Origin: an uncultured Candidatus Saccharibacteria bacterium
GTDB lineage: Bacteria; Patescibacteriota; Minisyncoccia; Phycocordibacterales; PALSA-1337
Assembly: GCA_964529025.1 (NCBI GenBank)
Contig: CAZGUZ010000005.1
Location: forward strand, 18,129-73,154
Direction of reading: 5' to 3'
Length of the DNA stretch: 55,026 bases
Shown: positions 1 through 55,026 of the stretch, one piece after another
How positions within the stretch are numbered: position 1 is the first letter of the stretch
Layout of the letters: the number at the start of each line of letters is the position of its first letter
The notes under the pieces: generated by a model
What the model was told of the DNA's origin: nothing
Seen by the model: only the letters and a program-made list of their open reading frames with translations
Database searches by the model: none
Program-made: the position numbers and the translations under genes

Positions 1-38
1 TGGGGCAGCTATGGCTATCATTGAATTGGTGTAATTTT

Positions 39-383
39 ATGAAATTTACTATTGACGCAACAGGAAAAAAGCTCGGTCGTGTCGCAAGTGAAGCGGCAGT
101 ATATCTTCTTGGAAAGCATGCGCCTACATTCGCAAAGAATAAGGTTGCAGATGTTCATGTAGAGATTATCAATGCTTCTAAAGCAACTATCGACGAGAAG
201 AAGCAGGATACAAAAGAGTACATTACGTACACTGGATACCGAGGAGGTCTTAAGAATGAGACTCTTGGTCACCTTATTGGCCGCAAGGGCTATAAGGAAG
301 CCTTTACACGAGCTGTGTATCGAATGCTCCCAGGAAATACGCTACGGTCGAAGCGCATGAAGAATCTTAATGTAACTGAATAA
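39..383 (+). CDS. rplM: 50S ribosomal protein L13
   Basis: ORF 21..383. The translation MKFTIDATGKKLGRVASEAAVYLLGKH...GYRGG...RMLPGN is L13-like. Start set at the first ATG (39). rpsI follows 4 nt later, as in the conserved rplM-rpsI pair. Confidence 0.9.
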   Translation: MKFTIDATGKKLGRVASEAAVYLLGKHAPTFAKNKVADVHVEIINASKATIDEKKQDTKEYITYTGYRGGLKNETLGHLIGRKGYKEAFTRAVYRMLPGNTLRSKRMKNLNVTE

Positions 384-387
384 ATCT

Positions 388-783
388 ATGTCAGAGAAAT
401 ACATTGAAGCAATTGGACGACGAAAGACATCTTCTGCACGAGTACGAATTACTCCTGCAACAAAGACATCTTTCGAAGTTAATGGAAAAACTATCGAAGT
501 TTACTTTCCAACAAAGGAACTTCAGCACATTGTTACTCATGCTCCCGTAGCAGCAGGCATTGAACAAAAGTTCAAAGTTACTGTCGTAACAAAAGGTGGT
601 GGTCAGCATTCTCAAGCAGAAGCTGTACGACACGGTTATGCCCGAGCTCTTAATGAATACGACACAGAACTTCGTGGTAAACTCAAGAAAGCAGGGTATC
701 TTAAACGAGATCCTCGAGCTAAAGAGCGACGAAAGTTCGGTCTCAAGAAGGCTCGAAAGTCTCCTCAGTGGTCAAAGCGCTAG
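388..783 (+). CDS. rpsI: 30S ribosomal protein S9
   Basis: 131 aa. GRRKTSSARV near the N-terminus and the basic C-terminus ...RRKFGLKKARKSPQWSKR are typical of S9. Confidence 0.95.
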   Translation: MSEKYIEAIGRRKTSSARVRITPATKTSFEVNGKTIEVYFPTKELQHIVTHAPVAAGIEQKFKVTVVTKGGGQHSQAEAVRHGYARALNEYDTELRGKLKKAGYLKRDPRAKERRKFGLKKARKSPQWSKR

Positions 784-796
784 TAATAGCCTACAA

Positions 797-820
797 AAGC
801 ACCCGCAAGGGTGTTTTTTG
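797..820 (+). terminator. Intrinsic terminator after rpsI
   Basis: GCACCC-gcaa-GGGUG hairpin (799-813) followed by UUUUUU. Confidence 0.6.
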
Positions 821-868
821 TTGTAACTACACCATATTACTCAAGTTGCAGAGCCCATATAAAATCCG

Positions 869-874
869 TATACT
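869..874 (+). promoter_or_regulatory. -10 box (TATACT) 6 nt upstream of the grpE ATG; leaderless-type promoter
   Basis: TATACT-agttct-ATG(881). The same hexamer-N6-ATG layout recurs at about 15 genes in the window. Confidence 0.5.
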
Positions 875-880
875 AGTTCT

Positions 881-1474
881 ATGACTACCAACGAAAACAA
901 TGAGGATGTACAGTTTGTGCCGGAAACAGACTCAGATGCTCGCCGGGTGGGGAGCGATCTTGATGACTCTGTAATTGCCGAAGAAAGCTCGTCTGAAACC
1001 ATTAAAAAACTCCGTGCCGAGCTCAAAAAGGCTCAAGAAGAGAAGCAAGAATATCTTACTGGCTGGCAAAAAGCTAAAGCCGACTTTATTAATTCTCGCA
1101 AGCGCGATGAAGAAGCTCAAAAAGAGTTTACTAAGTATGCTAATGAGGGAATCATTAGCGACTTAGTAGCCACCATAGATAACTTTACTATGGCTTTTTC
1201 GAATAAAGAATCGTGGGAAAAAGTTGATAAAAACTGGCGAACAGGTGTTGAATACATTTATACAAACTTTGTAAAGACACTTGAGAACTATGGCCTTAAA
1301 GAAATCAATCCTCTGGGTGAAAAGTTTGACCCCCAGCGCGATGAGGCTGTATCGTACGAAAAGGTTACCGATCCCAATCAAGCCAATGCAGTTGTGCGGG
1401 TAATACAAAAGGGGTACTCACTCAATGGAAAGCAGCTCAAGGCTCCCAAAGTAGTTGTTGGTGAGCTTGCTTAG
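881..1474 (+). CDS. grpE: Nucleotide exchange factor GrpE
   Basis: 197 aa with an acidic N-terminus, a coiled-coil KKLRAELKKAQEEKQEYLTGWQKAKADFINSRKR and a GrpE-like C-terminal beta domain. Lies upstream of dnaK. Confidence 0.9.
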   Translation: MTTNENNEDVQFVPETDSDARRVGSDLDDSVIAEESSSETIKKLRAELKKAQEEKQEYLTGWQKAKADFINSRKRDEEAQKEFTKYANEGIISDLVATIDNFTMAFSNKESWEKVDKNWRTGVEYIYTNFVKTLENYGLKEINPLGEKFDPQRDEAVSYEKVTDPNQANAVVRVIQKGYSLNGKQLKAPKVVVGELA

Positions 1475-1505
1475 ACAGTCCTTTTTGTGGCATACTATAC
1501 ATATA

Positions 1506-1829
1506 ATGAATCTCCAAATCTCTCCAATTAAGGTTATTCCGAAGTACATAACGACTGCCGAAGGTCGTACAGTTTTGGCGTACTTTGTAATTGCAGAGAT
1601 TGCTGGTGAAATTCGAGTTAAAGTACTCTTTTCGGATCCAAGAACTAATTCTGCATCAAATAACCAGCCATTGTGCCTAGCAGGTGCTTGCACTTCTCCA
1701 TTCACTCTTGATGGTTCAAGTCCTTCATTAACTCGGACAATTAGTTTTGGCCCACTCGATGGTGCAATCTCTCCTTTTCAAGAACTCTTTTTTACAACCT
1801 GTCAGAAGACTCGCGGTCCAAACCTGTAA
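1506..1829 (+). CDS. Hypothetical protein (107 aa), family not recognised
   Basis: Longest co-directional ORF between grpE and dnaK. Start moved to the internal ATG at 1506, just past the grpE stop. An antisense ORF (1418..1705) competes with it. Confidence 0.35.
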   Translation: MNLQISPIKVIPKYITTAEGRTVLAYFVIAEIAGEIRVKVLFSDPRTNSASNNQPLCLAGACTSPFTLDGSSPSLTRTISFGPLDGAISPFQELFFTTCQKTRGPNL

Positions 1830-1874
1830 CTCATAGTGAATGTGATACTGTGGGTTAGCTCTTAATACATACTC

Positions 1875-2462
1875 ATGAATAAACAAAAGACTATTCTTCT
1901 AGGTACTGCACTTATAATCGCTGGAATCGGAATTGGAAGATTTGCTTCGACATATGATTTTTCTGTTCCTCAAGCAGCTTCCGAAAGAAACCTGGTAGTC
2001 GCAGTTTCTGACCTCAATAAGGAATGGGAGATATACACGAGTAAAAACTTTGGAGTTACATTCTATTATCCAAAAGATGCGCAGGTAACGGAGACCGGTG
2101 ACTCAATTAATGTTTCAAAACTTACAGGGGATCGCAATTTTAAACTCAAAATGTATTATTTATATAATACTGATATCCTCGATGCTTTCGAAACTAGCGC
2201 TCGAATGCTGGATATTAAGCGAATCAGCGATAATAAATTCATGATGGGATACCAGTCAGGCACAGCTGATGATATACAGCAGATGATTGCAGTAAAAAAC
2301 TTTCCAAATGACGTGGCCGACGACGGAAAGAAAAAGACCATTCTTAAAATCGACAGCGAAGAATGGACTCCTGATTATGTTTACGAAGCTAACCCCTCAA
2401 TAAACGTCACAAATGAAGGGTTACCTAAAATACTATTTGAAACCTTAGAATTTACTAACTAA
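1875..2462 (+). CDS. Hypothetical membrane-anchored or secreted protein
   Basis: 195 aa with an N-terminal hydrophobic segment (TILLGTALIIAGIGIGRFA). No recognisable domain. Inserted between grpE and dnaK. Confidence 0.6.
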   Translation: MNKQKTILLGTALIIAGIGIGRFASTYDFSVPQAASERNLVVAVSDLNKEWEIYTSKNFGVTFYYPKDAQVTETGDSINVSKLTGDRNFKLKMYYLYNTDILDAFETSARMLDIKRISDNKFMMGYQSGTADDIQQMIAVKNFPNDVADDGKKKTILKIDSEEWTPDYVYEANPSINVTNEGLPKILFETLEFTN

Positions 2463-2475
2463 TAATAAATAAACT

Positions 2476-4386
2476 ATGTCTAAAATAATTGGAATTGACC
2501 TTGGAACAACAAACTCAGCAGTTGCAGTAATGGAAGTGGGGAGTCCAAAAATTCTCGAAAATGCCGAAGGTGCACGAACAACGCCATCGATTCTTGCTCA
2601 ATCAAAAACAGGCGAAAGACTTGTAGGTCTTTTGGCTAAGCGACAAGGAGTAACAAACCCTAAGAACACTATTTATCAGGTTAAGCGCTTTATTGGCCAC
2701 AACTTTGATGAACCAAATGTTCAGAAAGATGTTAAGTCTGTACCTTTCGACATGCAGAAATCTGCAAATGGAGGTATCGAAATCAAGCTCGGCGACAAAA
2801 TGTACCGACCCGAAGAAATTTCGGCTATGATTCTTCAGAAACTTAAGGCTGATGCCGAAGCACGACTCGGAGAAACTATAACAGAAGCGGTAATTACTGT
2901 TCCTGCTTACTTTAACGATGCTCAGCGACAGGCAACAAAAGATGCTGGTAGAATTGCCGGCCTCGATGTAAAGCGTATTATTAACGAACCAACAGCTGCA
3001 GCTCTTGCATATGGTTTCAACAAGAATACCAATGAAAAGATTGCTGTATTCGACTTTGGAGGAGGAACATTCGATGTATCTATCCTTGAAGTAGGTGACG
3101 GAGTTGTTGAAGTTCGCTCAACAGATGGTGATGCCCACCTTGGAGGTAAGGATCTTGATCAGAAAATTATTAACTGGCTCGCCGAGGAATTCAAGCGCGA
3201 ATCAGGCATTGATGTTCGTGGCGACACTCTTGCTCTACAGCGACTCGATGAAGCTGCAGAAAAAGCAAAGATTGAGCTTTCAACAGCAGTACAGACCGAA
3301 GTAAATATTCCATTCATTACTTCTGATTCTTCTGGTCCACGACACCTCCTTATTACGATGACTCGAGCAAAGCTCGAAGAATTGTCACAAGAATTTATTG
3401 ACCGAGCAATGGTAATTACTAAGCGAGCACTCGAAGCTTCACCATTTAAGATCAATGAAATTAATGAGGTGATCCTTGTGGGTGGACAGACTCGAATGCC
3501 AGCTCTACAGAATGCGGTTAAAGCATACTTTGGCAAAGAACCACACATGGGAGTTAACCCCGATGAAGTAGTGGCAATTGGCGCTGCTATTCAAGGAGGA
3601 ATTCTAGCTGGTGATGTTAAGGATGTTCTTTTGCTCGATGTTATTCCACTATCACTTGGTATTGAAACTATGGGTGGAGTAGCTACACGACTCATTGAAA
3701 AGAATACAACAATTCCTACATCAAAATCACAGGTATTCTCGACAGCAGCAGATAATCAAACATCAGTGCAGATTCACATTGTTCAGGGTGAGCGAGCAAT
3801 GGCCAATGACAATAAATCTCTTGGTCAATTTATCCTCGATGGTATTCCACCAGCACCTCGCGGAGTTCCTCAAGTAGAAGTTACCTTCGATATCGATGCT
3901 AACGGAATTCTTAGCGTTTCGGCAAAAGATAAGGCAACAAATAAAGTAAACTCAATTAAGATCACAGCAAGTTCAGGTCTTTCAAAAGAAGAAATTGAAC
4001 GTATGAAGAAAGATGCCGAGGCTCATGGTGCAGAAGATACAAAGCGCAAAGAAGAAATCGAAGCTCGCAACACTGCAGAGCAGCTTGCATATTCTGCTGA
4101 AAAGTCTCTTAAAGAATCTAAGGACAAACTTCCTGCAGAGCTTGCTACATCAATTGAAACTAAGACAGCCGACCTACGAACAGCTCTCAAAGGAACTGAC
4201 ATTGAAGCTGTTAAAAAGGCTTCTGAAACTCTTTCAACTGAGCTTTCAAAAATGTGGGAAGCAATGAGTAAAGCTGGTGCACAACCAGGAGCAGGTGCGC
4301 AAGGTCAAGCTGGAGCACAGGGTTCATCAAACGATACAGGCACTGATGGAAACATCCGTGATGCCGAGTTCAAAGAAAATAAATAG
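2476..4386 (+). CDS. dnaK: Molecular chaperone DnaK (Hsp70)
   Basis: 636 aa with the Hsp70 signatures [20 protein letters not shown] and [11 protein letters not shown], plus a Gly/Gln/Ala-rich C-terminus. Confidence 0.98.
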
Positions 4387-4406
4387 CCTCATACGCTGTA
4401 ACTACA

Positions 4407-5282
4407 ATGGCCTCAAAAGATTATTATCAAGTTCTCGGAGTATCTAAAACTGCTTCAAGCGACGAAATTAAGTCGGCTTTTAGAAAGCTAGCACATCAGC
4501 ACCACCCCGATAAAGGTGGCGATGCGGCAAAGTTCAAAGAGATTAACGAAGCATATGGGGTACTTTCCGACACCGCTAAACGACAGCAGTACGATACGTA
4601 CGGCAGCTCTTTCGAGCAATACGGCGGAGCAGGGGGCTTTGGCGGACAAGGTTTTGGTGGCTTTAATTACAGCGACTTTGCTCGAGCAGCACAGCAGGGC
4701 GGAGCTTCATTTGAATTCGACCTTGGTGATATCTTCGGAGAGTTTTTTGGTGGTGGCGGTGGTCGTCGCCCTCGAAAAGGTCGCAATATATCTGTCGACA
4801 TTGAAATCACTTTCAAGGATTCTATCTTTGGAACAAACCGCGACATATCTATTGGTAAAGAAAAAATATCAGTAACTATTCCCTCTGGCATAGAAAGTGG
4901 CGAAGGCTTACGAGTTCCCGGCAAAGGTGAACAAGGTGAGGCTGGTCCCGGAGACTTAATTGTGCGAATCTGGGTACAAGAACATCCTCGCTTTAAAAAA
5001 CATGCCAGCTCTTTAGTAACCACTGCTCAAGTTAAGCTTTCTACAGCACTTGCAGGCGGCGACATTACCCTAGAAACACTTGAAGGTGAGCTTACCGTAA
5101 CAATTCCAAGCATGACTAAACATGGCGATGTTTTACGTGTTAAGGGTAAAGGCGTACCAATGACCGGCCATGGAGCAAATAAGCGTGGCGACTTGCTTAT
5201 TACCGTACTCTACGACCTACCTAAAAAGCTTTCTAAGAGTGCCCAAAAGCTCGTACAAAGCCTTAAAGAAGAAGGGCTATAA
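4407..5282 (+). CDS. J-domain co-chaperone, class II (DnaJ/CbpA-like) without the Cys-rich zinc-finger domain
   Basis: J domain DYYQVLGV...HHPDK, a Gly/Phe-rich linker and a DnaJ C-terminal beta domain. The 291 aa contain no cysteine, so there is no CxxCxGxG repeat. Confidence 0.9.
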   Translation: MASKDYYQVLGVSKTASSDEIKSAFRKLAHQHHPDKGGDAAKFKEINEAYGVLSDTAKRQQYDTYGSSFEQYGGAGGFGGQGFGGFNYSDFARAAQQGGASFEFDLGDIFGEFFGGGGGRRPRKGRNISVDIEITFKDSIFGTNRDISIGKEKISVTIPSGIESGEGLRVPGKGEQGEAGPGDLIVRIWVQEHPRFKKHASSLVTTAQVKLSTALAGGDITLETLEGELTVTIPSMTKHGDVLRVKGKGVPMTGHGANKRGDLLITVLYDLPKKLSKSAQKLVQSLKEEGL

Positions 5283-5344
5283 AAGGGAAACTAGGAACTG
5301 GAGGAGTACACACTAGAGCCTAGTCGAGCCTCAAATAATGCCTA

Positions 5345-5384
5345 AAATAGCGCTTGTTGTATAACTTGCGCTATTTTAGTTTTT
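5345..5384 (+). terminator. Terminator after the J-protein gene
   Basis: AAAUAGCGC (5345-5353) pairs with GCGCUAUUU (5368-5376), followed by UAGUUUUU. Confidence 0.5.
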
Positions 5385-5400
5385 GTGGTATTATTATTAG

Positions 5401-5644
5401 CAGTGAAAACATTCCTTGTAAGAAGTGTCCGGTTCCTGTTTATGGAGCCGGACATCTCGACGAACGTCATTCGACGTTCGCTGCAGCTGGAGGACAGGAA
5501 GATGGAATGGAAAATCTGCCCGATCAGGGTTGGATTTTGGGCCTATATTGGGGCCACATTTCTCATCCTTGGCCTCCTCCCTCACTTGATCGGCAAGTAG
5601 AGGGGGATTCAGGGGGCCGGCGCGTATGCGCGCCGGCCCTTTTT
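5401..5644 (+). ncRNA. Unclassified structured transcript unit (sRNA, or mRNA of a 32-aa hydrophobic peptide)
   Basis: Own extended -10 (TGgTATTAT, 5386-5394). Hairpins at 5427-5453 (10 bp), 5461-5480 (8 bp) and 5577-5606 (12 bp). Strong terminator at 5614-5644 (11 GC-rich bp plus U5). Contains a small ORF, 5502..5600. Confidence 0.35.
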
Positions 5645-5648
5645 GATG

Positions 5649-5654
5649 TATACT
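5649..5654 (+). promoter_or_regulatory. -10 box (TATACT) 6 nt upstream of the trpS ATG
   Basis: TATACT-atttac-ATG(5661). It lies downstream of the 5614-5644 terminator. Confidence 0.5.
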
Positions 5655-5660
5655 ATTTAC

Positions 5661-6608
5661 ATGAAAAAAGTACTACTCTCTGGAGTTAAACCAACTGGAC
5701 AACCGCACCTCGGAAACTACTTTGGAGCAATGAAACAATTTGTTGACCTTGGCATGAAGGATGAATACGAGACTTTTGTTATGCTTGCTGATCTTCATGC
5801 ACTTAATACGATCCATGACGGGGCTATGATGCGTGATTTAACTCACAGTCTCATCTTAGATTACCTTGCTATCGGTCTTGATCCAAAAAAGGTAACTTTC
5901 TTTAGGCAGTCACATGTTCCTGCACATACTGAACTTGCTTGGGTTTTTGGCACACTCACCACTATGCCTTTTCTTATGCGTGCCCATGCCTTTAAAGATG
6001 CCGAAGCAAAGAATAAAGAAATAAATGTTGGAACCTTTACCTATCCAGTTTTAATGGCAGCAGATATTCTTTTGTACAATGCCGATATTGTTCCTGTTGG
6101 CGCAGATCAAAAGCAACATATAGAAATAACTCGCGACTTGGCACTTAAGTTTAATTCTACCTACGGCGAAGTATTTAAATTACCCGAACCATATATTCGT
6201 GAAGATGTGGCAACCGTTCCAGGTACCGATGGTCAAAAGATGTCGAAGAGTTACAAGAACACAATTCCACTCTTTGGAACAAAGGCAGAAATCGAGCGAG
6301 CTGTTATGAGTATTGTCACCGACTCAAGTGGCGAAATTCCAAAGAATGTTTACGCCATTCATGCTTTACTCCGCTCAAAAGCCGAGCTTGATTCACTCTA
6401 TGCACAGCACAAAGGAAAGTATAAAGCTCTTAAGGATGCTTTACTTGCTGACATACTCGCCCTTATTGAACCTTTCCGCGAGCGCCGCGCATATTATGAA
6501 TCTCACCCCGAAATCGTCGCTAAAATTCTTGAAGAAGGGGAGTCTCATGCTCAAAAGGTAGCCTCTGATACGCTCAAAAAGGTGCGCAAAGCTATTGGTG
6601 TAGCCTAA
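5661..6608 (+). CDS. trpS: Tryptophan--tRNA ligase
   Basis: Class I aaRS motifs: GVKPTGQPHLGNYFGA (HIGH-type) and KMSKS (GQKMSKSY). Length and layout match TrpRS. Start set at ATG 5661 from the -10 spacing. Confidence 0.95.
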   Translation: MKKVLLSGVKPTGQPHLGNYFGAMKQFVDLGMKDEYETFVMLADLHALNTIHDGAMMRDLTHSLILDYLAIGLDPKKVTFFRQSHVPAHTELAWVFGTLTTMPFLMRAHAFKDAEAKNKEINVGTFTYPVLMAADILLYNADIVPVGADQKQHIEITRDLALKFNSTYGEVFKLPEPYIREDVATVPGTDGQKMSKSYKNTIPLFGTKAEIERAVMSIVTDSSGEIPKNVYAIHALLRSKAELDSLYAQHKGKYKALKDALLADILALIEPFRERRAYYESHPEIVAKILEEGESHAQKVASDTLKKVRKAIGVA

Positions 6609-6680
6609 GTTTCCCTTTTTCCTATAGCAACTCCTACGGTATTGCCTTTTTTGTACTAAGGTGTACCATATACTTAGCTT

Positions 6681-7007
6681 TCGTACTTTAGGGAACCGGC
6701 AGAGCCCCTCCTGACGCATGTATTTGCTTTTTGGTGAATGCGTGTGGGCCGGTTCCCGACTTAATTTTGGCACTCGAGCATTTTCAAATAAGGCTTGGCT
6801 AGTACAGTCGATTCAAGTGGAAAATGGTTGCTCGAGCGGTCAGCTGCATAGCTGATAAGTGCAATACTTTTTGCACTGAGGTTGAAAAACTTCACAACCT
6901 TCTGCCAAAACTGTGCGCATGCCTCATCCGCATATGCACAGGATCAGCCAAGACCCTCTTCGCTCGCGCTCACGAAATACACTAGAAACGCGAGGAGGGT
7001 CTTTTTC
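6681..7007 (+). ncRNA. Unclassified, highly structured non-coding unit (~330 nt)
   Basis: TATACT at 6669-6674 with no ATG following. Nested helices 6691-6700/6748-6757 and 6773-6780/6829-6836. Hairpins at 6841-6854, 6858-6877, 6879-6900 and 6912-6940. A 13-bp terminal helix 6951-6963/6990-7002 is followed by UUUU. Confidence 0.3.
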
Positions 7008-7042
7008 TATTCTTAATTCTGTGGCACTGGGTACAATTTCAT

Positions 7043-7423
7043 ATGATAGAATACGTACATACAATTGAGCAGAAACTAAATATGAATATTCAGCATAAGA
7101 ATGTTGCGTTTGGAGGGGTAGCGGGCAAGGGGAGACTCCCCTTCACAAATGCACGCAATTTAAAGAGTGGCCTAATTCGAACAATCGTAATTATCGTCAT
7201 TGGAATTCTTGTTCTCAGTTATTTTGGTTTCAACATTCGACAGATTGCTGAATCAAAAACATCTCGAGAAAACTTTTCATACGTACAAGAAAAAATGATT
7301 TATGTTTGGGATAATTTTCTTGAGACTCCAGCAACATTTGTTTGGGAAAGAATCATCATTGATCTGGGCTGGGAACCATTTCAAGCGGCTCTTAAGTATG
7401 CAGACAAAAATAGTAGACCTTAA
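7043..7423 (+). CDS. Hypothetical membrane protein
   Basis: 126 aa with one clear TM helix (IRTIVIIVIGILVLSYFGF). TACAAT (7032-7037) lies 5 nt upstream of the ATG. An alternative start is at 7082. Confidence 0.6.
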   Translation: MIEYVHTIEQKLNMNIQHKNVAFGGVAGKGRLPFTNARNLKSGLIRTIVIIVIGILVLSYFGFNIRQIAESKTSRENFSYVQEKMIYVWDNFLETPATFVWERIIIDLGWEPFQAALKYADKNSRP

Positions 7424-7467
7424 TAGGATCGAGGGCGTGCAATGGTTCAATAGAATAGACTGCGGAT

Positions 7468-7492
7468 AAATAGCCTCGACGGCTATTTTTCT
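7468..7492 (+). terminator. Intrinsic terminator
   Basis: AAAUAGCC-ucgac-GGCUAUUU followed by UUCU. Confidence 0.55.
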
Positions 7493-7789
7493 ATATGGAT
7501 ATCCAAAGGTACGAGAGCCCAAACCAATCCAACAATATATGTCCCAGCCTTAACCTTACGTATTATTATATATTAGTGTCGTAAAAGATATATTGTGCGA
7601 CATACATATATTAAACTGCGAGAAAACATTCGCCCAATAAATGAACTCTTCAGTAAATAAATTTGTGAAACTTTTGCTCCCTACCCTAAAGCTTACGGAT
7701 GATTAAAATTTATAACTTACTTAAGAGAACATTATTATTCTTCGCTATGTTATTTACGTATGCTTCTTTTCAAATATTTACAAAAAGAC

Positions 7790-8200
7790 AAAACCCGAGC
7801 AATGCTCGGGTTTGCTTGAATTTCTATTATCCTGCGTGCGTGTTGCTGGGCGAGACTAGCACATACAGCGCATGATCAGGATGATGCTTCTGGCCCGCGC
7901 TGGTGGCAGCAGCAGCATAAAGAGTCCGCTCGCGTAGGGATCAACCCGCACGGCGAGAGAAATTTGTCGAGGAATTGACTGAAACTCGCGGATGGGCCGT
8001 TGCCTCTGTGCAGTTTTTGAGAACCGAACAACACGACCTGCTGCTGTGTGTCGGTTTACTGCGTGCCCGCACCCCGTCTTCCAGACGTTGGTCGCATGAT
8101 TACTGCGGTAGCCACGTCGCCTAAACGATGTAGTCGGATAACGCCGGCGCTCTTCTTGGAGCGCCGACCCTTTTGTTTTAACACGTGAACTCATAGCTTC
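7790..8200. ncRNA. GC-rich structured island, unclassified RNA candidate; strand unresolved
   Basis: About 57% GC by hand count over 7861-8160, clearly above the flanks. Plus strand: TATTAT at 7825-7830 and a terminator at 8145-8179. Minus strand: TATACT at 8210-8205 and a terminator at 7813-7779. A 9-bp long-range pairing joins 7907-7915 and 8038-8046. The 124-aa minus-strand ORF here is Arg-rich with atypical GC3 codons. Confidence 0.3.
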
Positions 8201-8219
8201 AACTAGTATAACTCTCTTA

Positions 8220-8270
8220 TGTAAAAGCACAACCGCCTTGGTGGTTAGACCAAAGCGGTTGTGGGTTTTC
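8220..8270. terminator. Bidirectional hairpin terminator
   Basis: CACAACCGC (8228-8236) pairs with GCGGUUGUG (8255-8263), with an inner CUUGGU/ACCAA extension. U-runs are present on both strands. Confidence 0.55.
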
Positions 8271-8293
8271 TATATGTTTGTCTGCAATCGGTA

Positions 8294-8782
8294 TTACTGG
8301 TTCACCGCAAGACGAGCCTTGTTTTCAATAAAATCCGTAAAGGCTTGAGTCTTTTCCCAACAAGGCTTTGAAGCCTTCCATGGTTGGTGACTATACTTTC
8401 CGAAAAGCCACTTTGCGTATGCAAGGTTACCTTCGACAGTATGGATATCAAAACCGAGTTCTGCTGACTTCTCAAGGTGGTATCGCTCATTGATCTGCAT
8501 AACACCAACGTCATTTGAGTCAACGTTTCCTCGAAGCACACGACCCTTAGAGTCATAGTGTCGAAGTGTAGATTCACACTTAGCAATTTCTACAAGGAGA
8601 GGTTCATCTTTATAATACTCACTCAAATACTGTTCGAGTGTAAGGGGTACTTGCTGTACCTCTTCAACTACCGGCGCTGTTACTGAAGTAAGCGCATTTG
8701 CCTCGATGTCCGCAGGTGTCAAAGTTGATACTCCGTATACCGATGTGAAGAACAAAGCAATTCCAGTTGTAAGTGATGTCAT
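8294..8782 (-). CDS. Secreted lysozyme-like / lytic transglycosylase-like protein
   Basis: 162 aa with an N-terminal hydrophobic signal-like segment. The motif AKCES...DVGVMQINERYH resembles the catalytic Glu plus G-x-MQI signature of SLT/transglycosylase-like domains. Confidence 0.7.
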   Translation of the reverse strand: MTSLTTGIALFFTSVYGVSTLTPADIEANALTSVTAPVVEEVQQVPLTLEQYLSEYYKDEPLLVEIAKCESTLRHYDSKGRVLRGNVDSNDVGVMQINERYHLEKSAELGFDIHTVEGNLAYAKWLFGKYSHQPWKASKPCWEKTQAFTDFIENKARLAVNQ

Positions 8783-8976
8783 AAATTGAAAATGAGGTAC
8801 TCAAGAGCACCTCACTTACATAGACTATGATAGCATTTTTTAAACCTCGTGTCAAGCATTTTATGCGTCAAAAAGGCTATAAAACCCTTATGAAATAAGG
8901 CTATTTTGGAATATTTACGATACAACATTAATTAGCCTTTGTCACCTGTTGGTGGGCCTTTGAGCTGGACAGCCCC

Positions 8977-9330
8977 CTACCCTACACTTTTATAGTTTTT
9001 AAGGCCCTTGCATACCTTTGTGGGTTCAAAACCAGCACTAACTGCTTCGTCAAAACTACTAAAAATAACTCTATTTTGAGGCTTTAAGCGAGCTGGTCCA
9101 CTACACCAAGGAAAACCGAACTTCTTAGAGCTCTGAGAGCCATAAAACAAGCCCTGATTGTGCTTTTCACTGCCACGAGCACTTATGACCAAATCGGGTT
9201 TGTGGTACTCTCTATAAGCAAAATTAAGCCCCAAGAGGGCTACTACAAGCAACCCGACACCGGCACATACAAGCATTTTATTATATAAAGCTTTATGTAG
9301 ACCGTTTTTACTTATAATACCTTTGGGCAT
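8977..9330 (-). CDS. Small membrane-anchored protein with an Ada/'sunset'-like C-terminal motif (tentative)
   Basis: 117 aa with a TM helix (MLVCAGVGLLVVALLGLNFA). The C-terminus FPWCSGPARLKPQNRVIFSSFDEAVSAGFEPTKVC loosely resembles hxxxC...I...NrvxFxSxeEAxxaGyxPCkxC. Confidence 0.5.
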   Translation of the reverse strand: MPKGIISKNGLHKALYNKMLVCAGVGLLVVALLGLNFAYREYHKPDLVISARGSEKHNQGLFYGSQSSKKFGFPWCSGPARLKPQNRVIFSSFDEAVSAGFEPTKVCKGLKNYKSVG

Positions 9331-9485
9331 ACTCTACCCTATCAGAACCGGATCAAACCGCGATCAAATCTTGTTCAAAAATTACTCAAATACTTTAAAT
9401 ATCCCCTAAAACCCTTTCGGCCTTGATTTTTATAGGGCCATACTGTATACTCTCTTGGTAATTAATTTAGAACTATCGTAGAACT

Positions 9486-9758
9486 ATGGCAACAAAAAAG
9501 GCCGGTGGAGTAACAAAAAACGGACGAGATTCGAACCCAAAATACCTTGGTGTTAAGATTAACTCGAATGAAATAGCAAAGGTTGGACAAATCATTGTTC
9601 GACAGCGAGGAACACAAATGCTTCCAGGAAAGAACGTAGGTATGGGTAAGGATCACACACTCTTTGCTCTTAAGAATGGTCGCGTATCATTCTCGTCAAA
9701 GCGAAAGGTAAACTTTGATAACACTATCTCTCGAAAGAAAGTAGTCAACGTTATCTAA
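9486..9758 (+). CDS. rpmA: 50S ribosomal protein L27
   Basis: [24 protein letters not shown]...RQRGT...[13 protein letters not shown] is canonical L27. Confidence 0.95.
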
Positions 9759-9772
9759 GTCTCGACAAACAA

Positions 9773-9797
9773 AAGACCGCTCAGGCGGTTTTTTGTT
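9773..9797 (+). terminator. Intrinsic terminator after rpmA
   Basis: GACCGC-ucag-GCGGUU followed by UUUUUG. Confidence 0.65.
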
Positions 9798-9836
9798 GCG
9801 TATACGGCGTGTATTAAGTACCACTTAAACCGAGGG

Positions 9837-10781
9837 CTACTTCCCCACCACTCCCCTTGTCTTTGCTCCAAAATATCCAAGCGCAGGAGTAATACCCTTG
9901 GCTTGTTGGAATTTAATGAGAGCAGATTGAGTAAGGGTGCCGAAGTAACCAGTAGCGAGGCCTGACTCTAGGTAACCTTGTTGTATGAGGAAGGTTTGGA
10001 GGGCGGTGACATCAGAACCACGTGAACCAAGGAAGAGGTCGCGGGTGTAGGTAGTCTCTGTTGATGTTTGTGGTACAGATGGAGTTGTGGGTGTTGTAGG
10101 AGTACCAAGAGCATTCACAAAGGTACGTGTAATTGGGCCAAAGTAGCCTGATGCTGGTGTGATACCAACAGATGTTTGGAATCGTGCAAGTGCTGCTTGA
10201 GTTTTAGATCCAAATACATTGATTTCATTACCTGGAGAACCTGGTCCTGTGGTAGATACAGTGAATCCTCGAGAGTTGAGGAAGCGTTGGAGAGCAATGA
10301 CGTCAGTACCTGTAGAGCCAAAGCTGAGGTCGCGGGTGAATATTGGAGTGTTAGAGCTTGAGGTTGGTGGTACAACTAGAGTTAGGAGTGGGATTGATGG
10401 AATAACTGGCGGTGTTGTGGTTCGAATACTGCCTCCTCCCCCACGGCGGCGGGATGCAGATGGAGTTGCTGAAGCATCACAAGCAGATGTGGTAAATGAT
10501 GTAGTTTGTGTTGTTGTTCCGTACGTATTTACTGCAAAAGCTTCGACAAAGTATGTAGTGTTACATGTGAGGTCTGTGAGTGTGTATTCGTGAGTACTAA
10601 GACTGTATCTTCCTTCTGTGGTGGTGCTCATACCGTATGCTAATGATGTTCCGTAGTTGAATCCCCTTGTGTGTGCTGGGGCAGAGCCGACATCGGTGAT
10701 GCTTGCTGATATTGTTGCTCCTGTTTGGGTGATACTTGATGTGGTGATTGAAGAGAGGGTGGTGGTTGGGGTTAAAGTGAG
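9837..10781 (-). repeat. Dispersed ~1-kb repeat, copy 1 (Ig/FN3 plus 2x PG-binding cassette)
   Basis: The 314 C-terminal codons align along their whole length with the 331 C-terminal codons of 22779..26603. Most residues are identical by eye, with long identical nucleotide runs. Confidence 0.85.
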
Positions 10782-13535
10782 GCGCATAAGTTCGCGTCCG
10801 ACGTTTGGTGATACTGCTGACATATATAACTCAGTCTCGTTGTTGGTTACGATCAAGTTTGCGGGAGCAGAGCTACCTGGTCCTGGGAATATATCAAAGA
10901 CATACGTTCCTTCGACAGTACCATCAGTCTTCCAAAGTTCTGCCCCATATTCTTCGTTCATACCTTGGAAGTATGCAACATCGCCGACAACCACAAGTGA
11001 TTGAAGTATTGATGAATACAATGAACCACCCGTCACACCATCTGATGTACCTTCGTATATATCTTTTATCATGTAAGTACCGCTTGTTGTTCCGTCAGAA
11101 GTCCAGAGCTCGAAGCCAGCATCTTCTGTCTGCATTTCAAAATATACTCGAGTATCACCTGCTACTAGTGGATCATACGACGCCGAAGTTTCTGTTTGCA
11201 TTATTGGACTACCTCCGTTTAAATCTTTTACAAGGACTGTGCCAACCGTTGTTCCATCAGTTTTCCAAAGTCGGTAGTTATCATCATTCGCATTATCGTT
11301 GGTGATAATAAAGATATTTCCATCAGCTGTAGCCGCCATACTTAAGAGTGATTCGTCGTCTCCTGCAAAGAAATCTTTAACAACAGTTGTTCCTTCTATT
11401 GTTCCGTCTGAGCGAATCAAAGCCCCGCCTCCGTCACCTGCGGCCTCAACACCATAGAAATATGCAACGGAATCAACCATCACCTGACTATTTGGAAAAG
11501 CGGTGAGTACAAAAAAATCAGTTCCTGTTATCAAGGTAGTACCGCCAGAAGTACCATCAGTACGCCAAAGACCGATACCCGAAGCGTCAGTTGCCGTAAA
11601 GAATAGGCTCGACGAAGCTGTCAGAAATCTCGTTGGCGCAGACGAACTTGAACCTGATCTTATATCCTTAACCATTACGGTTCCGCCACTCGTGCCATCA
11701 GAAACCCAGAGTTCTGTACCGTTTGTACCGTCGTTTGCAGTAAAAATAAGTTGCGAACCAAGTTGATTAAAGTTTGTTAAAGATGAGCCCGTTGTTCCTA
11801 CTCTTATGTCTTTTACGAGTACTGTACCACCTTCAGTTCCATCAGTTTTCCAGAGTTCTGCGCCATTAGCTGCATCTGTTGCAGAAAAATATGTCGTATT
11901 ACCGATCTTTAACATAGCACCGGTAGCACCTGAACCTGTTGTTCCACTAAAAACATCTTTAAGGAGTGCTGTGCCGCCCGTAGTACCATCAGTCTTCCAT
12001 ATTTCTGAGTTACTACTCGATGTAGCCATTCGGAAAACAAGTTCACCATTATTTGATGGTGCAACCATCGATATAGAAACTATACCATTCGTCCCAGTAA
12101 AATCTTTCACGAGCACAGTGCCACCTGTGGTACCGTCGGTCCTCCAGAGTTCTAGTCCATTTATTCCATCATCTGCAGCAAAATAGAGGTATCCATTGAA
12201 TACAAATGGTGTTGTAGGTGATGAACTGGCAATTCCACTACGGATATCTTTTACAAGTACCGTACCGCTTTCGGTACCATCGGTTTTCCACAACTCTGAT
12301 CCTGTTGTACCATCACTTGCCGAAAAGTATACTTCGTTATTATATAAGCCTAAATGAGAAAACGACGAACCACCAGCACCTGGGTTTATATCTTTAATCA
12401 TCACTGTACCTACCTCAGTACCATCAGTTTTCCAAAGTTCTGAACCATTAGTACCATCATTTGCGGATATAATTACACTGTTACCAATCTTTGAAAGAGT
12501 CATGATTACTGATCCATTTCCAGCTCCTGGATTTATATCTTTAACGATGGTTGTACCAACTGAAGTACCATCCGTTCGCCACAACTCCGTACCACTAGCT
12601 ACATTTGTTGCAGTAAAAAGTACAACGCTACTATCTAAAGACACAAAACTACCTGGTAAGGAATTTGCACTCCCAGGGTTAATATCCTTTATTTGTTCGG
12701 CCGCAAATGTGTTACCGTCGATTCGCCATAGCTCACGACCATTTGTGCCATCCTCACCACCTGTATAAATATACGAACCGATAGCGGATAAGTTTGTAGT
12801 AAGGCTAGGATATGTTCCTAGTGAATATGTTCCGAGTTCAGTACCGTCAGATCTAATCAGCGAACCACCTACCCCATCATCATTACCAAAAAAGAATATA
12901 TTGCTACCCACACTTCGCACTGAACCAGAAACATACCCAGAACCTGCACCTGCCCATAAGTTAGCAACCATGGATGTGCCACCGCTTGTACCATCCGACT
13001 TCCACAACTCTAATCCATTTGTACCGTCATTTGCGATGAAATATATGATTGAACCTATTACTGTGTTAACACTACTCGAAACACCACCGGACGATCCCGG
13101 TCTTATGTCCTTTACCATGCGAGTACCCTCTACTGTACCATCGGTCACCCAGAGTTCAGTACCATGTTCACGAGTCGATCCACGGAAAAATAGATAGTCC
13201 GTAGTAGTCCCCATAAACAGGAATGTTGAGCTGTCTCCAATAACAATATCCTTTACAAGTACGGTACCTACACCAGTGCCATCTGTTTTCCACAGCTCTG
13301 ATCCATACTCTGGTGTATTTATAACCGTGTAGATACTACCATTAAAAAGCATTGCGCTGGTCGGTTGACCCCCAATCGTACTGATTGTATTCGAATCAAT
13401 AACGACGCTCGGCAATTGAACCGCAAGAGCTTGCTGTGCAGTCATGAAAAACGACAGCGTGCAGCAAATTGCAAAAGTGACGAAATAAAATAGTGCCCTG
13501 GTGTGCATATTTCGAGCAGCGAAGGTCAACAACAT
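9837..13535 (-). CDS. Secreted ELWxxDGT-repeat beta-propeller protein with two C-terminal peptidoglycan-binding domains
   Basis: 1232 aa with a signal peptide. There are many repeats of G.ELW[KRV][TS]DGT..GT..VKDI.PG. An Ig/FN3-like module, SRRRGGGGS and two PG_binding_1-like repeats (GS.G.DV.ALQ.FL...G...G.FG..T..A...FQ) follow. Confidence 0.9.
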   Translation of the reverse strand: MLLTFAARNMHTRALFYFVTFAICCTLSFFMTAQQALAVQLPSVVIDSNTISTIGGQPTSAMLFNGSIYTVINTPEYGSELWKTDGTGVGTVLVKDIVIGDSSTFLFMGTTTDYLFFRGSTREHGTELWVTDGTVEGTRMVKDIRPGSSGGVSSSVNTVIGSIIYFIANDGTNGLELWKSDGTSGGTSMVANLWAGAGSGYVSGSVRSVGSNIFFFGNDDGVGGSLIRSDGTELGTYSLGTYPSLTTNLSAIGSYIYTGGEDGTNGRELWRIDGNTFAAEQIKDINPGSANSLPGSFVSLDSSVVLFTATNVASGTELWRTDGTSVGTTIVKDINPGAGNGSVIMTLSKIGNSVIISANDGTNGSELWKTDGTEVGTVMIKDINPGAGGSSFSHLGLYNNEVYFSASDGTTGSELWKTDGTESGTVLVKDIRSGIASSSPTTPFVFNGYLYFAADDGINGLELWRTDGTTGGTVLVKDFTGTNGIVSISMVAPSNNGELVFRMATSSSNSEIWKTDGTTGGTALLKDVFSGTTGSGATGAMLKIGNTTYFSATDAANGAELWKTDGTEGGTVLVKDIRVGTTGSSLTNFNQLGSQLIFTANDGTNGTELWVSDGTSGGTVMVKDIRSGSSSSAPTRFLTASSSLFFTATDASGIGLWRTDGTSGGTTLITGTDFFVLTAFPNSQVMVDSVAYFYGVEAAGDGGGALIRSDGTIEGTTVVKDFFAGDDESLLSMAATADGNIFIITNDNANDDNYRLWKTDGTTVGTVLVKDLNGGSPIMQTETSASYDPLVAGDTRVYFEMQTEDAGFELWTSDGTTSGTYMIKDIYEGTSDGVTGGSLYSSILQSLVVVGDVAYFQGMNEEYGAELWKTDGTVEGTYVFDIFPGPGSSAPANLIVTNNETELYMSAVSPNVGRELMRLTLTPTTTLSSITTSSITQTGATISASITDVGSAPAHTRGFNYGTSLAYGMSTTTEGRYSLSTHEYTLTDLTCNTTYFVEAFAVNTYGTTTQTTSFTTSACDASATPSASRRRGGGGSIRTTTPPVIPSIPLLTLVVPPTSSSNTPIFTRDLSFGSTGTDVIALQRFLNSRGFTVSTTGPGSPGNEINVFGSKTQAALARFQTSVGITPASGYFGPITRTFVNALGTPTTPTTPSVPQTSTETTYTRDLFLGSRGSDVTALQTFLIQQGYLESGLATGYFGTLTQSALIKFQQAKGITPALGYFGAKTRGVVGK

Positions 13536-13541
13536 AAAGCT

Positions 13542-13547
13542 ATTATA
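13542..13547 (-). promoter_or_regulatory. Extended -10 (TGaTATAAT) 6 nt upstream of ATG 13535
   Basis: The minus strand reads TGATATAAT-agcttt-ATG. Confidence 0.5.
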
Positions 13548-13595
13548 TCATGCACGTTAAGAGGGCTGTTCTGTAAGCTTAAAGCTGGGGACAAT

Positions 13596-14981
13596 TTACT
13601 TATTTTTTGAGTGAATGTTCAAAAGCACTTGCTCTACAACCTTTCTATCATCCCACGCTATGCTTTTGCCACCAATAATCATCGATTGCTCTGCCCCTTT
13701 TCCTGTTACAAGAATAATGTCACCGGCTTTAGCATTTGATATTGCATGAGTAATTGCTTCGGTTCGGTCTTCTATAACAAATAGATTTGTATTGCGCACT
13801 TTACCAAACTTTTCTGCTGTTTGTGCTATATCTTCAAGAATTATCTTTGGATCATCTTCATAGGGATCAACATTGGTTACATAGGCAATGTCTGCTTTAT
13901 GGGCAACAACTTCACCCATTTCAAAACGCTTTCGAGGGTCTCGGCCACCACCTTCTGCACCAAGGAGTACAATTATCCTGCCGTTCGAAGTTAACTGTGA
14001 ATTATCGCGGTTGTGTTCTGCTCTTATATTCTGAGCACTATCAAGCACAGCATTCATACTCTGTTTTTCGTGTGCATAGTCAACGATTACCATAAAAGGA
14101 CTATTTGCTTGTGTCATTACTTGCATGCGGCCAGGAATGCCCGCAAGCGAAGCAATGCCCTTTACCATATCTTGCTCTGGTGCCCCAAGAATGCGGCCGA
14201 TAATGAGTGCAGGAAGAATATTATATACATTAAATGTACCGAGAATTGGAGTGGTGTACGCCGTTGAACCAACCGTAAACGATGTACCTCCTGAATTACT
14301 TTTAATTGCAGTCGCAACAACATCGCCGTGTGTAAGGCTATAAGTTACTTTTGTATCTGCACCGAAGCCCGCATAGTATGGCATGTGTTCACTATCAGCA
14401 TTGGTAATTATAGCTGTAGGAATTTGTCGCCCGAGTATTGTTTTGCGTACTGAATTTTGCTTAACACCCCGGTCTTGTACAGCCTTAAAGAGCAAACCCT
14501 TAGTCTGTTTATATTCCTCAAAACTATTATTATGCGATGGTAAATGCTCGGGAGTAAGATTGGTAAAGACAGCAATGTCATAGACTATTCCACGGTGGCG
14601 CTGTTGCTTAAGTCCTTCTGATGTTGTTTCAACAACACATACCGAACAGCCTGCTTTAACCATATCTTTCATAAGGCTCGGAATTGCGAAACGCCCCGGC
14701 ATTGTCATGTGATAGTAGTTGAGAGTCTCATTTCCTCCAATGCGAATGTTTGCCGTACTAATGATGCACGTTTTAATGTTGGCAGCATTAAGCACTGACC
14801 AAATAAAATTTGCTGTTGAAGTTTTACCTTTGGTTCCGGTAACGCCAATAACTACCATCTTTTTGGATGGCATACCAGCAAGTATGTGACCAATGTACGA
14901 CAAAAGAGCATGGTACGCCGTTAGTACTACATGTGGAGTTATTGAGCGAATAGTTTTTTTGAAAAAATTAATTGCGGACAT
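13596..14981 (-). CDS. murE: Mur ligase family protein, MurE-like (UDP-MurNAc-dipeptide:amino acid ligase)
   Basis: 461 aa with the P-loop GVTGTKGKTST, Mur ligase middle and C-terminal layout and TNLTPEHL. The amino-acid specificity cannot be read from the sequence. Confidence 0.8.
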   Translation of the reverse strand: MSAINFFKKTIRSITPHVVLTAYHALLSYIGHILAGMPSKKMVVIGVTGTKGKTSTANFIWSVLNAANIKTCIISTANIRIGGNETLNYYHMTMPGRFAIPSLMKDMVKAGCSVCVVETTSEGLKQQRHRGIVYDIAVFTNLTPEHLPSHNNSFEEYKQTKGLLFKAVQDRGVKQNSVRKTILGRQIPTAIITNADSEHMPYYAGFGADTKVTYSLTHGDVVATAIKSNSGGTSFTVGSTAYTTPILGTFNVYNILPALIIGRILGAPEQDMVKGIASLAGIPGRMQVMTQANSPFMVIVDYAHEKQSMNAVLDSAQNIRAEHNRDNSQLTSNGRIIVLLGAEGGGRDPRKRFEMGEVVAHKADIAYVTNVDPYEDDPKIILEDIAQTAEKFGKVRNTNLFVIEDRTEAITHAISNAKAGDIILVTGKGAEQSMIIGGKSIAWDDRKVVEQVLLNIHSKNK

Positions 14982-16149
14982 AGGATCGTATATATGAAAT
15001 AATTTTTACTAAACAATAGCCAAGGTATCGGAATCGGCGAACAGGAACGTCGTACATAAATGGGTGCACACGAGCCTCTCCACCAAACTTTGTTTTAAAT
15101 TCTGTAATTCCCTTCCAACCAAACTTGGGGAAATTAGGTGTCGATATACCACCAAAATTGTACCATATTTTACCGTCTCGCTTAGAACGCTCAAGAGCTT
15201 TCCACTGTGCTAAATATGTAGGCATGAGGTTTCGACCACTATTTGATGAAGTTCCAAACAAGTAATATGCCGAAGTTTCTGTATATACTATCAAATTCGA
15301 AACCAAGAGTTTTTGGTCATCACCTACCCCTTCGTATACATTTATAAGAAAACCGCCTTTACTACGGGATGTTGTAGTAAATACAGCTTTATAATAAGCA
15401 TGATCGTGCATACAAAATTTATCGCGCTCAGCCGTTTCTTTCATTAAAACCTCAAAGTTTTTTTGATGTCCTAAAATATCTTTTCCTGTAACAACTTCGT
15501 ACGATACAATCTTTTCAGCAAGCTTTTTTTCGGCAAGCTTAATACTGTATCGCGTCTTATGATGCATTGCTGCCAATATTTCGGCATAGGTCTGCTTAAG
15601 TGATATATGCCATTCGGCGCGTGGCTGAAAATATGATCCACCCAAACGATATTGGGGCATAAGTTTCTGTATACCCTGAGGAACGAGTTCTTGATATACT
15701 TTTTTGCCTTTAATTTTTTGTGGTAACGAGGTATAAATCGTCGCATCAGTACGAATGAAAACTGTAGTGTTTGTACTGTGATTGAGTACAGCGAGTGACT
15801 CTTCAATGCTTTTAATAGTTTGACGCAGAACACGGCTCATACATTCAATTTCTTGTCGAATATTTGCAGAATTTGGCACTACCATAACTGGCCCATAAGG
15901 GGTATACCAATACTGCATACGGGTTGAGCCCATATGATAACGAACCGCTAAGCCTGCGCCACAAAAAATTCCGTCTCGAACAATACAAAACCATATGACT
16001 TTGCGCTTATTCTTAATTTGCCACTCCGCATACTGAACAGTTTGAGTCAAAGGTATTTCAATGTCAGGAAAACTCAAAATAAGCTGTTGTATGAGCTCTT
16101 GTGTTCCAAGGGTTATTTCATAATGTGGCTGCGGCTGAGGAGTAAACAT
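14968..16149 (-). CDS. FemAB-family peptidyltransferase (peptidoglycan interpeptide-bridge formation)
   Basis: 393 aa. The pattern ...AYYLFGTSSNSGRNLMPTYLAQWKALERSKRDG..WYNFGGI... is typical of FemA/FemB/FemX. It overlaps the murE-like start by 14 nt. Confidence 0.8.
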   Translation of the reverse strand: MFTPQPQPHYEITLGTQELIQQLILSFPDIEIPLTQTVQYAEWQIKNKRKVIWFCIVRDGIFCGAGLAVRYHMGSTRMQYWYTPYGPVMVVPNSANIRQEIECMSRVLRQTIKSIEESLAVLNHSTNTTVFIRTDATIYTSLPQKIKGKKVYQELVPQGIQKLMPQYRLGGSYFQPRAEWHISLKQTYAEILAAMHHKTRYSIKLAEKKLAEKIVSYEVVTGKDILGHQKNFEVLMKETAERDKFCMHDHAYYKAVFTTTSRSKGGFLINVYEGVGDDQKLLVSNLIVYTETSAYYLFGTSSNSGRNLMPTYLAQWKALERSKRDGKIWYNFGGISTPNFPKFGWKGITEFKTKFGGEARVHPFMYDVPVRRFRYLGYCLVKIISYIRSYVRN

Positions 16150-16196
16150 CGTTTCGGAATATACAGAATTTTACGAACTTACATTGTGGGTGCAGA

Positions 16197-17489
16197 TTAT
16201 AGGTACGACAATGGATTCATATAACCTTGTGGGTCAGAGACAGGGATTACGGCACCATTACAATTTCGACTCGTAGTAAGTTTAGTGATTCGAACTGCTT
16301 CGGTCAAGTAAACGCCGAAGTGTAAGTGTGGGCCGGTTGAATAACCGGTATTACCACTGTATGCAATAAGATCACCACGTGATACTGCTTGGCCGGTCTT
16401 AACAAGAGGTGTTGATAGGTGGGCAAACAATGTTGAAAGGCCGTTTGGGTGTTTGATCATTACCCAGCGTCCATATGAATAGCAGCCACGAATTAAACCG
16501 GTATCACCAACACCAGCAACAATACCATCAGCCGGAGCAAAGACTTTTGTACCAACAGCCGCACGCAAATCGATACCGTTGTGTCCTTGTCCACCATAGC
16601 CTTGCGGATTTTTTGTTGCAAAAGGAGTATTGCCGAAATATTGTGTAATAGTTACACTTGCAAGAGGCCAACTCAAAACACCCGTTCCAGCCTTTGGAAC
16701 TGATGATGGATTAATTGCAATTTTAAGTTCTGATTCGAACTTAAATATTTCTTGTTCGAAAAGTATTTTTTGCGCAACCTTGTCTGCGATAATTTTTTTG
16801 TAGTTTGCTTCTGTATTTTTTGTAGCAGATAAGAGTGATGCTTGCTCAGCCTTTGTATCAGCCAAAAGCTTATTTTGATTACTGAGCTGTTGGCGTAATT
16901 TTAATAATTCAGCGCGCTGGTTTTCAACAGATTTTTTATTATTCTCAAGAGTCTTTTTACTTGCTTCAAGTTCGGTAATAGCTTCACTTACCCCTTCTTG
17001 AATTCGCTCAAGACTGTCAGCTTCAGAAAAAAAGTTTGAGAGCGATAGATCACCGAGTAGAATTTCAACAAGTGAAACTGAATCGTTTTTGTGAATAGTC
17101 TTAATACTCTCTTTAATCGTATTTTGATTAAAAAGTATGCGCTCGTTTCTTGCTGTAATGTCTTCAGATAGATTCCCTATTTTATCATTTGCAGCATTGA
17201 TTTTTGCTTGGGTAACTTTAAGATCAGCTTCAATCTTTTTTTGTGAAAGTTCGAGTGAGCGAACAGTATTCTGAAGTGTATTTGCCTCTTTACTAATTGA
17301 CTCGAGCTCGTTTTGGTACTGAGCAATTTCCCTTTCTAGAAGTTCAATACCTGAATTTCTGTCATTGATTTGTCGCTGCAGCACATCGACATTTTGTGCA
17401 TATGCCGAAACAGGCAGTGTCGCCATAATAACCATGATTGCGACACCGCCTGTTTTTTGTATGAGGTTCGATAGAGAGAATCGAACCAT
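16197..17489 (-). CDS. M23 family metallopeptidase with N-terminal coiled coil (EnvC-like)
   Basis: 430 aa with a signal/TM segment and a long coiled coil. The C-terminal LytM motifs are GHNGIDLRA and GNTGYSTGPHLHF. Confidence 0.9.
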   Translation of the reverse strand: MVRFSLSNLIQKTGGVAIMVIMATLPVSAYAQNVDVLQRQINDRNSGIELLEREIAQYQNELESISKEANTLQNTVRSLELSQKKIEADLKVTQAKINAANDKIGNLSEDITARNERILFNQNTIKESIKTIHKNDSVSLVEILLGDLSLSNFFSEADSLERIQEGVSEAITELEASKKTLENNKKSVENQRAELLKLRQQLSNQNKLLADTKAEQASLLSATKNTEANYKKIIADKVAQKILFEQEIFKFESELKIAINPSSVPKAGTGVLSWPLASVTITQYFGNTPFATKNPQGYGGQGHNGIDLRAAVGTKVFAPADGIVAGVGDTGLIRGCYSYGRWVMIKHPNGLSTLFAHLSTPLVKTGQAVSRGDLIAYSGNTGYSTGPHLHFGVYLTEAVRITKLTTSRNCNGAVIPVSDPQGYMNPLSYL

Positions 17490-17494
17490 CGGTA

Positions 17495-17989
17495 TTAGCC
17501 CTTATCCCCCACTGCTAATGTTGCTCGGAATGTTTGAACAACTGGTGAACCTGTTGTTCCAAGAGCTGGTGCATCTGTTGCATCAAATACACCATTTGCA
17601 TTTGAGTCTACATAAAGTGCCACGAAGTATGTCTTACCATCGAGAGTCTTTGTTGTAAGGTTAACCTGACCTGGTCGCACTCCTGCCTTTACGTATGAAG
17701 TACCCATAACTTTACCACCCTTTGCTGGATCTGCATCGTACACAACAACAAAACCATCTTTTGCAAGTTCAACTGTTGTTACATATACAATGTTACCAGG
17801 AAACTGATCAGTAACAGTAACCACATTCTTGTACTGTGGCAACTGAGTTGTTGTCACAGATGAAGGAGTACCGGCAGGCATACTATCCCCGCGAGTAAGC
17901 ATGTACACACCAAACACAATAAGAGCTACTACGACAATAGCCGTAATGACCCACTGTGTTACTGAAATACCAGATCTATTTGGTTCCAT
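17495..17989 (-). CDS. Hypothetical membrane-anchored extracytoplasmic protein
   Basis: 164 aa with one N-terminal TM helix followed by a beta-rich domain. Appears co-transcribed with the M23 gene (5-nt gap). Confidence 0.6.
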   Translation of the reverse strand: MEPNRSGISVTQWVITAIVVVALIVFGVYMLTRGDSMPAGTPSSVTTTQLPQYKNVVTVTDQFPGNIVYVTTVELAKDGFVVVYDADPAKGGKVMGTSYVKAGVRPGQVNLTTKTLDGKTYFVALYVDSNANGVFDATDAPALGTTGSPVVQTFRATLAVGDKG

Positions 17990-18073
17990 ATATAAATTAT
18001 TGAGTTAACGAATAACATACTAAGTATACCATGCGCACACCGAGCACAAGTGTGCCAAAATGTTGACAAGTTT

Positions 18074-19210
18074 CTACTTTTCGTGCGAAATACCGATTTC
18101 GAGCGCCGCTGTGGCTATTTTATGGGCCGCATCCTTAGGTGCAAAGTTCTTAGTAGCTTGCCGCATTACGTCATACACTCGAGTATCCTGCAATATTGAA
18201 TCAATCTGTGTGCACAAAATTGCCGAGCTAATATTGTGCTCTTCAATAACCTGGCATGCCCCTGTTTGAGCATATGCAAAAGCATTTTTTGTTTGATCAT
18301 GACTTACTTCTTCACGCAGAGGAATTATGATTGAAGGCTTTTCCCAAGCTGCAATTTCGAATATCGTTGAACCAGCTCGAGAAATTACGAGAGTTGCAAC
18401 TCCAGCAGCCATACGCATCCCTAAATCATTGATGTAATCAATTGGATGGTAGCGTGTTGCATACTTTGATTTTGCTAAGACAACTCCGCTAATCTGAGTC
18501 ACGTATGCTAAATTTGCTCGACCAGTTTGATGAATGATTTGATACTTTTCAAGAAGCTTTGGGAGTGATTCAACAATAACATCATTAATGAGCTGTGCTC
18601 CTTGTGAACCACCAAGAATTAAAAGCGTTGGCACATCGGTTTCAAGATTAAAGTGTTCAAAAGCTCCGTGAGTAATGGGTTGTAGAACACTTTGTCGCAT
18701 AGGGTTTCCTGTAACGGCAACTTTTTCGAGATCTTTCTTTTTAAAGTATTTTGCAGCTTGTGGGTATGAAATTGCTATCTTTTTTGCAAAAGGAGCCGAC
18801 CATAGTGTTACAACACCAGGTGCACTATCAGACTCATGAATAATTACGGGTATTCGTAAAATCCGTGCAGCAACGAGTGGAGGAAAACTTGCATACCCCC
18901 CTTTGCTGATAACTACATCAGGATAGATTTTATAGAGTTCAATTACTGAAGAAAATATACCGCTTATCGTTTTGAAAATATCGGTAAAATTGAGCACAGA
19001 AAAATATCGGCGATACTTACCCGCTGATATTGGTATAAATTGTATATTACGATCAAAAAGCGCTCGGGGATTATATGGAGTTGGCGCTATGTAATAAAAA
19101 GCTGGAGTGATAATTTTTTGAGCAGCAGAAATATCGATCATTGCATCTGCAATTGCAATGAGTGGGTAAAAATGTCCTCCTGTAGCACCTCCTGTAAATA
19201 CTATTTTCAT
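18074..19210 (-). CDS. murG: UDP-GlcNAc:lipid I GlcNAc transferase MurG
   Basis: 378 aa with an N-terminal GGTGGHFYP motif and GT28 layout. Adjacent to ftsW. Confidence 0.9.
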   Translation of the reverse strand: MKIVFTGGATGGHFYPLIAIADAMIDISAAQKIITPAFYYIAPTPYNPRALFDRNIQFIPISAGKYRRYFSVLNFTDIFKTISGIFSSVIELYKIYPDVVISKGGYASFPPLVAARILRIPVIIHESDSAPGVVTLWSAPFAKKIAISYPQAAKYFKKKDLEKVAVTGNPMRQSVLQPITHGAFEHFNLETDVPTLLILGGSQGAQLINDVIVESLPKLLEKYQIIHQTGRANLAYVTQISGVVLAKSKYATRYHPIDYINDLGMRMAAGVATLVISRAGSTIFEIAAWEKPSIIIPLREEVSHDQTKNAFAYAQTGACQVIEEHNISSAILCTQIDSILQDTRVYDVMRQATKNFAPKDAAHKIATAALEIGISHEK

Positions 19211-19215
19211 ATTTT

Positions 19216-20349
19216 TTAATTTATTTCTTCTGCTACAACTATATCATTTCCAACTTTTTTCTTATGTCGAGAAATGTTAGCAATGAGACCCACCGAAGTT
19301 AATATGATTGCCAATGCTGTTCCTCCGTGGCTAACAAAAAGTAATGGTTGCCCCGAGAGTGGTAATAAACCGATCATTGAACTAATATTCATAAAAGACT
19401 CTACGATAATAAGTATAACAACTCCTACGATAATGAGTCCACCAAAAGCATCGGGCGCTTTTTGAGCAATTTTGAGCGACCTCCATGCCAAAGCAACATA
19501 CAGACCGATGAGTAAAATACTTCCGACGAAGCCGAACTCTTCGGCTTGCACGGCAAATATTGAGTCACCAATAGGTTCGGGCAAATAATAAAATTTTTGT
19601 AGACTCTGACCAAAACCTCGGCCAAACATTTGCCCTGAACCAACCGCAATGAGCGATTGCTGAATCTGGTAACTTGAACCGCTAGGATCACGACTTGGAT
19701 CGAAGTACGTAAGTATTCGGTCACGTGCATATGGACGCACAATAATAATACCCGAGACAACGACGAGTCCGAAACCACAAATAAGAGCAATGTGACGCAG
19801 TTTTGCCCCTGCAGCTAAGAGCATGGTAATTCCTGTAGCGCCAATAACAACGAGGGTGTCGGTATCTGATTGAGCAATAAGTAATGTACAAATAATACCG
19901 AGTATTACTAAAAATGGGATAAGTCCTCGTGTTATTGATTCAAGGCTATTCTTTCGAGAAGAAAGCCACCCTGCACAATACACAATGTACATTATTTTAA
20001 GCACTTCTGATGGTTGAAAAGAGGTGATGCCGATATCTATCCATCGAACTGCCCCACCATGTTCAATTCCAATTCCTGGAATAAATAAAATAAGATTGAG
20101 TCCAATTGCTCCAAGTAAGCCCATAAAAGCATAGCTCCTCCAGAAGCGATAATGGATATGTGACACTATAAAAAAACCTGCGAAACCGAGCAGTAAACTG
20201 AGTGCTTGTGTAAGTGCAATACCAGTCATATCAGGGCCATTGCGAGTAAGTAAACCGAGGCTCGCAGAAATAAAAATACCAAAGCCACATAAAGAAATAA
20301 TCAATATGAGGAGTAAGAACGGACGGTCAATGTGTGATTCGTGATTCAT
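19216..20349 (-). CDS. ftsW: SEDS family peptidoglycan polymerase (FtsW/RodA)
   Basis: Multi-TM protein with SEDS motifs (...QPSE..K...) . Start moved to ATG 20349, just after the upstream TAG (20351-20353); the longer ORF to 20442 overlaps the upstream gene. Confidence 0.88.
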   Translation of the reverse strand: MNHESHIDRPFLLLILIISLCGFGIFISASLGLLTRNGPDMTGIALTQALSLLLGFAGFFIVSHIHYRFWRSYAFMGLLGAIGLNLILFIPGIGIEHGGAVRWIDIGITSFQPSEVLKIMYIVYCAGWLSSRKNSLESITRGLIPFLVILGIICTLLIAQSDTDTLVVIGATGITMLLAAGAKLRHIALICGFGLVVVSGIIIVRPYARDRILTYFDPSRDPSGSSYQIQQSLIAVGSGQMFGRGFGQSLQKFYYLPEPIGDSIFAVQAEEFGFVGSILLIGLYVALAWRSLKIAQKAPDAFGGLIIVGVVILIIVESFMNISSMIGLLPLSGQPLLFVSHGGTALAIILTSVGLIANISRHKKKVGNDIVVAEEIN

Positions 20350-20350
20350 A

Positions 20351-21430
20351 CTATTGAATAAATGGTGCAAAGCTTGATAATTGCTTAATTCCATTAAGAA
20401 CAAGTGCCATGTCTTTTGTTCTCGATTGTGATCTAAGTACAACTGCTACAATATAAGTATCTTTTATAGGACTCTCGGTAACTAAAAGCAAAGCTTGCCC
20501 TGCTCGTGCTGTTGTTCCGGTTTTTCCTCCAACTACAGGCCATGGAATTGATTCATCGGTCAGACTTCCATTGGTATTCTTAAGAGTAATCTCTACCCCA
20601 TCTGAACGAGTAAATGAGTGCGTGGTAAGGCGAGATAATGCCAATATATCGGGACGATTCTTAATTAAGTAAGCACCTAGAATAGCAACGTCGCGTGGTG
20701 TTGCCATATTTGAAGCATGGGCTTCATCGAGGCCAGTTGCATTTACAAATTTTGTCCCCGTCATTCCAATTTCTTTTGACATAGAGTTCATTGTTTCGAC
20801 AAAATCTTTTACTCCGTGGAGTTCAGCAAGGGCCTCAATAGCAACATTATTTGAAGGTATTACAATAGCTGGAATAAGGTCTTCTTTTGTCCAGCGGTCA
20901 CCAATGGTAAAAAGTGTATCATTAGGATAAACAGCTTTTGTCGACGTACTGATAACGACCGATGTTGTTGCGGGAGCGGTAAGATCTGATGTAACCAAAG
21001 CCATCATCTTACTAATACTTGCTATAGGAAAAGCTGTTCTACCACGACGAGAATAAATTGTTTCTACATTGTTAGTATTGGTATTGATAGTGAGTACGTA
21101 TATACCTTCGGCAGTAACTTGAGCAAAAGGATCCTGTAATGTTGCCGATACCACATCTTGGCGCGAAGGCTGTGCCAAGCTTGCAGCAATCTGAACGTCG
21201 GATGGAAAATTTTCAGCAATAATCCTATCGTTTATGCTGCGGATCTCTGCAAGTGATTTGCGACGCTCATCAGTTGTTGAAGGTATTTTAGGGCGCAAAT
21301 TCATTGGAGGCTGTGTATTTGTTGTTACTGGCATTGGCGTCTGAGCCCGAGAATCAAAATAAATACCGAGGCCAGCAAAGCCCAAGAGCATTAGTGCAAT
21401 TAGTATTGTTCGTACTCGAAGATGAAACAT
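20351..21430 (-). CDS. D-alanyl-D-alanine carboxypeptidase (S11 penicillin-binding protein)
   Basis: 359 aa with a signal/TM segment and the three PBP motifs SISK (SxxK), SNN (SxN) and KTGT. Confidence 0.85.
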   Translation of the reverse strand: MFHLRVRTILIALMLLGFAGLGIYFDSRAQTPMPVTTNTQPPMNLRPKIPSTTDERRKSLAEIRSINDRIIAENFPSDVQIAASLAQPSRQDVVSATLQDPFAQVTAEGIYVLTINTNTNNVETIYSRRGRTAFPIASISKMMALVTSDLTAPATTSVVISTSTKAVYPNDTLFTIGDRWTKEDLIPAIVIPSNNVAIEALAELHGVKDFVETMNSMSKEIGMTGTKFVNATGLDEAHASNMATPRDVAILGAYLIKNRPDILALSRLTTHSFTRSDGVEITLKNTNGSLTDESIPWPVVGGKTGTTARAGQALLLVTESPIKDTYIVAVVLRSQSRTKDMALVLNGIKQLSSFAPFIQ

Positions 21431-21431
21431 G

Positions 21432-21983
21432 CTACGTATTGTTTTTTGTGTGCACTAAAACTTCACTGCGGATCTTTTCAAAATCTGGCAAGTCTTCTAT
21501 TTTGGTAATACCTAAATGAGCCAAGAGATCGAAAGTCGGAGAATACAAAGAACGTCGCTCATCCTGAGGATCGTCTTTCTTTTCAATGAGGCCGCGGATA
21601 AGTAAGTTGCGGATAATAAATTGTGATTGTACTCCGCGTATATACTCAATATCGGCTCGTGAAATTGGCCCCATATATGCAATTATGGTTAAAGTTTCTA
21701 TGCCGGCTTTTCCAATGTCAGTTTGCAATTCCTGCTGAGCTAGTTCTGCTATAAAGCTTTTCTCTTGTGGAGCAGTTACAAGACAGACTTCTAGACTATT
21801 ACCTTCCCCAAGTCGAGCTAAGCGTAAACCACTCGAAATATTCAGACGTTCTTCGAGAGATTTTAAGGCTGAGGTAATATTCTCGGCACTTTCTTGTGTA
21901 ATTTTTTCTATATATGAAAACTTTACAGGTTCCCCTTTCCAAAAAAGTAAAGCCTCAATTTTTTGCTCAAGATTTTGCGACAT
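21432..21983 (-). CDS. scpB: Segregation and condensation protein B
   Basis: IEALLFWKGEP... and a winged-helix ScpB layout. Start chosen at ATG 21983 because TATACT (21995-21990) lies 6 nt upstream. An alternative start at 22001 overlaps the scpA stop. Confidence 0.85.
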   Translation of the reverse strand: MSQNLEQKIEALLFWKGEPVKFSYIEKITQESAENITSALKSLEERLNISSGLRLARLGEGNSLEVCLVTAPQEKSFIAELAQQELQTDIGKAGIETLTIIAYMGPISRADIEYIRGVQSQFIIRNLLIRGLIEKKDDPQDERRSLYSPTFDLLAHLGITKIEDLPDFEKIRSEVLVHTKNNT

Positions 21984-22000
21984 AGTTACAGTATACCGCA

Positions 22001-22726
22001 TTACATATAACGAGGTGTACCCACATTTTTGGTTTCAATGTGAATATCTGTTGTGTGATTATGCTGATTTGCCTCAACAACACCTTGTTTAACTAATTCA
22101 AGCAAAGCTAAAAAGCTTACAATCACATTAACCTTTTCACCTTTGTGCTCAGCAGAAAAATCTTTAAAGGTCATTTTGAGCTTCTCAGTTACGCGACGTG
22201 ACAATGTGTCGATCATTTCTTCAAGACTAACAACCTTTTTGAGGGTAGCTTGGGGAATTGATTCGGTCTTTGGAATTCGGGCAAGGATGTTTCGTAGTGT
22301 TTCAAACATGCGAGATGTAGTAATTGAGCTATGCGGTGCAAAAACATTAATACGCTCAATATGCGATCGAGTAAACGTAGGTTCTGTACCGAACTTTTCT
22401 TTGAGTATGAGGCTTTGATTTTTTATTAAACTATATGCTTTAAGTCTGCGCTCCAAATCTTGTGTGTCTTCTTTTTCTTCTTCAGTCAGTGTGAGGCTGG
22501 GTAAAAGCGACTTTGATTTAATTAAAAGGAGTGTCGAAGCAATAAGTATAAATGACGAGATATCGCCAAGGTCTTTTGTTTCCATTCCTTGAATGTATGC
22601 AATATAATCGTCAGTCACCTGAGCAAGTGAAATATCATTCACAAAAAGCTTGCGCTTTTCAATAAGCTCGAGTAGAACATCGAGTGGTCCTTCATAGTGC
22701 TGCTGTTTAATAGTGTATTTGACCAT
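22001..22726 (-). CDS. scpA: Segregation and condensation protein A
   Basis: YEGPLDVLLELIEKRKL... is the ScpA N-terminal signature. Start at ATG 22726, with TATAAG at 22738-22733 6 nt upstream. Confidence 0.85.
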   Translation of the reverse strand: MVKYTIKQQHYEGPLDVLLELIEKRKLFVNDISLAQVTDDYIAYIQGMETKDLGDISSFILIASTLLLIKSKSLLPSLTLTEEEKEDTQDLERRLKAYSLIKNQSLILKEKFGTEPTFTRSHIERINVFAPHSSITTSRMFETLRNILARIPKTESIPQATLKKVVSLEEMIDTLSRRVTEKLKMTFKDFSAEHKGEKVNVIVSFLALLELVKQGVVEANQHNHTTDIHIETKNVGTPRYM

Positions 22727-22778
22727 AGAGTGCTTATAGTATACCGCACAAAACAAGCAGGTTTTGTACTCTACAAAA

Positions 22779-23774
22779 CTACCGAGTAATAAAGCCCCTC
22801 GTCTTTGCCCCAAAGTACCCAAGCGCAGGAGTAATACCCTTAGCTTGTTGGAATTTAATAAGAGCAGACTGTGTAAGAGTACCGAAGTAGCCAGTAGCGT
22901 AGCCTGACTCTAGGTAGCCTTGTTGTATGAGGAAGTTTTGGAGTTCTGTGACATCAGAGCCACGTGAGCCAAGGAAGAGGTCACGGGTATAGGTGGTTTG
23001 AGTTGTTGTTTGTGATGAAGGTGTTGTTGAGGTTTGTGGTTTAGTTGGAGCTGTAGGAGTACTTGGTGTGATTGGAGTTTGAACTGGAGTACCAAGAGCA
23101 TTCACGAAAGTGCGTGTAATAGGGCCAAAGTAGCCTGATGCTGGTGTAATACCAACAGATGCTTGGAATCGTGCAAGTGCTGCTTGTGTTCTTGATCCAA
23201 ATACATTGATTTCATTACCTGGAGAACCTGGTCCTGTTGTAGATATGATGTATCCTCGAGAGTTGAGGAAGCGTTGGAGAGCAATGACATCGGTTCCGAC
23301 AGAACCGAAGGTGAGGTCGCGGGTGAATATAGTGGTATTAGAGCTTGTGGTTGGTGGTAGTACGAGAGTTGGGAGTGGTGTTGTTGGAGTAACTGGGGCT
23401 GTTGATGTGGCTGATGGTGATATACGTGAGCCTCCCCCTCCTCCGCGGCGGCGGGATGGGGTTGCCGAAGCATCACAAGCAGATGTAGTAAATGATGTTG
23501 TTTGTGTTGTTGTACCGTACGTATTTACTGCAAAAGCTTGTACGTAGTAGGTAGTGTTACATGTAAGATCTGAGAGTGTGTACTCGTGAGTACTGAGACT
23601 GTATCTTCCTTCTGTGGTGGTGCTCATACCATATGCTAGTGATGTTCCGTAGTTAAAGCCTCGTGTGTGTGCTGGAGAGAAGCCGACGTCGGTGATGCTT
23701 GCTGATACTGTTGCTCCTGTCTGTGAAATGCTTGTTGTGGTGATTGAAGAGAGGGTGGTAGTGGGGGTAAGAGA
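22779..23774 (-). repeat. Dispersed ~1-kb repeat, copy 2
   Basis: Same orientation as copy 1, about 12 kb away. Confidence 0.85.
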
Positions 23775-26603
23775 TACAACATATAATTCACTACCATACT
23801 GCGGAGTACTTGCAGAAAAATAAAGCTTATGAGTAATCTCCTGAAAACTTAAATATGGCAAAGAAAGTGAAGAACCTATCCCTTCTACAATATCCGCAAA
23901 TAAATAAGTACCCTCTGAAGTTCCATCCGTCTTCCATAGCTCTCTACCATGCTCAGAGTCAAAACCAACGAAATAAAATGTCTCTCCCACATTTTCATAG
24001 TTATTACCTCGAGAGTTATAGCCGCTACCTGAACTCACTCTTGAGTTTGAGGCGTATGCACCGTCAATTGTACCCGTACCTACATCCTCGAGTGGCGTAG
24101 AAGTTGTAGAAAAACCATCTGTAAACCACCATTCATAACCATATACTGGATGATCGAAGCTATAATAAATACCTCGAGTGGTCGGAACCATACCAATACT
24201 TGCAGACTCACTCGAAGTTGTCTTGAGTTGATGGATTGGAATTGTCCCCTCTGTTGTTCCATCAGATCGCCATAAACTAGTTTCATTGCTATTTCCCGCA
24301 TCTGAATTTCCTATAAAATACAAGTATCCATTACTCGAGACAATTAACCTGTCGACAATTGCATTGGATGAACTAATTGGCAAATTCTTTACAAGATATG
24401 TACCTGCAGATGTACCGTCGGTTCTTATAAGATCATAGCTACCAGTTCCGTCTGTCATTGAAAGATAAACAACTCCGTTGAGAATATCACCTTGAAAGTG
24501 TCCTGAATTTACTATTTGTCCACTTGCTCCCGTAGCAAAATTCTTTACTAAATATGTACCAGCATCGGTACCATCTGATGTCCACAGCTCTTTACCATTA
24601 GTTCCGTCATCTGCAAAAAAATACAATGATGATGTACCAGCCACAAAACCACCAGGACTTGAGCCTGTCGAACCACTCCGTATATCTTTTACCAACACTG
24701 TTCCCACCTCGGTACCGTCACTTACCCACAATTCAACACCTGAGGTTGCAGTATTAACAGTAAAAAATAACTTATCGTTAATAATTAATGAGTTTCTATC
24801 GTTACTTGAGCTTGGGTATGAGCTTGCACTTCCTGCATTTATATCTTTTACCATCATTGTTCCACCCTCTGTAAAGTCGGTTTTCCAGAGTTCGGTTCCA
24901 TTTACGCCATCATTATAAAAGAAATAAAATTCCGTACCGATTTTACCCAAAACTTCAAATGGGGATATATTTGGAACAACCAAAGAAGTCGAGCTCTCAG
25001 TACCATCAGTCTGCCATAAACCATAGTTTGAGGCCTGGTTAGTTGCATAAAAATAAGTTTCATCATCCCTGAATAAAAATCTGGATAGATTTGAACCCAC
25101 GTCTCCATTCGCAATATTCTTTACCATGACTGTACCCTCCTCTGTTCCATCCGTCCTCCACAACTCTGTACCATCAATTCCATTGTTTGCTGGAAAATAA
25201 ACATATGAACCAAAAGATACGAATTGAACAATTGGAGAAGATGGTGAAAATAGCGAAGGGGTAAAAGCGTATGTAGTCAAAGAGCTTGAAGAACCAGAAT
25301 AAATATCTTTTACTCGAATAGTACCGCTTTCAGTTCCATCGGTCTTCCATAATTCTCTGCCAGAGGTTCCATCATCAATACCAAGAATTAAACTTGTTCC
25401 ATTAAGGAGAGCGGTCGGAGAAAACATTGATATTCCACCAGAAGCATTGATGTTTTTAATCATAACGGTACCCACTTCTGTTCCATCTGATTTCCACAAT
25501 TCTATACCATTTACACCATCGTCTGCGGTGAAAATTATATTGTCTCCAAGCACTGCAATAATTGCAGGACTAGAACTAGCAATACCGGGGTTAATGTCTT
25601 TCACCATGACAGTTCCAGTCTCGGTTCCGTCAGATTTCCACAATTCTATGCCATGCGTACTATCTGAAGCGCCAAAATACACCAGGTCACCATGCGCTTT
25701 TAAATTAGTAAAAGTTGGGCTACTACTTCCAGTATTAATATCCTTTACCATATAAGTACCTGTTGCAGTACCATCGGTTTTCCATAATTCATTTCCAAAT
25801 AAGCTGTCATCAGCCGTGAAAAATACTGAGGTTGTTGACACAGTAAAATTTGCTGGACTAGAGCCTTGGGCACCTGCTCTAATATCTTTTATCATTACTG
25901 TACCTGTAGCAGTTCCGTTTGATGACCATAATTCATTTTGATTTCCCAAGGAAAGTGACGCACTAAAAATAAGTAGTCCATTGAGATTTACCAATGAGTT
26001 TTGGGCCATGCGCAGCGAAGTATTCGAGACTTGTACCGTTCCACTTGCTGTTCCATCAGTCCTCCAAAGATTAATTGCGCTACCTCCGGTAATGTTAGCT
26101 GCATAATATATTTGATTATCTACTTGAACCACATTTCCTGCATTAGTAGTAAGGCCCTGAGTGCCTGAACGTGCATCAAGAATAATACTTGTACCCTCTT
26201 CGGTTCCATCTGTCCTCCAAAGTTCCTGTCCATAGACACTTGAATACGGGAAAATAATCCAATATGGATCTATAAAACCATAGTAAAGACCTCCACCGCC
26301 ATTACTACCCACTTCTATGTCAGCAATACGATTTGTTCCCTCAGCTGTGCCATCTGATCTCCACCATTCAAAACCCGACTCTATATCATCAGCAAGAAGG
26401 ATAAAATGACCACCTGAAGTTGAAGCTGTGTGGAGACTTACATAAGAACCATTCGGAACAGCTGCTATATTTTTTACTAACTGAGGAACAGCGGCAGCTT
26501 GAGCATAATTTATTCCGTAAGCAAAAAAGGCAACTAACACAAGCAGTGCTAATGCATATTTACGTATAGTTATAAAAAATCGAGAGGTCGCAAAAATAGA
26601 CAT
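22779..26603 (-). CDS. Secreted ELWxxDGT-repeat beta-propeller protein with two C-terminal peptidoglycan-binding domains (paralog of 9837..13535)
   Basis: 1274 aa with a signal peptide, many ELW[KRV][TS]DGT repeats, an Ig/FN3-like module, SRRRGGGGGS and two PG_binding_1-like repeats. Confidence 0.9.
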   Translation of the reverse strand: MSIFATSRFFITIRKYALALLVLVAFFAYGINYAQAAAVPQLVKNIAAVPNGSYVSLHTASTSGGHFILLADDIESGFEWWRSDGTAEGTNRIADIEVGSNGGGGLYYGFIDPYWIIFPYSSVYGQELWRTDGTEEGTSIILDARSGTQGLTTNAGNVVQVDNQIYYAANITGGSAINLWRTDGTASGTVQVSNTSLRMAQNSLVNLNGLLIFSASLSLGNQNELWSSNGTATGTVMIKDIRAGAQGSSPANFTVSTTSVFFTADDSLFGNELWKTDGTATGTYMVKDINTGSSSPTFTNLKAHGDLVYFGASDSTHGIELWKSDGTETGTVMVKDINPGIASSSPAIIAVLGDNIIFTADDGVNGIELWKSDGTEVGTVMIKNINASGGISMFSPTALLNGTSLILGIDDGTSGRELWKTDGTESGTIRVKDIYSGSSSSLTTYAFTPSLFSPSSPIVQFVSFGSYVYFPANNGIDGTELWRTDGTEEGTVMVKNIANGDVGSNLSRFLFRDDETYFYATNQASNYGLWQTDGTESSTSLVVPNISPFEVLGKIGTEFYFFYNDGVNGTELWKTDFTEGGTMMVKDINAGSASSYPSSSNDRNSLIINDKLFFTVNTATSGVELWVSDGTEVGTVLVKDIRSGSTGSSPGGFVAGTSSLYFFADDGTNGKELWTSDGTDAGTYLVKNFATGASGQIVNSGHFQGDILNGVVYLSMTDGTGSYDLIRTDGTSAGTYLVKNLPISSSNAIVDRLIVSSNGYLYFIGNSDAGNSNETSLWRSDGTTEGTIPIHQLKTTSSESASIGMVPTTRGIYYSFDHPVYGYEWWFTDGFSTTSTPLEDVGTGTIDGAYASNSRVSSGSGYNSRGNNYENVGETFYFVGFDSEHGRELWKTDGTSEGTYLFADIVEGIGSSLSLPYLSFQEITHKLYFSASTPQYGSELYVVSLTPTTTLSSITTTSISQTGATVSASITDVGFSPAHTRGFNYGTSLAYGMSTTTEGRYSLSTHEYTLSDLTCNTTYYVQAFAVNTYGTTTQTTSFTTSACDASATPSRRRGGGGGSRISPSATSTAPVTPTTPLPTLVLPPTTSSNTTIFTRDLTFGSVGTDVIALQRFLNSRGYIISTTGPGSPGNEINVFGSRTQAALARFQASVGITPASGYFGPITRTFVNALGTPVQTPITPSTPTAPTKPQTSTTPSSQTTTQTTYTRDLFLGSRGSDVTELQNFLIQQGYLESGYATGYFGTLTQSALIKFQQAKGITPALGYFGAKTRGFITR

Positions 26604-26676
26604 GTAAAATTGGCGTGTCAGCCTAACAAACCTATTATACTGTGCTGATTGAGTAAAACTGCGGACTTATCAACAA

Positions 26677-27123
26677 TTATTTAAGTGAATGTATTACCAC
26701 ACCACAACTTCCCTTTTTTCCAAGAACCGTAAAAGTAAGTTTATGAGTTCCAACTTCTTTAAGAGGTTTAATTGAGCCAAATGCTTCGGCTGCAATATCA
26801 ACATTGAGCTGCTTTTTGAATTCTGGAATAATTTCGTTAATATGAATTCCCGCAAAAAGGTGACCTTTTTCATTGGCTGGCAGTGTGAGAGTGATTTCTT
26901 TATCGCAGAGTGTTGCAAAATTCTTAAGAGCCAAATCGTCATGAACTTTCTTTTCGCCAGCAATTCGCTGCTGTTCGAGCTTCATTCTCTTACTATTTTC
27001 TGGTGTTGCTGGCAATGCTAAACCACGAGGAATAAGCGAGTTAAGTGCAAAACCTTGTGCTACATCTTTTTCTTCGTACTTTTTACCTACTTTTGGAACG
27101 TCTTTAATAAGAATGATTTTCAT
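26677..27123 (-). CDS. rplI: 50S ribosomal protein L9
   Basis: MKIILIKDVPKVGKKYEEKDVAQGFALNSLIPRGLA is the L9 N-terminal domain. 148 aa. Confidence 0.9.
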   Translation of the reverse strand: MKIILIKDVPKVGKKYEEKDVAQGFALNSLIPRGLALPATPENSKRMKLEQQRIAGEKKVHDDLALKNFATLCDKEITLTLPANEKGHLFAGIHINEIIPEFKKQLNVDIAAEAFGSIKPLKEVGTHKLTFTVLGKKGSCGVVIHSLK

Positions 27124-27132
27124 ACCTATACA

Positions 27133-28434
27133 CTACGGCATTGCCTTTAATAATTCAATAGCCTTGTCTAATTGAGGATCTTGTTGTGCTTTAATTTGTT
27201 CTGGCGTTATCTTTACTTCGTAATCAGGAACAAGGCCGTCCTTAGATAGATTGTGACCATTTGGAGTAAACCAACGAGCAACTGTTACCTTGAGAGATGT
27301 CTCGGGAGTAATTTTAACAAGCTCTTGTACAGAACCTTTTCCGAAAGTTTTTGTTCCGACAAGCTTTGCTTTACCATGTTCACGAAGCGCTCCGGCCAAA
27401 ATTTCGGCAGCCGATGCTGTTCCCCCATCGACAAGAATCATCATTTGGAGCTTTTCGTTAAAGACATTGTAGCCCTTACTCTTGTACAAACGCTCATCAT
27501 GATCTTTTCCAAAGTCTTCTTTAAGAATCACCTTTCCTGCTGGCAAGAACCATGAGGCCATGTCCCACGCGGCTTCTAAATAGCCACCTGGATTACCGCG
27601 CAAATCAAGAATAAGCTTATGTGATCCTGAATCAATAAATTCTCGCAAAGCGGAGCGGAAAAGCTTTGGCGATTCAGAGGTAAAGCTAAAGAGTCGCAAA
27701 ACGAATACACCATCACGAAGCTTTGAGCCACTAGCAGCATTTGCAATTGTTGAGGAACCTGTTGCATTTGGTATACGAACTTCGGTTTCGACAGTTGGAT
27801 AGTCAATAATATCGCGAGTTACCACGATATCAATTGGCTTTGGAGAACCTTCACGATTTACGGTAAGCTTTACGGTTGTTCCCTTTGGACCACGAATCTT
27901 TTTAATTGCTTGATCAACAGAAACTGAAACTACGTTTTCGCCGTCAATTGCAATTATTTTGTCTCCGGTGAGTACTCCGGCTTTTTCGGCTGGGCTATTC
28001 TTGAGCGGTGCCACAACAGTAAGATATTCATCTTTTTTACCAACTTCCATTCCTATGCCTTCAAATTTTCCAGAAATATCTTGAGCAAAAATTTTTGCTT
28101 CTTCTGGAGGAAAGAATACAGTATAAGGGTCGCCTTGTGCTGCAACCATTCCTTTAATAGCTCCCCACAGTTTATCTTGCTCAGTAGTTGAAGCTGCATT
28201 AGCGCCAGCATATTTTTGTTCGAGCAAATTCCAGGTTTTCCAAAACGGAGCAAATTCATCAACACTTAAAGCGGGATCATTTACACCTTGTGCAGCAAGA
28301 GCAGCCGCAGCAGCTGCAGGAACTTTAGCTTGCTTTGTTGTCGCAGTGTACTGGCCAAAAGAAAAAGCGCCGGCAACAAGCAAAACAACAACAACGATTT
28401 TTACTACGAGTGCTTCAAGTTTGATCGGGGTCAT
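27133..28434 (-). CDS. Carboxy-terminal processing protease (S41 family, PDZ-containing)
   Basis: 433 aa with an N-terminal TM helix, a PDZ segment (GDKIIAIDG) and the S41 motifs DLRGNPGGYL and GTASAAEILAGAL. Confidence 0.9.
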   Translation of the reverse strand: MTPIKLEALVVKIVVVVLLVAGAFSFGQYTATTKQAKVPAAAAAALAAQGVNDPALSVDEFAPFWKTWNLLEQKYAGANAASTTEQDKLWGAIKGMVAAQGDPYTVFFPPEEAKIFAQDISGKFEGIGMEVGKKDEYLTVVAPLKNSPAEKAGVLTGDKIIAIDGENVVSVSVDQAIKKIRGPKGTTVKLTVNREGSPKPIDIVVTRDIIDYPTVETEVRIPNATGSSTIANAASGSKLRDGVFVLRLFSFTSESPKLFRSALREFIDSGSHKLILDLRGNPGGYLEAAWDMASWFLPAGKVILKEDFGKDHDERLYKSKGYNVFNEKLQMMILVDGGTASAAEILAGALREHGKAKLVGTKTFGKGSVQELVKITPETSLKVTVARWFTPNGHNLSKDGLVPDYEVKITPEQIKAQQDPQLDKAIELLKAMP

Positions 28435-28498
28435 GCATATAGTATCTCAAACTTTATGCATTGCGCCTAGTGTGGATGACGTAAAATTAAAATTACGG

Positions 28499-28504
28499 TA
28501 TACT
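28499..28504 (+). promoter_or_regulatory. -10 box (TATACT) 6 nt upstream of the cysS ATG
   Basis: TATACT-atgcac-ATG(28511). Confidence 0.5.
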
Positions 28505-28510
28505 ATGCAC

Positions 28511-29950
28511 ATGAAGAAATTACCGACTTTGTACATATCAAATACTCTTTCTGGAGCAAAAGAAGAGTTTATTCCCCTATCACCAGGGGTTGTAACTATG
28601 TACCATTGCGGGCCTACCGTATATGACACAGCACACATTGGTAATTTTCGTACCTTTATTTTAAACGACATCATACGTCGCACTTTCGAATTTGCCGGCT
28701 ATTCGGTTGATCAAGTAATGAATATTACCGATGTTGATGATAAAACCATTCGCCGTTCACAAGCCGAAAAAACCCCTCTTCTTGAGCTTACGCGCATGTA
28801 TGAAAAGCTTTTTCTTGATGATTTAGCTTCACTGAATGTTCTTACACCCAAGCGACTCTTGCGAGCAACCGATCATATCGAAGAAATGCAAAATATGATT
28901 GGCAATCTTATTGAACACGGCAAAGCATATATTTCTCGTGATGGAATTTACTACAGTATTGGCATTGACCCTCACTATGGCGAACTTGCCGGCATTAAAG
29001 CACAGAGTATTGCTCATGAGCACAATAATACCAGCCAAGAACATTCGCGCATTGCTCAAGATGAGTACGAAAAAGAAAACCCGAAAGACTTTGCCCTATG
29101 GAAATTTGCAACACCCGAAGATGGCGAAGCTGTTTGGGATGCCCCATTCGGTAAAGGCCGCCCAGGCTGGCACATTGAGTGTTCAGCAATGGCAACTACT
29201 GCCCTTGGACCAACTATCGACATTCATACAGGTGGAGTTGATCTTGTTTTCCCTCACCACACTAATGAAATAGCACAGTCAGAAGCTGCTACCGGCAAGC
29301 AATTTGTTCGCTACTGGATACATGGAGGCTTTATGAATGTTAATGACGTTAAAATGTCAAAGTCAAAAAGTAATTTCTTCAAAATCAAAGATTTAGAAGA
29401 ACAAGCCATTGCCCCACTCGCTTTTAGATACTGGCTCCTTGGTGCGCATTACAAAACCCAAGTTAACTTTACCTTAGAAGCTCTTCAGGCTGCTCAAACA
29501 GGCTTTATTCGCCTTGTATCTACTCTAGCTGAGTGGAAAGATTTAGTAGCTAAAGAACCTGCAATCCCCGCTCTTACTTCGTCCGAAGAATCTATTGCAA
29601 CAGAATTTATTGAAAAGTTTACCGAACACATTACCAACGATTTTGATACTCCGCGTGCCCTAGCTCTTGTATGGGAATTCATTAAAGACAAACGAATATC
29701 ACCCCTCCATAAATTACCCCTCATCTTAAAGACTGATGCAGTGTTTGGTCTTAACCTTGATAGTCTGAGCACACTATCAGAGCATGTTCATACCGAAATT
29801 CCTGCCGAAATCACCGCCCTTGCCGAAGCCCGCGAAATTGCCCGAGCAAATAAAGACTGGGCTCAGGCCGATGCGCTCCGCAATGAAATCATACAGCGTG
29901 GCTTTGAAGTAAAAGATACTCCTGAAGGTTTTAAAATTGTGGAGTTGTAA
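28511..29950 (+). CDS. cysS: Cysteine--tRNA ligase
   Basis: MYHCGPTVYDTAHIGN (HIGH-type), Zn-ligand and WHIECS motifs, and KMSKS (VKMSKSK). The long upstream extension of ORF 28346.. overlaps the ctpA-like gene, so the start is set at 28511. Confidence 0.95.
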   Translation: MKKLPTLYISNTLSGAKEEFIPLSPGVVTMYHCGPTVYDTAHIGNFRTFILNDIIRRTFEFAGYSVDQVMNITDVDDKTIRRSQAEKTPLLELTRMYEKLFLDDLASLNVLTPKRLLRATDHIEEMQNMIGNLIEHGKAYISRDGIYYSIGIDPHYGELAGIKAQSIAHEHNNTSQEHSRIAQDEYEKENPKDFALWKFATPEDGEAVWDAPFGKGRPGWHIECSAMATTALGPTIDIHTGGVDLVFPHHTNEIAQSEAATGKQFVRYWIHGGFMNVNDVKMSKSKSNFFKIKDLEEQAIAPLAFRYWLLGAHYKTQVNFTLEALQAAQTGFIRLVSTLAEWKDLVAKEPAIPALTSSEESIATEFIEKFTEHITNDFDTPRALALVWEFIKDKRISPLHKLPLILKTDAVFGLNLDSLSTLSEHVHTEIPAEITALAEAREIARANKDWAQADALRNEIIQRGFEVKDTPEGFKIVEL

Positions 29951-29971
29951 GATGCAAGAATCAAAAAGAAG

Positions 29972-29993
29972 AACCCCGACCGAAGTCGGGGTT
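29972..29993. terminator. Bidirectional terminator between cysS and the convergent ORF
   Basis: AACCCCGAC-cgaa-GUCGGGGUU with U-rich tracts on both strands. Confidence 0.65.
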
Positions 29994-30025
29994 GTTTGAA
30001 TGCTGAGCGTGTACCCAAGACACAC

Positions 30026-30397
30026 TCAGAAGTTGACTCGACCGGTTCGGCTTGAAGCCTTATGGTGAGGATCTTCCAAAGTGTAGTCGATGGTAACCTG
30101 TCGGCTTTGGTCAAAAACAAAACCATAGATGGTGCACCTACCCTTCGAACTATAGTCGTGCCACCTCAAGCCGGTCACAGCTACAGGTAATTGCCTAAAA
30201 CACCCCGCAGCCACAAACACTTTGAAGTCAACTTTTCTATAGCCCAGCGGCCAATTCGGGTGTCGAGCATCAATTGCTTCACCGAGCGCTTTGCAGAGCG
30301 CATCTGCATCTGGCCCGTTCGTAATCACGAACGTCCTCCCGCGAACCCTATCAGAGCAGAAGAAATCCTGCTCTGACATTTTTTGACTCTCTGACAT
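30026..30397 (-). CDS. Hypothetical protein (123 aa), compositionally atypical
   Basis: Single long ORF with visibly higher GC than its neighbours. Family not recognised. Confidence 0.5.
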   Translation of the reverse strand: MSESQKMSEQDFFCSDRVRGRTFVITNGPDADALCKALGEAIDARHPNWPLGYRKVDFKVFVAAGCFRQLPVAVTGLRWHDYSSKGRCTIYGFVFDQSRQVTIDYTLEDPHHKASSRTGRVNF

Positions 30398-30636
30398 AGA
30401 GCCTCCAATTACAATTGCGAATTAGCTTGAGAACTCGCTACTCCTATATTCAATGCGCCACACGGTGCATATGAACGACCGCAGCAATATACTACGGAAT
30501 TAAATTGAGGCTAGCACAGCATAGTTTAAAGGTAAAGGGGCAAAGAATTTATAAAATATGCCGAATTGAACACAGCTTATTAACATTTCATACACTTTTT
30601 TATAGATAGTCGAGTGTACGGGATTTTTTTGCAGTG

Positions 30637-30642
30637 TACAAT
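30637..30642 (+). promoter_or_regulatory. -10 box (TACAAT) 6 nt upstream of the dnaB ATG
   Basis: TGTACAAT-atacac-ATG(30649). Confidence 0.5.
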
Positions 30643-30648
30643 ATACAC

Positions 30649-32061
30649 ATGTCTGATTTGCAAACACAACACACTTGGAAACCCCGCGATTTGCGTATTC
30701 CTCCACAAAGCCTTGAAGCAGAAAAAGCAATGCTTGGTTCTATCATGCTTCGCCCCGAAGCAATGCACGATATTACCGATATCGTAAACTCTGGAACTTT
30801 CTATAGTGATCGCCATCGCATTATTTGGGATGCAATGCTCGAGCTTCATCGTAAGAATACTCCTATCGACCTTTTGTCAGTGTCTACGCGCCTTAAAGAA
30901 CTCAATCAACTTGAATCAGTTGGCGGAATGAGCTACCTTACTGAACTTGTTCAGGGTGTTCCTGTAGCAAGTAACTCAACCTACTATGCGCAAATCATTC
31001 ACAAAAAGAAGCTCATGCGCGACCTTATCAATGCCGCAGAGCATATTGGTGAACTTGGTTTTAATGAAGCTGATGATGTCGAAGAAATTCTTGATGCTGC
31101 ACAAAAGCGCATCTATGAGGTAACAAACTTTAATGGTGCCCATAAGTTTATTGCTTTGGGCGATACCCTTACCGAAGCTTTTGAGCGTATTGAAAAGCTT
31201 CACAAAGCGGAAGGAGAGCTCCGCGGTGTTCCTACGGGCTTTAAAGATCTTGATAATAAGCTTGCTGGCTTTCAGGAATCTGACCTTATTATTCTTGCGG
31301 CTCGACCTTCTATGGGAAAGACTTCCCTTGCCCTCGACTTTGCGCGCAAGATTGGTATTAATCACAAAGTTCCTGTAGGTATATTCTCGCTCGAAATGAG
31401 TTCACAGCAACTGGTTGAGCGTATGCTTGCTGCCGAGGCTCAGGTTGATGCTTGGAAAATCCGCAATGATCACCGCCGTCTTGATGATAATGACTTTGCC
31501 AATATCGCTCATGCTATGGGCCGACTTAATGATGCCCCAATTTATATTGATGACCAGCCTGGCAACAATATCCTTAAAATGCGCTCAGTTGCCCGCCGCC
31601 TTAAAAATGAAAAAGGTCTTGGTCTTATCATTGTCGACTACCTTCAGCTCATGGTTCCAACGCAGTCACGAGGATCAGATAACGTGGTGCAGCAAGTAAC
31701 CGAAATCTCTCGATCACTTAAAAATCTTGCACGAGAGCTCAAGGTTCCTGTTATCGCTCTCTCACAGCTCTCGCGTGCAGTTGAGCAGCGCGGAGGCAAA
31801 CCTCGCCTTTCTGACCTTCGTGACTCAGGTTCTATTGAACAGGATGCCGACGTCGTAATGTTTATTCACCGCGAAAGTAATGAAGACGGTGGAGGTCGAA
31901 AAATGGCAGCCGAGCTTTTGATCGAAAAACACCGAAACGGCCCTACAGGAATTGTGAACCTCTTCTTTGATGCAGCAAAAACATCGTTTATGGATGTTGA
32001 TAAGAGCGATTTTGGTGGATTTGCTAGTGGTGGCTCAGGTGGCGGTATGGGTGGCTTTTAA
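30649..32061 (+). CDS. dnaB: Replicative DNA helicase DnaB
   Basis: PPQSLEAEKAMLGSIM at the N-terminus, Walker A GARPSMGKTSLAL, the DnaB C-terminal RecA fold (IIVDYLQLM, SQLSR) and a Gly-rich tail. Confidence 0.95.
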   Translation: MSDLQTQHTWKPRDLRIPPQSLEAEKAMLGSIMLRPEAMHDITDIVNSGTFYSDRHRIIWDAMLELHRKNTPIDLLSVSTRLKELNQLESVGGMSYLTELVQGVPVASNSTYYAQIIHKKKLMRDLINAAEHIGELGFNEADDVEEILDAAQKRIYEVTNFNGAHKFIALGDTLTEAFERIEKLHKAEGELRGVPTGFKDLDNKLAGFQESDLIILAARPSMGKTSLALDFARKIGINHKVPVGIFSLEMSSQQLVERMLAAEAQVDAWKIRNDHRRLDDNDFANIAHAMGRLNDAPIYIDDQPGNNILKMRSVARRLKNEKGLGLIIVDYLQLMVPTQSRGSDNVVQQVTEISRSLKNLARELKVPVIALSQLSRAVEQRGGKPRLSDLRDSGSIEQDADVVMFIHRESNEDGGGRKMAAELLIEKHRNGPTGIVNLFFDAAKTSFMDVDKSDFGGFASGGSGGGMGGF

Positions 32062-32084
32062 TATAAATAGATTACTACGCTCAT

Positions 32085-32696
32085 ATGGACCCGCTCCACA
32101 AACTCATAGAAATATTCCGAGAATTTCCTGGAATTGGCCCTCGCCAAGCACGACGTTTTGCTTTTTTTCTTGTATCTCGACCAAATAATTTTCTTGAAGA
32201 ACTTGTCGACCTTATTGGTGAAGTCAAGCGAACTATGCGCACCTGTTATGAGTGTAAGCGTCACTTTACTTCGGAAGCTCCCCAGACAGTGTGTTCGATA
32301 TGTTCTAACCCTCATCGCGATCGCTCTATTCTTATGATAGTTGCTCGCGATACAGATATGGAAGCCCTCGAAAAAACTCGCGCATATCAAGGTCTGTATT
32401 TTATTCTGGGTGGCACTATTCCTATTCTAGATAAGGACCCTGAGCAGCGTATTCGAATTCGTGATTTACATCAGCGTTTACAAGCACTGCCCCTTCGTGA
32501 AATTATTATTTCACTTAATGCTACGCCTGAAGGCGAACATACAGCAGACTATGTTATGAATTCGCTTAAAGATTATGCAGCCGAGCATTCAATTGCTGTA
32601 TCAGTTCTCGGTCGCGGCCTTTCTACAGGTAGCGAGCTTGAATATGCAGATGCAAGCACCCTAACAAGCGCACTCGTCCACCGTACAAAAGTTTAA
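32085..32696 (+). CDS. recR: Recombination protein RecR
   Basis: FPGIGPRQARRFAFFL helix-hairpin-helix, a C4 zinc finger (CYECKR...CSICSN) and a Toprim domain. Confidence 0.95.
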   Translation: MDPLHKLIEIFREFPGIGPRQARRFAFFLVSRPNNFLEELVDLIGEVKRTMRTCYECKRHFTSEAPQTVCSICSNPHRDRSILMIVARDTDMEALEKTRAYQGLYFILGGTIPILDKDPEQRIRIRDLHQRLQALPLREIIISLNATPEGEHTADYVMNSLKDYAAEHSIAVSVLGRGLSTGSELEYADASTLTSALVHRTKV

Positions 32697-32725
32697 ACCC
32701 CCGACAGTGGAGAAATGTAAATAAA

Positions 32726-32750
32726 ACAACCTCCGAGTGGAGGCTATTTT
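32726..32750. terminator. Bidirectional terminator between recR and rplU
   Basis: CCUCC-gagu-GGAGG hairpin (32730-43) with an A-run upstream and a U-run downstream. Confidence 0.5.
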
Positions 32751-32751
32751 A

Positions 32752-33069
32752 TTATTTGATTGCTGTGATCTTTACTTCAAAGTATGGCTGGCGATGACCA
32801 TTTTTCTTAAAGTAACGGCTCTTTTGCTTGTACTTAATAACATCAATCTTGGCTGCTCGAGCAATCTTTGTAAGTGTACCTGTAACTTTTGCAGAGGCAA
32901 TGTACGGTGTACCAATTGTAGTATCCTTACCATCCTCAACAAGCATAACCTTGTCGAAAACAATAGAATCCCCTTCTTTATAATCGCCCACAATCTTTTC
33001 AACACGAATTGAATCGCCTGAAGAAACTGTATATTGCTTGCCGCCAGTGTGAATAATCGCAATTTGCAT
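32752..33069 (-). CDS. rplU: 50S ribosomal protein L21
   Basis: MQIAIIHTGGKQYTVSSGDSIRVEKI...KKNGHRQPYFEVKI is canonical L21. Confidence 0.95.
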   Translation of the reverse strand: MQIAIIHTGGKQYTVSSGDSIRVEKIVGDYKEGDSIVFDKVMLVEDGKDTTIGTPYIASAKVTGTLTKIARAAKIDVIKYKQKSRYFKKNGHRQPYFEVKITAIK

Positions 33070-33246
33070 AGTGGAAACATTCTATATTATTTGCCCAAAA
33101 AATGCAAGGGTTTTGTCTGTTTTTGCTTGAATTAACATGGTTGTGGGTATGGGTAGCAAGTTTAATCCCCCACAAAAACTAAGTATTTATGTCGCTTTCA
33201 GTACTAATGCTTAAATTTACCCTCCTTCACCTTCCCTCTACTTAAG

Positions 33247-33690
33247 TTACTTGTTATGAGCTTCAATGCTTTCCATAACCGCTTTTGCCTCCGGCGCTAT
33301 CGTTAGATCTGGTTTATCAACTCCGCAAAATGTTAGAGTCATCTCAACTGCGTGTCTTGCCTTATCTGAAGTGTGTTTTCTAGCGTACTCCAAACTTTTT
33401 TCAGTTAAAACAAAATTCTCAAAGATTTCAACGGATATAAGCTCTAAAAGATCCTTGTCAGTATTATCATGATTAAATTTATCATTGATAAAATCGAACA
33501 AAGATTGCAATTCACTATCTTCTGCTCCCTCTTTTTCCAAACGTTCCATAGCGTATCGGGCAAAAGCTGCTGTAACCATGTATGGCAGTTTCAAGTCTTC
33601 TTCGTCAAAAGATTTAAATTCTTCTGTTTCTTTAAATCCAGGGAACTGATTCGTGAAAAAATTTATTATGTTTTTATATGTTATTTCCAT
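33247..33690 (-). CDS. Candidate immunity protein for the upstream RHS toxin
   Basis: 147 aa, acidic and predicted helical. It starts 2 nt after the RHS stop on the same strand, which is the classic toxin-immunity position. Family not recognised. Confidence 0.6.
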   Translation of the reverse strand: MEITYKNIINFFTNQFPGFKETEEFKSFDEEDLKLPYMVTAAFARYAMERLEKEGAEDSELQSLFDFINDKFNHDNTDKDLLELISVEIFENFVLTEKSLEYARKHTSDKARHAVEMTLTFCGVDKPDLTIAPEAKAVMESIEAHNK

Positions 33691-33691
33691 A

Positions 33692-36600
33692 TTATTTATT
33701 CTTCGTCTTTAATGCATCCTTAAGATCATTTGAAATTTTATTTAGTACATTTTTCTCTTGAGGGTTTAATGTCGAACCCGAGCGCCTAAAGAGGTTATTG
33801 ATACGATTAATTGTCTCTTGTGCTTTAGTAGAGTGGAATTTTTTTCCTACCTTTTCTCCGATTCTTTGCAACTCGTATCTTACGGCATCAGCTGTGCTTC
33901 CACTTCCAATTTTTGCTCCAGCCCTGTAGTTATCTCTAATCAAACTGAGAACTTTTTGATTTTCTACCCCTTTCATCAAGGCTCGACCAGCGGTATTGGT
34001 TTGCTTGTACACTTGCATGGCTTCTCGACCTACAGCACCATATCCACCTGCCGGACCGACGATGCCAGCAACAAATCCTGATACGGCAATACTTCTTTCA
34101 AGGTAGCTTGTATTAGGATTGTTGATGGTCTGATATGCAGTATACCCGTCATAAACACTCAAGCCTGCTTCAGTTAGTGCCCAGAGTCCAGCAGCAGCTC
34201 CTGCCAAAAGCGGCACCACTTCACCTTGCGGATCCGAATTTTTAATCGGATTGTTGTTGGCATAAGAATATGAGTTCATCGCTTGAGGACTCATTAGATG
34301 CTGTTGAAGAGTTCTCTGGTAGTTCTGCTCAAACCCTAATGCCCCAATATCAAGAAAAGCAGGATCCTGACTCAAGAACTGCCCTCTCTTTGGGTCATAG
34401 TAACGGGCATTGAGGTAGCTCAGCCTGGTTACTTCGTCAAAGATCTCTCCAATATACTGACGATGTGATACGTCAGTACCAGCGTCTACTCTTTCGTTAC
34501 CATATGTAGTATAGTCCAAAACTTGAACAAGAGCACCTAGAGTATCAGTGACAAGTTTTGTTGAACCGAGGTGGTCGGTGTGAACATTCGTGGTTGATGA
34601 TGCAGTATTAACACCTCGTACCAGAGCAATGAGTTTTGCATTTGCAAAGATATTGTTTGTGGTTGTAGCACCTTCGATTATTTGATAGGTATTTGGATAA
34701 TAGGTGGTTAAAGAACCTACAGTTGTTTTTACACGCGAATTCGTATGATCGTACGTATGTGTAACGAGTGTGGTTGGTGTAGTAGCTGTGTCAGAGATTG
34801 TGGTGAGGCGGTTGGCGTAGTCGTAGGTGTAGGTTTGGGTAGCGTAGGTGCGGAGGTTACCCTTTTTGTCGTACGTAAGGGGGTTATTGCCTATTTTTGT
34901 TGGAGCGTGTGGGTTGGCAAATGATATACCAGCATGAGCACTTGTTGCCCCTTCGTATGCATAGTTACCAAGAGCATTTGAAGTAATATTGCCGATTTTA
35001 TTGTAGGTAAAGTTTTCAGTTACTGTTCCACCGACAGATGCTAGAGTCTTTGCTGAAATAAGGCGATAGTAGCCATCATACGTATAATCAACAGCTCGAC
35101 GCGCTTGCGTTACAGCAAGATCAGTTAAGCGAGTAATGTTACCAACTTTGTCATAGGTATAGACAGCATCTTCATAGGTAGTAGTGCCCTTTGTAACTTT
35201 ACGATTTCGTAAGCGGTACAATTCCTGAGCATCATAGGTATATGTCGTAGTAACTCCCGAAGCTAGTTCTTCGGTAAGAAGAGCGCCCGTTGGGTGATAG
35301 TTATAATTATTTACCAGATTTTGAATTGGAGCTGTCGGGCTCAATTGAACACGCACATTTTCTACCTTGCCGAACGGATTATACTGATACATTACCCGCA
35401 TAAGGTTAGGATATATGATCAATGTTGGATTACCCTGAATATCGAGTGTTGTAAGAGTCGTATAAGTTAGTGGTGAGCCAATTATAGTACGAGATTCTTG
35501 TACAATTCGGCCTCGAGGGTCATAGACAAAGCTTTGTGTTCCACCGTCTGACTGCACACTACATAATCGACCTTTACCCCACGATCCGCATGTATCATAG
35601 GTATACCTCACATCAACGTGCGGCGTTGTTGAACTGTCTTCGGACAAGATTCGATTAAGAGCATCGTAACTATATGTACGTGTCATACCTTCCGGATCAA
35701 TACTTGTGAGCATATTCCCTTCAGAATCATAGGTATACTTATACGTGCCGAAAGTAGTGTCAGTTTTTGCATGAAGGTCCTGTGCTGTTAAACGACGACC
35801 TAAAAGATCATACGTAAAGTATCGCTCATTTCCTAAAGCATCGGCAATTCCTGTAAGATTTTTGTTGGCATCGTAGCCGTACCATGTAATATCGTAATGG
35901 GTTGGCGATGACTCATCAATGCGCGTCATGTTTCCATAGGCATCATAGTAAAGCTTTTTACTTGCCTTAAGTGGATCAGTACTTGTTATTGTCCAATCGT
36001 TATACACATAAGTAGTTTCGCCAACAATATGAGCTTCGGAAAGAATGCGATCAAGAGCATCATACTTAAACGTAATTAAAAGATTAGGTTGAGTTTGGAT
36101 CGGAGTACGCTGTAAACCAGTACCTGTATAGGGGAGCGATTTTGTACCTATGAGCGTTGGCCAACTATAGATTGTATCTTGAATAATAACGCTTGATGCA
36201 TCTTCGGCTCGATTTCGCTTTTGAATTTCTTGGCCAAAGCTATTTTTATACGATATTTCAAGCTGTTGCAAAGTATCATCAAGATAGCGCACTGTAGTTA
36301 TTCGAGGATTTGAGCGCGTATCGTCATAGCTTATTCTTTCGGCAAGTTGAGTCGCAGCAGTAGAATCACGAGCAACATATGTATCGCGCAAACGGCGCAA
36401 ACCATCGTAGGTATAGCGTGTTACAACGTTCATTGAGTCAATAACCTGCATAGGCTTACCCGAAACATAGTCATAACTTGTAATGACTCTTTGATTCAAA
36501 GGATTCGTAACACTTATCAAAAACATATCCGAAGAATCAGAAACATACCGTGTCGTATTGCCACGTGTATCTGTTACTGTAGTAAGCATTCCTCGGGGAC

Positions 36601-39600
36601 CATAGGTGGCAGTAGTCGAAGCAAAACTTGTAGCATTAATTCTAAACTCTTTACGTGTTGGCAAACCAAATGAAGCCGAGCCGAAAGCTAAGCTATCGTA
36701 CAATGCCCGACTTTCGCTCACAGTAGCACCAAGAGCGTTCGTACGAACCGCCGAAGCCAGAGTAAATAAACCAAGAGCAGGATTACGAGCGTAGGTATAC
36801 GTTGTTGTATATCTATCAGCACTTGCTCCTGAACCATATAAATCAGCAAATGTACCATTTTCATACCCTACAACACGACCCCACTCAATATACTTTTGAA
36901 GACGACCATTTTGTGTATCGTACTCATACGTAAATGCTTTTGAGGCAGCCGAAGAATCACCATCAAAATCCATAACAATTTCTTGTAATGGTACAACGAT
37001 TGAGCGATTTCCATTGCTATATGATGACCATGACGTTAAAGTCTGAGTCATCTTTTGTCCAGCAGCATTATAAATTTCTTGGCGATATACTTTGCCAATT
37101 TTTGCTATTCCGTCGGCAATTTCTCCTAGGCTTGTTTGACTTTCGTTTCCTTGGTGAAAATAATAGACCGTACTTCTTTGTGGTAACTTTTCGGTAACTT
37201 TTTCAAAGCCAGCAAAGCGGCGATCGAATGGTCCATCACGGCGAGAAATACCATTTTCATAGGTATATGATGTTGTATATACAGAACCTGTAATAGTGTC
37301 TTTTTCTTCAATTTTTGAAACTACATCAATTGGCCACTGCAATCGTGGGTGTGGTATTACACCCTTTGTTGTCAGCTTTTTAACGCTGTCATAGGTAATG
37401 GTTGTTTCAAGTCCTTGAACCCCTGTTATTTTTACAAGATAATCTTGGTACAGAGCATTGTTTTCGTGAAGTTCGTTTTTTGGAATATTTCGTTCCGGCA
37501 AACCATTGTCGTAACGAATATCTCGTGTAGATGCAAAGAAAATATCTGTTCTTCCGTCTCCGTTCATATCAACGAATCTTCCGCCAAGATCAATATGGTC
37601 AAAAGTTAAATATGCTGGAACACCAGCAGCGAGAGGTTTCCATCGAATACCTTGAGCCGTATTTATTCCGATGAGCACACGAGTTGTATCTAATTTCTCG
37701 TGGTATATAATGTCGACCAAGCCATCTCCGTTTACATCGTTAAACTGTGGTGCATAATCTAAGCGCACCATAGTTGAGTCATTAGTAAATTTAAATACTG
37801 CAATATCTACAGACGGAGTCATACCCTCGGCTGGTACCCATGTTCCCGTACCAGTATTAATGTAGACCATTCTTAATGACGCAACCTCTGGATCAGGAGT
37901 ATCGAATGACCTTAGCTGTGAACCACTCGCATACATGATGTCAGTCAGACCATCATTATTGATATCTGCAAAACGCACTCCGCCATCAAACTTTTCTCCA
38001 CTTTCTGTGATACGAAGCGGTTGCGGCAGCACAAAGCGACTATCTAAAACCCAATTGCTTCCATTGTTAATATAAATACCAGAATCTGACACAATATCGG
38101 GCAATGCATCACCATTAACATCTGCAATTTGATTTTGCAAATCACCCATACCCCTCTGAATTACACGCTCGGAAAGTCCAGCAGTATCTACAAATCGTAT
38201 AGGTAGTCTGAAGCTTTGCGATAGATTCCAGCCTTCATCAAAACCGACAGAGACTGAGTTAATGTCTATATCGACCCTATTTTCTCGATACTGATATGAC
38301 TGCAAAAAATCCATGAAGCCGTCTCCGTTAACATCAGCTAAGCGTACACCATTATCATAATCTTTATCAGAATTTGGTCGGCGCAAGAAAAGATTAGGAA
38401 TCTGTAAAGTAGAGGACTTAGAGAAACCGTAACCAGTATTTAGGTAAACACCGCTATCTGGAGTCTCTCTACCATCATCCAAATGGCCGCCATGTAAGAT
38501 ATCCGGTAAACCATCAGCATTGACGTCGGCTATGCGAGCAGCCTTATCTTTCACTTTTCGAACGCCTCGTAGTGGTGTTGTTTTATCAAATGTATAAAAC
38601 TCAATATATGAAAATGGCTTTGGAGAAGGTTCCTGAAGCGTATTTTGTGTAAAATAATTTGCTGGCTGTTTTTTGTAACCAAAAATAACTTCGGGGAGCT
38701 CATTAACCACGTCACCGTTATAGCCAGTTTCAGTAATGCCTTCAAGAAGTGTGCGAGTACCATTTACCCCCGTTCCATAGCGAAGCTTATATGATCGAAC
38801 AACAACATTCTGTGAAAGAACTTTAATTTCTTGAATTCGATATTTTGTAATTACAGGAAAAGCAGAAGCGTACGATGTTACAACATCTTCACGAGTAGAT
38901 CGAACAAATTGAATAGCATAGATTCCGGGGAGCGAAGCGTGATTTGTATATGATATTGCCACTGGATATACATTTCCATCGACATTTTCATAGGTATAGT
39001 TAACGGTATTTCCGAGTGGATCTTCGATGCGCTCAAGATACCAGCGATATGTTTTTTGAGCATTCTGAGGATCACTCAAACGTGCGCTCGAATTTTGCCC
39101 AAAATAATATGAAATGCCTTGTGTGTCGGTAATTTTCCACACATTTCCGTAATAGGTATATGAATGGTACTTACCCGAATCAACCTTAGGCACAAAGTGA
39201 CTTGAATTTGTTGATGTGGCGAGTTCCCCATCGAGTGAAGAATAAAAAGTGGGTATAGTATAGAGTTTTTCTACGCCAAATTTATTAACTCGCTCAATAT
39301 ATGGTATCGACACTGACCAGCCATAGCCAAGCCAGCTTGCATCGTTCTTTTCTTGACTGTTGTACACAAGTGAAATATCTGGACCAATGCCGTTACGACC
39401 TTCGGGAATAGTTAAAGGATATTCATAGGTATATGCGCCCGAGAATGTATCAGTTTTGCCACGCGGAGCTGGACTTGATTGAGCTTTTTGAGCAGTATCT
39501 GTTGCTCCATATGATTCAGTAATTGAAGGAACCGGATCGGCCGCTGGAGCAGCATCACGATTTTCTTCTGTTGGAGAAGTTGAAGTTACTGTATCTGCCT

Positions 39601-39886
39601 CTATAGGTATTTGTGTAGGTTCTTCGGCACTTAATGCTGATTCACCCACTGTTGGAGTAACTATTGCCGGAGTAACTACTGCTAGATTTATATCCTCTGG
39701 AATAGCCACTTGCGGCATTACAGCAGCTTCAGAGTCTGAAATCGTAGACGAAACAACCCCAGTACCTTGATTGCTGGGGGTTTCTTGAGCGTACACCATT
39801 ACAAGAGGGTTTCCGAGGTTGAGAACACAAATACAGAGTGCAATAACTTGAGCGCAGAGCTTTCGAAGCTTTGAAAGTTTATTCAT
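33692..39886 (-). CDS. RHS/YD-repeat polymorphic toxin (SpvB/TcB-like N-terminus, FG-GAP/VCBS repeats, RHS shell, variable C-terminal domain)
   Basis: 2064 aa with a signal peptide. FSGAYTYEYPLTIPEGRNGIGPDISLVYNSQ is SpvB/TcdB-N-like. There are several DVNGDG..D repeats and dozens of YD repeats (Y.YD..GN). The core ends at NNPIKNSDPQGE, followed by a 175-aa tail. Confidence 0.9.
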   Translation of the reverse strand: MNKLSKLRKLCAQVIALCICVLNLGNPLVMVYAQETPSNQGTGVVSSTISDSEAAVMPQVAIPEDINLAVVTPAIVTPTVGESALSAEEPTQIPIEADTVTSTSPTEENRDAAPAADPVPSITESYGATDTAQKAQSSPAPRGKTDTFSGAYTYEYPLTIPEGRNGIGPDISLVYNSQEKNDASWLGYGWSVSIPYIERVNKFGVEKLYTIPTFYSSLDGELATSTNSSHFVPKVDSGKYHSYTYYGNVWKITDTQGISYYFGQNSSARLSDPQNAQKTYRWYLERIEDPLGNTVNYTYENVDGNVYPVAISYTNHASLPGIYAIQFVRSTREDVVTSYASAFPVITKYRIQEIKVLSQNVVVRSYKLRYGTGVNGTRTLLEGITETGYNGDVVNELPEVIFGYKKQPANYFTQNTLQEPSPKPFSYIEFYTFDKTTPLRGVRKVKDKAARIADVNADGLPDILHGGHLDDGRETPDSGVYLNTGYGFSKSSTLQIPNLFLRRPNSDKDYDNGVRLADVNGDGFMDFLQSYQYRENRVDIDINSVSVGFDEGWNLSQSFRLPIRFVDTAGLSERVIQRGMGDLQNQIADVNGDALPDIVSDSGIYINNGSNWVLDSRFVLPQPLRITESGEKFDGGVRFADINNDGLTDIMYASGSQLRSFDTPDPEVASLRMVYINTGTGTWVPAEGMTPSVDIAVFKFTNDSTMVRLDYAPQFNDVNGDGLVDIIYHEKLDTTRVLIGINTAQGIRWKPLAAGVPAYLTFDHIDLGGRFVDMNGDGRTDIFFASTRDIRYDNGLPERNIPKNELHENNALYQDYLVKITGVQGLETTITYDSVKKLTTKGVIPHPRLQWPIDVVSKIEEKDTITGSVYTTSYTYENGISRRDGPFDRRFAGFEKVTEKLPQRSTVYYFHQGNESQTSLGEIADGIAKIGKVYRQEIYNAAGQKMTQTLTSWSSYSNGNRSIVVPLQEIVMDFDGDSSAASKAFTYEYDTQNGRLQKYIEWGRVVGYENGTFADLYGSGASADRYTTTYTYARNPALGLFTLASAVRTNALGATVSESRALYDSLAFGSASFGLPTRKEFRINATSFASTTATYGPRGMLTTVTDTRGNTTRYVSDSSDMFLISVTNPLNQRVITSYDYVSGKPMQVIDSMNVVTRYTYDGLRRLRDTYVARDSTAATQLAERISYDDTRSNPRITTVRYLDDTLQQLEISYKNSFGQEIQKRNRAEDASSVIIQDTIYSWPTLIGTKSLPYTGTGLQRTPIQTQPNLLITFKYDALDRILSEAHIVGETTYVYNDWTITSTDPLKASKKLYYDAYGNMTRIDESSPTHYDITWYGYDANKNLTGIADALGNERYFTYDLLGRRLTAQDLHAKTDTTFGTYKYTYDSEGNMLTSIDPEGMTRTYSYDALNRILSEDSSTTPHVDVRYTYDTCGSWGKGRLCSVQSDGGTQSFVYDPRGRIVQESRTIIGSPLTYTTLTTLDIQGNPTLIIYPNLMRVMYQYNPFGKVENVRVQLSPTAPIQNLVNNYNYHPTGALLTEELASGVTTTYTYDAQELYRLRNRKVTKGTTTYEDAVYTYDKVGNITRLTDLAVTQARRAVDYTYDGYYRLISAKTLASVGGTVTENFTYNKIGNITSNALGNYAYEGATSAHAGISFANPHAPTKIGNNPLTYDKKGNLRTYATQTYTYDYANRLTTISDTATTPTTLVTHTYDHTNSRVKTTVGSLTTYYPNTYQIIEGATTTNNIFANAKLIALVRGVNTASSTTNVHTDHLGSTKLVTDTLGALVQVLDYTTYGNERVDAGTDVSHRQYIGEIFDEVTRLSYLNARYYDPKRGQFLSQDPAFLDIGALGFEQNYQRTLQQHLMSPQAMNSYSYANNNPIKNSDPQGEVVPLLAGAAAGLWALTEAGLSVYDGYTAYQTINNPNTSYLERSIAVSGFVAGIVGPAGGYGAVGREAMQVYKQTNTAGRALMKGVENQKVLSLIRDNYRAGAKIGSGSTADAVRYELQRIGEKVGKKFHSTKAQETINRINNLFRRSGSTLNPQEKNVLNKISNDLKDALKTKNK

Positions 39887-39892
39887 AGATTC

Positions 39893-39898
39893 ACTCTA
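39893..39898 (-). promoter_or_regulatory. Promoter of the RHS gene (TTGCTA-N16-TGaTAGAGT-N6-ATG)
   Basis: The minus strand reads TTGCTAaatagtgttcgtttGATAGAGTgaatctATG. Confidence 0.45.
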
Positions 39899-39955
39899 TC
39901 AAACGAACACTATTTAGCAATAGGTTCTCAAAAAGTTATGAAGTTTTTGTTTTTG

Positions 39956-41071
39956 CTACAATTCCTCTGGTTTGTCAATGAGTACAGAGTCGAGGCTTGG
40001 ACTATCCCCCGTTATGCGCAAAACGTCTTTATCAATCTTTTTAAGCTCTTTGCCCGAAGCATTAAAATGATTCACCACCGTACCCAAAGAGTTACCGAGC
40101 TTTGTATGATACTCCTCAAAGTTCTTTAAATGCTTTCCGAGCTCTTCGACGCGCTTAATGATTTCTTTAGCAGTTTCCTCAATCTGAAGAGCTTTAAGGC
40201 CTTGCAAAACGGTCTGCAAATAGGCCAAGAACGATGTCGGCGAAACTATAATAACTTTATACTTGCTTGCAGCGCGCTGAATAAGGTTTTCGGTTTCCTC
40301 GGTCACTGCTCCAATCTTATTAATAATTAAATCGTAATAAATGGCTTCGTGAGGAATAAACATGAAAGCAAAATCCATGGTTCCTTCGCTTGGGCGAATA
40401 TACTTTGATGTTTCAACAATTCGATTCTTTAAGTCGTTAACAAAAGCTTTTTCGAGCTTTTCTTTTTCAACAGGATTTTTTTCTTCGGTAAGGCGATTAT
40501 AGTTCTCGAGGCTGAATTTCGAATCAATAGGAATTACCTTGTCGCGAACAAATACCGCAGCGTCAACAATTTCACCATTTGAAAATGGGTATTGCATTTG
40601 AAAACCATTGGGTGGCAAGACATTTCGGAGCAATGTTTCAAGATAATATTCACCAAGAATTCCTCGCTGCTTTGGATTCTTAAGAATGTCTTGGAGCGAT
40701 TGCAATTGATCTGCAAAAGAAACGACTTGTTTGCCCGTCTCTTTTACCTGAGCAAGCTCGCTTGTAATATCTTTAATGAGACGCTGTGATTCGGTAAACT
40801 GCATACGAACAGCATCGTTCATTGAACGAGTTGATTCGCCAATTTTGTGATCAACTGTGCGGTTAAGATCAGTAACCTTAGAATCTACCGTACGTGACAA
40901 TTCATTTACCTGCTCAAGAATAAGCTTGAGGCCAATTGCTTCGCGATCATCCTGAGGCATATTGTTTTGAGCCTGAAAGAATTTGCGCAAGACTAAAACA
41001 ACGACACCAATATTGATAGCTAAAAATACGAGTGCTCCTATGATAATGAGGACAATTGTTGAGGTTTCCAT
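39956..41071 (-). CDS. rmuC: DNA recombination protein RmuC
   Basis: N-terminal TM helix, a long coiled coil and an RmuC nuclease-like C-terminus (...DFAFMFIPHEAIYYD...). Start at ATG 41071, with TATACT at 41083-41078 6 nt upstream. Confidence 0.88.
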   Translation of the reverse strand: METSTIVLIIIGALVFLAINIGVVVLVLRKFFQAQNNMPQDDREAIGLKLILEQVNELSRTVDSKVTDLNRTVDHKIGESTRSMNDAVRMQFTESQRLIKDITSELAQVKETGKQVVSFADQLQSLQDILKNPKQRGILGEYYLETLLRNVLPPNGFQMQYPFSNGEIVDAAVFVRDKVIPIDSKFSLENYNRLTEEKNPVEKEKLEKAFVNDLKNRIVETSKYIRPSEGTMDFAFMFIPHEAIYYDLIINKIGAVTEETENLIQRAASKYKVIIVSPTSFLAYLQTVLQGLKALQIEETAKEIIKRVEELGKHLKNFEEYHTKLGNSLGTVVNHFNASGKELKKIDKDVLRITGDSPSLDSVLIDKPEEL

Positions 41072-41182
41072 ACTCCTAGTATATACTAAGATTGAACAAA
41101 ACTCATGGCGGGCATGGACCCAAAGTGCAGTACAGTTCGCGCGAGAACTGCACAATGGTAAGTAATGCCCTAATATGAGTCC

Positions 41183-41321
41183 TGTATGTCTCCTTTATAC
41201 AGCTGTTCTATGCTTAGAGTGCACAAGGCATACTTCGTCGAAACAAAGGAGCCGAACCGAGTGGTTCGTGGAATGTTCCGTCCCTTGGGCGGCCGCACCG
41301 TGCGGCCGCCCCTTTTATTTT
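41183..41321 (+). ncRNA. Candidate small RNA (~140 nt), unclassified
   Basis: TAATAT at 41171-41176. Hairpins CUGUAU/AUACAG and GAACC-gagu-GGUUC. An 11-bp all-GC-type terminator at 41287-41311 is followed by CUUUUAUUUU. No plus-strand gene lies upstream, and the unit sits between two minus-strand genes. Confidence 0.3.
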
Positions 41322-41353
41322 ACCTACCCCACCAAAAGCTAAACCGGAATCAA

Positions 41354-41800
41354 CTAAGTCACCTTTCTATTCTCTTTCCACTGTCGAATGCATCGCGCAA
41401 CTGAATACTTCCCCGCTCCTGTTGCGATAAGTGAGAGTGATAAAAAGAAAAGTACAAAAGTGTATTCATAGCCACCATTTGCCAGGCTAAATCCTTGAGC
41501 CCAGTGCGCTTTAAATGTTGCAACGAGCATGATAATAGCCAAAATCACTCCAAAGTAGCGAACAAAGATCCCCATAAGAACAGCGATACCACCAATAAAT
41601 TCTGCATAGGTCACAAAATAGGCCACGAATGTTGGAAGCCCCATAGAAGCAAAACCCTGAACAACAAAATCAATATTATTAATCTTCATCCAGCCCGCAT
41701 TAATAAAAACAACGCCTACAGCGATACGAACAAAGAGCATAGCTGCATCTTTATTATCAAGCTTATGAATAATTTCGTGTATTTTGCGTAAATATTTCAT
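41354..41800 (-). CDS. DoxX family membrane protein
   Basis: 148 aa with 4 TM helices and a pattern (RI..G..F...G..K...) typical of DoxX. TATACT (41812-41807) lies 6 nt upstream of the ATG. Confidence 0.85.
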   Translation of the reverse strand: MKYLRKIHEIIHKLDNKDAAMLFVRIAVGVVFINAGWMKINNIDFVVQGFASMGLPTFVAYFVTYAEFIGGIAVLMGIFVRYFGVILAIIMLVATFKAHWAQGFSLANGGYEYTFVLFFLSLSLIATGAGKYSVARCIRQWKENRKVT

Positions 41801-41879
41801 GTATACAGTATATTCCTTTTAAAATTATTTGCATTAAAGAGCACTTGCAAAAGCTCTAAAAGAGTAGTATAGTTATATT

Positions 41880-42165
41880 AGGTAGATAACAACGTAAGTG
41901 GTAGGTTAGCCCTTGCGTTGGTGCAAACTATTCATCGACATGCATAAGATGATTTACCCCTCGAACCAATAGGAAAGGGGTGTCGTCGGCGCCAGACGAT
42001 AAGTTGCATAGGCTTAGATTCCAGTCCGGCCATGTTGCTGGGCACTGAGCCTTAAGATGTGACCGATTGAAGTGTTTGGGAAAGCATTTCTATAATTCGG
42101 CCGCTGTGACCTACTGATCAGACCATTCCCAAGGGGGAGGAGCTTCAGCTCTTCCCCTTTTTTTC
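41880..42165 (+). ncRNA. Unclassified structured non-coding unit (~285 nt)
   Basis: TATAGT at 41868-41873 with no ATG following. GC-rich hairpins such as CCCCU...AGGGG. A 10-bp terminator at 42134-42157 is followed by U7, and it ends before the yqeY-like -10 box (42182-42187). Confidence 0.3.
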
Positions 42166-42193
42166 TTGCCATTTTTTCATGTATACTAATTCC

Positions 42194-42646
42194 ATGAATT
42201 CAATACACCAAACAATTAAAGCTGGCATCATTGATGCTATGCGCGCAAAAGATAGTATTCGACTCGATGTGCTCCGCGGTCTTTCTGCTCTTTTTACTCA
42301 AGAACTTATTAACCTTGGTTCGAACGAACAATTTATCGGAGACGAGGCTGCCCTTACCTTTATTCGCCGCAGCGTTAAACAGCGCAATGATTCAATAGAA
42401 CAATTCACCAAAGGAAATCGCCCTGACCTTGCAGAGAAAGAAAAAGCCGAGCTAGCTATTCTTATGACATTTCTTCCTGCTCAAATGTCTGACGAAGAAA
42501 TTTCTGCCTATATTAAGGCTAAAATTAGTGCTCAACCTATCGACAAAACAAAGATTGGTGCATTTATCGGTACCCTCATGAAAGAGCTCAAAGGAAAAGC
42601 CGACGGTGGAAAAGTCCGCACCATTGCCGAGAGTCTAGTGCAGTGA
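42194..42646 (+). CDS. GatB/YqeY domain-containing protein
   Basis: 150 aa. ...AMRAKD..RLDVLRGL...E.....L.DEE...I....KQR..S...F...R.DLAEKE..E...L..FLP resembles the YqeY family. Start at ATG 42194 from the -10 spacing. Confidence 0.85.
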   Translation: MNSIHQTIKAGIIDAMRAKDSIRLDVLRGLSALFTQELINLGSNEQFIGDEAALTFIRRSVKQRNDSIEQFTKGNRPDLAEKEKAELAILMTFLPAQMSDEEISAYIKAKISAQPIDKTKIGAFIGTLMKELKGKADGGKVRTIAESLVQ

Positions 42647-42689
42647 TATTCTTAGTAAGGATATGAAAACTTGCCTTGAACCAAACAAT

Positions 42690-42945
42690 GCTCTGGTGCA
42701 GCGTGAGTTTGAGTTGGGTGTTGGACCAACTTCTCGTGGCACCAATTCAGGTGGAAGCTTTTTCAGAGACTCTGCTCCCACCAATGAAGCCCCCGCTTCG
42801 CAAGAGCCTTCTCCTTCAGAAGACTTGAATCCGCGGAGGGGAGCCGGCCATGTTGCGCGTGGCTGCCCGGACAACTAGGCCCTAGTCGAGTGATTCAGAT
42901 AATCGCTCAAAGCACGAACACCCCTTTCGGGGTGTTCCTTTTATT
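42690..42945 (+). ncRNA. Unclassified structured RNA (independent sRNA or long 3' UTR of the yqeY-like gene)
   Basis: GC-rich. Long stem 42694-42752, hairpins at 42786-42799 and 42888-42908, and a terminator at 42916-42945 (GAACACCCC-uuuc-GGGGUGUUC plus CUUUUAUU). The ORFs on both strands look like random GC-rich translations. Confidence 0.3.
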
Positions 42946-42987
42946 ATGTGTGTGACCCCACCCATACCACCCTTTTTTCTTTACCAA

Positions 42988-44622
42988 CTACGCCAAGGGT
43001 AATTCAACAACAAACTTTGAGCCCTTGCCTTCTCCGCCTGATTCTCCAAAGATTCGGCCTTTATGAACACGAATAATTTCGCGAGCAACGTAGAGACCAA
43101 GACCGGTTCCGCGGATATTTGCTTTATTAGCATTATTTGCGCGAACAAACTTTTCAAATAGTTTTCCTAAGACGTCTGGTGCAATACCGATACCGCCGTC
43201 TTCAACCATAAAGCGGACAATGCCGTTTTCTTCGTCACGCTTAAGCGAAACCTTTACATGAGTTTTATTTGAATACTTGAGACCGTTATCAATGAGGTTG
43301 CTAATTACCTGCTTAATGCGCTCCTTATCGGCATTAATCATACATGGAGAATCGCATGTTTCATACGTCCAACTAACGCCAGAACGATCAATGTTCGGCT
43401 TAAGCTCCGCTACAGTTCCATCAACTAAATCTTTAAATGAAAGTGGAGCAAAATCATACTTCATAGTGCCAAGCTCAATGCGCGAAATGTTCAAATAGTC
43501 ATCAACCACAGCATTAAGTGTTACTGAAGAATCGTAAATACGCTGAATAGGCTCTACGGCCGCATCGGGCAACTTTCCATACTCACCTTCAAGAATGAGT
43601 GAAGCGTAACCCTTAAGAGCTGTAATTGGACTGCGAAGTTGATGTGTAGCAAACGATACGAATTCAGATTTTTGTTTGTCGAGCGTTACTAAGCGCACAT
43701 TTGCAGCTTTAAGTTCAAGAGCGAGCTTTTCGATAGATTCTTGCTGCTTAACTTGATTCTTAAGATTTCGTACAAGAACGAAAGCGAAAGCCATAGTTAC
43801 TAACAGAGTAATTGAACTTAACAAAATATCCGTAAGGTTTTGCAAGAAAATGAGCTGACTTGCCACAAGAATAACAAGGATGTACGCAATAAGGCGAGTT
43901 CCTGCCATTCTAATTTGGAATACGCTCAAATTAGTAATTGAGTAGATAATGACGCCGAGTGTGATTGGGAGAATAAACAAACTATAGAGATTGATTTCAT
44001 ACACATCAAAGACCGATGACCAAAATTCTGTCGTAGAGAATATCAAAAAGAACGTAATAAGTGCTGCCCCTGGAACAAGACTCTGACTTACCCGCATCTT
44101 AAGGCGGCCAGTAGCCACAATAACTGTGTGAACAACGCCAAGGATCACTACAGCTTCAACAAAGAACTTATAGTACGTTAAAAGCGTATTTTCATAAGCT
44201 TCACATTCTACTTGGTTAAAACCATCGATCGACATACCCGTCATTGTCATATACACCGACGGCGCCAAGAGTACTACGTATACAAATTTCTCCCACAAGC
44301 CTGTATCACGATTAAGCACCAATACTCTAAAGAAATGAAGGCCAACAATAAAGAAAGCAATGTTTACAACATCAAGCAATGACCAAATGTAAATTACTGC
44401 TCGATAACTTTGCCCAAGCCACAAATATAAATCGCCAGCAAGCCACAAACAGAAGAGAAAGATAAAAGCAGCAAAAATTCGTGCAACTAGTGAAAAATTA
44501 GTTTTAACAGCAACATACCCTGCCACAAAAAGACTAATAGCGATGGGCACTACATGCGAATAAATTGCAATTTGGTGGAAATCTTTAGTAGTTTCGTAGC
44601 ACGTATTTAAAAACTCAATCAT
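42988..44622 (-). CDS. Sensor histidine kinase with a polytopic membrane N-terminal domain
   Basis: 544 aa with about 8-9 TM helices. H box SEFVSFATHQLRSPITAL, N box NLIDNGLKYS and G box GTGLGLYVAREI. Confidence 0.9.
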   Translation of the reverse strand: MIEFLNTCYETTKDFHQIAIYSHVVPIAISLFVAGYVAVKTNFSLVARIFAAFIFLFCLWLAGDLYLWLGQSYRAVIYIWSLLDVVNIAFFIVGLHFFRVLVLNRDTGLWEKFVYVVLLAPSVYMTMTGMSIDGFNQVECEAYENTLLTYYKFFVEAVVILGVVHTVIVATGRLKMRVSQSLVPGAALITFFLIFSTTEFWSSVFDVYEINLYSLFILPITLGVIIYSITNLSVFQIRMAGTRLIAYILVILVASQLIFLQNLTDILLSSITLLVTMAFAFVLVRNLKNQVKQQESIEKLALELKAANVRLVTLDKQKSEFVSFATHQLRSPITALKGYASLILEGEYGKLPDAAVEPIQRIYDSSVTLNAVVDDYLNISRIELGTMKYDFAPLSFKDLVDGTVAELKPNIDRSGVSWTYETCDSPCMINADKERIKQVISNLIDNGLKYSNKTHVKVSLKRDEENGIVRFMVEDGGIGIAPDVLGKLFEKFVRANNANKANIRGTGLGLYVAREIIRVHKGRIFGESGGEGKGSKFVVELPLA

Positions 44623-44642
44623 ATAGTTATACCACCATCATA

Positions 44643-45416
44643 TCATAAGAGATCCTGCAGTCCGCTTTTCGTCTGTGAATGAAAAAGCCAAAAATCTTCA
44701 TGTTCTGAGTCAGCCGGTAAATGTGGAACAATGAGTGGGCGCATACCGTATTTTTCTTCGACTGTTCTAAAGGCCGGAACAATAACCTCGCGAGTAAATT
44801 GGGCTTCGAGTGGATCTTTCATGACAAAGTTTTCGCACAGAATAACTTTATTGATTGCCAATGTAAGATAGTCAACATAATAATTGTATGCCTGCTGTCC
44901 GTGCTCATTAAACCATGCCGAGGCATCAACTATTGAATACGGAATACGATTATTAACCACCTCATGCAAACGCTTTCTATGAAAATCAGTAAGCGGCTCG
45001 CCTTGTTTAGTAACAATATCTCGTATTTTCTTTCCTGAGTCACTATTAAAATCAATAATAGTTTCAATTTTCTTTTTAAGACCGCCCTTTTTGCCTCGCT
45101 CAAGAACAAAAGTTACCTTTCCCCATGAGTTCTTAAGAGGATTTTGCGAAGCAAAAACGTCGTCGTGGTATTCACAAAAAATCGCATACCCATCGAAAGT
45201 ATCGACGAGCTGGATGAAGCGGTGCGTTTCATAGTTGGCAGCAGCAATTTGGCGAAACAATAAAAATGGCACACGCCCTTGCGTATCAGGCACTATCGAG
45301 GTTTGTGATACGGGATGACTAAACTTAAGAGACTGGCGTCGCTTAAACTCAGCTACTGCTTCGGGAGCTGCTGTATACATACATCGGACTTCGGGATCAA
45401 AATTGTCGAGTGTCAT
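44643..45416 (-). CDS. Hypothetical protein (257 aa), family not recognised
   Basis: Uninterrupted ORF tightly packed between a small membrane ORF and the kinase gene on the same strand. Confidence 0.6.
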   Translation of the reverse strand: MTLDNFDPEVRCMYTAAPEAVAEFKRRQSLKFSHPVSQTSIVPDTQGRVPFLLFRQIAAANYETHRFIQLVDTFDGYAIFCEYHDDVFASQNPLKNSWGKVTFVLERGKKGGLKKKIETIIDFNSDSGKKIRDIVTKQGEPLTDFHRKRLHEVVNNRIPYSIVDASAWFNEHGQQAYNYYVDYLTLAINKVILCENFVMKDPLEAQFTREVIVPAFRTVEEKYGMRPLIVPHLPADSEHEDFWLFHSQTKSGLQDLL

Positions 45417-45428
45417 ACCTTTATAACA

Positions 45429-45659
45429 CTATCTCACCAAACAACTCGAGGTAATATCGCCCTTGCTTTGACACTCGTGGAATAACTTAGAATTCGTCTC
45501 AACCACACAAGATTCATCTGTCTGGGATATCTCGCACGGAACAGCGACTTCATATACAACATCTTCCCTGTGGAAAAGCACAATGTAAGAACCCGCAAAC
45601 GAAAGAGCGAGGAGTACACTATATGAAGCAACGAGTACGTAATCTTTAAGAAAATTCAT
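45429..45659 (-). CDS. Small membrane protein (76 aa), hypothetical
   Basis: One TM helix (YVLVASYSVLLALSFAGSYIVLF) and a Cys-containing tail. First gene of the apparent 45659-42988 operon. Confidence 0.45.
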   Translation of the reverse strand: MNFLKDYVLVASYSVLLALSFAGSYIVLFHREDVVYEVAVPCEISQTDESCVVETNSKLFHECQSKGDITSSCLVR

Positions 45660-45742
45660 AGTGTATATAAACTATGTATCTATTATATCATAAACCTTGA
45701 GCTCCTGTCGCCTTAAAAAAGACCGATTTTAGCCCGTGATAA

Positions 45743-46648
45743 TTAAAGAAGCATTGTTCCAATAAAAATAATAACAATACCAATAATCTTTTGTGTGAGT
45801 GCGCCAATATGAATCTTTTCTTCGATAAGTTTTGGGAAAAATAGTGTGAATGTAACACCAATTACAAATGCTGCCAGTGGCTGATAGCCGTATATTGTAA
45901 GCACAACACCAATTGGCGCTAAGAGAGTTGCGAGGTTGATTGCAGCATTGCCCAATGCTGTTAACAATTCTGAACCCACATTAACGCCGAAAATTGTTGC
46001 TGAATTACTTGCAATGAGTTTCTTAAATTCTTGCCGATTATTTCTTGAAAGCGATAATATAATGCCGAAAAGGAGTAAGCCGACATGCGTCCAAAATAGC
46101 GTCATCATGAAGCTTGATTCGAGTGCTTTATACTTAAAAAGCACGTCTTGAAAAGCTAAAATGATTGATGAACAGAGCATAAGAAAGACAACACCCTTTT
46201 TAAAGTGAAAGTGATTCTCGCGCGAAACTTCTATTGATAAAGAAAGTGCTCCGAGTATAACCAATACCATTCCTGAAATCTGAAGAATAGAAATAGTTTC
46301 GCCGAGCATTAAAAAACCGAAAACTGTAGCAAATACAGGTACCAACTGAAAGAATGGTACTACGATCGATGCCTCATCTTTATCCAGAGCCAGCAAGTAC
46401 AGATAGATAGATGTTGCATTGAGTACGCCACCGATAATGGAAATACTTGCAATACTCATGGGCAACTTAAGGAGCTCGGGCATAAAGATAGCCAAACCAA
46501 TAACAACGAGTGATGAGAATAATGTCGAAAACATCATAAGCGCTCCCACCGTTGCTTTATGAGGTAATTTAGAAAGCAAAAACTTATCCGTATGATTAAC
46601 GATTGCCCATAGGACTGGCGCAAGAATAGCAATTGCAAACCATGACAT
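45743..46648 (-). CDS. EamA/DMT family transporter
   Basis: 301 aa with about 10 TM helices in a duplicated 5+5 EamA-like arrangement. Confidence 0.85.
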   Translation of the reverse strand: MSWFAIAILAPVLWAIVNHTDKFLLSKLPHKATVGALMMFSTLFSSLVVIGLAIFMPELLKLPMSIASISIIGGVLNATSIYLYLLALDKDEASIVVPFFQLVPVFATVFGFLMLGETISILQISGMVLVILGALSLSIEVSRENHFHFKKGVVFLMLCSSIILAFQDVLFKYKALESSFMMTLFWTHVGLLLFGIILSLSRNNRQEFKKLIASNSATIFGVNVGSELLTALGNAAINLATLLAPIGVVLTIYGYQPLAAFVIGVTFTLFFPKLIEEKIHIGALTQKIIGIVIIFIGTMLL

Positions 46649-46739
46649 GTGTTTTTAGCTAAGAATAATATACAAATTATACTCTATATTAGCTTTCTCT
46701 ATCATTGAAAATGTCGCATAAATGGCGTACACTGTTTTT

Positions 46740-48470
46740 ATGAATACTTTACCCCACAACAATGAGCTCATAGAGCGTATCATTGCCCATATTTTTAAAG
46801 GTCATACACTCACACCTGCCAAACTTGAAAAGCGCTATCCGAAGCGAGTTTTTAGTGATGTAGCAGCTAAAGTAACCCGCTTTGCCCCAAGTCCAACAGG
46901 CTTTATGCATATTGGAGGAATGTACAACTCTCTTATTTCTGAGCGTATTGTTCATGCACAAAATCACACTCTTAAGGATGGTTCTATTGTGCAAAATCCT
47001 CGTGGTGTTTTTTATCTTCGCATCGAAGACACTGATTCAAAGCGTAAAGTAGAAGGAGCAACCGAGCTCATTGTAAGTTCCCTTGCAAACTTTGGAATTG
47101 AAGCTGACGAAGGCCCTGATACGGGTTCATATGGCCCCTACTATCAAAGCGAACGCAAAGAAATCTACGATACTTTCTGTATTGAACTTTTGCGCAAAGA
47201 TTTAGCATACATTTGTTTTGCTACACCAGAAGAACTCGAAAATAATCGCCACACACAAGAGCTTCAAAAGATTCGCCCTGGTTACTACGGTTCTTGGGCA
47301 CTCTATCGCAACACCCCTCTTACCGAAGTCATTACCAAGCTCGAAGCTGGAACACCTTTTGTCATCCGCCTTAAGTCACAAGGAAACTTCGACAATAAAG
47401 TTGAGGTTAATGACATAATTCGTGGAAAGCTCCACCTTTCACAGAATGATCAAGACACCGTAATTCGAAAAGCAGACGGTTTTCCTACGTATCACTTTGC
47501 TCATGCAATTGATGATCACTTTATGCATACAACCCATGTTATTCGTGGCGATGAATGGGTAGCCTCAACAACGCTCCATCTTGAACTCTTTAGTGCTCTT
47601 GGTTTTACTCCACCAACATACGGGCATATTCTTCCTATTCAAAAAATTGACGGAACCAAGCGAAAGCTGTCAAAGCGAAAAGATCCCGAGGCAAATATGC
47701 AGTACTATGTAGAGAAAGGATATACCCGCGACGCTGTTATTGAATATCTCCTCAACCTTGCGAATTCATCGTTCGAAAACTGGCGCCAAGCAAATCCAAC
47801 TCTTTCATGGAAAGAATTCCCCTTCTCTATTGAGCTTCTCTCGCACTCAACAGGCCCTCTTTTTGACCCTGTAAAACTCAACAATGTTGCAAAAGAAGTT
47901 GTTGCTCGTATGAGCGCGCATGACGTTTATACAGAATCACTTGCTTGGGCTCGAGTATATAACCCAACATGGGCAAATATTCTTGAAAGAGATTCTGCAT
48001 ACACTACAAGTATTTTCTCGATTGAGCGTTCTGGAGCAAAGGTTCGTAAAGATATTGGAACATGGAGCGAAGTTGAATCTACCATCGGATACTTTTTTGA
48101 TGATATTTTTGCTGAGAAAATTGCACCGACTGTGGCAAAGACTCTTGCGACATTACCTAATGTTGATGCAAATATTATTGCAACCTCTCTTCAAAGTCTT
48201 GCAAAAATTACTGACGAAAAACTCAATGCTGAGGATTGGCTTATTAAGGTGCGAGAACTCGCTCACTCTCTTGGCTATGCCGAAAATACTAAGTTGTATA
48301 AGCAAAATCCTGAAAGCTATAAAGGTTATATTGCTCATATTACAGCTATATTCCGGGTTGCCCTTACAGGAACATCTCAGACCCCCGATCTCTACCAAGT
48401 TATATCAGTACTTGGTCCAGAGCGTACTCAGCAAAGAATTGCCCGAGCTTGTAAAGATATAGCTGCATAA
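46740..48470 (+). CDS. gltX: Glutamate--tRNA ligase
   Basis: RFAPSPTGFMHIGG (HIGH) and KLSKRK (KMSKS-type), with GluRS catalytic and anticodon-binding layout. Start at ATG 46740, with TACACT at 46728-46733 6 nt upstream. An alternative start is at 46722. Confidence 0.92.
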   Translation: MNTLPHNNELIERIIAHIFKGHTLTPAKLEKRYPKRVFSDVAAKVTRFAPSPTGFMHIGGMYNSLISERIVHAQNHTLKDGSIVQNPRGVFYLRIEDTDSKRKVEGATELIVSSLANFGIEADEGPDTGSYGPYYQSERKEIYDTFCIELLRKDLAYICFATPEELENNRHTQELQKIRPGYYGSWALYRNTPLTEVITKLEAGTPFVIRLKSQGNFDNKVEVNDIIRGKLHLSQNDQDTVIRKADGFPTYHFAHAIDDHFMHTTHVIRGDEWVASTTLHLELFSALGFTPPTYGHILPIQKIDGTKRKLSKRKDPEANMQYYVEKGYTRDAVIEYLLNLANSSFENWRQANPTLSWKEFPFSIELLSHSTGPLFDPVKLNNVAKEVVARMSAHDVYTESLAWARVYNPTWANILERDSAYTTSIFSIERSGAKVRKDIGTWSEVESTIGYFFDDIFAEKIAPTVAKTLATLPNVDANIIATSLQSLAKITDEKLNAEDWLIKVRELAHSLGYAENTKLYKQNPESYKGYIAHITAIFRVALTGTSQTPDLYQVISVLGPERTQQRIARACKDIAA

Positions 48471-48515
48471 GTGTAGTTATAGTGTAGATTTACATACAAA
48501 AACCACAAAGCAAGA

Positions 48516-48546
48516 GCCCCGCGGAACAAGTCCGCGGGGCTTTTTG
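48516..48546 (+). terminator. Intrinsic terminator after gltX
   Basis: GCCCCGCGGA-acaag-UCCGCGGGGC (10 bp) followed by UUUUU. Confidence 0.8.
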
Positions 48547-48555
48547 ATGTACCGT

Positions 48556-49161
48556 CTAGCGAATCGGCTTCCCTGTCGATACCCCTCCCCACTGAGGTGG
48601 GGTAAAATCGTCAACAAGGGCATCGAGTGTCTGAGTTAAGTCAGGGGCCTCGATTGTAATACCCTGTTCAGGATGCTCTGTGTCGAGCACGAGTACAGAA
48701 CCGGGGCTTGGTTCTGGCAAAATTGTCAGCAAACCAAGATTAAACTTGGTATTAATTCCGCTGTGCAAGCAAGCCTCTGCAATAAATTCACGGTACTGCG
48801 GTTCGATGACAACCACAGCGTATTCCTTATTGCACGCAAGAGTAACACGAGTTTGCTCAGTAAGAATCGCAACAATTTGCTCACGAAATCGTCCGACATC
48901 ATCTCCATGACAGACCCTAAAGTCGCCGACCTGAGTTTGAGCGAACATGAGTTGTGTGTGACCCAGCAAAGCAGCAACCAACTCTGTTGTTGCTGTGGTT
49001 CTCTGTATTGAATACACCAGCTTGGCCCTAATCCTAAGGTTATCAGCTGAGCGTACAGTGTTTGCCCTGCAATAATAGCTTGCAAGTACAAGGAGCACAG
49101 TCCGAACTTGTTGCTCCGTATCGCTACTGTTTCCAGTAGGATGAGCGAATATGATTTTCAT
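48556..49161 (-). CDS. Hypothetical protein (201 aa), compositionally atypical
   Basis: Long ORF in a locally GC-richer stretch where several frames are open. Family not recognised. Confidence 0.45.
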   Translation of the reverse strand: MKIIFAHPTGNSSDTEQQVRTVLLVLASYYCRANTVRSADNLRIRAKLVYSIQRTTATTELVAALLGHTQLMFAQTQVGDFRVCHGDDVGRFREQIVAILTEQTRVTLACNKEYAVVVIEPQYREFIAEACLHSGINTKFNLGLLTILPEPSPGSVLVLDTEHPEQGITIEAPDLTQTLDALVDDFTPPQWGGVSTGKPIR

Positions 49162-49247
49162 CTTACTGAATCATATTCTTTTCACAGCTTTTTTCAAGTC
49201 AATCCGCAAAAGCACTATACAACCATACCTCCACAACTATTAGAAAC

Positions 49248-49510
49248 CTAATTCCCCACCACTCCCCTCGTCTTCGCCCCAAAGTACCCCACTGCAGGAG
49301 TAATATTGTTAGCTTGTTGGAATTTAATGAGAGCAGATTGAGTAAGTGTGCCGAAGTAGCCAGTAGCGTAGCCTGACTCTAGGTAACCTTGTTGTATGAG
49401 GAAGGTTTGGAGTGCTGTAACGTCGGAGCCACGTGAGCCAAGGAAGAGATCGCGGGTATAGGTGGTTTGAGTTGTTGTTTGTGGTACAGATGGAGTTGTG
49501 GGTGTTGTAG
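49248..49510 (-). repeat. Dispersed repeat, copy 3 (last PG-binding domain plus Thr/Pro linker only)
   Basis: The nucleotide sequence 49251-49510 closely matches 9841-10100 and 22783-~23000, for example ...ttgttggaatttaatgagagcagattgagtaag.... Confidence 0.8.
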
Positions 49511-50657
49511 GTGTTTGTGGTGTAGCAGCGGTGAGTTCAGCAATACGAGCTTGTGTAAGGGGGCCCATAGTGCCAGTTGGTGTAATATTGTTTGCTTGCT
49601 GGAAGAGTTTAAGTGCAGCTTCAGTAGCACGTCCAAAGTACGTTGTTTCTTGGCCTTGTGATCCATTACCCTGTGCAGCTACGGTATATCCTTGTGAGTT
49701 CAGGAAGCGTTGGAGAGTGCGGACATCTTCTCCTGTAGTTCCTGATGTTAAGTTACGTGTGAATACGGTTGAACGTTGTGTGCTTGGGGGAAGAGTTGAT
49801 GTGTTTCGGGGTGCTGAGGGGGTTGAGGGGGTTGATTCAATTGTTGGAGTACGTACCACTCTTCCTCCACTGCTGCGGCGGCGGGATGGGGTGGGTTCGG
49901 GGTTTGGTGTTGTAGGGGCATTAGGGTCAATGACAGTACTGAGGTTAGTTATTGTAGTGTTAGTGAGGTTAATTGCTTCATTGCCTGAATAGTCTCTAAC
50001 TGAGTTATCTCCTGCTGTATATGACACTGTTACTGTATTACCTTGATATATAGTTGTTGTACTTACGAGGAGTATTGTTGAACTTGCAAGAGTTACTGAT
50101 ACTGGTGTAGATGTTGCGCCATTAATGGTGATGATGTAGTCAGTGGTTGTTGGAGCACCAATAGTTACGTCCTCAAGGAATTCACTGTATTGCAAGTATA
50201 TTGTTGTTCCATCAGTTGATGTTGTTGCTGATGACAGAGTTGGAGCTGTGGTGTCGGGGCCGGCGTTGAAGATGGCGAGGCGGCTGTATGAACCTTGACC
50301 TAAATACATGAGTTCATTTTCTTCATCATAATCAGCGAACTCCGCTATGACTGAGGTTGAAGAAGCAACATTCGCATCAATAAGGCTATTTGATTCGAAA
50401 GTTTCCCTACCCGCATATGCTATTGCTGGTTCATTATTCTCAATTTGTGCAACATTGAAAATCTTAATACCTCCACCAACATATGTAATAAGTCGATCAT
50501 TTGAGTAAGCCAAGGCGCCTACACCACCCACAGTTCTTCGTCCCTTTATTTCATATGTACTTGTTGTAAAGTTTGGTTGACCAATGACATTCTCCGCCAT
50601 ACGGCCACTCGTAGTTGTTGCTGCATCAAAAACCATAATTCTTCTGCTGTCAGACAC
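49248..50657 (-). CDS. C-terminal part of a split NHL-repeat wall-binding protein (Ig-like module plus two PG-binding domains)
   Basis: 469 aa with no signal peptide. The N-terminus continues the NHL-like repeat of the upstream ORF. It contains SRRRSSGGR and two PG_binding_1-like repeats, and the C-terminus is near-identical to those of the ELWxxDGT proteins. Confidence 0.75.
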   Translation of the reverse strand: MSDSRRIMVFDAATTTSGRMAENVIGQPNFTTSTYEIKGRRTVGGVGALAYSNDRLITYVGGGIKIFNVAQIENNEPAIAYAGRETFESNSLIDANVASSTSVIAEFADYDEENELMYLGQGSYSRLAIFNAGPDTTAPTLSSATTSTDGTTIYLQYSEFLEDVTIGAPTTTDYIITINGATSTPVSVTLASSTILLVSTTTIYQGNTVTVSYTAGDNSVRDYSGNEAINLTNTTITNLSTVIDPNAPTTPNPEPTPSRRRSSGGRVVRTPTIESTPSTPSAPRNTSTLPPSTQRSTVFTRNLTSGTTGEDVRTLQRFLNSQGYTVAAQGNGSQGQETTYFGRATEAALKLFQQANNITPTGTMGPLTQARIAELTAATPQTPTTPTTPSVPQTTTQTTYTRDLFLGSRGSDVTALQTFLIQQGYLESGYATGYFGTLTQSALIKFQQANNITPAVGYFGAKTRGVVGN

Positions 50658-50666
50658 ATATAATTT

Positions 50667-52610
50667 CTATCGCACTCCATCTATTGCAAGTCCTTGAGGT
50701 GCACTACCGAAATTAGTTTGAGTATATGCTGGGGAAGACGAAAATGTAGTATTACCAATAACACTGATCGCGGCTTCTCCATCAGTGATACCGTCAGATA
50801 TATTGTACATGTAAACAATTGATGATATCTCATTTACTGCAAATAAATACCCTGTAGTTGTGCTGTATACCAAAGCGCCGGGTAATCGAATATTTGTTGC
50901 ACTCGTTGATCCACCAAAAGTTTCAGTAAAGTTAGTTTTTCCCAAAACGTTCGTGGCTGGTTCTCCATTTACGATAGTAGATGTGTCAAATACTAATATT
51001 CGGTTATTAGTATAATCTGAGACAAATAACCTATTATTCGCCGAATCGAAAGCGAGCCCTGTCGGCCTACTCATTCCCGTCTGGGTTGTAGAAGCAATGG
51101 ATGTTGTAAAGTCAGGCTGCCCTAAAACATAGTCAGCTTCGCGGTCGATAAGTCGGTGTGAGGAGTCGAGATTAAATACAAGAACACGGTTGTTATTTGG
51201 ATCTGACACAAAAAGTCGATCGTTAACTTTATCTATAATTGGAGCCATTCCGTAACCATTGAATGTGGTTGAGCGTGCAAACCCATTATTACGATTGCCC
51301 GAAAAGAAATTTTGTAAGGACATATTACCTGTGGCTGTATCAGTATTTTGTCCAAGAACCGCCACCGCTGGCTCCCCCATACTGATATTCTCGACATCAA
51401 AAAATAGAATTCGATTTTGGTTTGCACTGTTCATAACTAGAGTTGTACTCGCAAATGCTAGGCCACCCCAATTCAATGTTGTGGTACCAATCGGTAATGT
51501 ACTCCCGTTAGTTGATGTTACTGGAACCCCCAAAGCACTCACAAAAGTTCCTGGAGTAGTAATACTTGTTGTATTGTATATTGTAACCCTCCTCTCATTG
51601 GTCACAAAAAGATATTTACGCACTGGGTCGAAAGCCAGGCCAGATACATTTGCTGTTGAAAGCGCAGGATTAGAGCAACATGTTCCACTATTAATAGTTA
51701 CTGATGTTTGAGTGAGTACACCGAGAGCTGGTTCGGTATTGGTGATATTTGCTACATCGAAAACCGAAACTCGTCTACCGTTTCCAACATATAAATACTG
51801 GCGTTCATACTCATACTGAAGCGCAGTTACAAACTGTAGTCCGGTTGCCGTTGAAGAAGCAATATTTGTCGTAAAATCTGGCTGGCCAAGAACGTTCACG
51901 GCCGATTCACCATTAGTAATTGTTGTCACATCGAATACGAGCACACGAAAATTATCCTCTTCTCCCACGAATAGTCTATTATTAACAGTATCGACAGCCA
52001 CAGCTTTAGGGTCAAAAATCGTTGAAGCTGTGAGACCTGGCTCTCGGGTAGTAAAATCAGGCTGTCCGAGTACATAGATAGCAGCCTCGCCATTAGTTAT
52101 ACTTGCCACATCGTAAACAAGTACACGGTTACCTATATTATCCGCGACGTATAACAATTGTGTTGTTGAGGCATAAGCAAGACCCGTGGGGGTAGAGAGT
52201 CCTGTGGCTGATGTGACAGCGGTTCTGGTTACAAAGTCAGGCTGACCGAGCACGTAGTCTGCCAGAGCATCGATAGGACGAAGATTTTCGTCGAGGTTAA
52301 ATACTAGAATGCGGTTATTGCCAGAGTCTGAAGCAAAAAGTCTTCTTCCGGTCTCGTCAATTACTACCCCCACCTGCAAAGCTGAGCCCGATGATGCCAA
52401 TCCAACCCTCCCTAGTTTCGCACTATTCGGATTCAATCCCGTATAATCAAGAACAAACGGATCAGCATCAGGATCAACATACTGACCAATCATATCAACA
52501 GCATCTTCAATTGGTACAAGAGGGGCTGCAAAAGCAGAACTACTCAAAAGCCCCATTGCTACAGCAAAAAAACATATTGCTAGTGCCTGTGATACAAGAT
52601 AGTTCTTCAT
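50667..52610 (-). CDS. N-terminal part of a split secreted NHL-repeat beta-propeller protein
   Basis: 647 aa with a signal peptide (AICFFAVAMGLLSSSAFA). About 10 repeats of the type VLGQPDFTT....P.GLA.D....LFVSD..NNR.LVFD. It ends at a TAG that is in frame with ORF 49248..50657. Confidence 0.8.
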   Translation of the reverse strand: MKNYLVSQALAICFFAVAMGLLSSSAFAAPLVPIEDAVDMIGQYVDPDADPFVLDYTGLNPNSAKLGRVGLASSGSALQVGVVIDETGRRLFASDSGNNRILVFNLDENLRPIDALADYVLGQPDFVTRTAVTSATGLSTPTGLAYASTTQLLYVADNIGNRVLVYDVASITNGEAAIYVLGQPDFTTREPGLTASTIFDPKAVAVDTVNNRLFVGEEDNFRVLVFDVTTITNGESAVNVLGQPDFTTNIASSTATGLQFVTALQYEYERQYLYVGNGRRVSVFDVANITNTEPALGVLTQTSVTINSGTCCSNPALSTANVSGLAFDPVRKYLFVTNERRVTIYNTTSITTPGTFVSALGVPVTSTNGSTLPIGTTTLNWGGLAFASTTLVMNSANQNRILFFDVENISMGEPAVAVLGQNTDTATGNMSLQNFFSGNRNNGFARSTTFNGYGMAPIIDKVNDRLFVSDPNNNRVLVFNLDSSHRLIDREADYVLGQPDFTTSIASTTQTGMSRPTGLAFDSANNRLFVSDYTNNRILVFDTSTIVNGEPATNVLGKTNFTETFGGSTSATNIRLPGALVYSTTTGYLFAVNEISSIVYMYNISDGITDGEAAISVIGNTTFSSSPAYTQTNFGSAPQGLAIDGVR

Positions 52611-52689
52611 AAGAATACCTTAATAGTAACACGGCTTGCCCATGATTGAGCTTATTTTTGTGGATACAGAAATAAAATTGCCGTTCTCG

Positions 52690-53715
52690 TTAGTGCTCTA
52701 AATGCTTAAGAACCTTAAGGTAAAGATTTTCGACAATTTTCTCTTGGTCTTTTCCCATTTTTGCATAGTGATCAAGGCCTGGAGCCGAGTTAATTTCAAG
52801 AATCCAAAACTTATCGGGCTTTTGGCTGATATCGCCTTCAATTATAAAATCAACGCCGCACAAACGTAAACCCATATCACGAGTTAATTGCACTGCAATT
52901 TTTTTAAAGGCAGGGTGAACCTTATCTGTTACGTCTACAGAGTCGCCGCCCGTCGAAAGATTCGCATTGTCGAGCACAAACACTTTGCGGCCACGCTCAA
53001 GTACCGATGAAAGCTTTAAGTTTTGATGCTTAAGCTTAACAGCAATGCGCGGATCATCTAATTTAATGCGCGTATCACGGCTCGAAGCAATAAACTGCTT
53101 TTGTTTAAGCTTTAAGAGTTTTTCAATTGTAGAAACACCGTCGCCAACAATATTCAAAGGAATTCTTTCATATGCTGAAATAATTTCTGAATCAAGCACA
53201 ACAACGCGGTAATCACTACCCTTTACTGGTTTTTGCACAAGAACAATTCTATCCTTTTCAAAAATAGAACGAACAGCACGATAAAACTCGCGCTTATTAT
53301 GCACCAAAGCAACACCCACACCCTGACTTCCACTATTCGGCTTAACAATTACTGGCAAACCAATTTTGCATGCATGGCGATATGCAGCATCAATATTTCT
53401 TCGAGGCGAACCGATAGCTTTACCCCAACGATCTGAAAAGAATGTTTTAGAACCAGGGACAATAGAGTATCCCATTGAATTCATGAAAAAATTTGAATAG
53501 TCTTTATCGCGAGCAATTTCGGAACCACCCATAGGGTTCAAATCCAAAGTGTTATACCTAAAGTATGAATGCCGACCGCTCTTAAAAGTAATTTGCCCTA
53601 CAACTTCCCATTCAGGTTCCATAAAGACAGAGGCACCAATTTGAGGAGCAATCTTTTTGAGCAAACGACCAAGGAGTAACGATTCGCGATTTTTCTTCTT
53701 TGTCTTCTTCATCAT
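52690..53715 (-). CDS. ATP-grasp ligase, cyanophycin-synthetase G-domain-like / RimK-like, stand-alone
   Basis: VIVKPNSGSQGVGV..., SDYRVVVLD.E.ISAYERIP..IVGDG..TI..L, NANLSTGGDSVDVTDKVHP and ILEINSAPGL match ATP-grasp ligases of the CphA N-terminal type. Start set at ATG 53715. Confidence 0.8.
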   Translation of the reverse strand: MMKKTKKKNRESLLLGRLLKKIAPQIGASVFMEPEWEVVGQITFKSGRHSYFRYNTLDLNPMGGSEIARDKDYSNFFMNSMGYSIVPGSKTFFSDRWGKAIGSPRRNIDAAYRHACKIGLPVIVKPNSGSQGVGVALVHNKREFYRAVRSIFEKDRIVLVQKPVKGSDYRVVVLDSEIISAYERIPLNIVGDGVSTIEKLLKLKQKQFIASSRDTRIKLDDPRIAVKLKHQNLKLSSVLERGRKVFVLDNANLSTGGDSVDVTDKVHPAFKKIAVQLTRDMGLRLCGVDFIIEGDISQKPDKFWILEINSAPGLDHYAKMGKDQEKIVENLYLKVLKHLEH

Positions 53716-53826
53716 ATTAGGTATCTGTAGCTGGAGTAATACTTGCAAGTGAAATACTCAGTACAGGGAGAATATCACCCGCCCGTACTTAAATCAAATA
53801 GACTTCCATTTTATAACTAAATGTGG

Positions 53827-53832
53827 TATAAT
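53827..53832 (+). promoter_or_regulatory. Extended -10 (TGgTATAAT) 6 nt upstream of the folD ATG
   Basis: TGGTATAAT-atatcc-ATG(53839). Confidence 0.5.
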
Positions 53833-53838
53833 ATATCC

Positions 53839-54690
53839 ATGTCAATACTCCTCAACGGCGAAAAATTACGTGACCATCTCATTCCCCTTCTCATGCAAGA
53901 GATTCGAAACCGAGAGCTCAAACCAAAGCTCGTTATTATTCAAATTGGAAATAATAAAGAATCAAATAAGTACATACACAAGAAAAAGCTCTTAGGAAAA
54001 AAGATTGGCGCAACCGTCGTACATACCAAATATGCCGAGAGCATAACAGCCGCTCGAGTAATTCGTGATATACATAAATACAATAAAGATCCACACATTC
54101 ATGGAATTATGGTTCAGCTACCAATTCCTCAAGCACTCAAAGATGCACGAGTCATAGAAGCAATCGACCCCATAAAAGATGTCGATGGTTTAACCGCATA
54201 CAATACAAAATCACTCTTCGATGCCAAAGAAGCCTACTTACCTGCAACAACACAAGGAATCCTTACCCTTCTCAATCACTACAATATTGGCCTCGAAGGC
54301 AAGAAAGTAGTTATCGTAGGAGCATCAATGCTCGTAGGGCGACCAACAGCTCTTGCTTTTCTTAATCGAAAAGCAACCGTGACCGTATGCCACATACATA
54401 CACATAACCTCGAAGAAGAAACTCGCCGAGCCGACATACTCATCGTAGCAACAGGAAAAGCACACCTCATAACACCAAAACACGTAACAAAAAAGCAGGT
54501 AGTAATTGACGTAGGAATAACAGTCACTAAAAATAAAAAAGTAATCGGTGATGTCGATTTTGCAAAAGTACATAAGCATGTCTATGCCCTATCACCCGTA
54601 CCCGGCGGCGTAGGACCAATGACCGTAGTGTCGCTCTACCAAAACCTCATTAAAGCTTGCATCGAGCTCACCACAAAGAAAGTTCGCTAA
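53839..54690 (+). CDS. folD: Bifunctional methylenetetrahydrofolate dehydrogenase/cyclohydrolase
   Basis: ...VIIQIGNN.ES..Y...K......G....H......HGIMVQLPIP...D..KDVDG..., VVIVGAS..VGRP and PVPGGVGPMT are FolD signatures. Confidence 0.95.
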   Translation: MSILLNGEKLRDHLIPLLMQEIRNRELKPKLVIIQIGNNKESNKYIHKKKLLGKKIGATVVHTKYAESITAARVIRDIHKYNKDPHIHGIMVQLPIPQALKDARVIEAIDPIKDVDGLTAYNTKSLFDAKEAYLPATTQGILTLLNHYNIGLEGKKVVIVGASMLVGRPTALAFLNRKATVTVCHIHTHNLEEETRRADILIVATGKAHLITPKHVTKKQVVIDVGITVTKNKKVIGDVDFAKVHKHVYALSPVPGGVGPMTVVSLYQNLIKACIELTTKKVR

Positions 54691-54768
54691 AAGTTTAAAT
54701 TCGCCTACCCCACCCACCGAGGAGAGTGACACTAAAAGTGCGCACTTTCATAGCGTCATTGCACATTA

Positions 54769-54797
54769 TTGAAACACCCCACAAAATATGGTATGTT
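54769..54797 (+). promoter_or_regulatory. Putative sigma-70 promoter of tRNA-Glu (TTGAAA-N17-TATGTT)
   Basis: TTGAAA at 54769-54774 and TATGTT at 54792-54797. The tRNA 5' end lies 9 nt downstream of the -10 box. Confidence 0.45.
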
Positions 54798-54806
54798 TTG
54801 TATCAC

Positions 54807-54878
54807 GGCCCTATCGTCTATCGGCTAGGACGGAAGCTTCTCAAGCTTCAAAGCAGGGTTCGATTCCCTGTAGGGTCA
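54807..54878 (+). tRNA. tRNA-Glu (anticodon CUC)
   Basis: Hand-folded cloverleaf: acceptor GGCCCUA/UAGGGUC, D arm GUCU/GGAC, anticodon stem GAAGC/GCUUC with loop UUCUCAA, T arm CAGGG-UUCGAUU-CCCUG. UCGUCUA..GG..AGGAC is typical of tRNA-Glu. CCA is not encoded. Confidence 0.9.
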
Positions 54879-54879
54879 C
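54861..54879 (+). repeat. 19-nt direct repeat, copy 1 (3' end of tRNA-Glu)
   Basis: cgattccctgtagggtcac, identical to 55008-55026. Confidence 0.9.
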
Positions 54880-54889
54880 ATTTTTTGCA

Positions 54890-54917
54890 AAAAGCCTCGG
54901 CTTGTCCGGGGTTTTTT
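54890..54917. terminator. Terminator after tRNA-Glu
   Basis: AAAAG-CCUCGG-cuugu-CCGGGG-UUUUUU. Confidence 0.6.
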
Positions 54918-55007
54918 GCAAAAAAGGTCTTGGGAATCGAAAGACGGAGCGAGCGGAGGCGAGCGAGTCGGGGCCGCGGGCGAGCCGAGTACGGCGAGAC
55001 CTGTGGC

Positions 55008-55026
55008 CGATTCCCTGTAGGGTCAC
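55008..55026 (+). repeat. 19-nt direct repeat, copy 2 (att-like partial tRNA 3' end, truncated by the window edge)
   Basis: cgattccctgtagggtcac. The sequence upstream of it does not fold into a tRNA. Confidence 0.9.

Follow-up and report, generated by a model that had tools for sequence, protein, structure and literature searches.

Three large genes in a 55,026-nucleotide stretch of DNA (the window) raise the question of what is done by proteins that carry differing heads on a common C-terminal tail, on whose cell wall that tail would act, and how it has been kept alike. The genes, here called A, B and C, belong to a tiny, uncultured freshwater bacterium of the Paceibacterota (CPR/Patescibacteria), whose nearest named DnaK relatives are from Taylorbacteria/Paceibacterota (~80% identity). 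The earlier note took all three for single genes encoding secreted propeller proteins with one shared wall-binding architecture, maintained by gene conversion. We think it likely that the products of A, B and (when intact) C leave the cell by the Sec route and stay at its surface through non-covalent attachment to the cell's own peptidoglycan, the three proteins having heads that presumably bind ligands and a cassette kept by exchange plus selection.

Gene A has the following features.

9837..13535, minus strand: gene A, putatively exported ELWxxDGT tandem-propeller protein with the C-terminal cassette; intact ORF, 1232 aa
13422..13535, minus strand: signal peptide, about residues 1-38, with cleavage predicted after ALA by inspection
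10791..13421, minus strand: head, about 17 four-stranded ELWxxDGT blades in two predicted beta-propellers (AF2, Foldseek)
10476..10778, minus strand: predicted FN3-fold spacer, first part of the cassette common to B (identity jump, model, Foldseek)
10428..10454, minus strand: SRRRGGGGS junction motif in a predicted disordered linker (codons, pLDDT)
10113..10343, minus strand: first PG_binding_1 domain (Pfam; three-helix model, pLDDT >90)
9840..10052, minus strand: second, terminal PG_binding_1 domain, near-identical in A, B and C (Pfam, alignment, model)

The hydrophobic core of the A signal peptide, LFYFVTFAICCTLSF, has a mean Kyte-Doolittle value of 2.05 and is followed by QQALA/VQ. The true start of A may be Met10, and the exact sequence from the first ATG has no match in the protein collection. 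The ELWxxDGT profile TIGR04534 matches 16 repeats (730.7 bits, cut-off 65). The head is modelled by AF2 as tandem beta-propellers (pLDDT 82.7, pTM 0.73), all-beta, with ~68 strands arranged as four-strand units and a low-confidence break at model residues 445-452. Its top Foldseek matches are all multi-propeller proteins (megalin, LRP6, GH74, PorZ, sortilin), at the level of the fold only (~10% identity, TM 0.3-0.4). The ELWxxDGT repeats of A and B are thereby predicted to fold as beta-propeller blades. The FN3 module is modelled as a seven-strand sandwich, with a pLDDT of only 55-80, and nearly all of its top 50 Foldseek matches are FN3 domains or scaffolds derived from FN3 (probability 1.0, TMt 0.6-0.7). 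Pfam FN3 families stay below cut-off in the A/B spacer, where only PF25059 appears (16.9-17.2 bits, cut-off 39). Two PG_binding_1 domains are found in A (PF01471, 71.2 bits, cut-off 23), and in the cassette model they are predicted three-helix units at residues 157-168/190-202/214-223 and 254-265/280-292/304-311 (pLDDT >90).

Gene B carries a second head of the same type.

22779..26603, minus strand: gene B, second ELWxxDGT tandem-propeller protein, with the cassette as in A; intact ORF, 1274 aa
23472..23774, minus strand: FN3-fold spacer, 92% (aa) and 89% (nt) identical to that of A, pS 0.33
23427..23456, minus strand: SRRRGGGGGS junction motif (codons)
23100..23330, minus strand: first PG_binding_1 domain (Pfam)
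22782..22994, minus strand: second, terminal PG_binding_1 domain (Pfam)

TIGR04534 matches 16 stretches of B (705.2 bits, cut-off 65), and PG_binding_1 again matches two domains (73.2 bits, cut-off 23). An orthologue of B is located at L002:2737-6510, with synteny kept (S41 protease upstream).

Gene C differs in its head, in part of its cassette and in its reading frame.

49248..52610, minus strand: gene C, NHL-propeller protein with a partly shared cassette and one nonsense codon in this strain
50667..50669, minus strand: in-frame TAG (from the sequence; the same TAG in L001)
50010..50255, minus strand: Ig-like module, SWM_repeat or "cyanobacterial long protein repeat" (PF13753, E 4.6e-8)
49863..49886, minus strand: SRRRSSGG(R) junction motif (codons)
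49536..49766, minus strand: first PG_binding_1 domain, divergent (~50% aa and ~60% nt identity to A/B)
49248..49514, minus strand: converted tract of Thr/Pro linker end and terminal PG_binding_1, 88% nt identical to A 9837-10103

The head of C matches NHL (PF01436, 69.8 bits, cut-off 20) and the NHL domains of SOQ1, NHLRC2 and TRIM71 in the PDB by sequence (E 1e-8 to 1e-5), with no match to TIGR04534. PG_binding_1 matches two domains (89.8 bits, cut-off 23). The Ig-like module is also recognised by TIGR02059 (50.8 bits, cut-off 40.1), and shows no sequence homology to the FN3 module of A/B. While A and B are intact ORFs, C is not a single one: its TAG leaves an ORF at 50667-52610 (647 aa, with the signal peptide) and another at 49248-50657 (469 aa, without it). 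The same TAG is carried by L001, an independent NCBI assembly with 99.98% identity. In a contig and run from another study, A>G at 50669 (plus strand) gives CAG (Gln). As a related population has CAG at this position, the TAG is a recent CAG-to-TAG nonsense allele.

All three proteins begin with signal-peptide-like N-termini, in which a basic n-region leads into a hydrophobic core and an AxA-type site (ALA/VQ, AQA/AA and AFA/AP). These were called by inspection and hydropathy (15-residue mean Kyte-Doolittle 2.05-2.61). The single architecture proposed before holds for A and B, whereas C follows it only loosely, with its SWM-type Ig module and divergent first PG domain; the junction motif was found in each in the form expected. 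The stretch common to all three is limited to the last ~90 codons, where identity over the last ~70-88 residues is 90-97% in every pair, in keeping with the near-identity noted earlier. At the DNA level, the ends of A, B and C form a repeat family (D2) of three 267-nt copies, 81-88% identical, and the similarity of C to A ends at the stop codon. The similarity extends beyond low-complexity linkers, which are the least conserved parts. No other ORF of the window carries PG_binding_1. A modular family in which one anchor is combined with different propeller heads is supported.

The gene conversion suggested by the earlier note finds support in three independent tests: a synonymous discontinuity, incongruent trees and tract boundaries that are shifted in a related genome. 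Between A and B, nucleotide identity rises from about 0.4-0.5 to 0.72-0.9 near position 10793. The heads are saturated (pS 0.74, CI 0.70-0.79), against a pS of 0.24-0.43 overall in the cassette (FN3 0.33, CI 0.21-0.45; first PG domain, PG1, 0.24; second, PG2, 0.39), and the CIs of FN3, PG1 and PG2 do not overlap that of the head. Cassettes group by genome and heads by type: informative sites in the heads favour the orthology split (480:31:26), and those in PG2 the split by genome (16:3:2; 14:3:1 and 14:2:1 with C added), with 88% NJ bootstrap for {A,B,C}, in comparisons with A1, A2 and B' that draw on different metagenomes with relationships to one another not on record, few taxa and short segments. 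The linker is 97% identical between A and C over 25 codons, versus 55% in other pairs. In L002, the PG1 of an NHL-type gene is of the A/B type and matches its neighbour B' at 95% nt identity, while the PG1 of C in the window is only 60% identical. Within genomes and between genomes, pS has overlapping CIs. PG1 pS is low in every comparison (0.21-0.34), perhaps in part through constraint on synonymous sites or repeated transfer between lineages.

The similarity is not an artefact of assembly, as copy-specific pieces are at single-copy depth in three runs and exact shared stretches (at most 44 nt) are shorter than an Illumina read of ~150 nt, a typical length rather than that on record for these runs. 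There are no long identical tracts between copies, the longest being 44, 42 and 35 nt, which argues against recent exchange. With cassette nucleotide identity at 82-92%, homogenisation is old, and strong purifying selection (pN 0.03-0.07) also contributes.

Selection much stronger on the cassette than on the heads could also be proposed as the sole cause of the similarity, with no conversion. It would agree with the lack of long identical tracts, with the very low pN of the cassette (0.02-0.07, against 0.29-0.44 in the heads) and with ~90% conservation of the cassette across species that share only 55-60% identity in the heads. However, selection on the protein cannot account for a fall in synonymous divergence from saturated levels (0.74) to 0.24-0.43 or for cassettes that cluster by genome against the head tree, and it leaves unexplained both the PG1 swap in the NHL-type genes and the A-C linker tract. 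On these four grounds selection alone is disfavoured, and we consider it highly improbable. Purifying selection plus episodic non-reciprocal recombination would keep the cassettes alike, with conversion tract boundaries that would differ between genes and between genomes. Streamlined genomes are usually thought to be repeat-poor, and the exchange here took place in such a genome.

The anchor is used widely in the phylum. A survey for it on other heads, as the earlier note had proposed, found 215 cassette relatives, most of the named ones from Paceibacterota/Parcubacteria/Patescibacteria. Their heads include M23, NlpC/P60, GH18, FN3, Big_9 and NHL, and the PG domain is at the extreme C-terminus in 92 of the 120 that were retrieved. 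The heads of A and B are 33-42% identical to thousands of ELWxxDGT proteins, only a handful of which carry PG_binding_1 (P0121, P0122, P0125, P0127 and P0196). The tandem tail is probably the lineage's general wall-retention module, and would play the role that T9SS tails, dockerins, SLH, RTX and LPXTG play on ELWxxDGT heads in other phyla.

In the proposed arrangement, the N-terminal propeller head, presumably the ligand-binding part, would consist of two propellers of ~17 ELWxxDGT blades in A and B and of NHL blades in C. One Ig-like module, a disordered basic/poly-Gly junction and Thr/Pro/Ser-rich linkers would serve as the spacer, and the C-terminal pair of three-helix PG_binding_1 domains would hold the protein in the wall. 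The term adhesin is suggested by this architecture only. Alternatively, the heads may be wall-retained enzymes or substrate-capture modules, acting for example on glycans or lactones. Many proteins with this anchor are hydrolases, the Foldseek matches to the A head include GH74 xyloglucanases, and the C head has weak Pfam matches to the Arylesterase, SGL and Lactonase propellers. Yet the propeller matches are at the level of the fold, no catalytic motif was found, and the ELWxxDGT family has no characterised member in the literature search and no match in the PDB sequence search. Enzymatic or capture heads thus seem unlikely beside ligand-binding ones.

As to the wall, no LPxT[GAN], NPxTG or LAxTG motif and no transmembrane-like window beyond the signal peptide were found in A, B or C. 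The PG_binding_1 pair would thus be the only retention device. Genes for a Mur ligase, FemAB, M23, MurG, FtsW and an S11 DD-carboxypeptidase are located between A and B on the same strand. A Pfam search also identified a giant SpvB/TcdB/RHS toxin-like gene in the window. PG_binding_1 is known from enzymes that attack foreign walls, such as phage endolysins, and the domain alone does not name the target wall. If the pair bound the peptidoglycan of a host, the proteins could be devices of an episymbiont for attachment or attack, with the producer holding them by other means. Membership of the organism in Patescibacteria, where episymbionts are known, would fit this, as would the interactive lifestyle suggested by the toxin-like gene and the presence of PG_binding_1 on endolysins that bind foreign walls, the domain being listed among phage cell-wall-binding modules in the literature. 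On the other hand, a second means of retention is absent from A, B and C, and their anchor sits at the C-terminus after Thr/Pro linkers, an arrangement also seen in Gram-positive wall-retained proteins. Moreover, the same tandem anchor is found on hydrolases of a housekeeping type (M23, NlpC/P60 and GH18) in related genomes, and the cell makes its own peptidoglycan, encoded beside A and B. Binding to a host wall is therefore rather unlikely. Retention on the cell's own wall would be the parsimonious reading, given the adjoining peptidoglycan genes and the many other heads with this tandem anchor in the phylum.

At the protein level, the RRR-Gly motif is real and recurrent, and it lies in a junction predicted to be disordered (pLDDT <50 over cassette residues 102-139 of A). 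In Patescibacteria it is found again on other, unrelated heads, just upstream of PG_binding_1 anchors, and TCC CGC CGC CGC in C is identical to B despite unrelated flanks. In the closest fragment homologue, the arginines are missing. Cleavage or sorting at the motif, as put forward in the earlier note, is purely conjectural. The junction (RRR-G4-5-S-x-R) might be a processing site tied to Gly-bridge wall chemistry, with an anchor that might also recognise host walls, which we regard as very unlikely; between A and B lie genes for a FemAB-family transferase and an M23 (lysostaphin-family) peptidase. If so, cleavage in or by the Gly run could shed propeller heads from the wall-bound anchor, or could expose an oligo-Gly N-terminus for transpeptidases or sortases to join to peptidoglycan or proteins.

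Wall enzymes that contain PG_binding_1 include SleB, the Streptomyces Zn D-Ala-D-Ala carboxypeptidase and the phiKZ gp144 endolysin. The anchor here shares this domain family, well above the Pfam cut-off and with a confident three-helix model, and has weak NCBIfam matches to the SleB N-terminal region. Here, however, two copies of the domain form the extreme C-terminal end of non-enzymatic propeller proteins, after a basic/poly-Gly junction. In the choline-binding regions of pneumococcal PspA/PspC and in other contingency surface genes, anchors are homogenised on divergent heads, with mosaic tracts and incongruent anchor and head trees, as here, although the exchanges described here are old (82-92% nt identity, tracts of at most 44 nt).

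The C. difficile Cwp/CWB2, pneumococcal choline-binding, Listeria GW and Bacillus SLH proteins are paralogues that share a non-covalent C-terminal wall-binding module. A, B and C resemble them as a paralogue family with signal peptides and C-terminal wall-binding repeats on differing heads, C having a nonsense codon here. In both, a signal peptide precedes a variable head and a spacer, the C-terminal wall-binding domains are repeated, and there is neither LPXTG nor a membrane anchor. They differ in the tandem PG_binding_1 pair, the giant beta-propeller heads and the ultra-small CPR host, and wall binding is here a prediction. PG_binding_1 is among the anchor domains in a survey of fibrillar adhesins (10.1101/2020.12.07.414375). 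A and B share their repeat with the ELWxxDGT proteins (TIGR04534) of Planctomycetota, Bacteroidota, Myxococcota and cyanobacteria, but those end in a T9SS Por_Secre_tail, dockerin, RTX, SLH, cadherin-like or LPXTG module, and A and B in PG_binding_1. All three proteins are modular surface proteins of an ordinary kind, in a little-studied lineage.

Three large secreted propeller genes had been placed in the window by the earlier note. Two of them, genes A and B, both with ELWxxDGT-repeat heads (the N-terminal propeller part), are intact ORFs at those positions, but gene C, with an NHL-repeat head, is split by an in-frame TAG.

9837-13535, minus strand: gene A, intact ORF, 1232 aa
22779-26603, minus strand: gene B, intact ORF, 1274 aa
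49248-52610, minus strand: gene C, two ORFs, 50667-52610 (647 aa) and 49248-50657 (469 aa)
50667-50669, minus strand: in-frame TAG of gene C, a single nonsense codon separating both ORFs

Both L001, an independently deposited metagenome contig (99.98% identity, one base different in 4962 nt), and a Logan contig of sequencing run X1 carry the TAG, which makes a sequencing or assembly error an unlikely source. Every sampled word of the gene C region is present in the sister freshwater runs X2-X4. In a contig from another study, position 50669 (+ strand) shows A>G, which gives gene C a CAG (Gln) codon. Thus, C was a single gene of some 1120 codons in the recent past and has a nonsense allele in this strain; the CAG-to-TAG mutation behind the break is recent and segregates between populations. 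An alternative genetic code or programmed TAG read-through was rejected, as the in-frame TAG is a lone one and another population has the CAG allele; the other long ORFs of the window read normally in table 11. Wastewater RNA-seq (metatranscriptome) contigs match parts of gene C (50387-50645 and 50437-50864) at 100% identity, which hints at transcription in another habitat, although DNA carry-over may account for these matches.

The N-termini of A, B and C resemble Sec signal peptides, with a basic n-region, a hydrophobic core and an AxA site; the downstream ORF of C (49248-50657) lacks a signal peptide. The gene A product read from the first ATG (13506-13535 region) is absent from the protein collection, in which the B product is present. 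The start used for A by gene callers is probably Met10 (MHTRALF...), which yields a more canonical signal peptide. Directly 3' of gene A (about 9770-9800, minus strand), a GC-rich hairpin with a T run behind it (AAAAAACCGCCTGAGCGGTCTTTTGTTT) resembles an intrinsic terminator closing the long same-strand gene array.

The ELWxxDGT repeat model TIGR04534 matches A and B 16 times each (731 and 705 bits, respectively, with a cut-off of 65), and C has NHL repeats in its N-terminal part. Two PG_binding_1 domains (PG1 and the terminal PG2) are found in each of A, B and the C-terminal part of C, where an Ig-like module of SWM_repeat/TIGR02059 type lies upstream of the pair; no PG_binding_1 domain was found in the other ORFs of the window. 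Thr, Pro and Ser make up 59-69% of residues in the two linkers. A search of A, B and C for an LPXTG motif was empty, so sortase anchoring was discarded, and they have no transmembrane segment other than the signal peptide. In a model of the A cassette (312 aa, alignment of 50 sequences), a seven-strand sandwich of moderate confidence, matched by Foldseek to FN3 domains (TMt 0.6-0.7), is followed by a disordered stretch with the RRRGGGG motif (pLDDT <50) and by two three-helix domains (pLDDT >90). The model of the A head (888 aa, pLDDT 82.7, pTM 0.73) comprises about 68 strands arranged in units of four, with a mid-chain break of low confidence, and all top Foldseek matches are multi-propeller proteins (megalin/LRP6 YWTD propellers, GH74, PorZ, sortilin and Elp2). 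The predicted strands and these matches make "giant secreted beta-propeller proteins" a fair description. A PDB sequence search with A gave no match, that is, no solved sequence relative, and the term ELWxxDGT was found in no paper by literature text search. The model is the first description of the ELWxxDGT head at fold level, as two tandem propellers, in a family of thousands of members.

Between A and B, the likeness begins at the FN3 module (about 10790 in A) and continues through the stop codon, with nucleotide identity of 0.8-0.9 in the cassette versus about 0.4-0.5 in the heads. What C shares with them is limited to the second linker's end and the terminal PG domain (C 49248-49514 versus A 9837-10103, 88%); its PG1 is about 50% identical to those of A and B in amino acids and about 60% in nucleotides. 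The claim of one cassette in all three therefore holds for the linker end and PG2, but not for the divergent PG1 of C or its SWM-type Ig module. In all three, likeness ends at the stop codons. The linkers are the least conserved cassette parts; low complexity therefore does not account for the resemblance, in agreement with the alignment by eye in the earlier note. A metagenome scan for further close cassette copies returned only one 1.2-kb fragment (86% identity).

The relatives used for comparison were B', the orthologue of B in GTDB MAG L002, where synteny is kept (S41 protease upstream), and two A-type proteins, A1 (P0121/L070) and A2 (P0122/L071).

Synonymous divergence (pS) by segment, with ranges in brackets
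A-B, head: 0.74 (0.70-0.79), saturated
A-B, FN3: 0.33 (0.21-0.45)
A-B, PG1: 0.24 (0.14-0.34)
A-B, PG2: 0.39 (0.27-0.52)
B-B' (orthologues), head: 0.48
B-B' (orthologues), cassette: 0.27-0.54

The comparison of the orthologues shows that the cassette is not merely a synonymous cold spot. Informative sites in the head favour the orthology split AA1|BB' (480 versus 31 and 26), whereas those in PG2 favour the by-genome split AB|B'A1 (16 versus 3 and 2). The same is seen with C (AC|B'A1, 14:3:1; BC|B'A1, 14:2:1), and {A,B,C} has 88% NJ bootstrap support. One linker tract is 97% identical between A and C, against about 55% in other pairs, and C shares variants alternately with A and with B, a fine-scale mosaicism. 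The most telling result for exchange comes from L002, where an NHL/SWM-type gene directly downstream of B' carries 'TPSRRRGGGGSRIS' and a PG1 95% identical to that of B' in nucleotides, versus only 60% for C in the same comparison within the window. Thus, the NHL-type gene has received cassette tracts of unequal length in the two genomes.

Non-synonymous divergence (pN) is 0.02-0.07 in the cassette versus 0.29-0.44 in the heads, indicating strong purifying selection. That such selection alone, without exchange, explains the likeness is nevertheless very improbable, being contradicted by the synonymous sites, the tree incongruence and the L002 comparison, the same lines of evidence that back the gene conversion earlier proposed for the cassette. 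Judging from the sequences, the exchanges are old rather than recent; the longest identical stretches between copies are at most 44 nt. Such short exact stretches, together with copy-specific unitigs at single-copy depth in three runs, make chimeric assembly of the repeated cassette unlikely. The L002 gene (6532-9590, + strand, running off the contig end) lies where the window has ScpA, and its head is only 48% identical to that of C. Gene order around the cassette genes is rearranged between the window and L002, possibly via the repeats.

The RRR-Gly motif falls in a region predicted to be disordered, where the Ig-like module gives way to the first Thr/Pro linker. Its Arg and Gly codons differ among copies and genomes, so the motif is maintained at the protein level, and a simple DNA repeat prone to slippage was rejected. 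It goes with the anchor rather than the head: of 120 ELWxxDGT relatives, the five with the PG cassette are the only ones to have it, apart from one unrelated RTX repeat. It is absent from 119 DnaK controls. A basic-G4+-basic stretch such as TRRSRGGGGGTRR or RRRSRGGGGGGSKK is found at the same position in 7/120 anchor relatives with other heads (e.g. Big_9), and a G4+ run in 26 of the 104 with enough upstream sequence. P0001, the closest fragment homologue, has S6-N-G10 without Arg. The arginines are dispensable in that homologue, and, with so few basic-G4-basic relatives, RRR is not a strictly conserved motif. A hinge is the conservative reading of the junction; a protease site is possible.

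A block of genes on the same strand separates A from B, and L9 and an S41 Ctp protease lie upstream of B.

13596-22822, minus strand: ScpA, ScpB, S11 DD-carboxypeptidase, FtsW, MurG, DUF7282, M23 peptidase (16197-17489), FemAB, Mur ligase

These peptidoglycan and division genes indicate that the cell makes its own peptidoglycan, which FemAB and M23 suggest is bridged by Gly or amino acids. As the A and B cassettes are on the same strand, the block is flanked by direct repeats of about 0.9 kb (85-90% identical). The ScpA ORF as called mechanically (TTG start, 22822) overlaps the final 44 nt of B (22779-22822), and the true start is probably further downstream. Elsewhere in the window, a 2064-aa protein (33692-39886, minus strand) with SpvB, TcdB_toxin_midN, FG-GAP and RHS-repeat domains has, by its domain content, a Tc/RHS-type polymorphic-toxin architecture, noteworthy in a reduced CPR genome; the small DUF7674 ORF after it (33247-33690, minus strand) may encode an immunity protein. 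The nearest named DnaK relatives (77-81% identity) are from Candidatus Taylorbacteria, Paceibacterota, Parcubacteria and Patescibacteria, cassette relatives in GTDB genomes are mostly in Patescibacteria MAGs, and the sequence occurs in freshwater metagenomes.

In the best-supported reading, A, B and C probably form a small family whose members are exported by Sec and stay in the cell wall through non-covalent binding. Their propeller heads would be displayed on an Ig/linker stalk, the PG_binding_1 pair would retain the proteins in the cell's own wall, and episodic gene conversion, along with strong purifying selection, would have kept the cassettes alike. Binding of the pair to a host wall instead is unlikely, as it has no positive evidence and would leave the proteins unattached to their producer.

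Within the Patescibacteria phylum, the tandem C-terminal PG_binding_1 tail is found on M23, NlpC/P60, GH18, FN3, Big_9 and NHL heads, whereas in other phyla the ELWxxDGT heads are joined to terminal T9SS, dockerin, RTX, SLH or LPXTG modules. Thus, the heads are widespread and the anchor appears to be the lineage's own retention module. P0196, a distant ELWxxDGT protein (36% identity, 1202 aa, JGI metagenome), ends in an FN3-like module, AGRRSSSRSGGGGGGTG and two PG_binding_1 domains, which shows that the head-plus-cassette architecture predates the studied lineage. The cell-surface biology of Patescibacteria/CPR, which depend on contact with other organisms, is almost unexplored, and a literature search combining Patescibacteria, peptidoglycan-binding and surface protein returned no paper; in the one CPR paper with matching terms, these occurred in the references alone. 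The present results offer a testable picture of how large binding modules may be displayed in one CPR lineage, by way of Thr/Pro linkers and a tandem PG_binding_1 tail typical of the phylum, in a streamlined genome that still keeps a repeated cassette of about 0.9 kb with exchange between paralogues. They overturn no current ideas, and extend Gram-positive modular surface-protein logic to a new lineage. The Cwp/CWB2, choline-binding, GW and SLH proteins of Gram-positives, surface paralogues that have a non-covalent anchor in common, are alike in organisation, and PG_binding_1 is already among the anchor domains of an adhesin survey; what is new here is the combination and the lineage, a tandem PG_binding_1 tail with a basic/poly-Gly junction behind ELWxxDGT and NHL propellers in a CPR genome, together with its documented exchange history.

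Follow-up and report, generated by a model that had tools for sequence, protein, structure and literature searches.

A TcB-TcC-like RHS fusion protein with a widespread C-terminal tip and a putative DUF7674 immunity partner at a probable Patescibacteria locus

The TcB-TcC components of Tc toxins (Photorhabdus TcdB2-TccC3, Yersinia YenB-YenC2) combine an SpvB-type domain, an FG-GAP propeller and TcdB_midN with an RHS shell, a core carrying a DPxG-type self-cleavage site, and a variable cargo past the junction, which is a eukaryote-directed ADP-ribosyltransferase. In monoderm bacteria, Sec-exported RHS toxins such as Bacillus subtilis WapA possess a Sec signal, RHS repeats and a C-terminal toxin with an immunity gene downstream, and operate without a specialised injection system; WapA itself has wall-binding repeats, lacks the half made up of SpvB, propeller and TcdB_midN, and its tips are tRNases. 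The T6SS Rhs effectors and CdiA-CT proteins of E. coli, Salmonella, Erwinia and Cupriavidus are delivered by PAAR/VgrG or by two-partner secretion, with DPxGL or VENN at the junction. Small, basic and widespread C-terminal tips without database homology are also represented by Tox-REHH (Rehh/STox_30), PT1 and PT7; these are neutralised by acidic immunity proteins, and those tested are DNases (10.64898/2026.09.22.753552; 10.1101/2021.10.19.465003).

The locus described here lies in a DNA stretch of 55,026 nucleotides (the window), in which the ORF listing gives one unbroken minus-strand ORF of 2064 aa (33692..39886) and, 3' of it, a second ORF of 147 aa (Table 1). The two genes meet at AAT AAA TAA t ATG; a single spacer base separates the stop from the ATG, and the start '2 nt after the stop' in the original prediction therefore agrees with this junction if the count runs to the A of ATG. 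The locus was found again in independent assemblies: Logan SRR10036065 covers the whole gene and encodes the same 2064-aa product, and the remaining assemblies, including GCA_013566075.1, contain only the 3' part of the gene. Since the product is the same in an independent assembly, the objection that the ORF might turn out to be interrupted in better assemblies fails. We consider it likely that the two genes form a polymorphic-toxin module comprising an RHS toxin and its immunity gene, and the producer is probably a small-genome, monoderm-type bacterium of the Patescibacteria/CPR.

Table 1. Features of the 2064-aa carrier protein and of the adjacent 147-aa protein, with window coordinates.
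Feature	Residues	Coordinates	Strand	Evidence or characteristics
Sec-type signal peptide (putative)	1-33	39788..39886	-	MNKLSKLRK, hydrophobic core, VYA/QE
Low-complexity linker	34-160	39407..39787	-	Thr/Ala/Pro/Ser/Glu-rich
SpvB/TcB N-terminal-type region	~156-440	38567..39421	-	FSGAYTYEYPLTIPEGRNG...; PF03534 SpvB, E 6.6e-18
FG-GAP beta-propeller	454-781	37544..38527	-	PF13517 FG-GAP_3, E 1.8e-14
TcdB_toxin_midN	766-902	37181..37591	-	PF12256, E 6.1e-15, 55 bits vs cutoff 24.8
RHS/YD-repeat shell (cocoon)	~903-1791	34514..37180	-	PF05593, E 4.8e-18; TIGR01643, E 5.9e-15
RHS-associated core	1792-1889	34220..34513	-	RYYDPKRGQFLSQDP ... NNPIKNSDPQGE; TIGR03696
Gly/Ala-rich amphipathic helices	1890-1959	34010..34219	-	Degenerate PT-TG-like pre-toxin segment
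Toxin tip (putative)	1960-2064	33695..34009	-	Basic, all-alpha; family profile and AF2
Immunity protein (putative), DUF7674	147 aa	33247..33690	-	PF24722, E 3.5e-9, 37.2 bits vs cutoff 27

The N-terminus of the 2064-aa protein displays an n-region, an h-region (Kyte-Doolittle 19-residue mean 2.07) and AXA-like features, these being sequence features only, and is followed by a linker (T 14%, A 13%, P 11%, S 11%, E 9%) that had no Pfam match. The SpvB-type region was also matched by PRK15244 (residues 228-305) and by the SpvB entry 6p0x in PDB (E 2.9e-7), and the propeller consists of six DxNxDGxxD units, corresponding to six blades. PF03534, PF13517 and PF12256 all scored over their cutoffs ahead of the RHS shell, so that the hallmark set of a Tc BC component is present. 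The shell itself was matched by PF05593 RHS_repeat in five stretches, by YD_repeat_2x and, among PDB sequences, by the solved Rhs cocoons 7q97, 8uy4 and 8cp6 (E 1e-15). The core profile TIGR03696 (Rhs_assc_core) scores 55 bits (cutoff 32.5) across residues 1792-1888 and runs into the DPQGE junction at residues 1885-1889, with the Asp motifs of RYYDPKRGQFLSQDP upstream; we take the Asp residues of the RYYDPKRGQFLSQDP ... DPQGE core to be catalytic, in line with the TcC and Rhs literature. The DPxGE junction is kept in close relatives, and self-cleavage by the core is predicted after E1889, where the chain would be cut between E1889 and V1890. The domain anatomy and the junction of the 2064-aa protein agree with those given for the RHS polymorphic toxin in the original prediction.

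On its domain content, the carrier is best classed as a TcB-TcC-like fusion rather than as WapA-like. The Sec-type signal features and the lack of specialised secretion genes fit the earlier label 'WapA-like', whereas the TcB-like N-terminal half and the missing wall-binding domain do not; no cell-wall-binding or wall-anchor domain was among the Pfam matches of the protein at E <= 1, and neither Pfam nor NCBIfam gave a PAAR/prePAAR match in it. Unlike in TcB-TcC, B and C are fused here in one chain with a putative Sec signal, TcA is missing from the neighbourhood, and a small all-alpha tip that has its own putative immunity gene makes up the cargo.

A Pfam scan of 30 further ORFs in the window returned housekeeping or cell-wall genes and, as had been stated for T6SS, T7SS and TcA, no T6SS, T7SS, T5SS or TcA gene; a known translocation partner for the cargo, such as TcA, was not found in the 55-kb window. 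Apart from the carrier gene, no ORF of the window is longer than 1274 aa, and several large wall-associated surface proteins are encoded among the genes of the window. It is very improbable that the protein is the BC part of a true Tc-type (ABC) toxin whose TcA gene lies in another part of the genome and whose target, a eukaryote or some other membrane, is reached via TcA. The SpvB, FG-GAP propeller and TcdB_toxin_midN regions are indeed hallmarks of TcB, fused to a TcC-like RHS core, but no TcA-like gene was detected either in the window or among the called genes flanking two related loci (L001 and L002), the tightly coupled immunity gene and the orphan immunity genes described below point to a bacterial target, and the tip family is also borne by antibacterial CdiA and T6SS Rhs carriers.

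The tip differs between related shells, and the change falls precisely at the junction. In locus L002, the RHS shell is 32% identical to that of the window protein over residues 81-1888, the alignment ends at the junction, and the tip that follows, unlike that of the window, combines LysM with a YkuD-like part; in protein P0125, the last 490 aa are 53% identical to the window protein, against 32% for the shell. Beyond DPQGE the window protein continues into a 175-aa tail (33695-34219), for which nothing significant was obtained in Pfam, NCBIfam or the PDB sequence search. A match to DUF2378 was rejected as chance-level (Pfam, E 0.0088, below cutoff). The resemblance of the Gly/Ala-rich first part of the tail to PT-TG modules finds support in a relative: in homologue P0004, 43% identical across 97% of the tail, the aligned segment is PT-TG (E 1.5e-12), whereas the window copy had no Pfam match to PT-TG (PF14449) at E <= 1. 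In the AF2 model this segment forms helices with a pLDDT of 43-84.

The tip, with a pI of 10.4, was modelled with a pLDDT of mostly 89-97 (82 in one block) and belongs to a modular, very widespread C-terminal toxin family that is annotated in no database searched. The family comprises 2280 clusters at 50% identity from more than 12 phyla, is C-terminal in all of them, and was matched in 510 of 5426 complete E. coli genomes (about 9%); in the strain examined, E. coli F9792, the tip sits in a degenerate T6SS locus. Among 123 family members Pfam gave no toxin-family match at E <= 0.1, NCBIfam had no match to the tip, the family profile retrieved nothing from PDB sequences at E <= 10, and the Foldseek search with the tip model yielded nothing significant (lowest E 1.8 for PDB, 0.66 for BFVD). 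Crystal structures of PT1/PT7 are reported in a preprint, and no match was found by Foldseek between the tip and the PDB copy. The tip motif had no counterpart in passages of the 2012 toxin catalogue. The tip thus stays unassigned in Pfam, NCBIfam, PDB sequences and Foldseek, and its description as unplaced is true of curated libraries but not of the very large uncurated family to which it belongs.

Carriers of the tip include RHS, PT-VENN/filamentous haemagglutinin (CdiA), PAAR, PT-TG, PT-HINT and a gp19 tail-tube protein. The proteobacterial T6SS Rhs and CdiA-CT proteins end in a homologous tip of ~100 aa that is 33-47% identical to that of the window, share with it the motif DLYRxxAKxGSGSTADAVRYExxTGExVGGxxHxxKA, and are likewise followed directly 3' by a DUF7674-type homologue. 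Their delivery routes are unlike that of the window protein, their junctions contrast with its DPxGE, and their tips follow a different linker or entry domain. Rehh has three conserved metal-binding His residues and is paired with Imm22, whereas the window tip has one conserved His and is paired with DUF7674.

The 147-aa ORF, noted earlier for its acidity, is indeed acidic (pI 4.64) and its family can now be given as PF24722/DUF7674, with the match spanning residues 10-113; the protein has no hydrophobic segment and is presumably cytoplasmic, and its AF2 model is all-alpha with a pLDDT of 96. When jackhmmer was seeded with this protein alone against 1379 ORFs drawn from 68 unrelated tip loci of more than 12 phyla, 60 proteins were recovered. 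Automatic flagging placed 55 of them immediately 3' of a tip, and the coordinates of the other five show neighbouring genes that the flagging had overlooked, or additional copies 3' of a tip; the spacing between tip and DUF7674 gene is typically -4 to +5 nt, and most of 93 profile matches bear PF24722. Because at least 55 of the 60, and in fact almost all of them, are immediate 3' neighbours of a tip, this gene pairing marks DUF7674 as the probable immunity family of the tip. The proposal of an adjacent immunity gene is strongly supported by a pairing conserved across phyla, and DUF7674 was previously a protein family without assigned function, for which the link to the tip is new.

The median pI of the tips is 9.35 and that of the immunity proteins 4.69, about 9% of the tips are acidic, and a strongly hydrophobic segment occurs in 3 of the 60 immunity proteins; basic tips, acidic immunity proteins and few hydrophobic segments constitute a cytoplasmic, nucleic-acid-type pattern. 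Eleven tip residues are near-invariant (Y1987, R1988, G1994, G1996, S1997, T1998, R2003, E2005, H2018, K2021 and D2054). The tip may be a cytoplasmic phosphate-directed enzyme, in that case probably a nuclease, and we tentatively suggest that it may attack a phosphate ester, most likely in nucleic acid, through a GSGST helix-cap together with R2003, E2005, H2018 and K2021. We give very little credence to the alternative that the C-terminal ~100 aa are structural or regulatory cargo with DUF7674 as chaperone or partner, or one half of an intracellular toxin-antitoxin or RNA-regulatory pair. The tip has no homology to any known enzyme in PDB sequences or by Foldseek, and an internal fragment of EHEC RhsF, from a different family, acts with RhsFI in RNA regulation and is non-toxic (PMC7618764), both of which would suit such a role. 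Nevertheless, the near-invariance across phyla of some ten polar or glycine positions points to catalysis, the domain invariably sits at the end of the chain and is exchanged among at least five delivery scaffolds, and the opposite charges of tip and partner fit toxin/immunity pairs.

In the polymorphic-toxin reading that we prefer, the 2064-aa protein would be exported by Sec, and its TcB-like half and RHS/YD repeats would fold into a closed cocoon, inside which the 175-aa cargo may be held until delivery. The Gly/Ala-rich PT-TG-like helical segment is a candidate membrane-entry helper, the ~100-aa basic all-alpha tip, a putative enzyme, would act in the target-cell cytoplasm, and the translationally coupled DUF7674 protein would bind the tip directly and block it in the producer and its kin. 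The same machine might instead be aimed mainly at the host bacterium of an epibiotic CPR cell, for lysis or nutrient release, rather than at rival kin, with the immunity gene serving only to stop self-poisoning during synthesis. We regard this as unlikely, though clearly less so than the Tc (ABC) and non-toxin alternatives. Patescibacteria have been described as host-dependent epibionts (PMC13622651), the closest organism-named relative of the tail lies in a 692-kb Candidatus Paceibacterota genome, and the large wall-associated surface proteins of the window would be in keeping with a host target. Against it, the same tip serves CDI and T6SS Rhs systems, whose targets are mainly close relatives. 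The orphan tip/immunity cassettes that had been suggested for a search are present in relatives: the Paceibacterota locus L001 has an orphan PT-TG/tip/DUF7674 cassette that starts MDPGGEF, and an orphan DUF7674 gene in L002, 81% identical to that of the window, has no tip beside it; such orphans are a signature of strain-against-strain antagonism.

The two ORFs of the locus, tabulated below with the carrier domains and the window neighbours, are separated by a single base between the toxin stop and the immunity start (AAT AAA TAA t ATG). The same locus was present in independent assemblies, and the single assembly spanning the entire gene gave an identical 2064-aa product call, which rules out an assembly artefact as the source of the ORF; the concern raised with the original prediction, that the reading frame might prove to be interrupted in better assemblies, was not borne out. 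The GC content of the toxin gene (41.5%) was close to that of the window (41.9%), and the gene is therefore not compositionally foreign, while the immunity gene was more AT-rich than either (34.9% GC). A promoter and terminator scan across the locus gave results no better than shuffled sequence. Scanning of the 55-kb window found one tip (the last ~100 residues of the toxin, 1960-2064), one immunity gene and one DPxGE junction (the end of the RHS core), with no second cassette or junction.

Features of the toxin locus, carrier domains (residues of the 2064-aa protein) and other genes of the window
Feature	Position	Strand	Evidence or description
Toxin ORF, 2064 aa	33692..39886	minus	ORF listing; uninterrupted
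Immunity ORF, 147 aa	33247..33690	minus	ORF listing
SpvB			profile match, E 6.6e-18
FG-GAP_3			profile match, E 1.8e-14
TcdB_toxin_midN	residues 766-902		E 6e-15
RHS_repeat			E 4.8e-18; YD_repeat_2x also matched
RHS-associated core domain	residues 1792-1888		55 bits vs cutoff 32.5
~1250-aa protein	9837-13535	minus	tandem PG_binding_1 domains at end
~1250-aa protein	22779-26603	minus	tandem PG_binding_1 domains at end
469-aa protein	49248-50657	minus	PG_binding_1 + SWM repeat
647-aa protein	50667-52610	minus	NHL repeats
DnaK, DnaJ, aminoacyl-tRNA synthetases			window neighbours
Mur ligase, FemAB, MurG, FtsW			window neighbours
ScpA, ScpB; ribosomal proteins L9, L21			window neighbours
DnaB, RecR, RmuC			window neighbours
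Several large proteins with peptidoglycan-binding domains, including the PG_binding_1 proteins above			window neighbours

Profile searches confirmed all of the carrier domains that had been named from the sequence, with a propeller of six DxNxDGxxD units within residues 454-781 and an RHS core that holds RYYDPKRGQFLSQDP and terminates in NNPIKNSDPQGE (residues 1885-1889). The N-terminus of the toxin looks like a Sec signal peptide: 4 of its nine leading residues are Lys or Arg, and they are followed by a stretch of strong hydrophobicity and VYA/QE. The WapA-like label was imprecise: because the SpvB/propeller/TcdB_midN half is present and wall-binding repeats are absent, a fused TcB-TcC-type cocoon describes the carrier better. 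Genes for T6SS, T7SS, two-partner secretion or TcA were not found among the window ORFs scanned, in agreement with the earlier reading for T6SS, T7SS and TcA, which leaves standing, for the window, the prediction that toxin export would be Sec-dependent.

Searches with the 175-aa tail (residues 1890-2064) returned only a chance-level DUF2378 match in Pfam (E 0.0088, below cutoff) and nothing in NCBIfam or among PDB sequences. The first part of the tail (residues 1890-1959) consists of Gly/Ala-rich helices, and the resemblance to PT-TG pre-toxin modules proposed for it stood in part: the segment aligned with the PT-TG domain (E 1.5e-12) of P0004, a 193-aa protein of Candidatus Paceibacterota with 43% identity to the window tail over 97% of the tail length, but itself failed the PT-TG profile. 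A weak likeness was also seen between residues 24-60 of P0004 and residues 87-124 of the window tail (DNYxxAxxxxxGSxDAxxxxxxRTGxxV, pairwise E 0.003). Homology of the tip core to PT-TG was considered and rejected, as the pairwise HSP reached E 0.003 yet the tip HMM gave an i-E of 0.35, which is not significant.

The tip itself matched, at 33-47% identity, the C-termini of Rhs, VENN pre-toxin (CdiA) and PAAR-annotated proteins from E. coli, Salmonella, Dickeya, Erwinia, Xanthomonas, Cupriavidus and others, with the consensus LYRPxAKxGSGSTA[DA]AVRxExxTGxxVGGxxHxQKA...WLxxNP...DRAAAENV and the near-invariant residues Y1987, R1988, G1994, G1996, S1997, T1998, R2003, E2005, H2018, K2021 and D2054. 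Its AlphaFold2 model was all-alpha (pLDDT mostly 89-97, with one block at 82), and in this model GSGST forms a helix N-terminal cap and H2018 and K2021 lie at the beginning of the next long helix. Foldseek searches with the model found nothing significant in PDB (best E 1.8) or BFVD (best E 0.66), the PDB search giving no match to the reported PT1 and PT7 crystal structures (10.1101/2021.10.19.465003), and the tip family profile had no match among PDB sequences at E <= 10. None of 123 tip family members matched a curated toxin family in Pfam, NCBIfam was likewise empty, and comparison of the tip motif with passages of the 2012 polymorphic-toxin catalogue (PMC3482391) placed it in no known family. 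Assignment to Tox-REHH was excluded, as three His are conserved in Rehh and its immunity protein is Imm22. The original view that the basic C-terminal domain could not be placed in any toxin family thus held for Pfam, NCBIfam, PDB and Foldseek, but the tip does belong to a large, uncurated family.

This family is very large and is covered by neither current Pfam nor NCBIfam. A profile search of 1.84 billion representative proteins gave 2280 clusters at 50% identity with E <= 1e-3 (1510 with E <= 1e-10), and the match lay at the C-terminus or a few residues from it in all 150 of the matches listed. The carriers included SpvB/TcdB_midN-RHS, plain RHS, filamentous haemagglutinin/PT-VENN, PAAR, PT-TG and PT-HINT proteins and a gp19 tail-tube protein. 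When one genome per species was scanned, 68 tip loci were located in more than 12 phyla, the taxa including Pseudomonadota, Myxococcota, Acidobacteriota, Chloroflexota, Planctomycetota, Spirochaetota, Bacillota, Cyanobacteria, Chlamydiota, Campylobacterota, Oligoflexales, amoeba and arthropod symbionts and one Bathyarchaeia bin. Salmonella members also exist, and 510 of 5426 complete E. coli genomes (~9%) contained the tip region. In E. coli F9792 (L079 6802-8045) the tip and a 125-aa ‘hypothetical protein’ together form a truncated Rhs remnant, adjoining a degenerate T6SS cluster and an ISEc1 element; RefSeq labels the two genes ‘RHS ... core’ and ‘hypothetical protein’ and gives a function for neither. 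The tip/immunity locus in the Bathyarchaeia-labelled bin (L039) may be archaeal or may have been binned wrongly. The amoeba symbiont Candidatus Caedibacter acanthamoebae carries two further tip/immunity loci (L011, L016), each on a plasmid of its own.

The 147-aa protein is a DUF7674 member (PF24722, 37.2 bits vs cutoff 27), acidic (pI 4.64) and devoid of a hydrophobic segment. Its association with the tip was assessed by iterative jackhmmer, seeded with the window protein alone, against 1379 ORFs (all >= 70 aa) from the 68 tip loci of other phyla. Of the 60 matches obtained, 55 were automatically flagged as the ORF directly 3' of the tip, and coordinates showed the other five to be adjacent genes missed by the automatic picking or extra copies 3' of the tip, with a typical spacing of -4 to +5 nt between tip and immunity gene. 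The claim of an adjacent immunity gene was thereby strongly supported across phyla (60 matches, 68 loci). A DUF7674 gene was also detected in an orphan cassette of Paceibacterota (E 9e-21), and an Erwinia orphan CdiA-CT was followed by a weak match (E 0.004). Tips across the family had a median pI of 9.35 (83% above 8) and their partners a median of 4.69 (88% below 5.5). Together, the conserved 3' pairing and the opposite pI argue that the tip family and DUF7674 are a conserved toxin/immunity pair, whose members presumably bind each other directly.

Searching the protein database with the immunity profile gave 93 proteins, the majority with PF24722 and every one of them named ‘hypothetical’ or ‘DUF7674 family protein’. 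The model of the window immunity protein was all-alpha (pLDDT 96) and had no significant Foldseek match, the best being a TOG/HEAT-like repeat at E 1.1. Identity of the pair with EHEC RhsF/RhsFI was excluded, as RhsFI is beta-rich whereas DUF7674 is modelled as all-alpha. The window protein also carries a C-terminal extension of ~25 aa that is absent from most DUF7674 members.

The relatives of the locus showed the behaviour of polymorphic toxins, and the DPxGE junction was common to all close relatives. A 2012-aa SpvB-RHS protein encoded at two related loci (L002 2924-10450, and L003) was 32% identical to residues 81-1888 of the window protein, the alignment ending at the junction (DPLGL in this protein), and its own tip is a LysM + YkuD-like module (HGG..SRGCI). 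Downstream lie two ORFs for multi-pass membrane proteins, followed by an orphan DUF7674 gene, without an adjoining tip, whose product is 81% identical to the window immunity protein. Another relative (P0125, 2358 aa) shared 53% identity with the window protein over its last 490 residues but only 32% in the shell. In a Candidatus Paceibacterota genome of 692 kb (L001 1-8957, CP129473.1), an orphan cassette lies 1.8 kb downstream of the main SpvB-RHS gene; it opens with the junction itself (MDPGGEF) and codes for PT-TG, tip and DUF7674. A metagenome contig (L080 1553-3075) encodes a 383-aa ‘mini-RHS’ with its own signal peptide, the RHS core only, a PT-TG-like segment and the tip; its junction has degenerated to DENGK, and the DUF7674 gene overlaps the toxin stop by 4 nt.

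In the mechanism that the evidence best supports, the 2064-aa protein would be exported by Sec and form a cocoon, with aspartyl self-cleavage after E1889; the cargo, comprising the PT-TG-like helical segment and the enzymatic tip, would be delivered to and act in the target cytoplasm, and DUF7674 would protect the producer. We infer action in the cytoplasm because the immunity proteins mostly have neither signal peptide nor membrane segment, because the tip rides CdiA-CT modules with an upstream entry domain, and because toxin and immunity protein carry opposite charges. The glycine-rich helix cap, with Arg, Glu, His and Lys, suggests phosphate-ester binding and cleavage, and since other small basic tips (PT1, PT7, Rehh) proved to be nucleases (10.64898/2026.09.22.753552; 10.1101/2021.10.19.465003), the tip could by analogy be a nuclease as well, a reading that we hold tentatively. 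For a passage across the membrane of the target that uses no TcA, T6SS or CDI machinery, the PT-TG-like segment is the sole candidate; an earlier account calls the function of PT-TG poorly characterised (PMC13483458).

The 2012 catalogue (PMC3482391) already listed RHS polymorphic toxins that use a ‘TcdB/TcaC’ trafficking mode, and in 2018 a Saccharibacteria genome was noted to hold an RHS toxin with an immunity gene (PMC6031116); given such earlier cases in the CPR (Patescibacteria), this kind of locus is not new. What the present analysis adds is the large tip family outside current Pfam and NCBIfam, with DUF7674 as its immunity partner. The tip family may already bear a provisional label in recent surveys; Salmonella members exist, and ten STox families are listed as ‘not determined’ (PMC12994826). 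The fullest form of the proposal, in which the tip, among the more common ones of polymorphic toxins, founds a structurally new, uncurated enzyme family with DUF7674 as its dedicated immunity, delivered in the CPR by a Sec-exported BC-type (TcB-TcC-like) cocoon and a PT-TG-like self-entry segment without an injection apparatus or TcA, is one that we regard as rather doubtful; if true, it would imply that RHS cargo can reach the target cytoplasm independently of TcA. DUF7674, previously a family without function, gains a role as immunity protein, and a large toxin-tip family is defined whose members in E. coli and Salmonella make experiments straightforward, which puts a new toxin fold and the function of a DUF within easy experimental reach. 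Tiny Patescibacteria-like genomes show the classical pattern of polymorphic toxins, in which tips are swapped at the junction and both tip/immunity cassettes and single immunity genes occur as orphans, and, as such genomes are without known injection systems, they raise the question of how RHS cargo enters without TcA, T6SS or CDI machinery.

The remaining sizeable ORFs of the window were housekeeping, cell-wall or surface-protein genes, and the proteins with PG_binding_1 domains, SWM repeat or NHL repeats together resemble a group of large, wall-associated proteins of the cell surface encoded close to the toxin locus.
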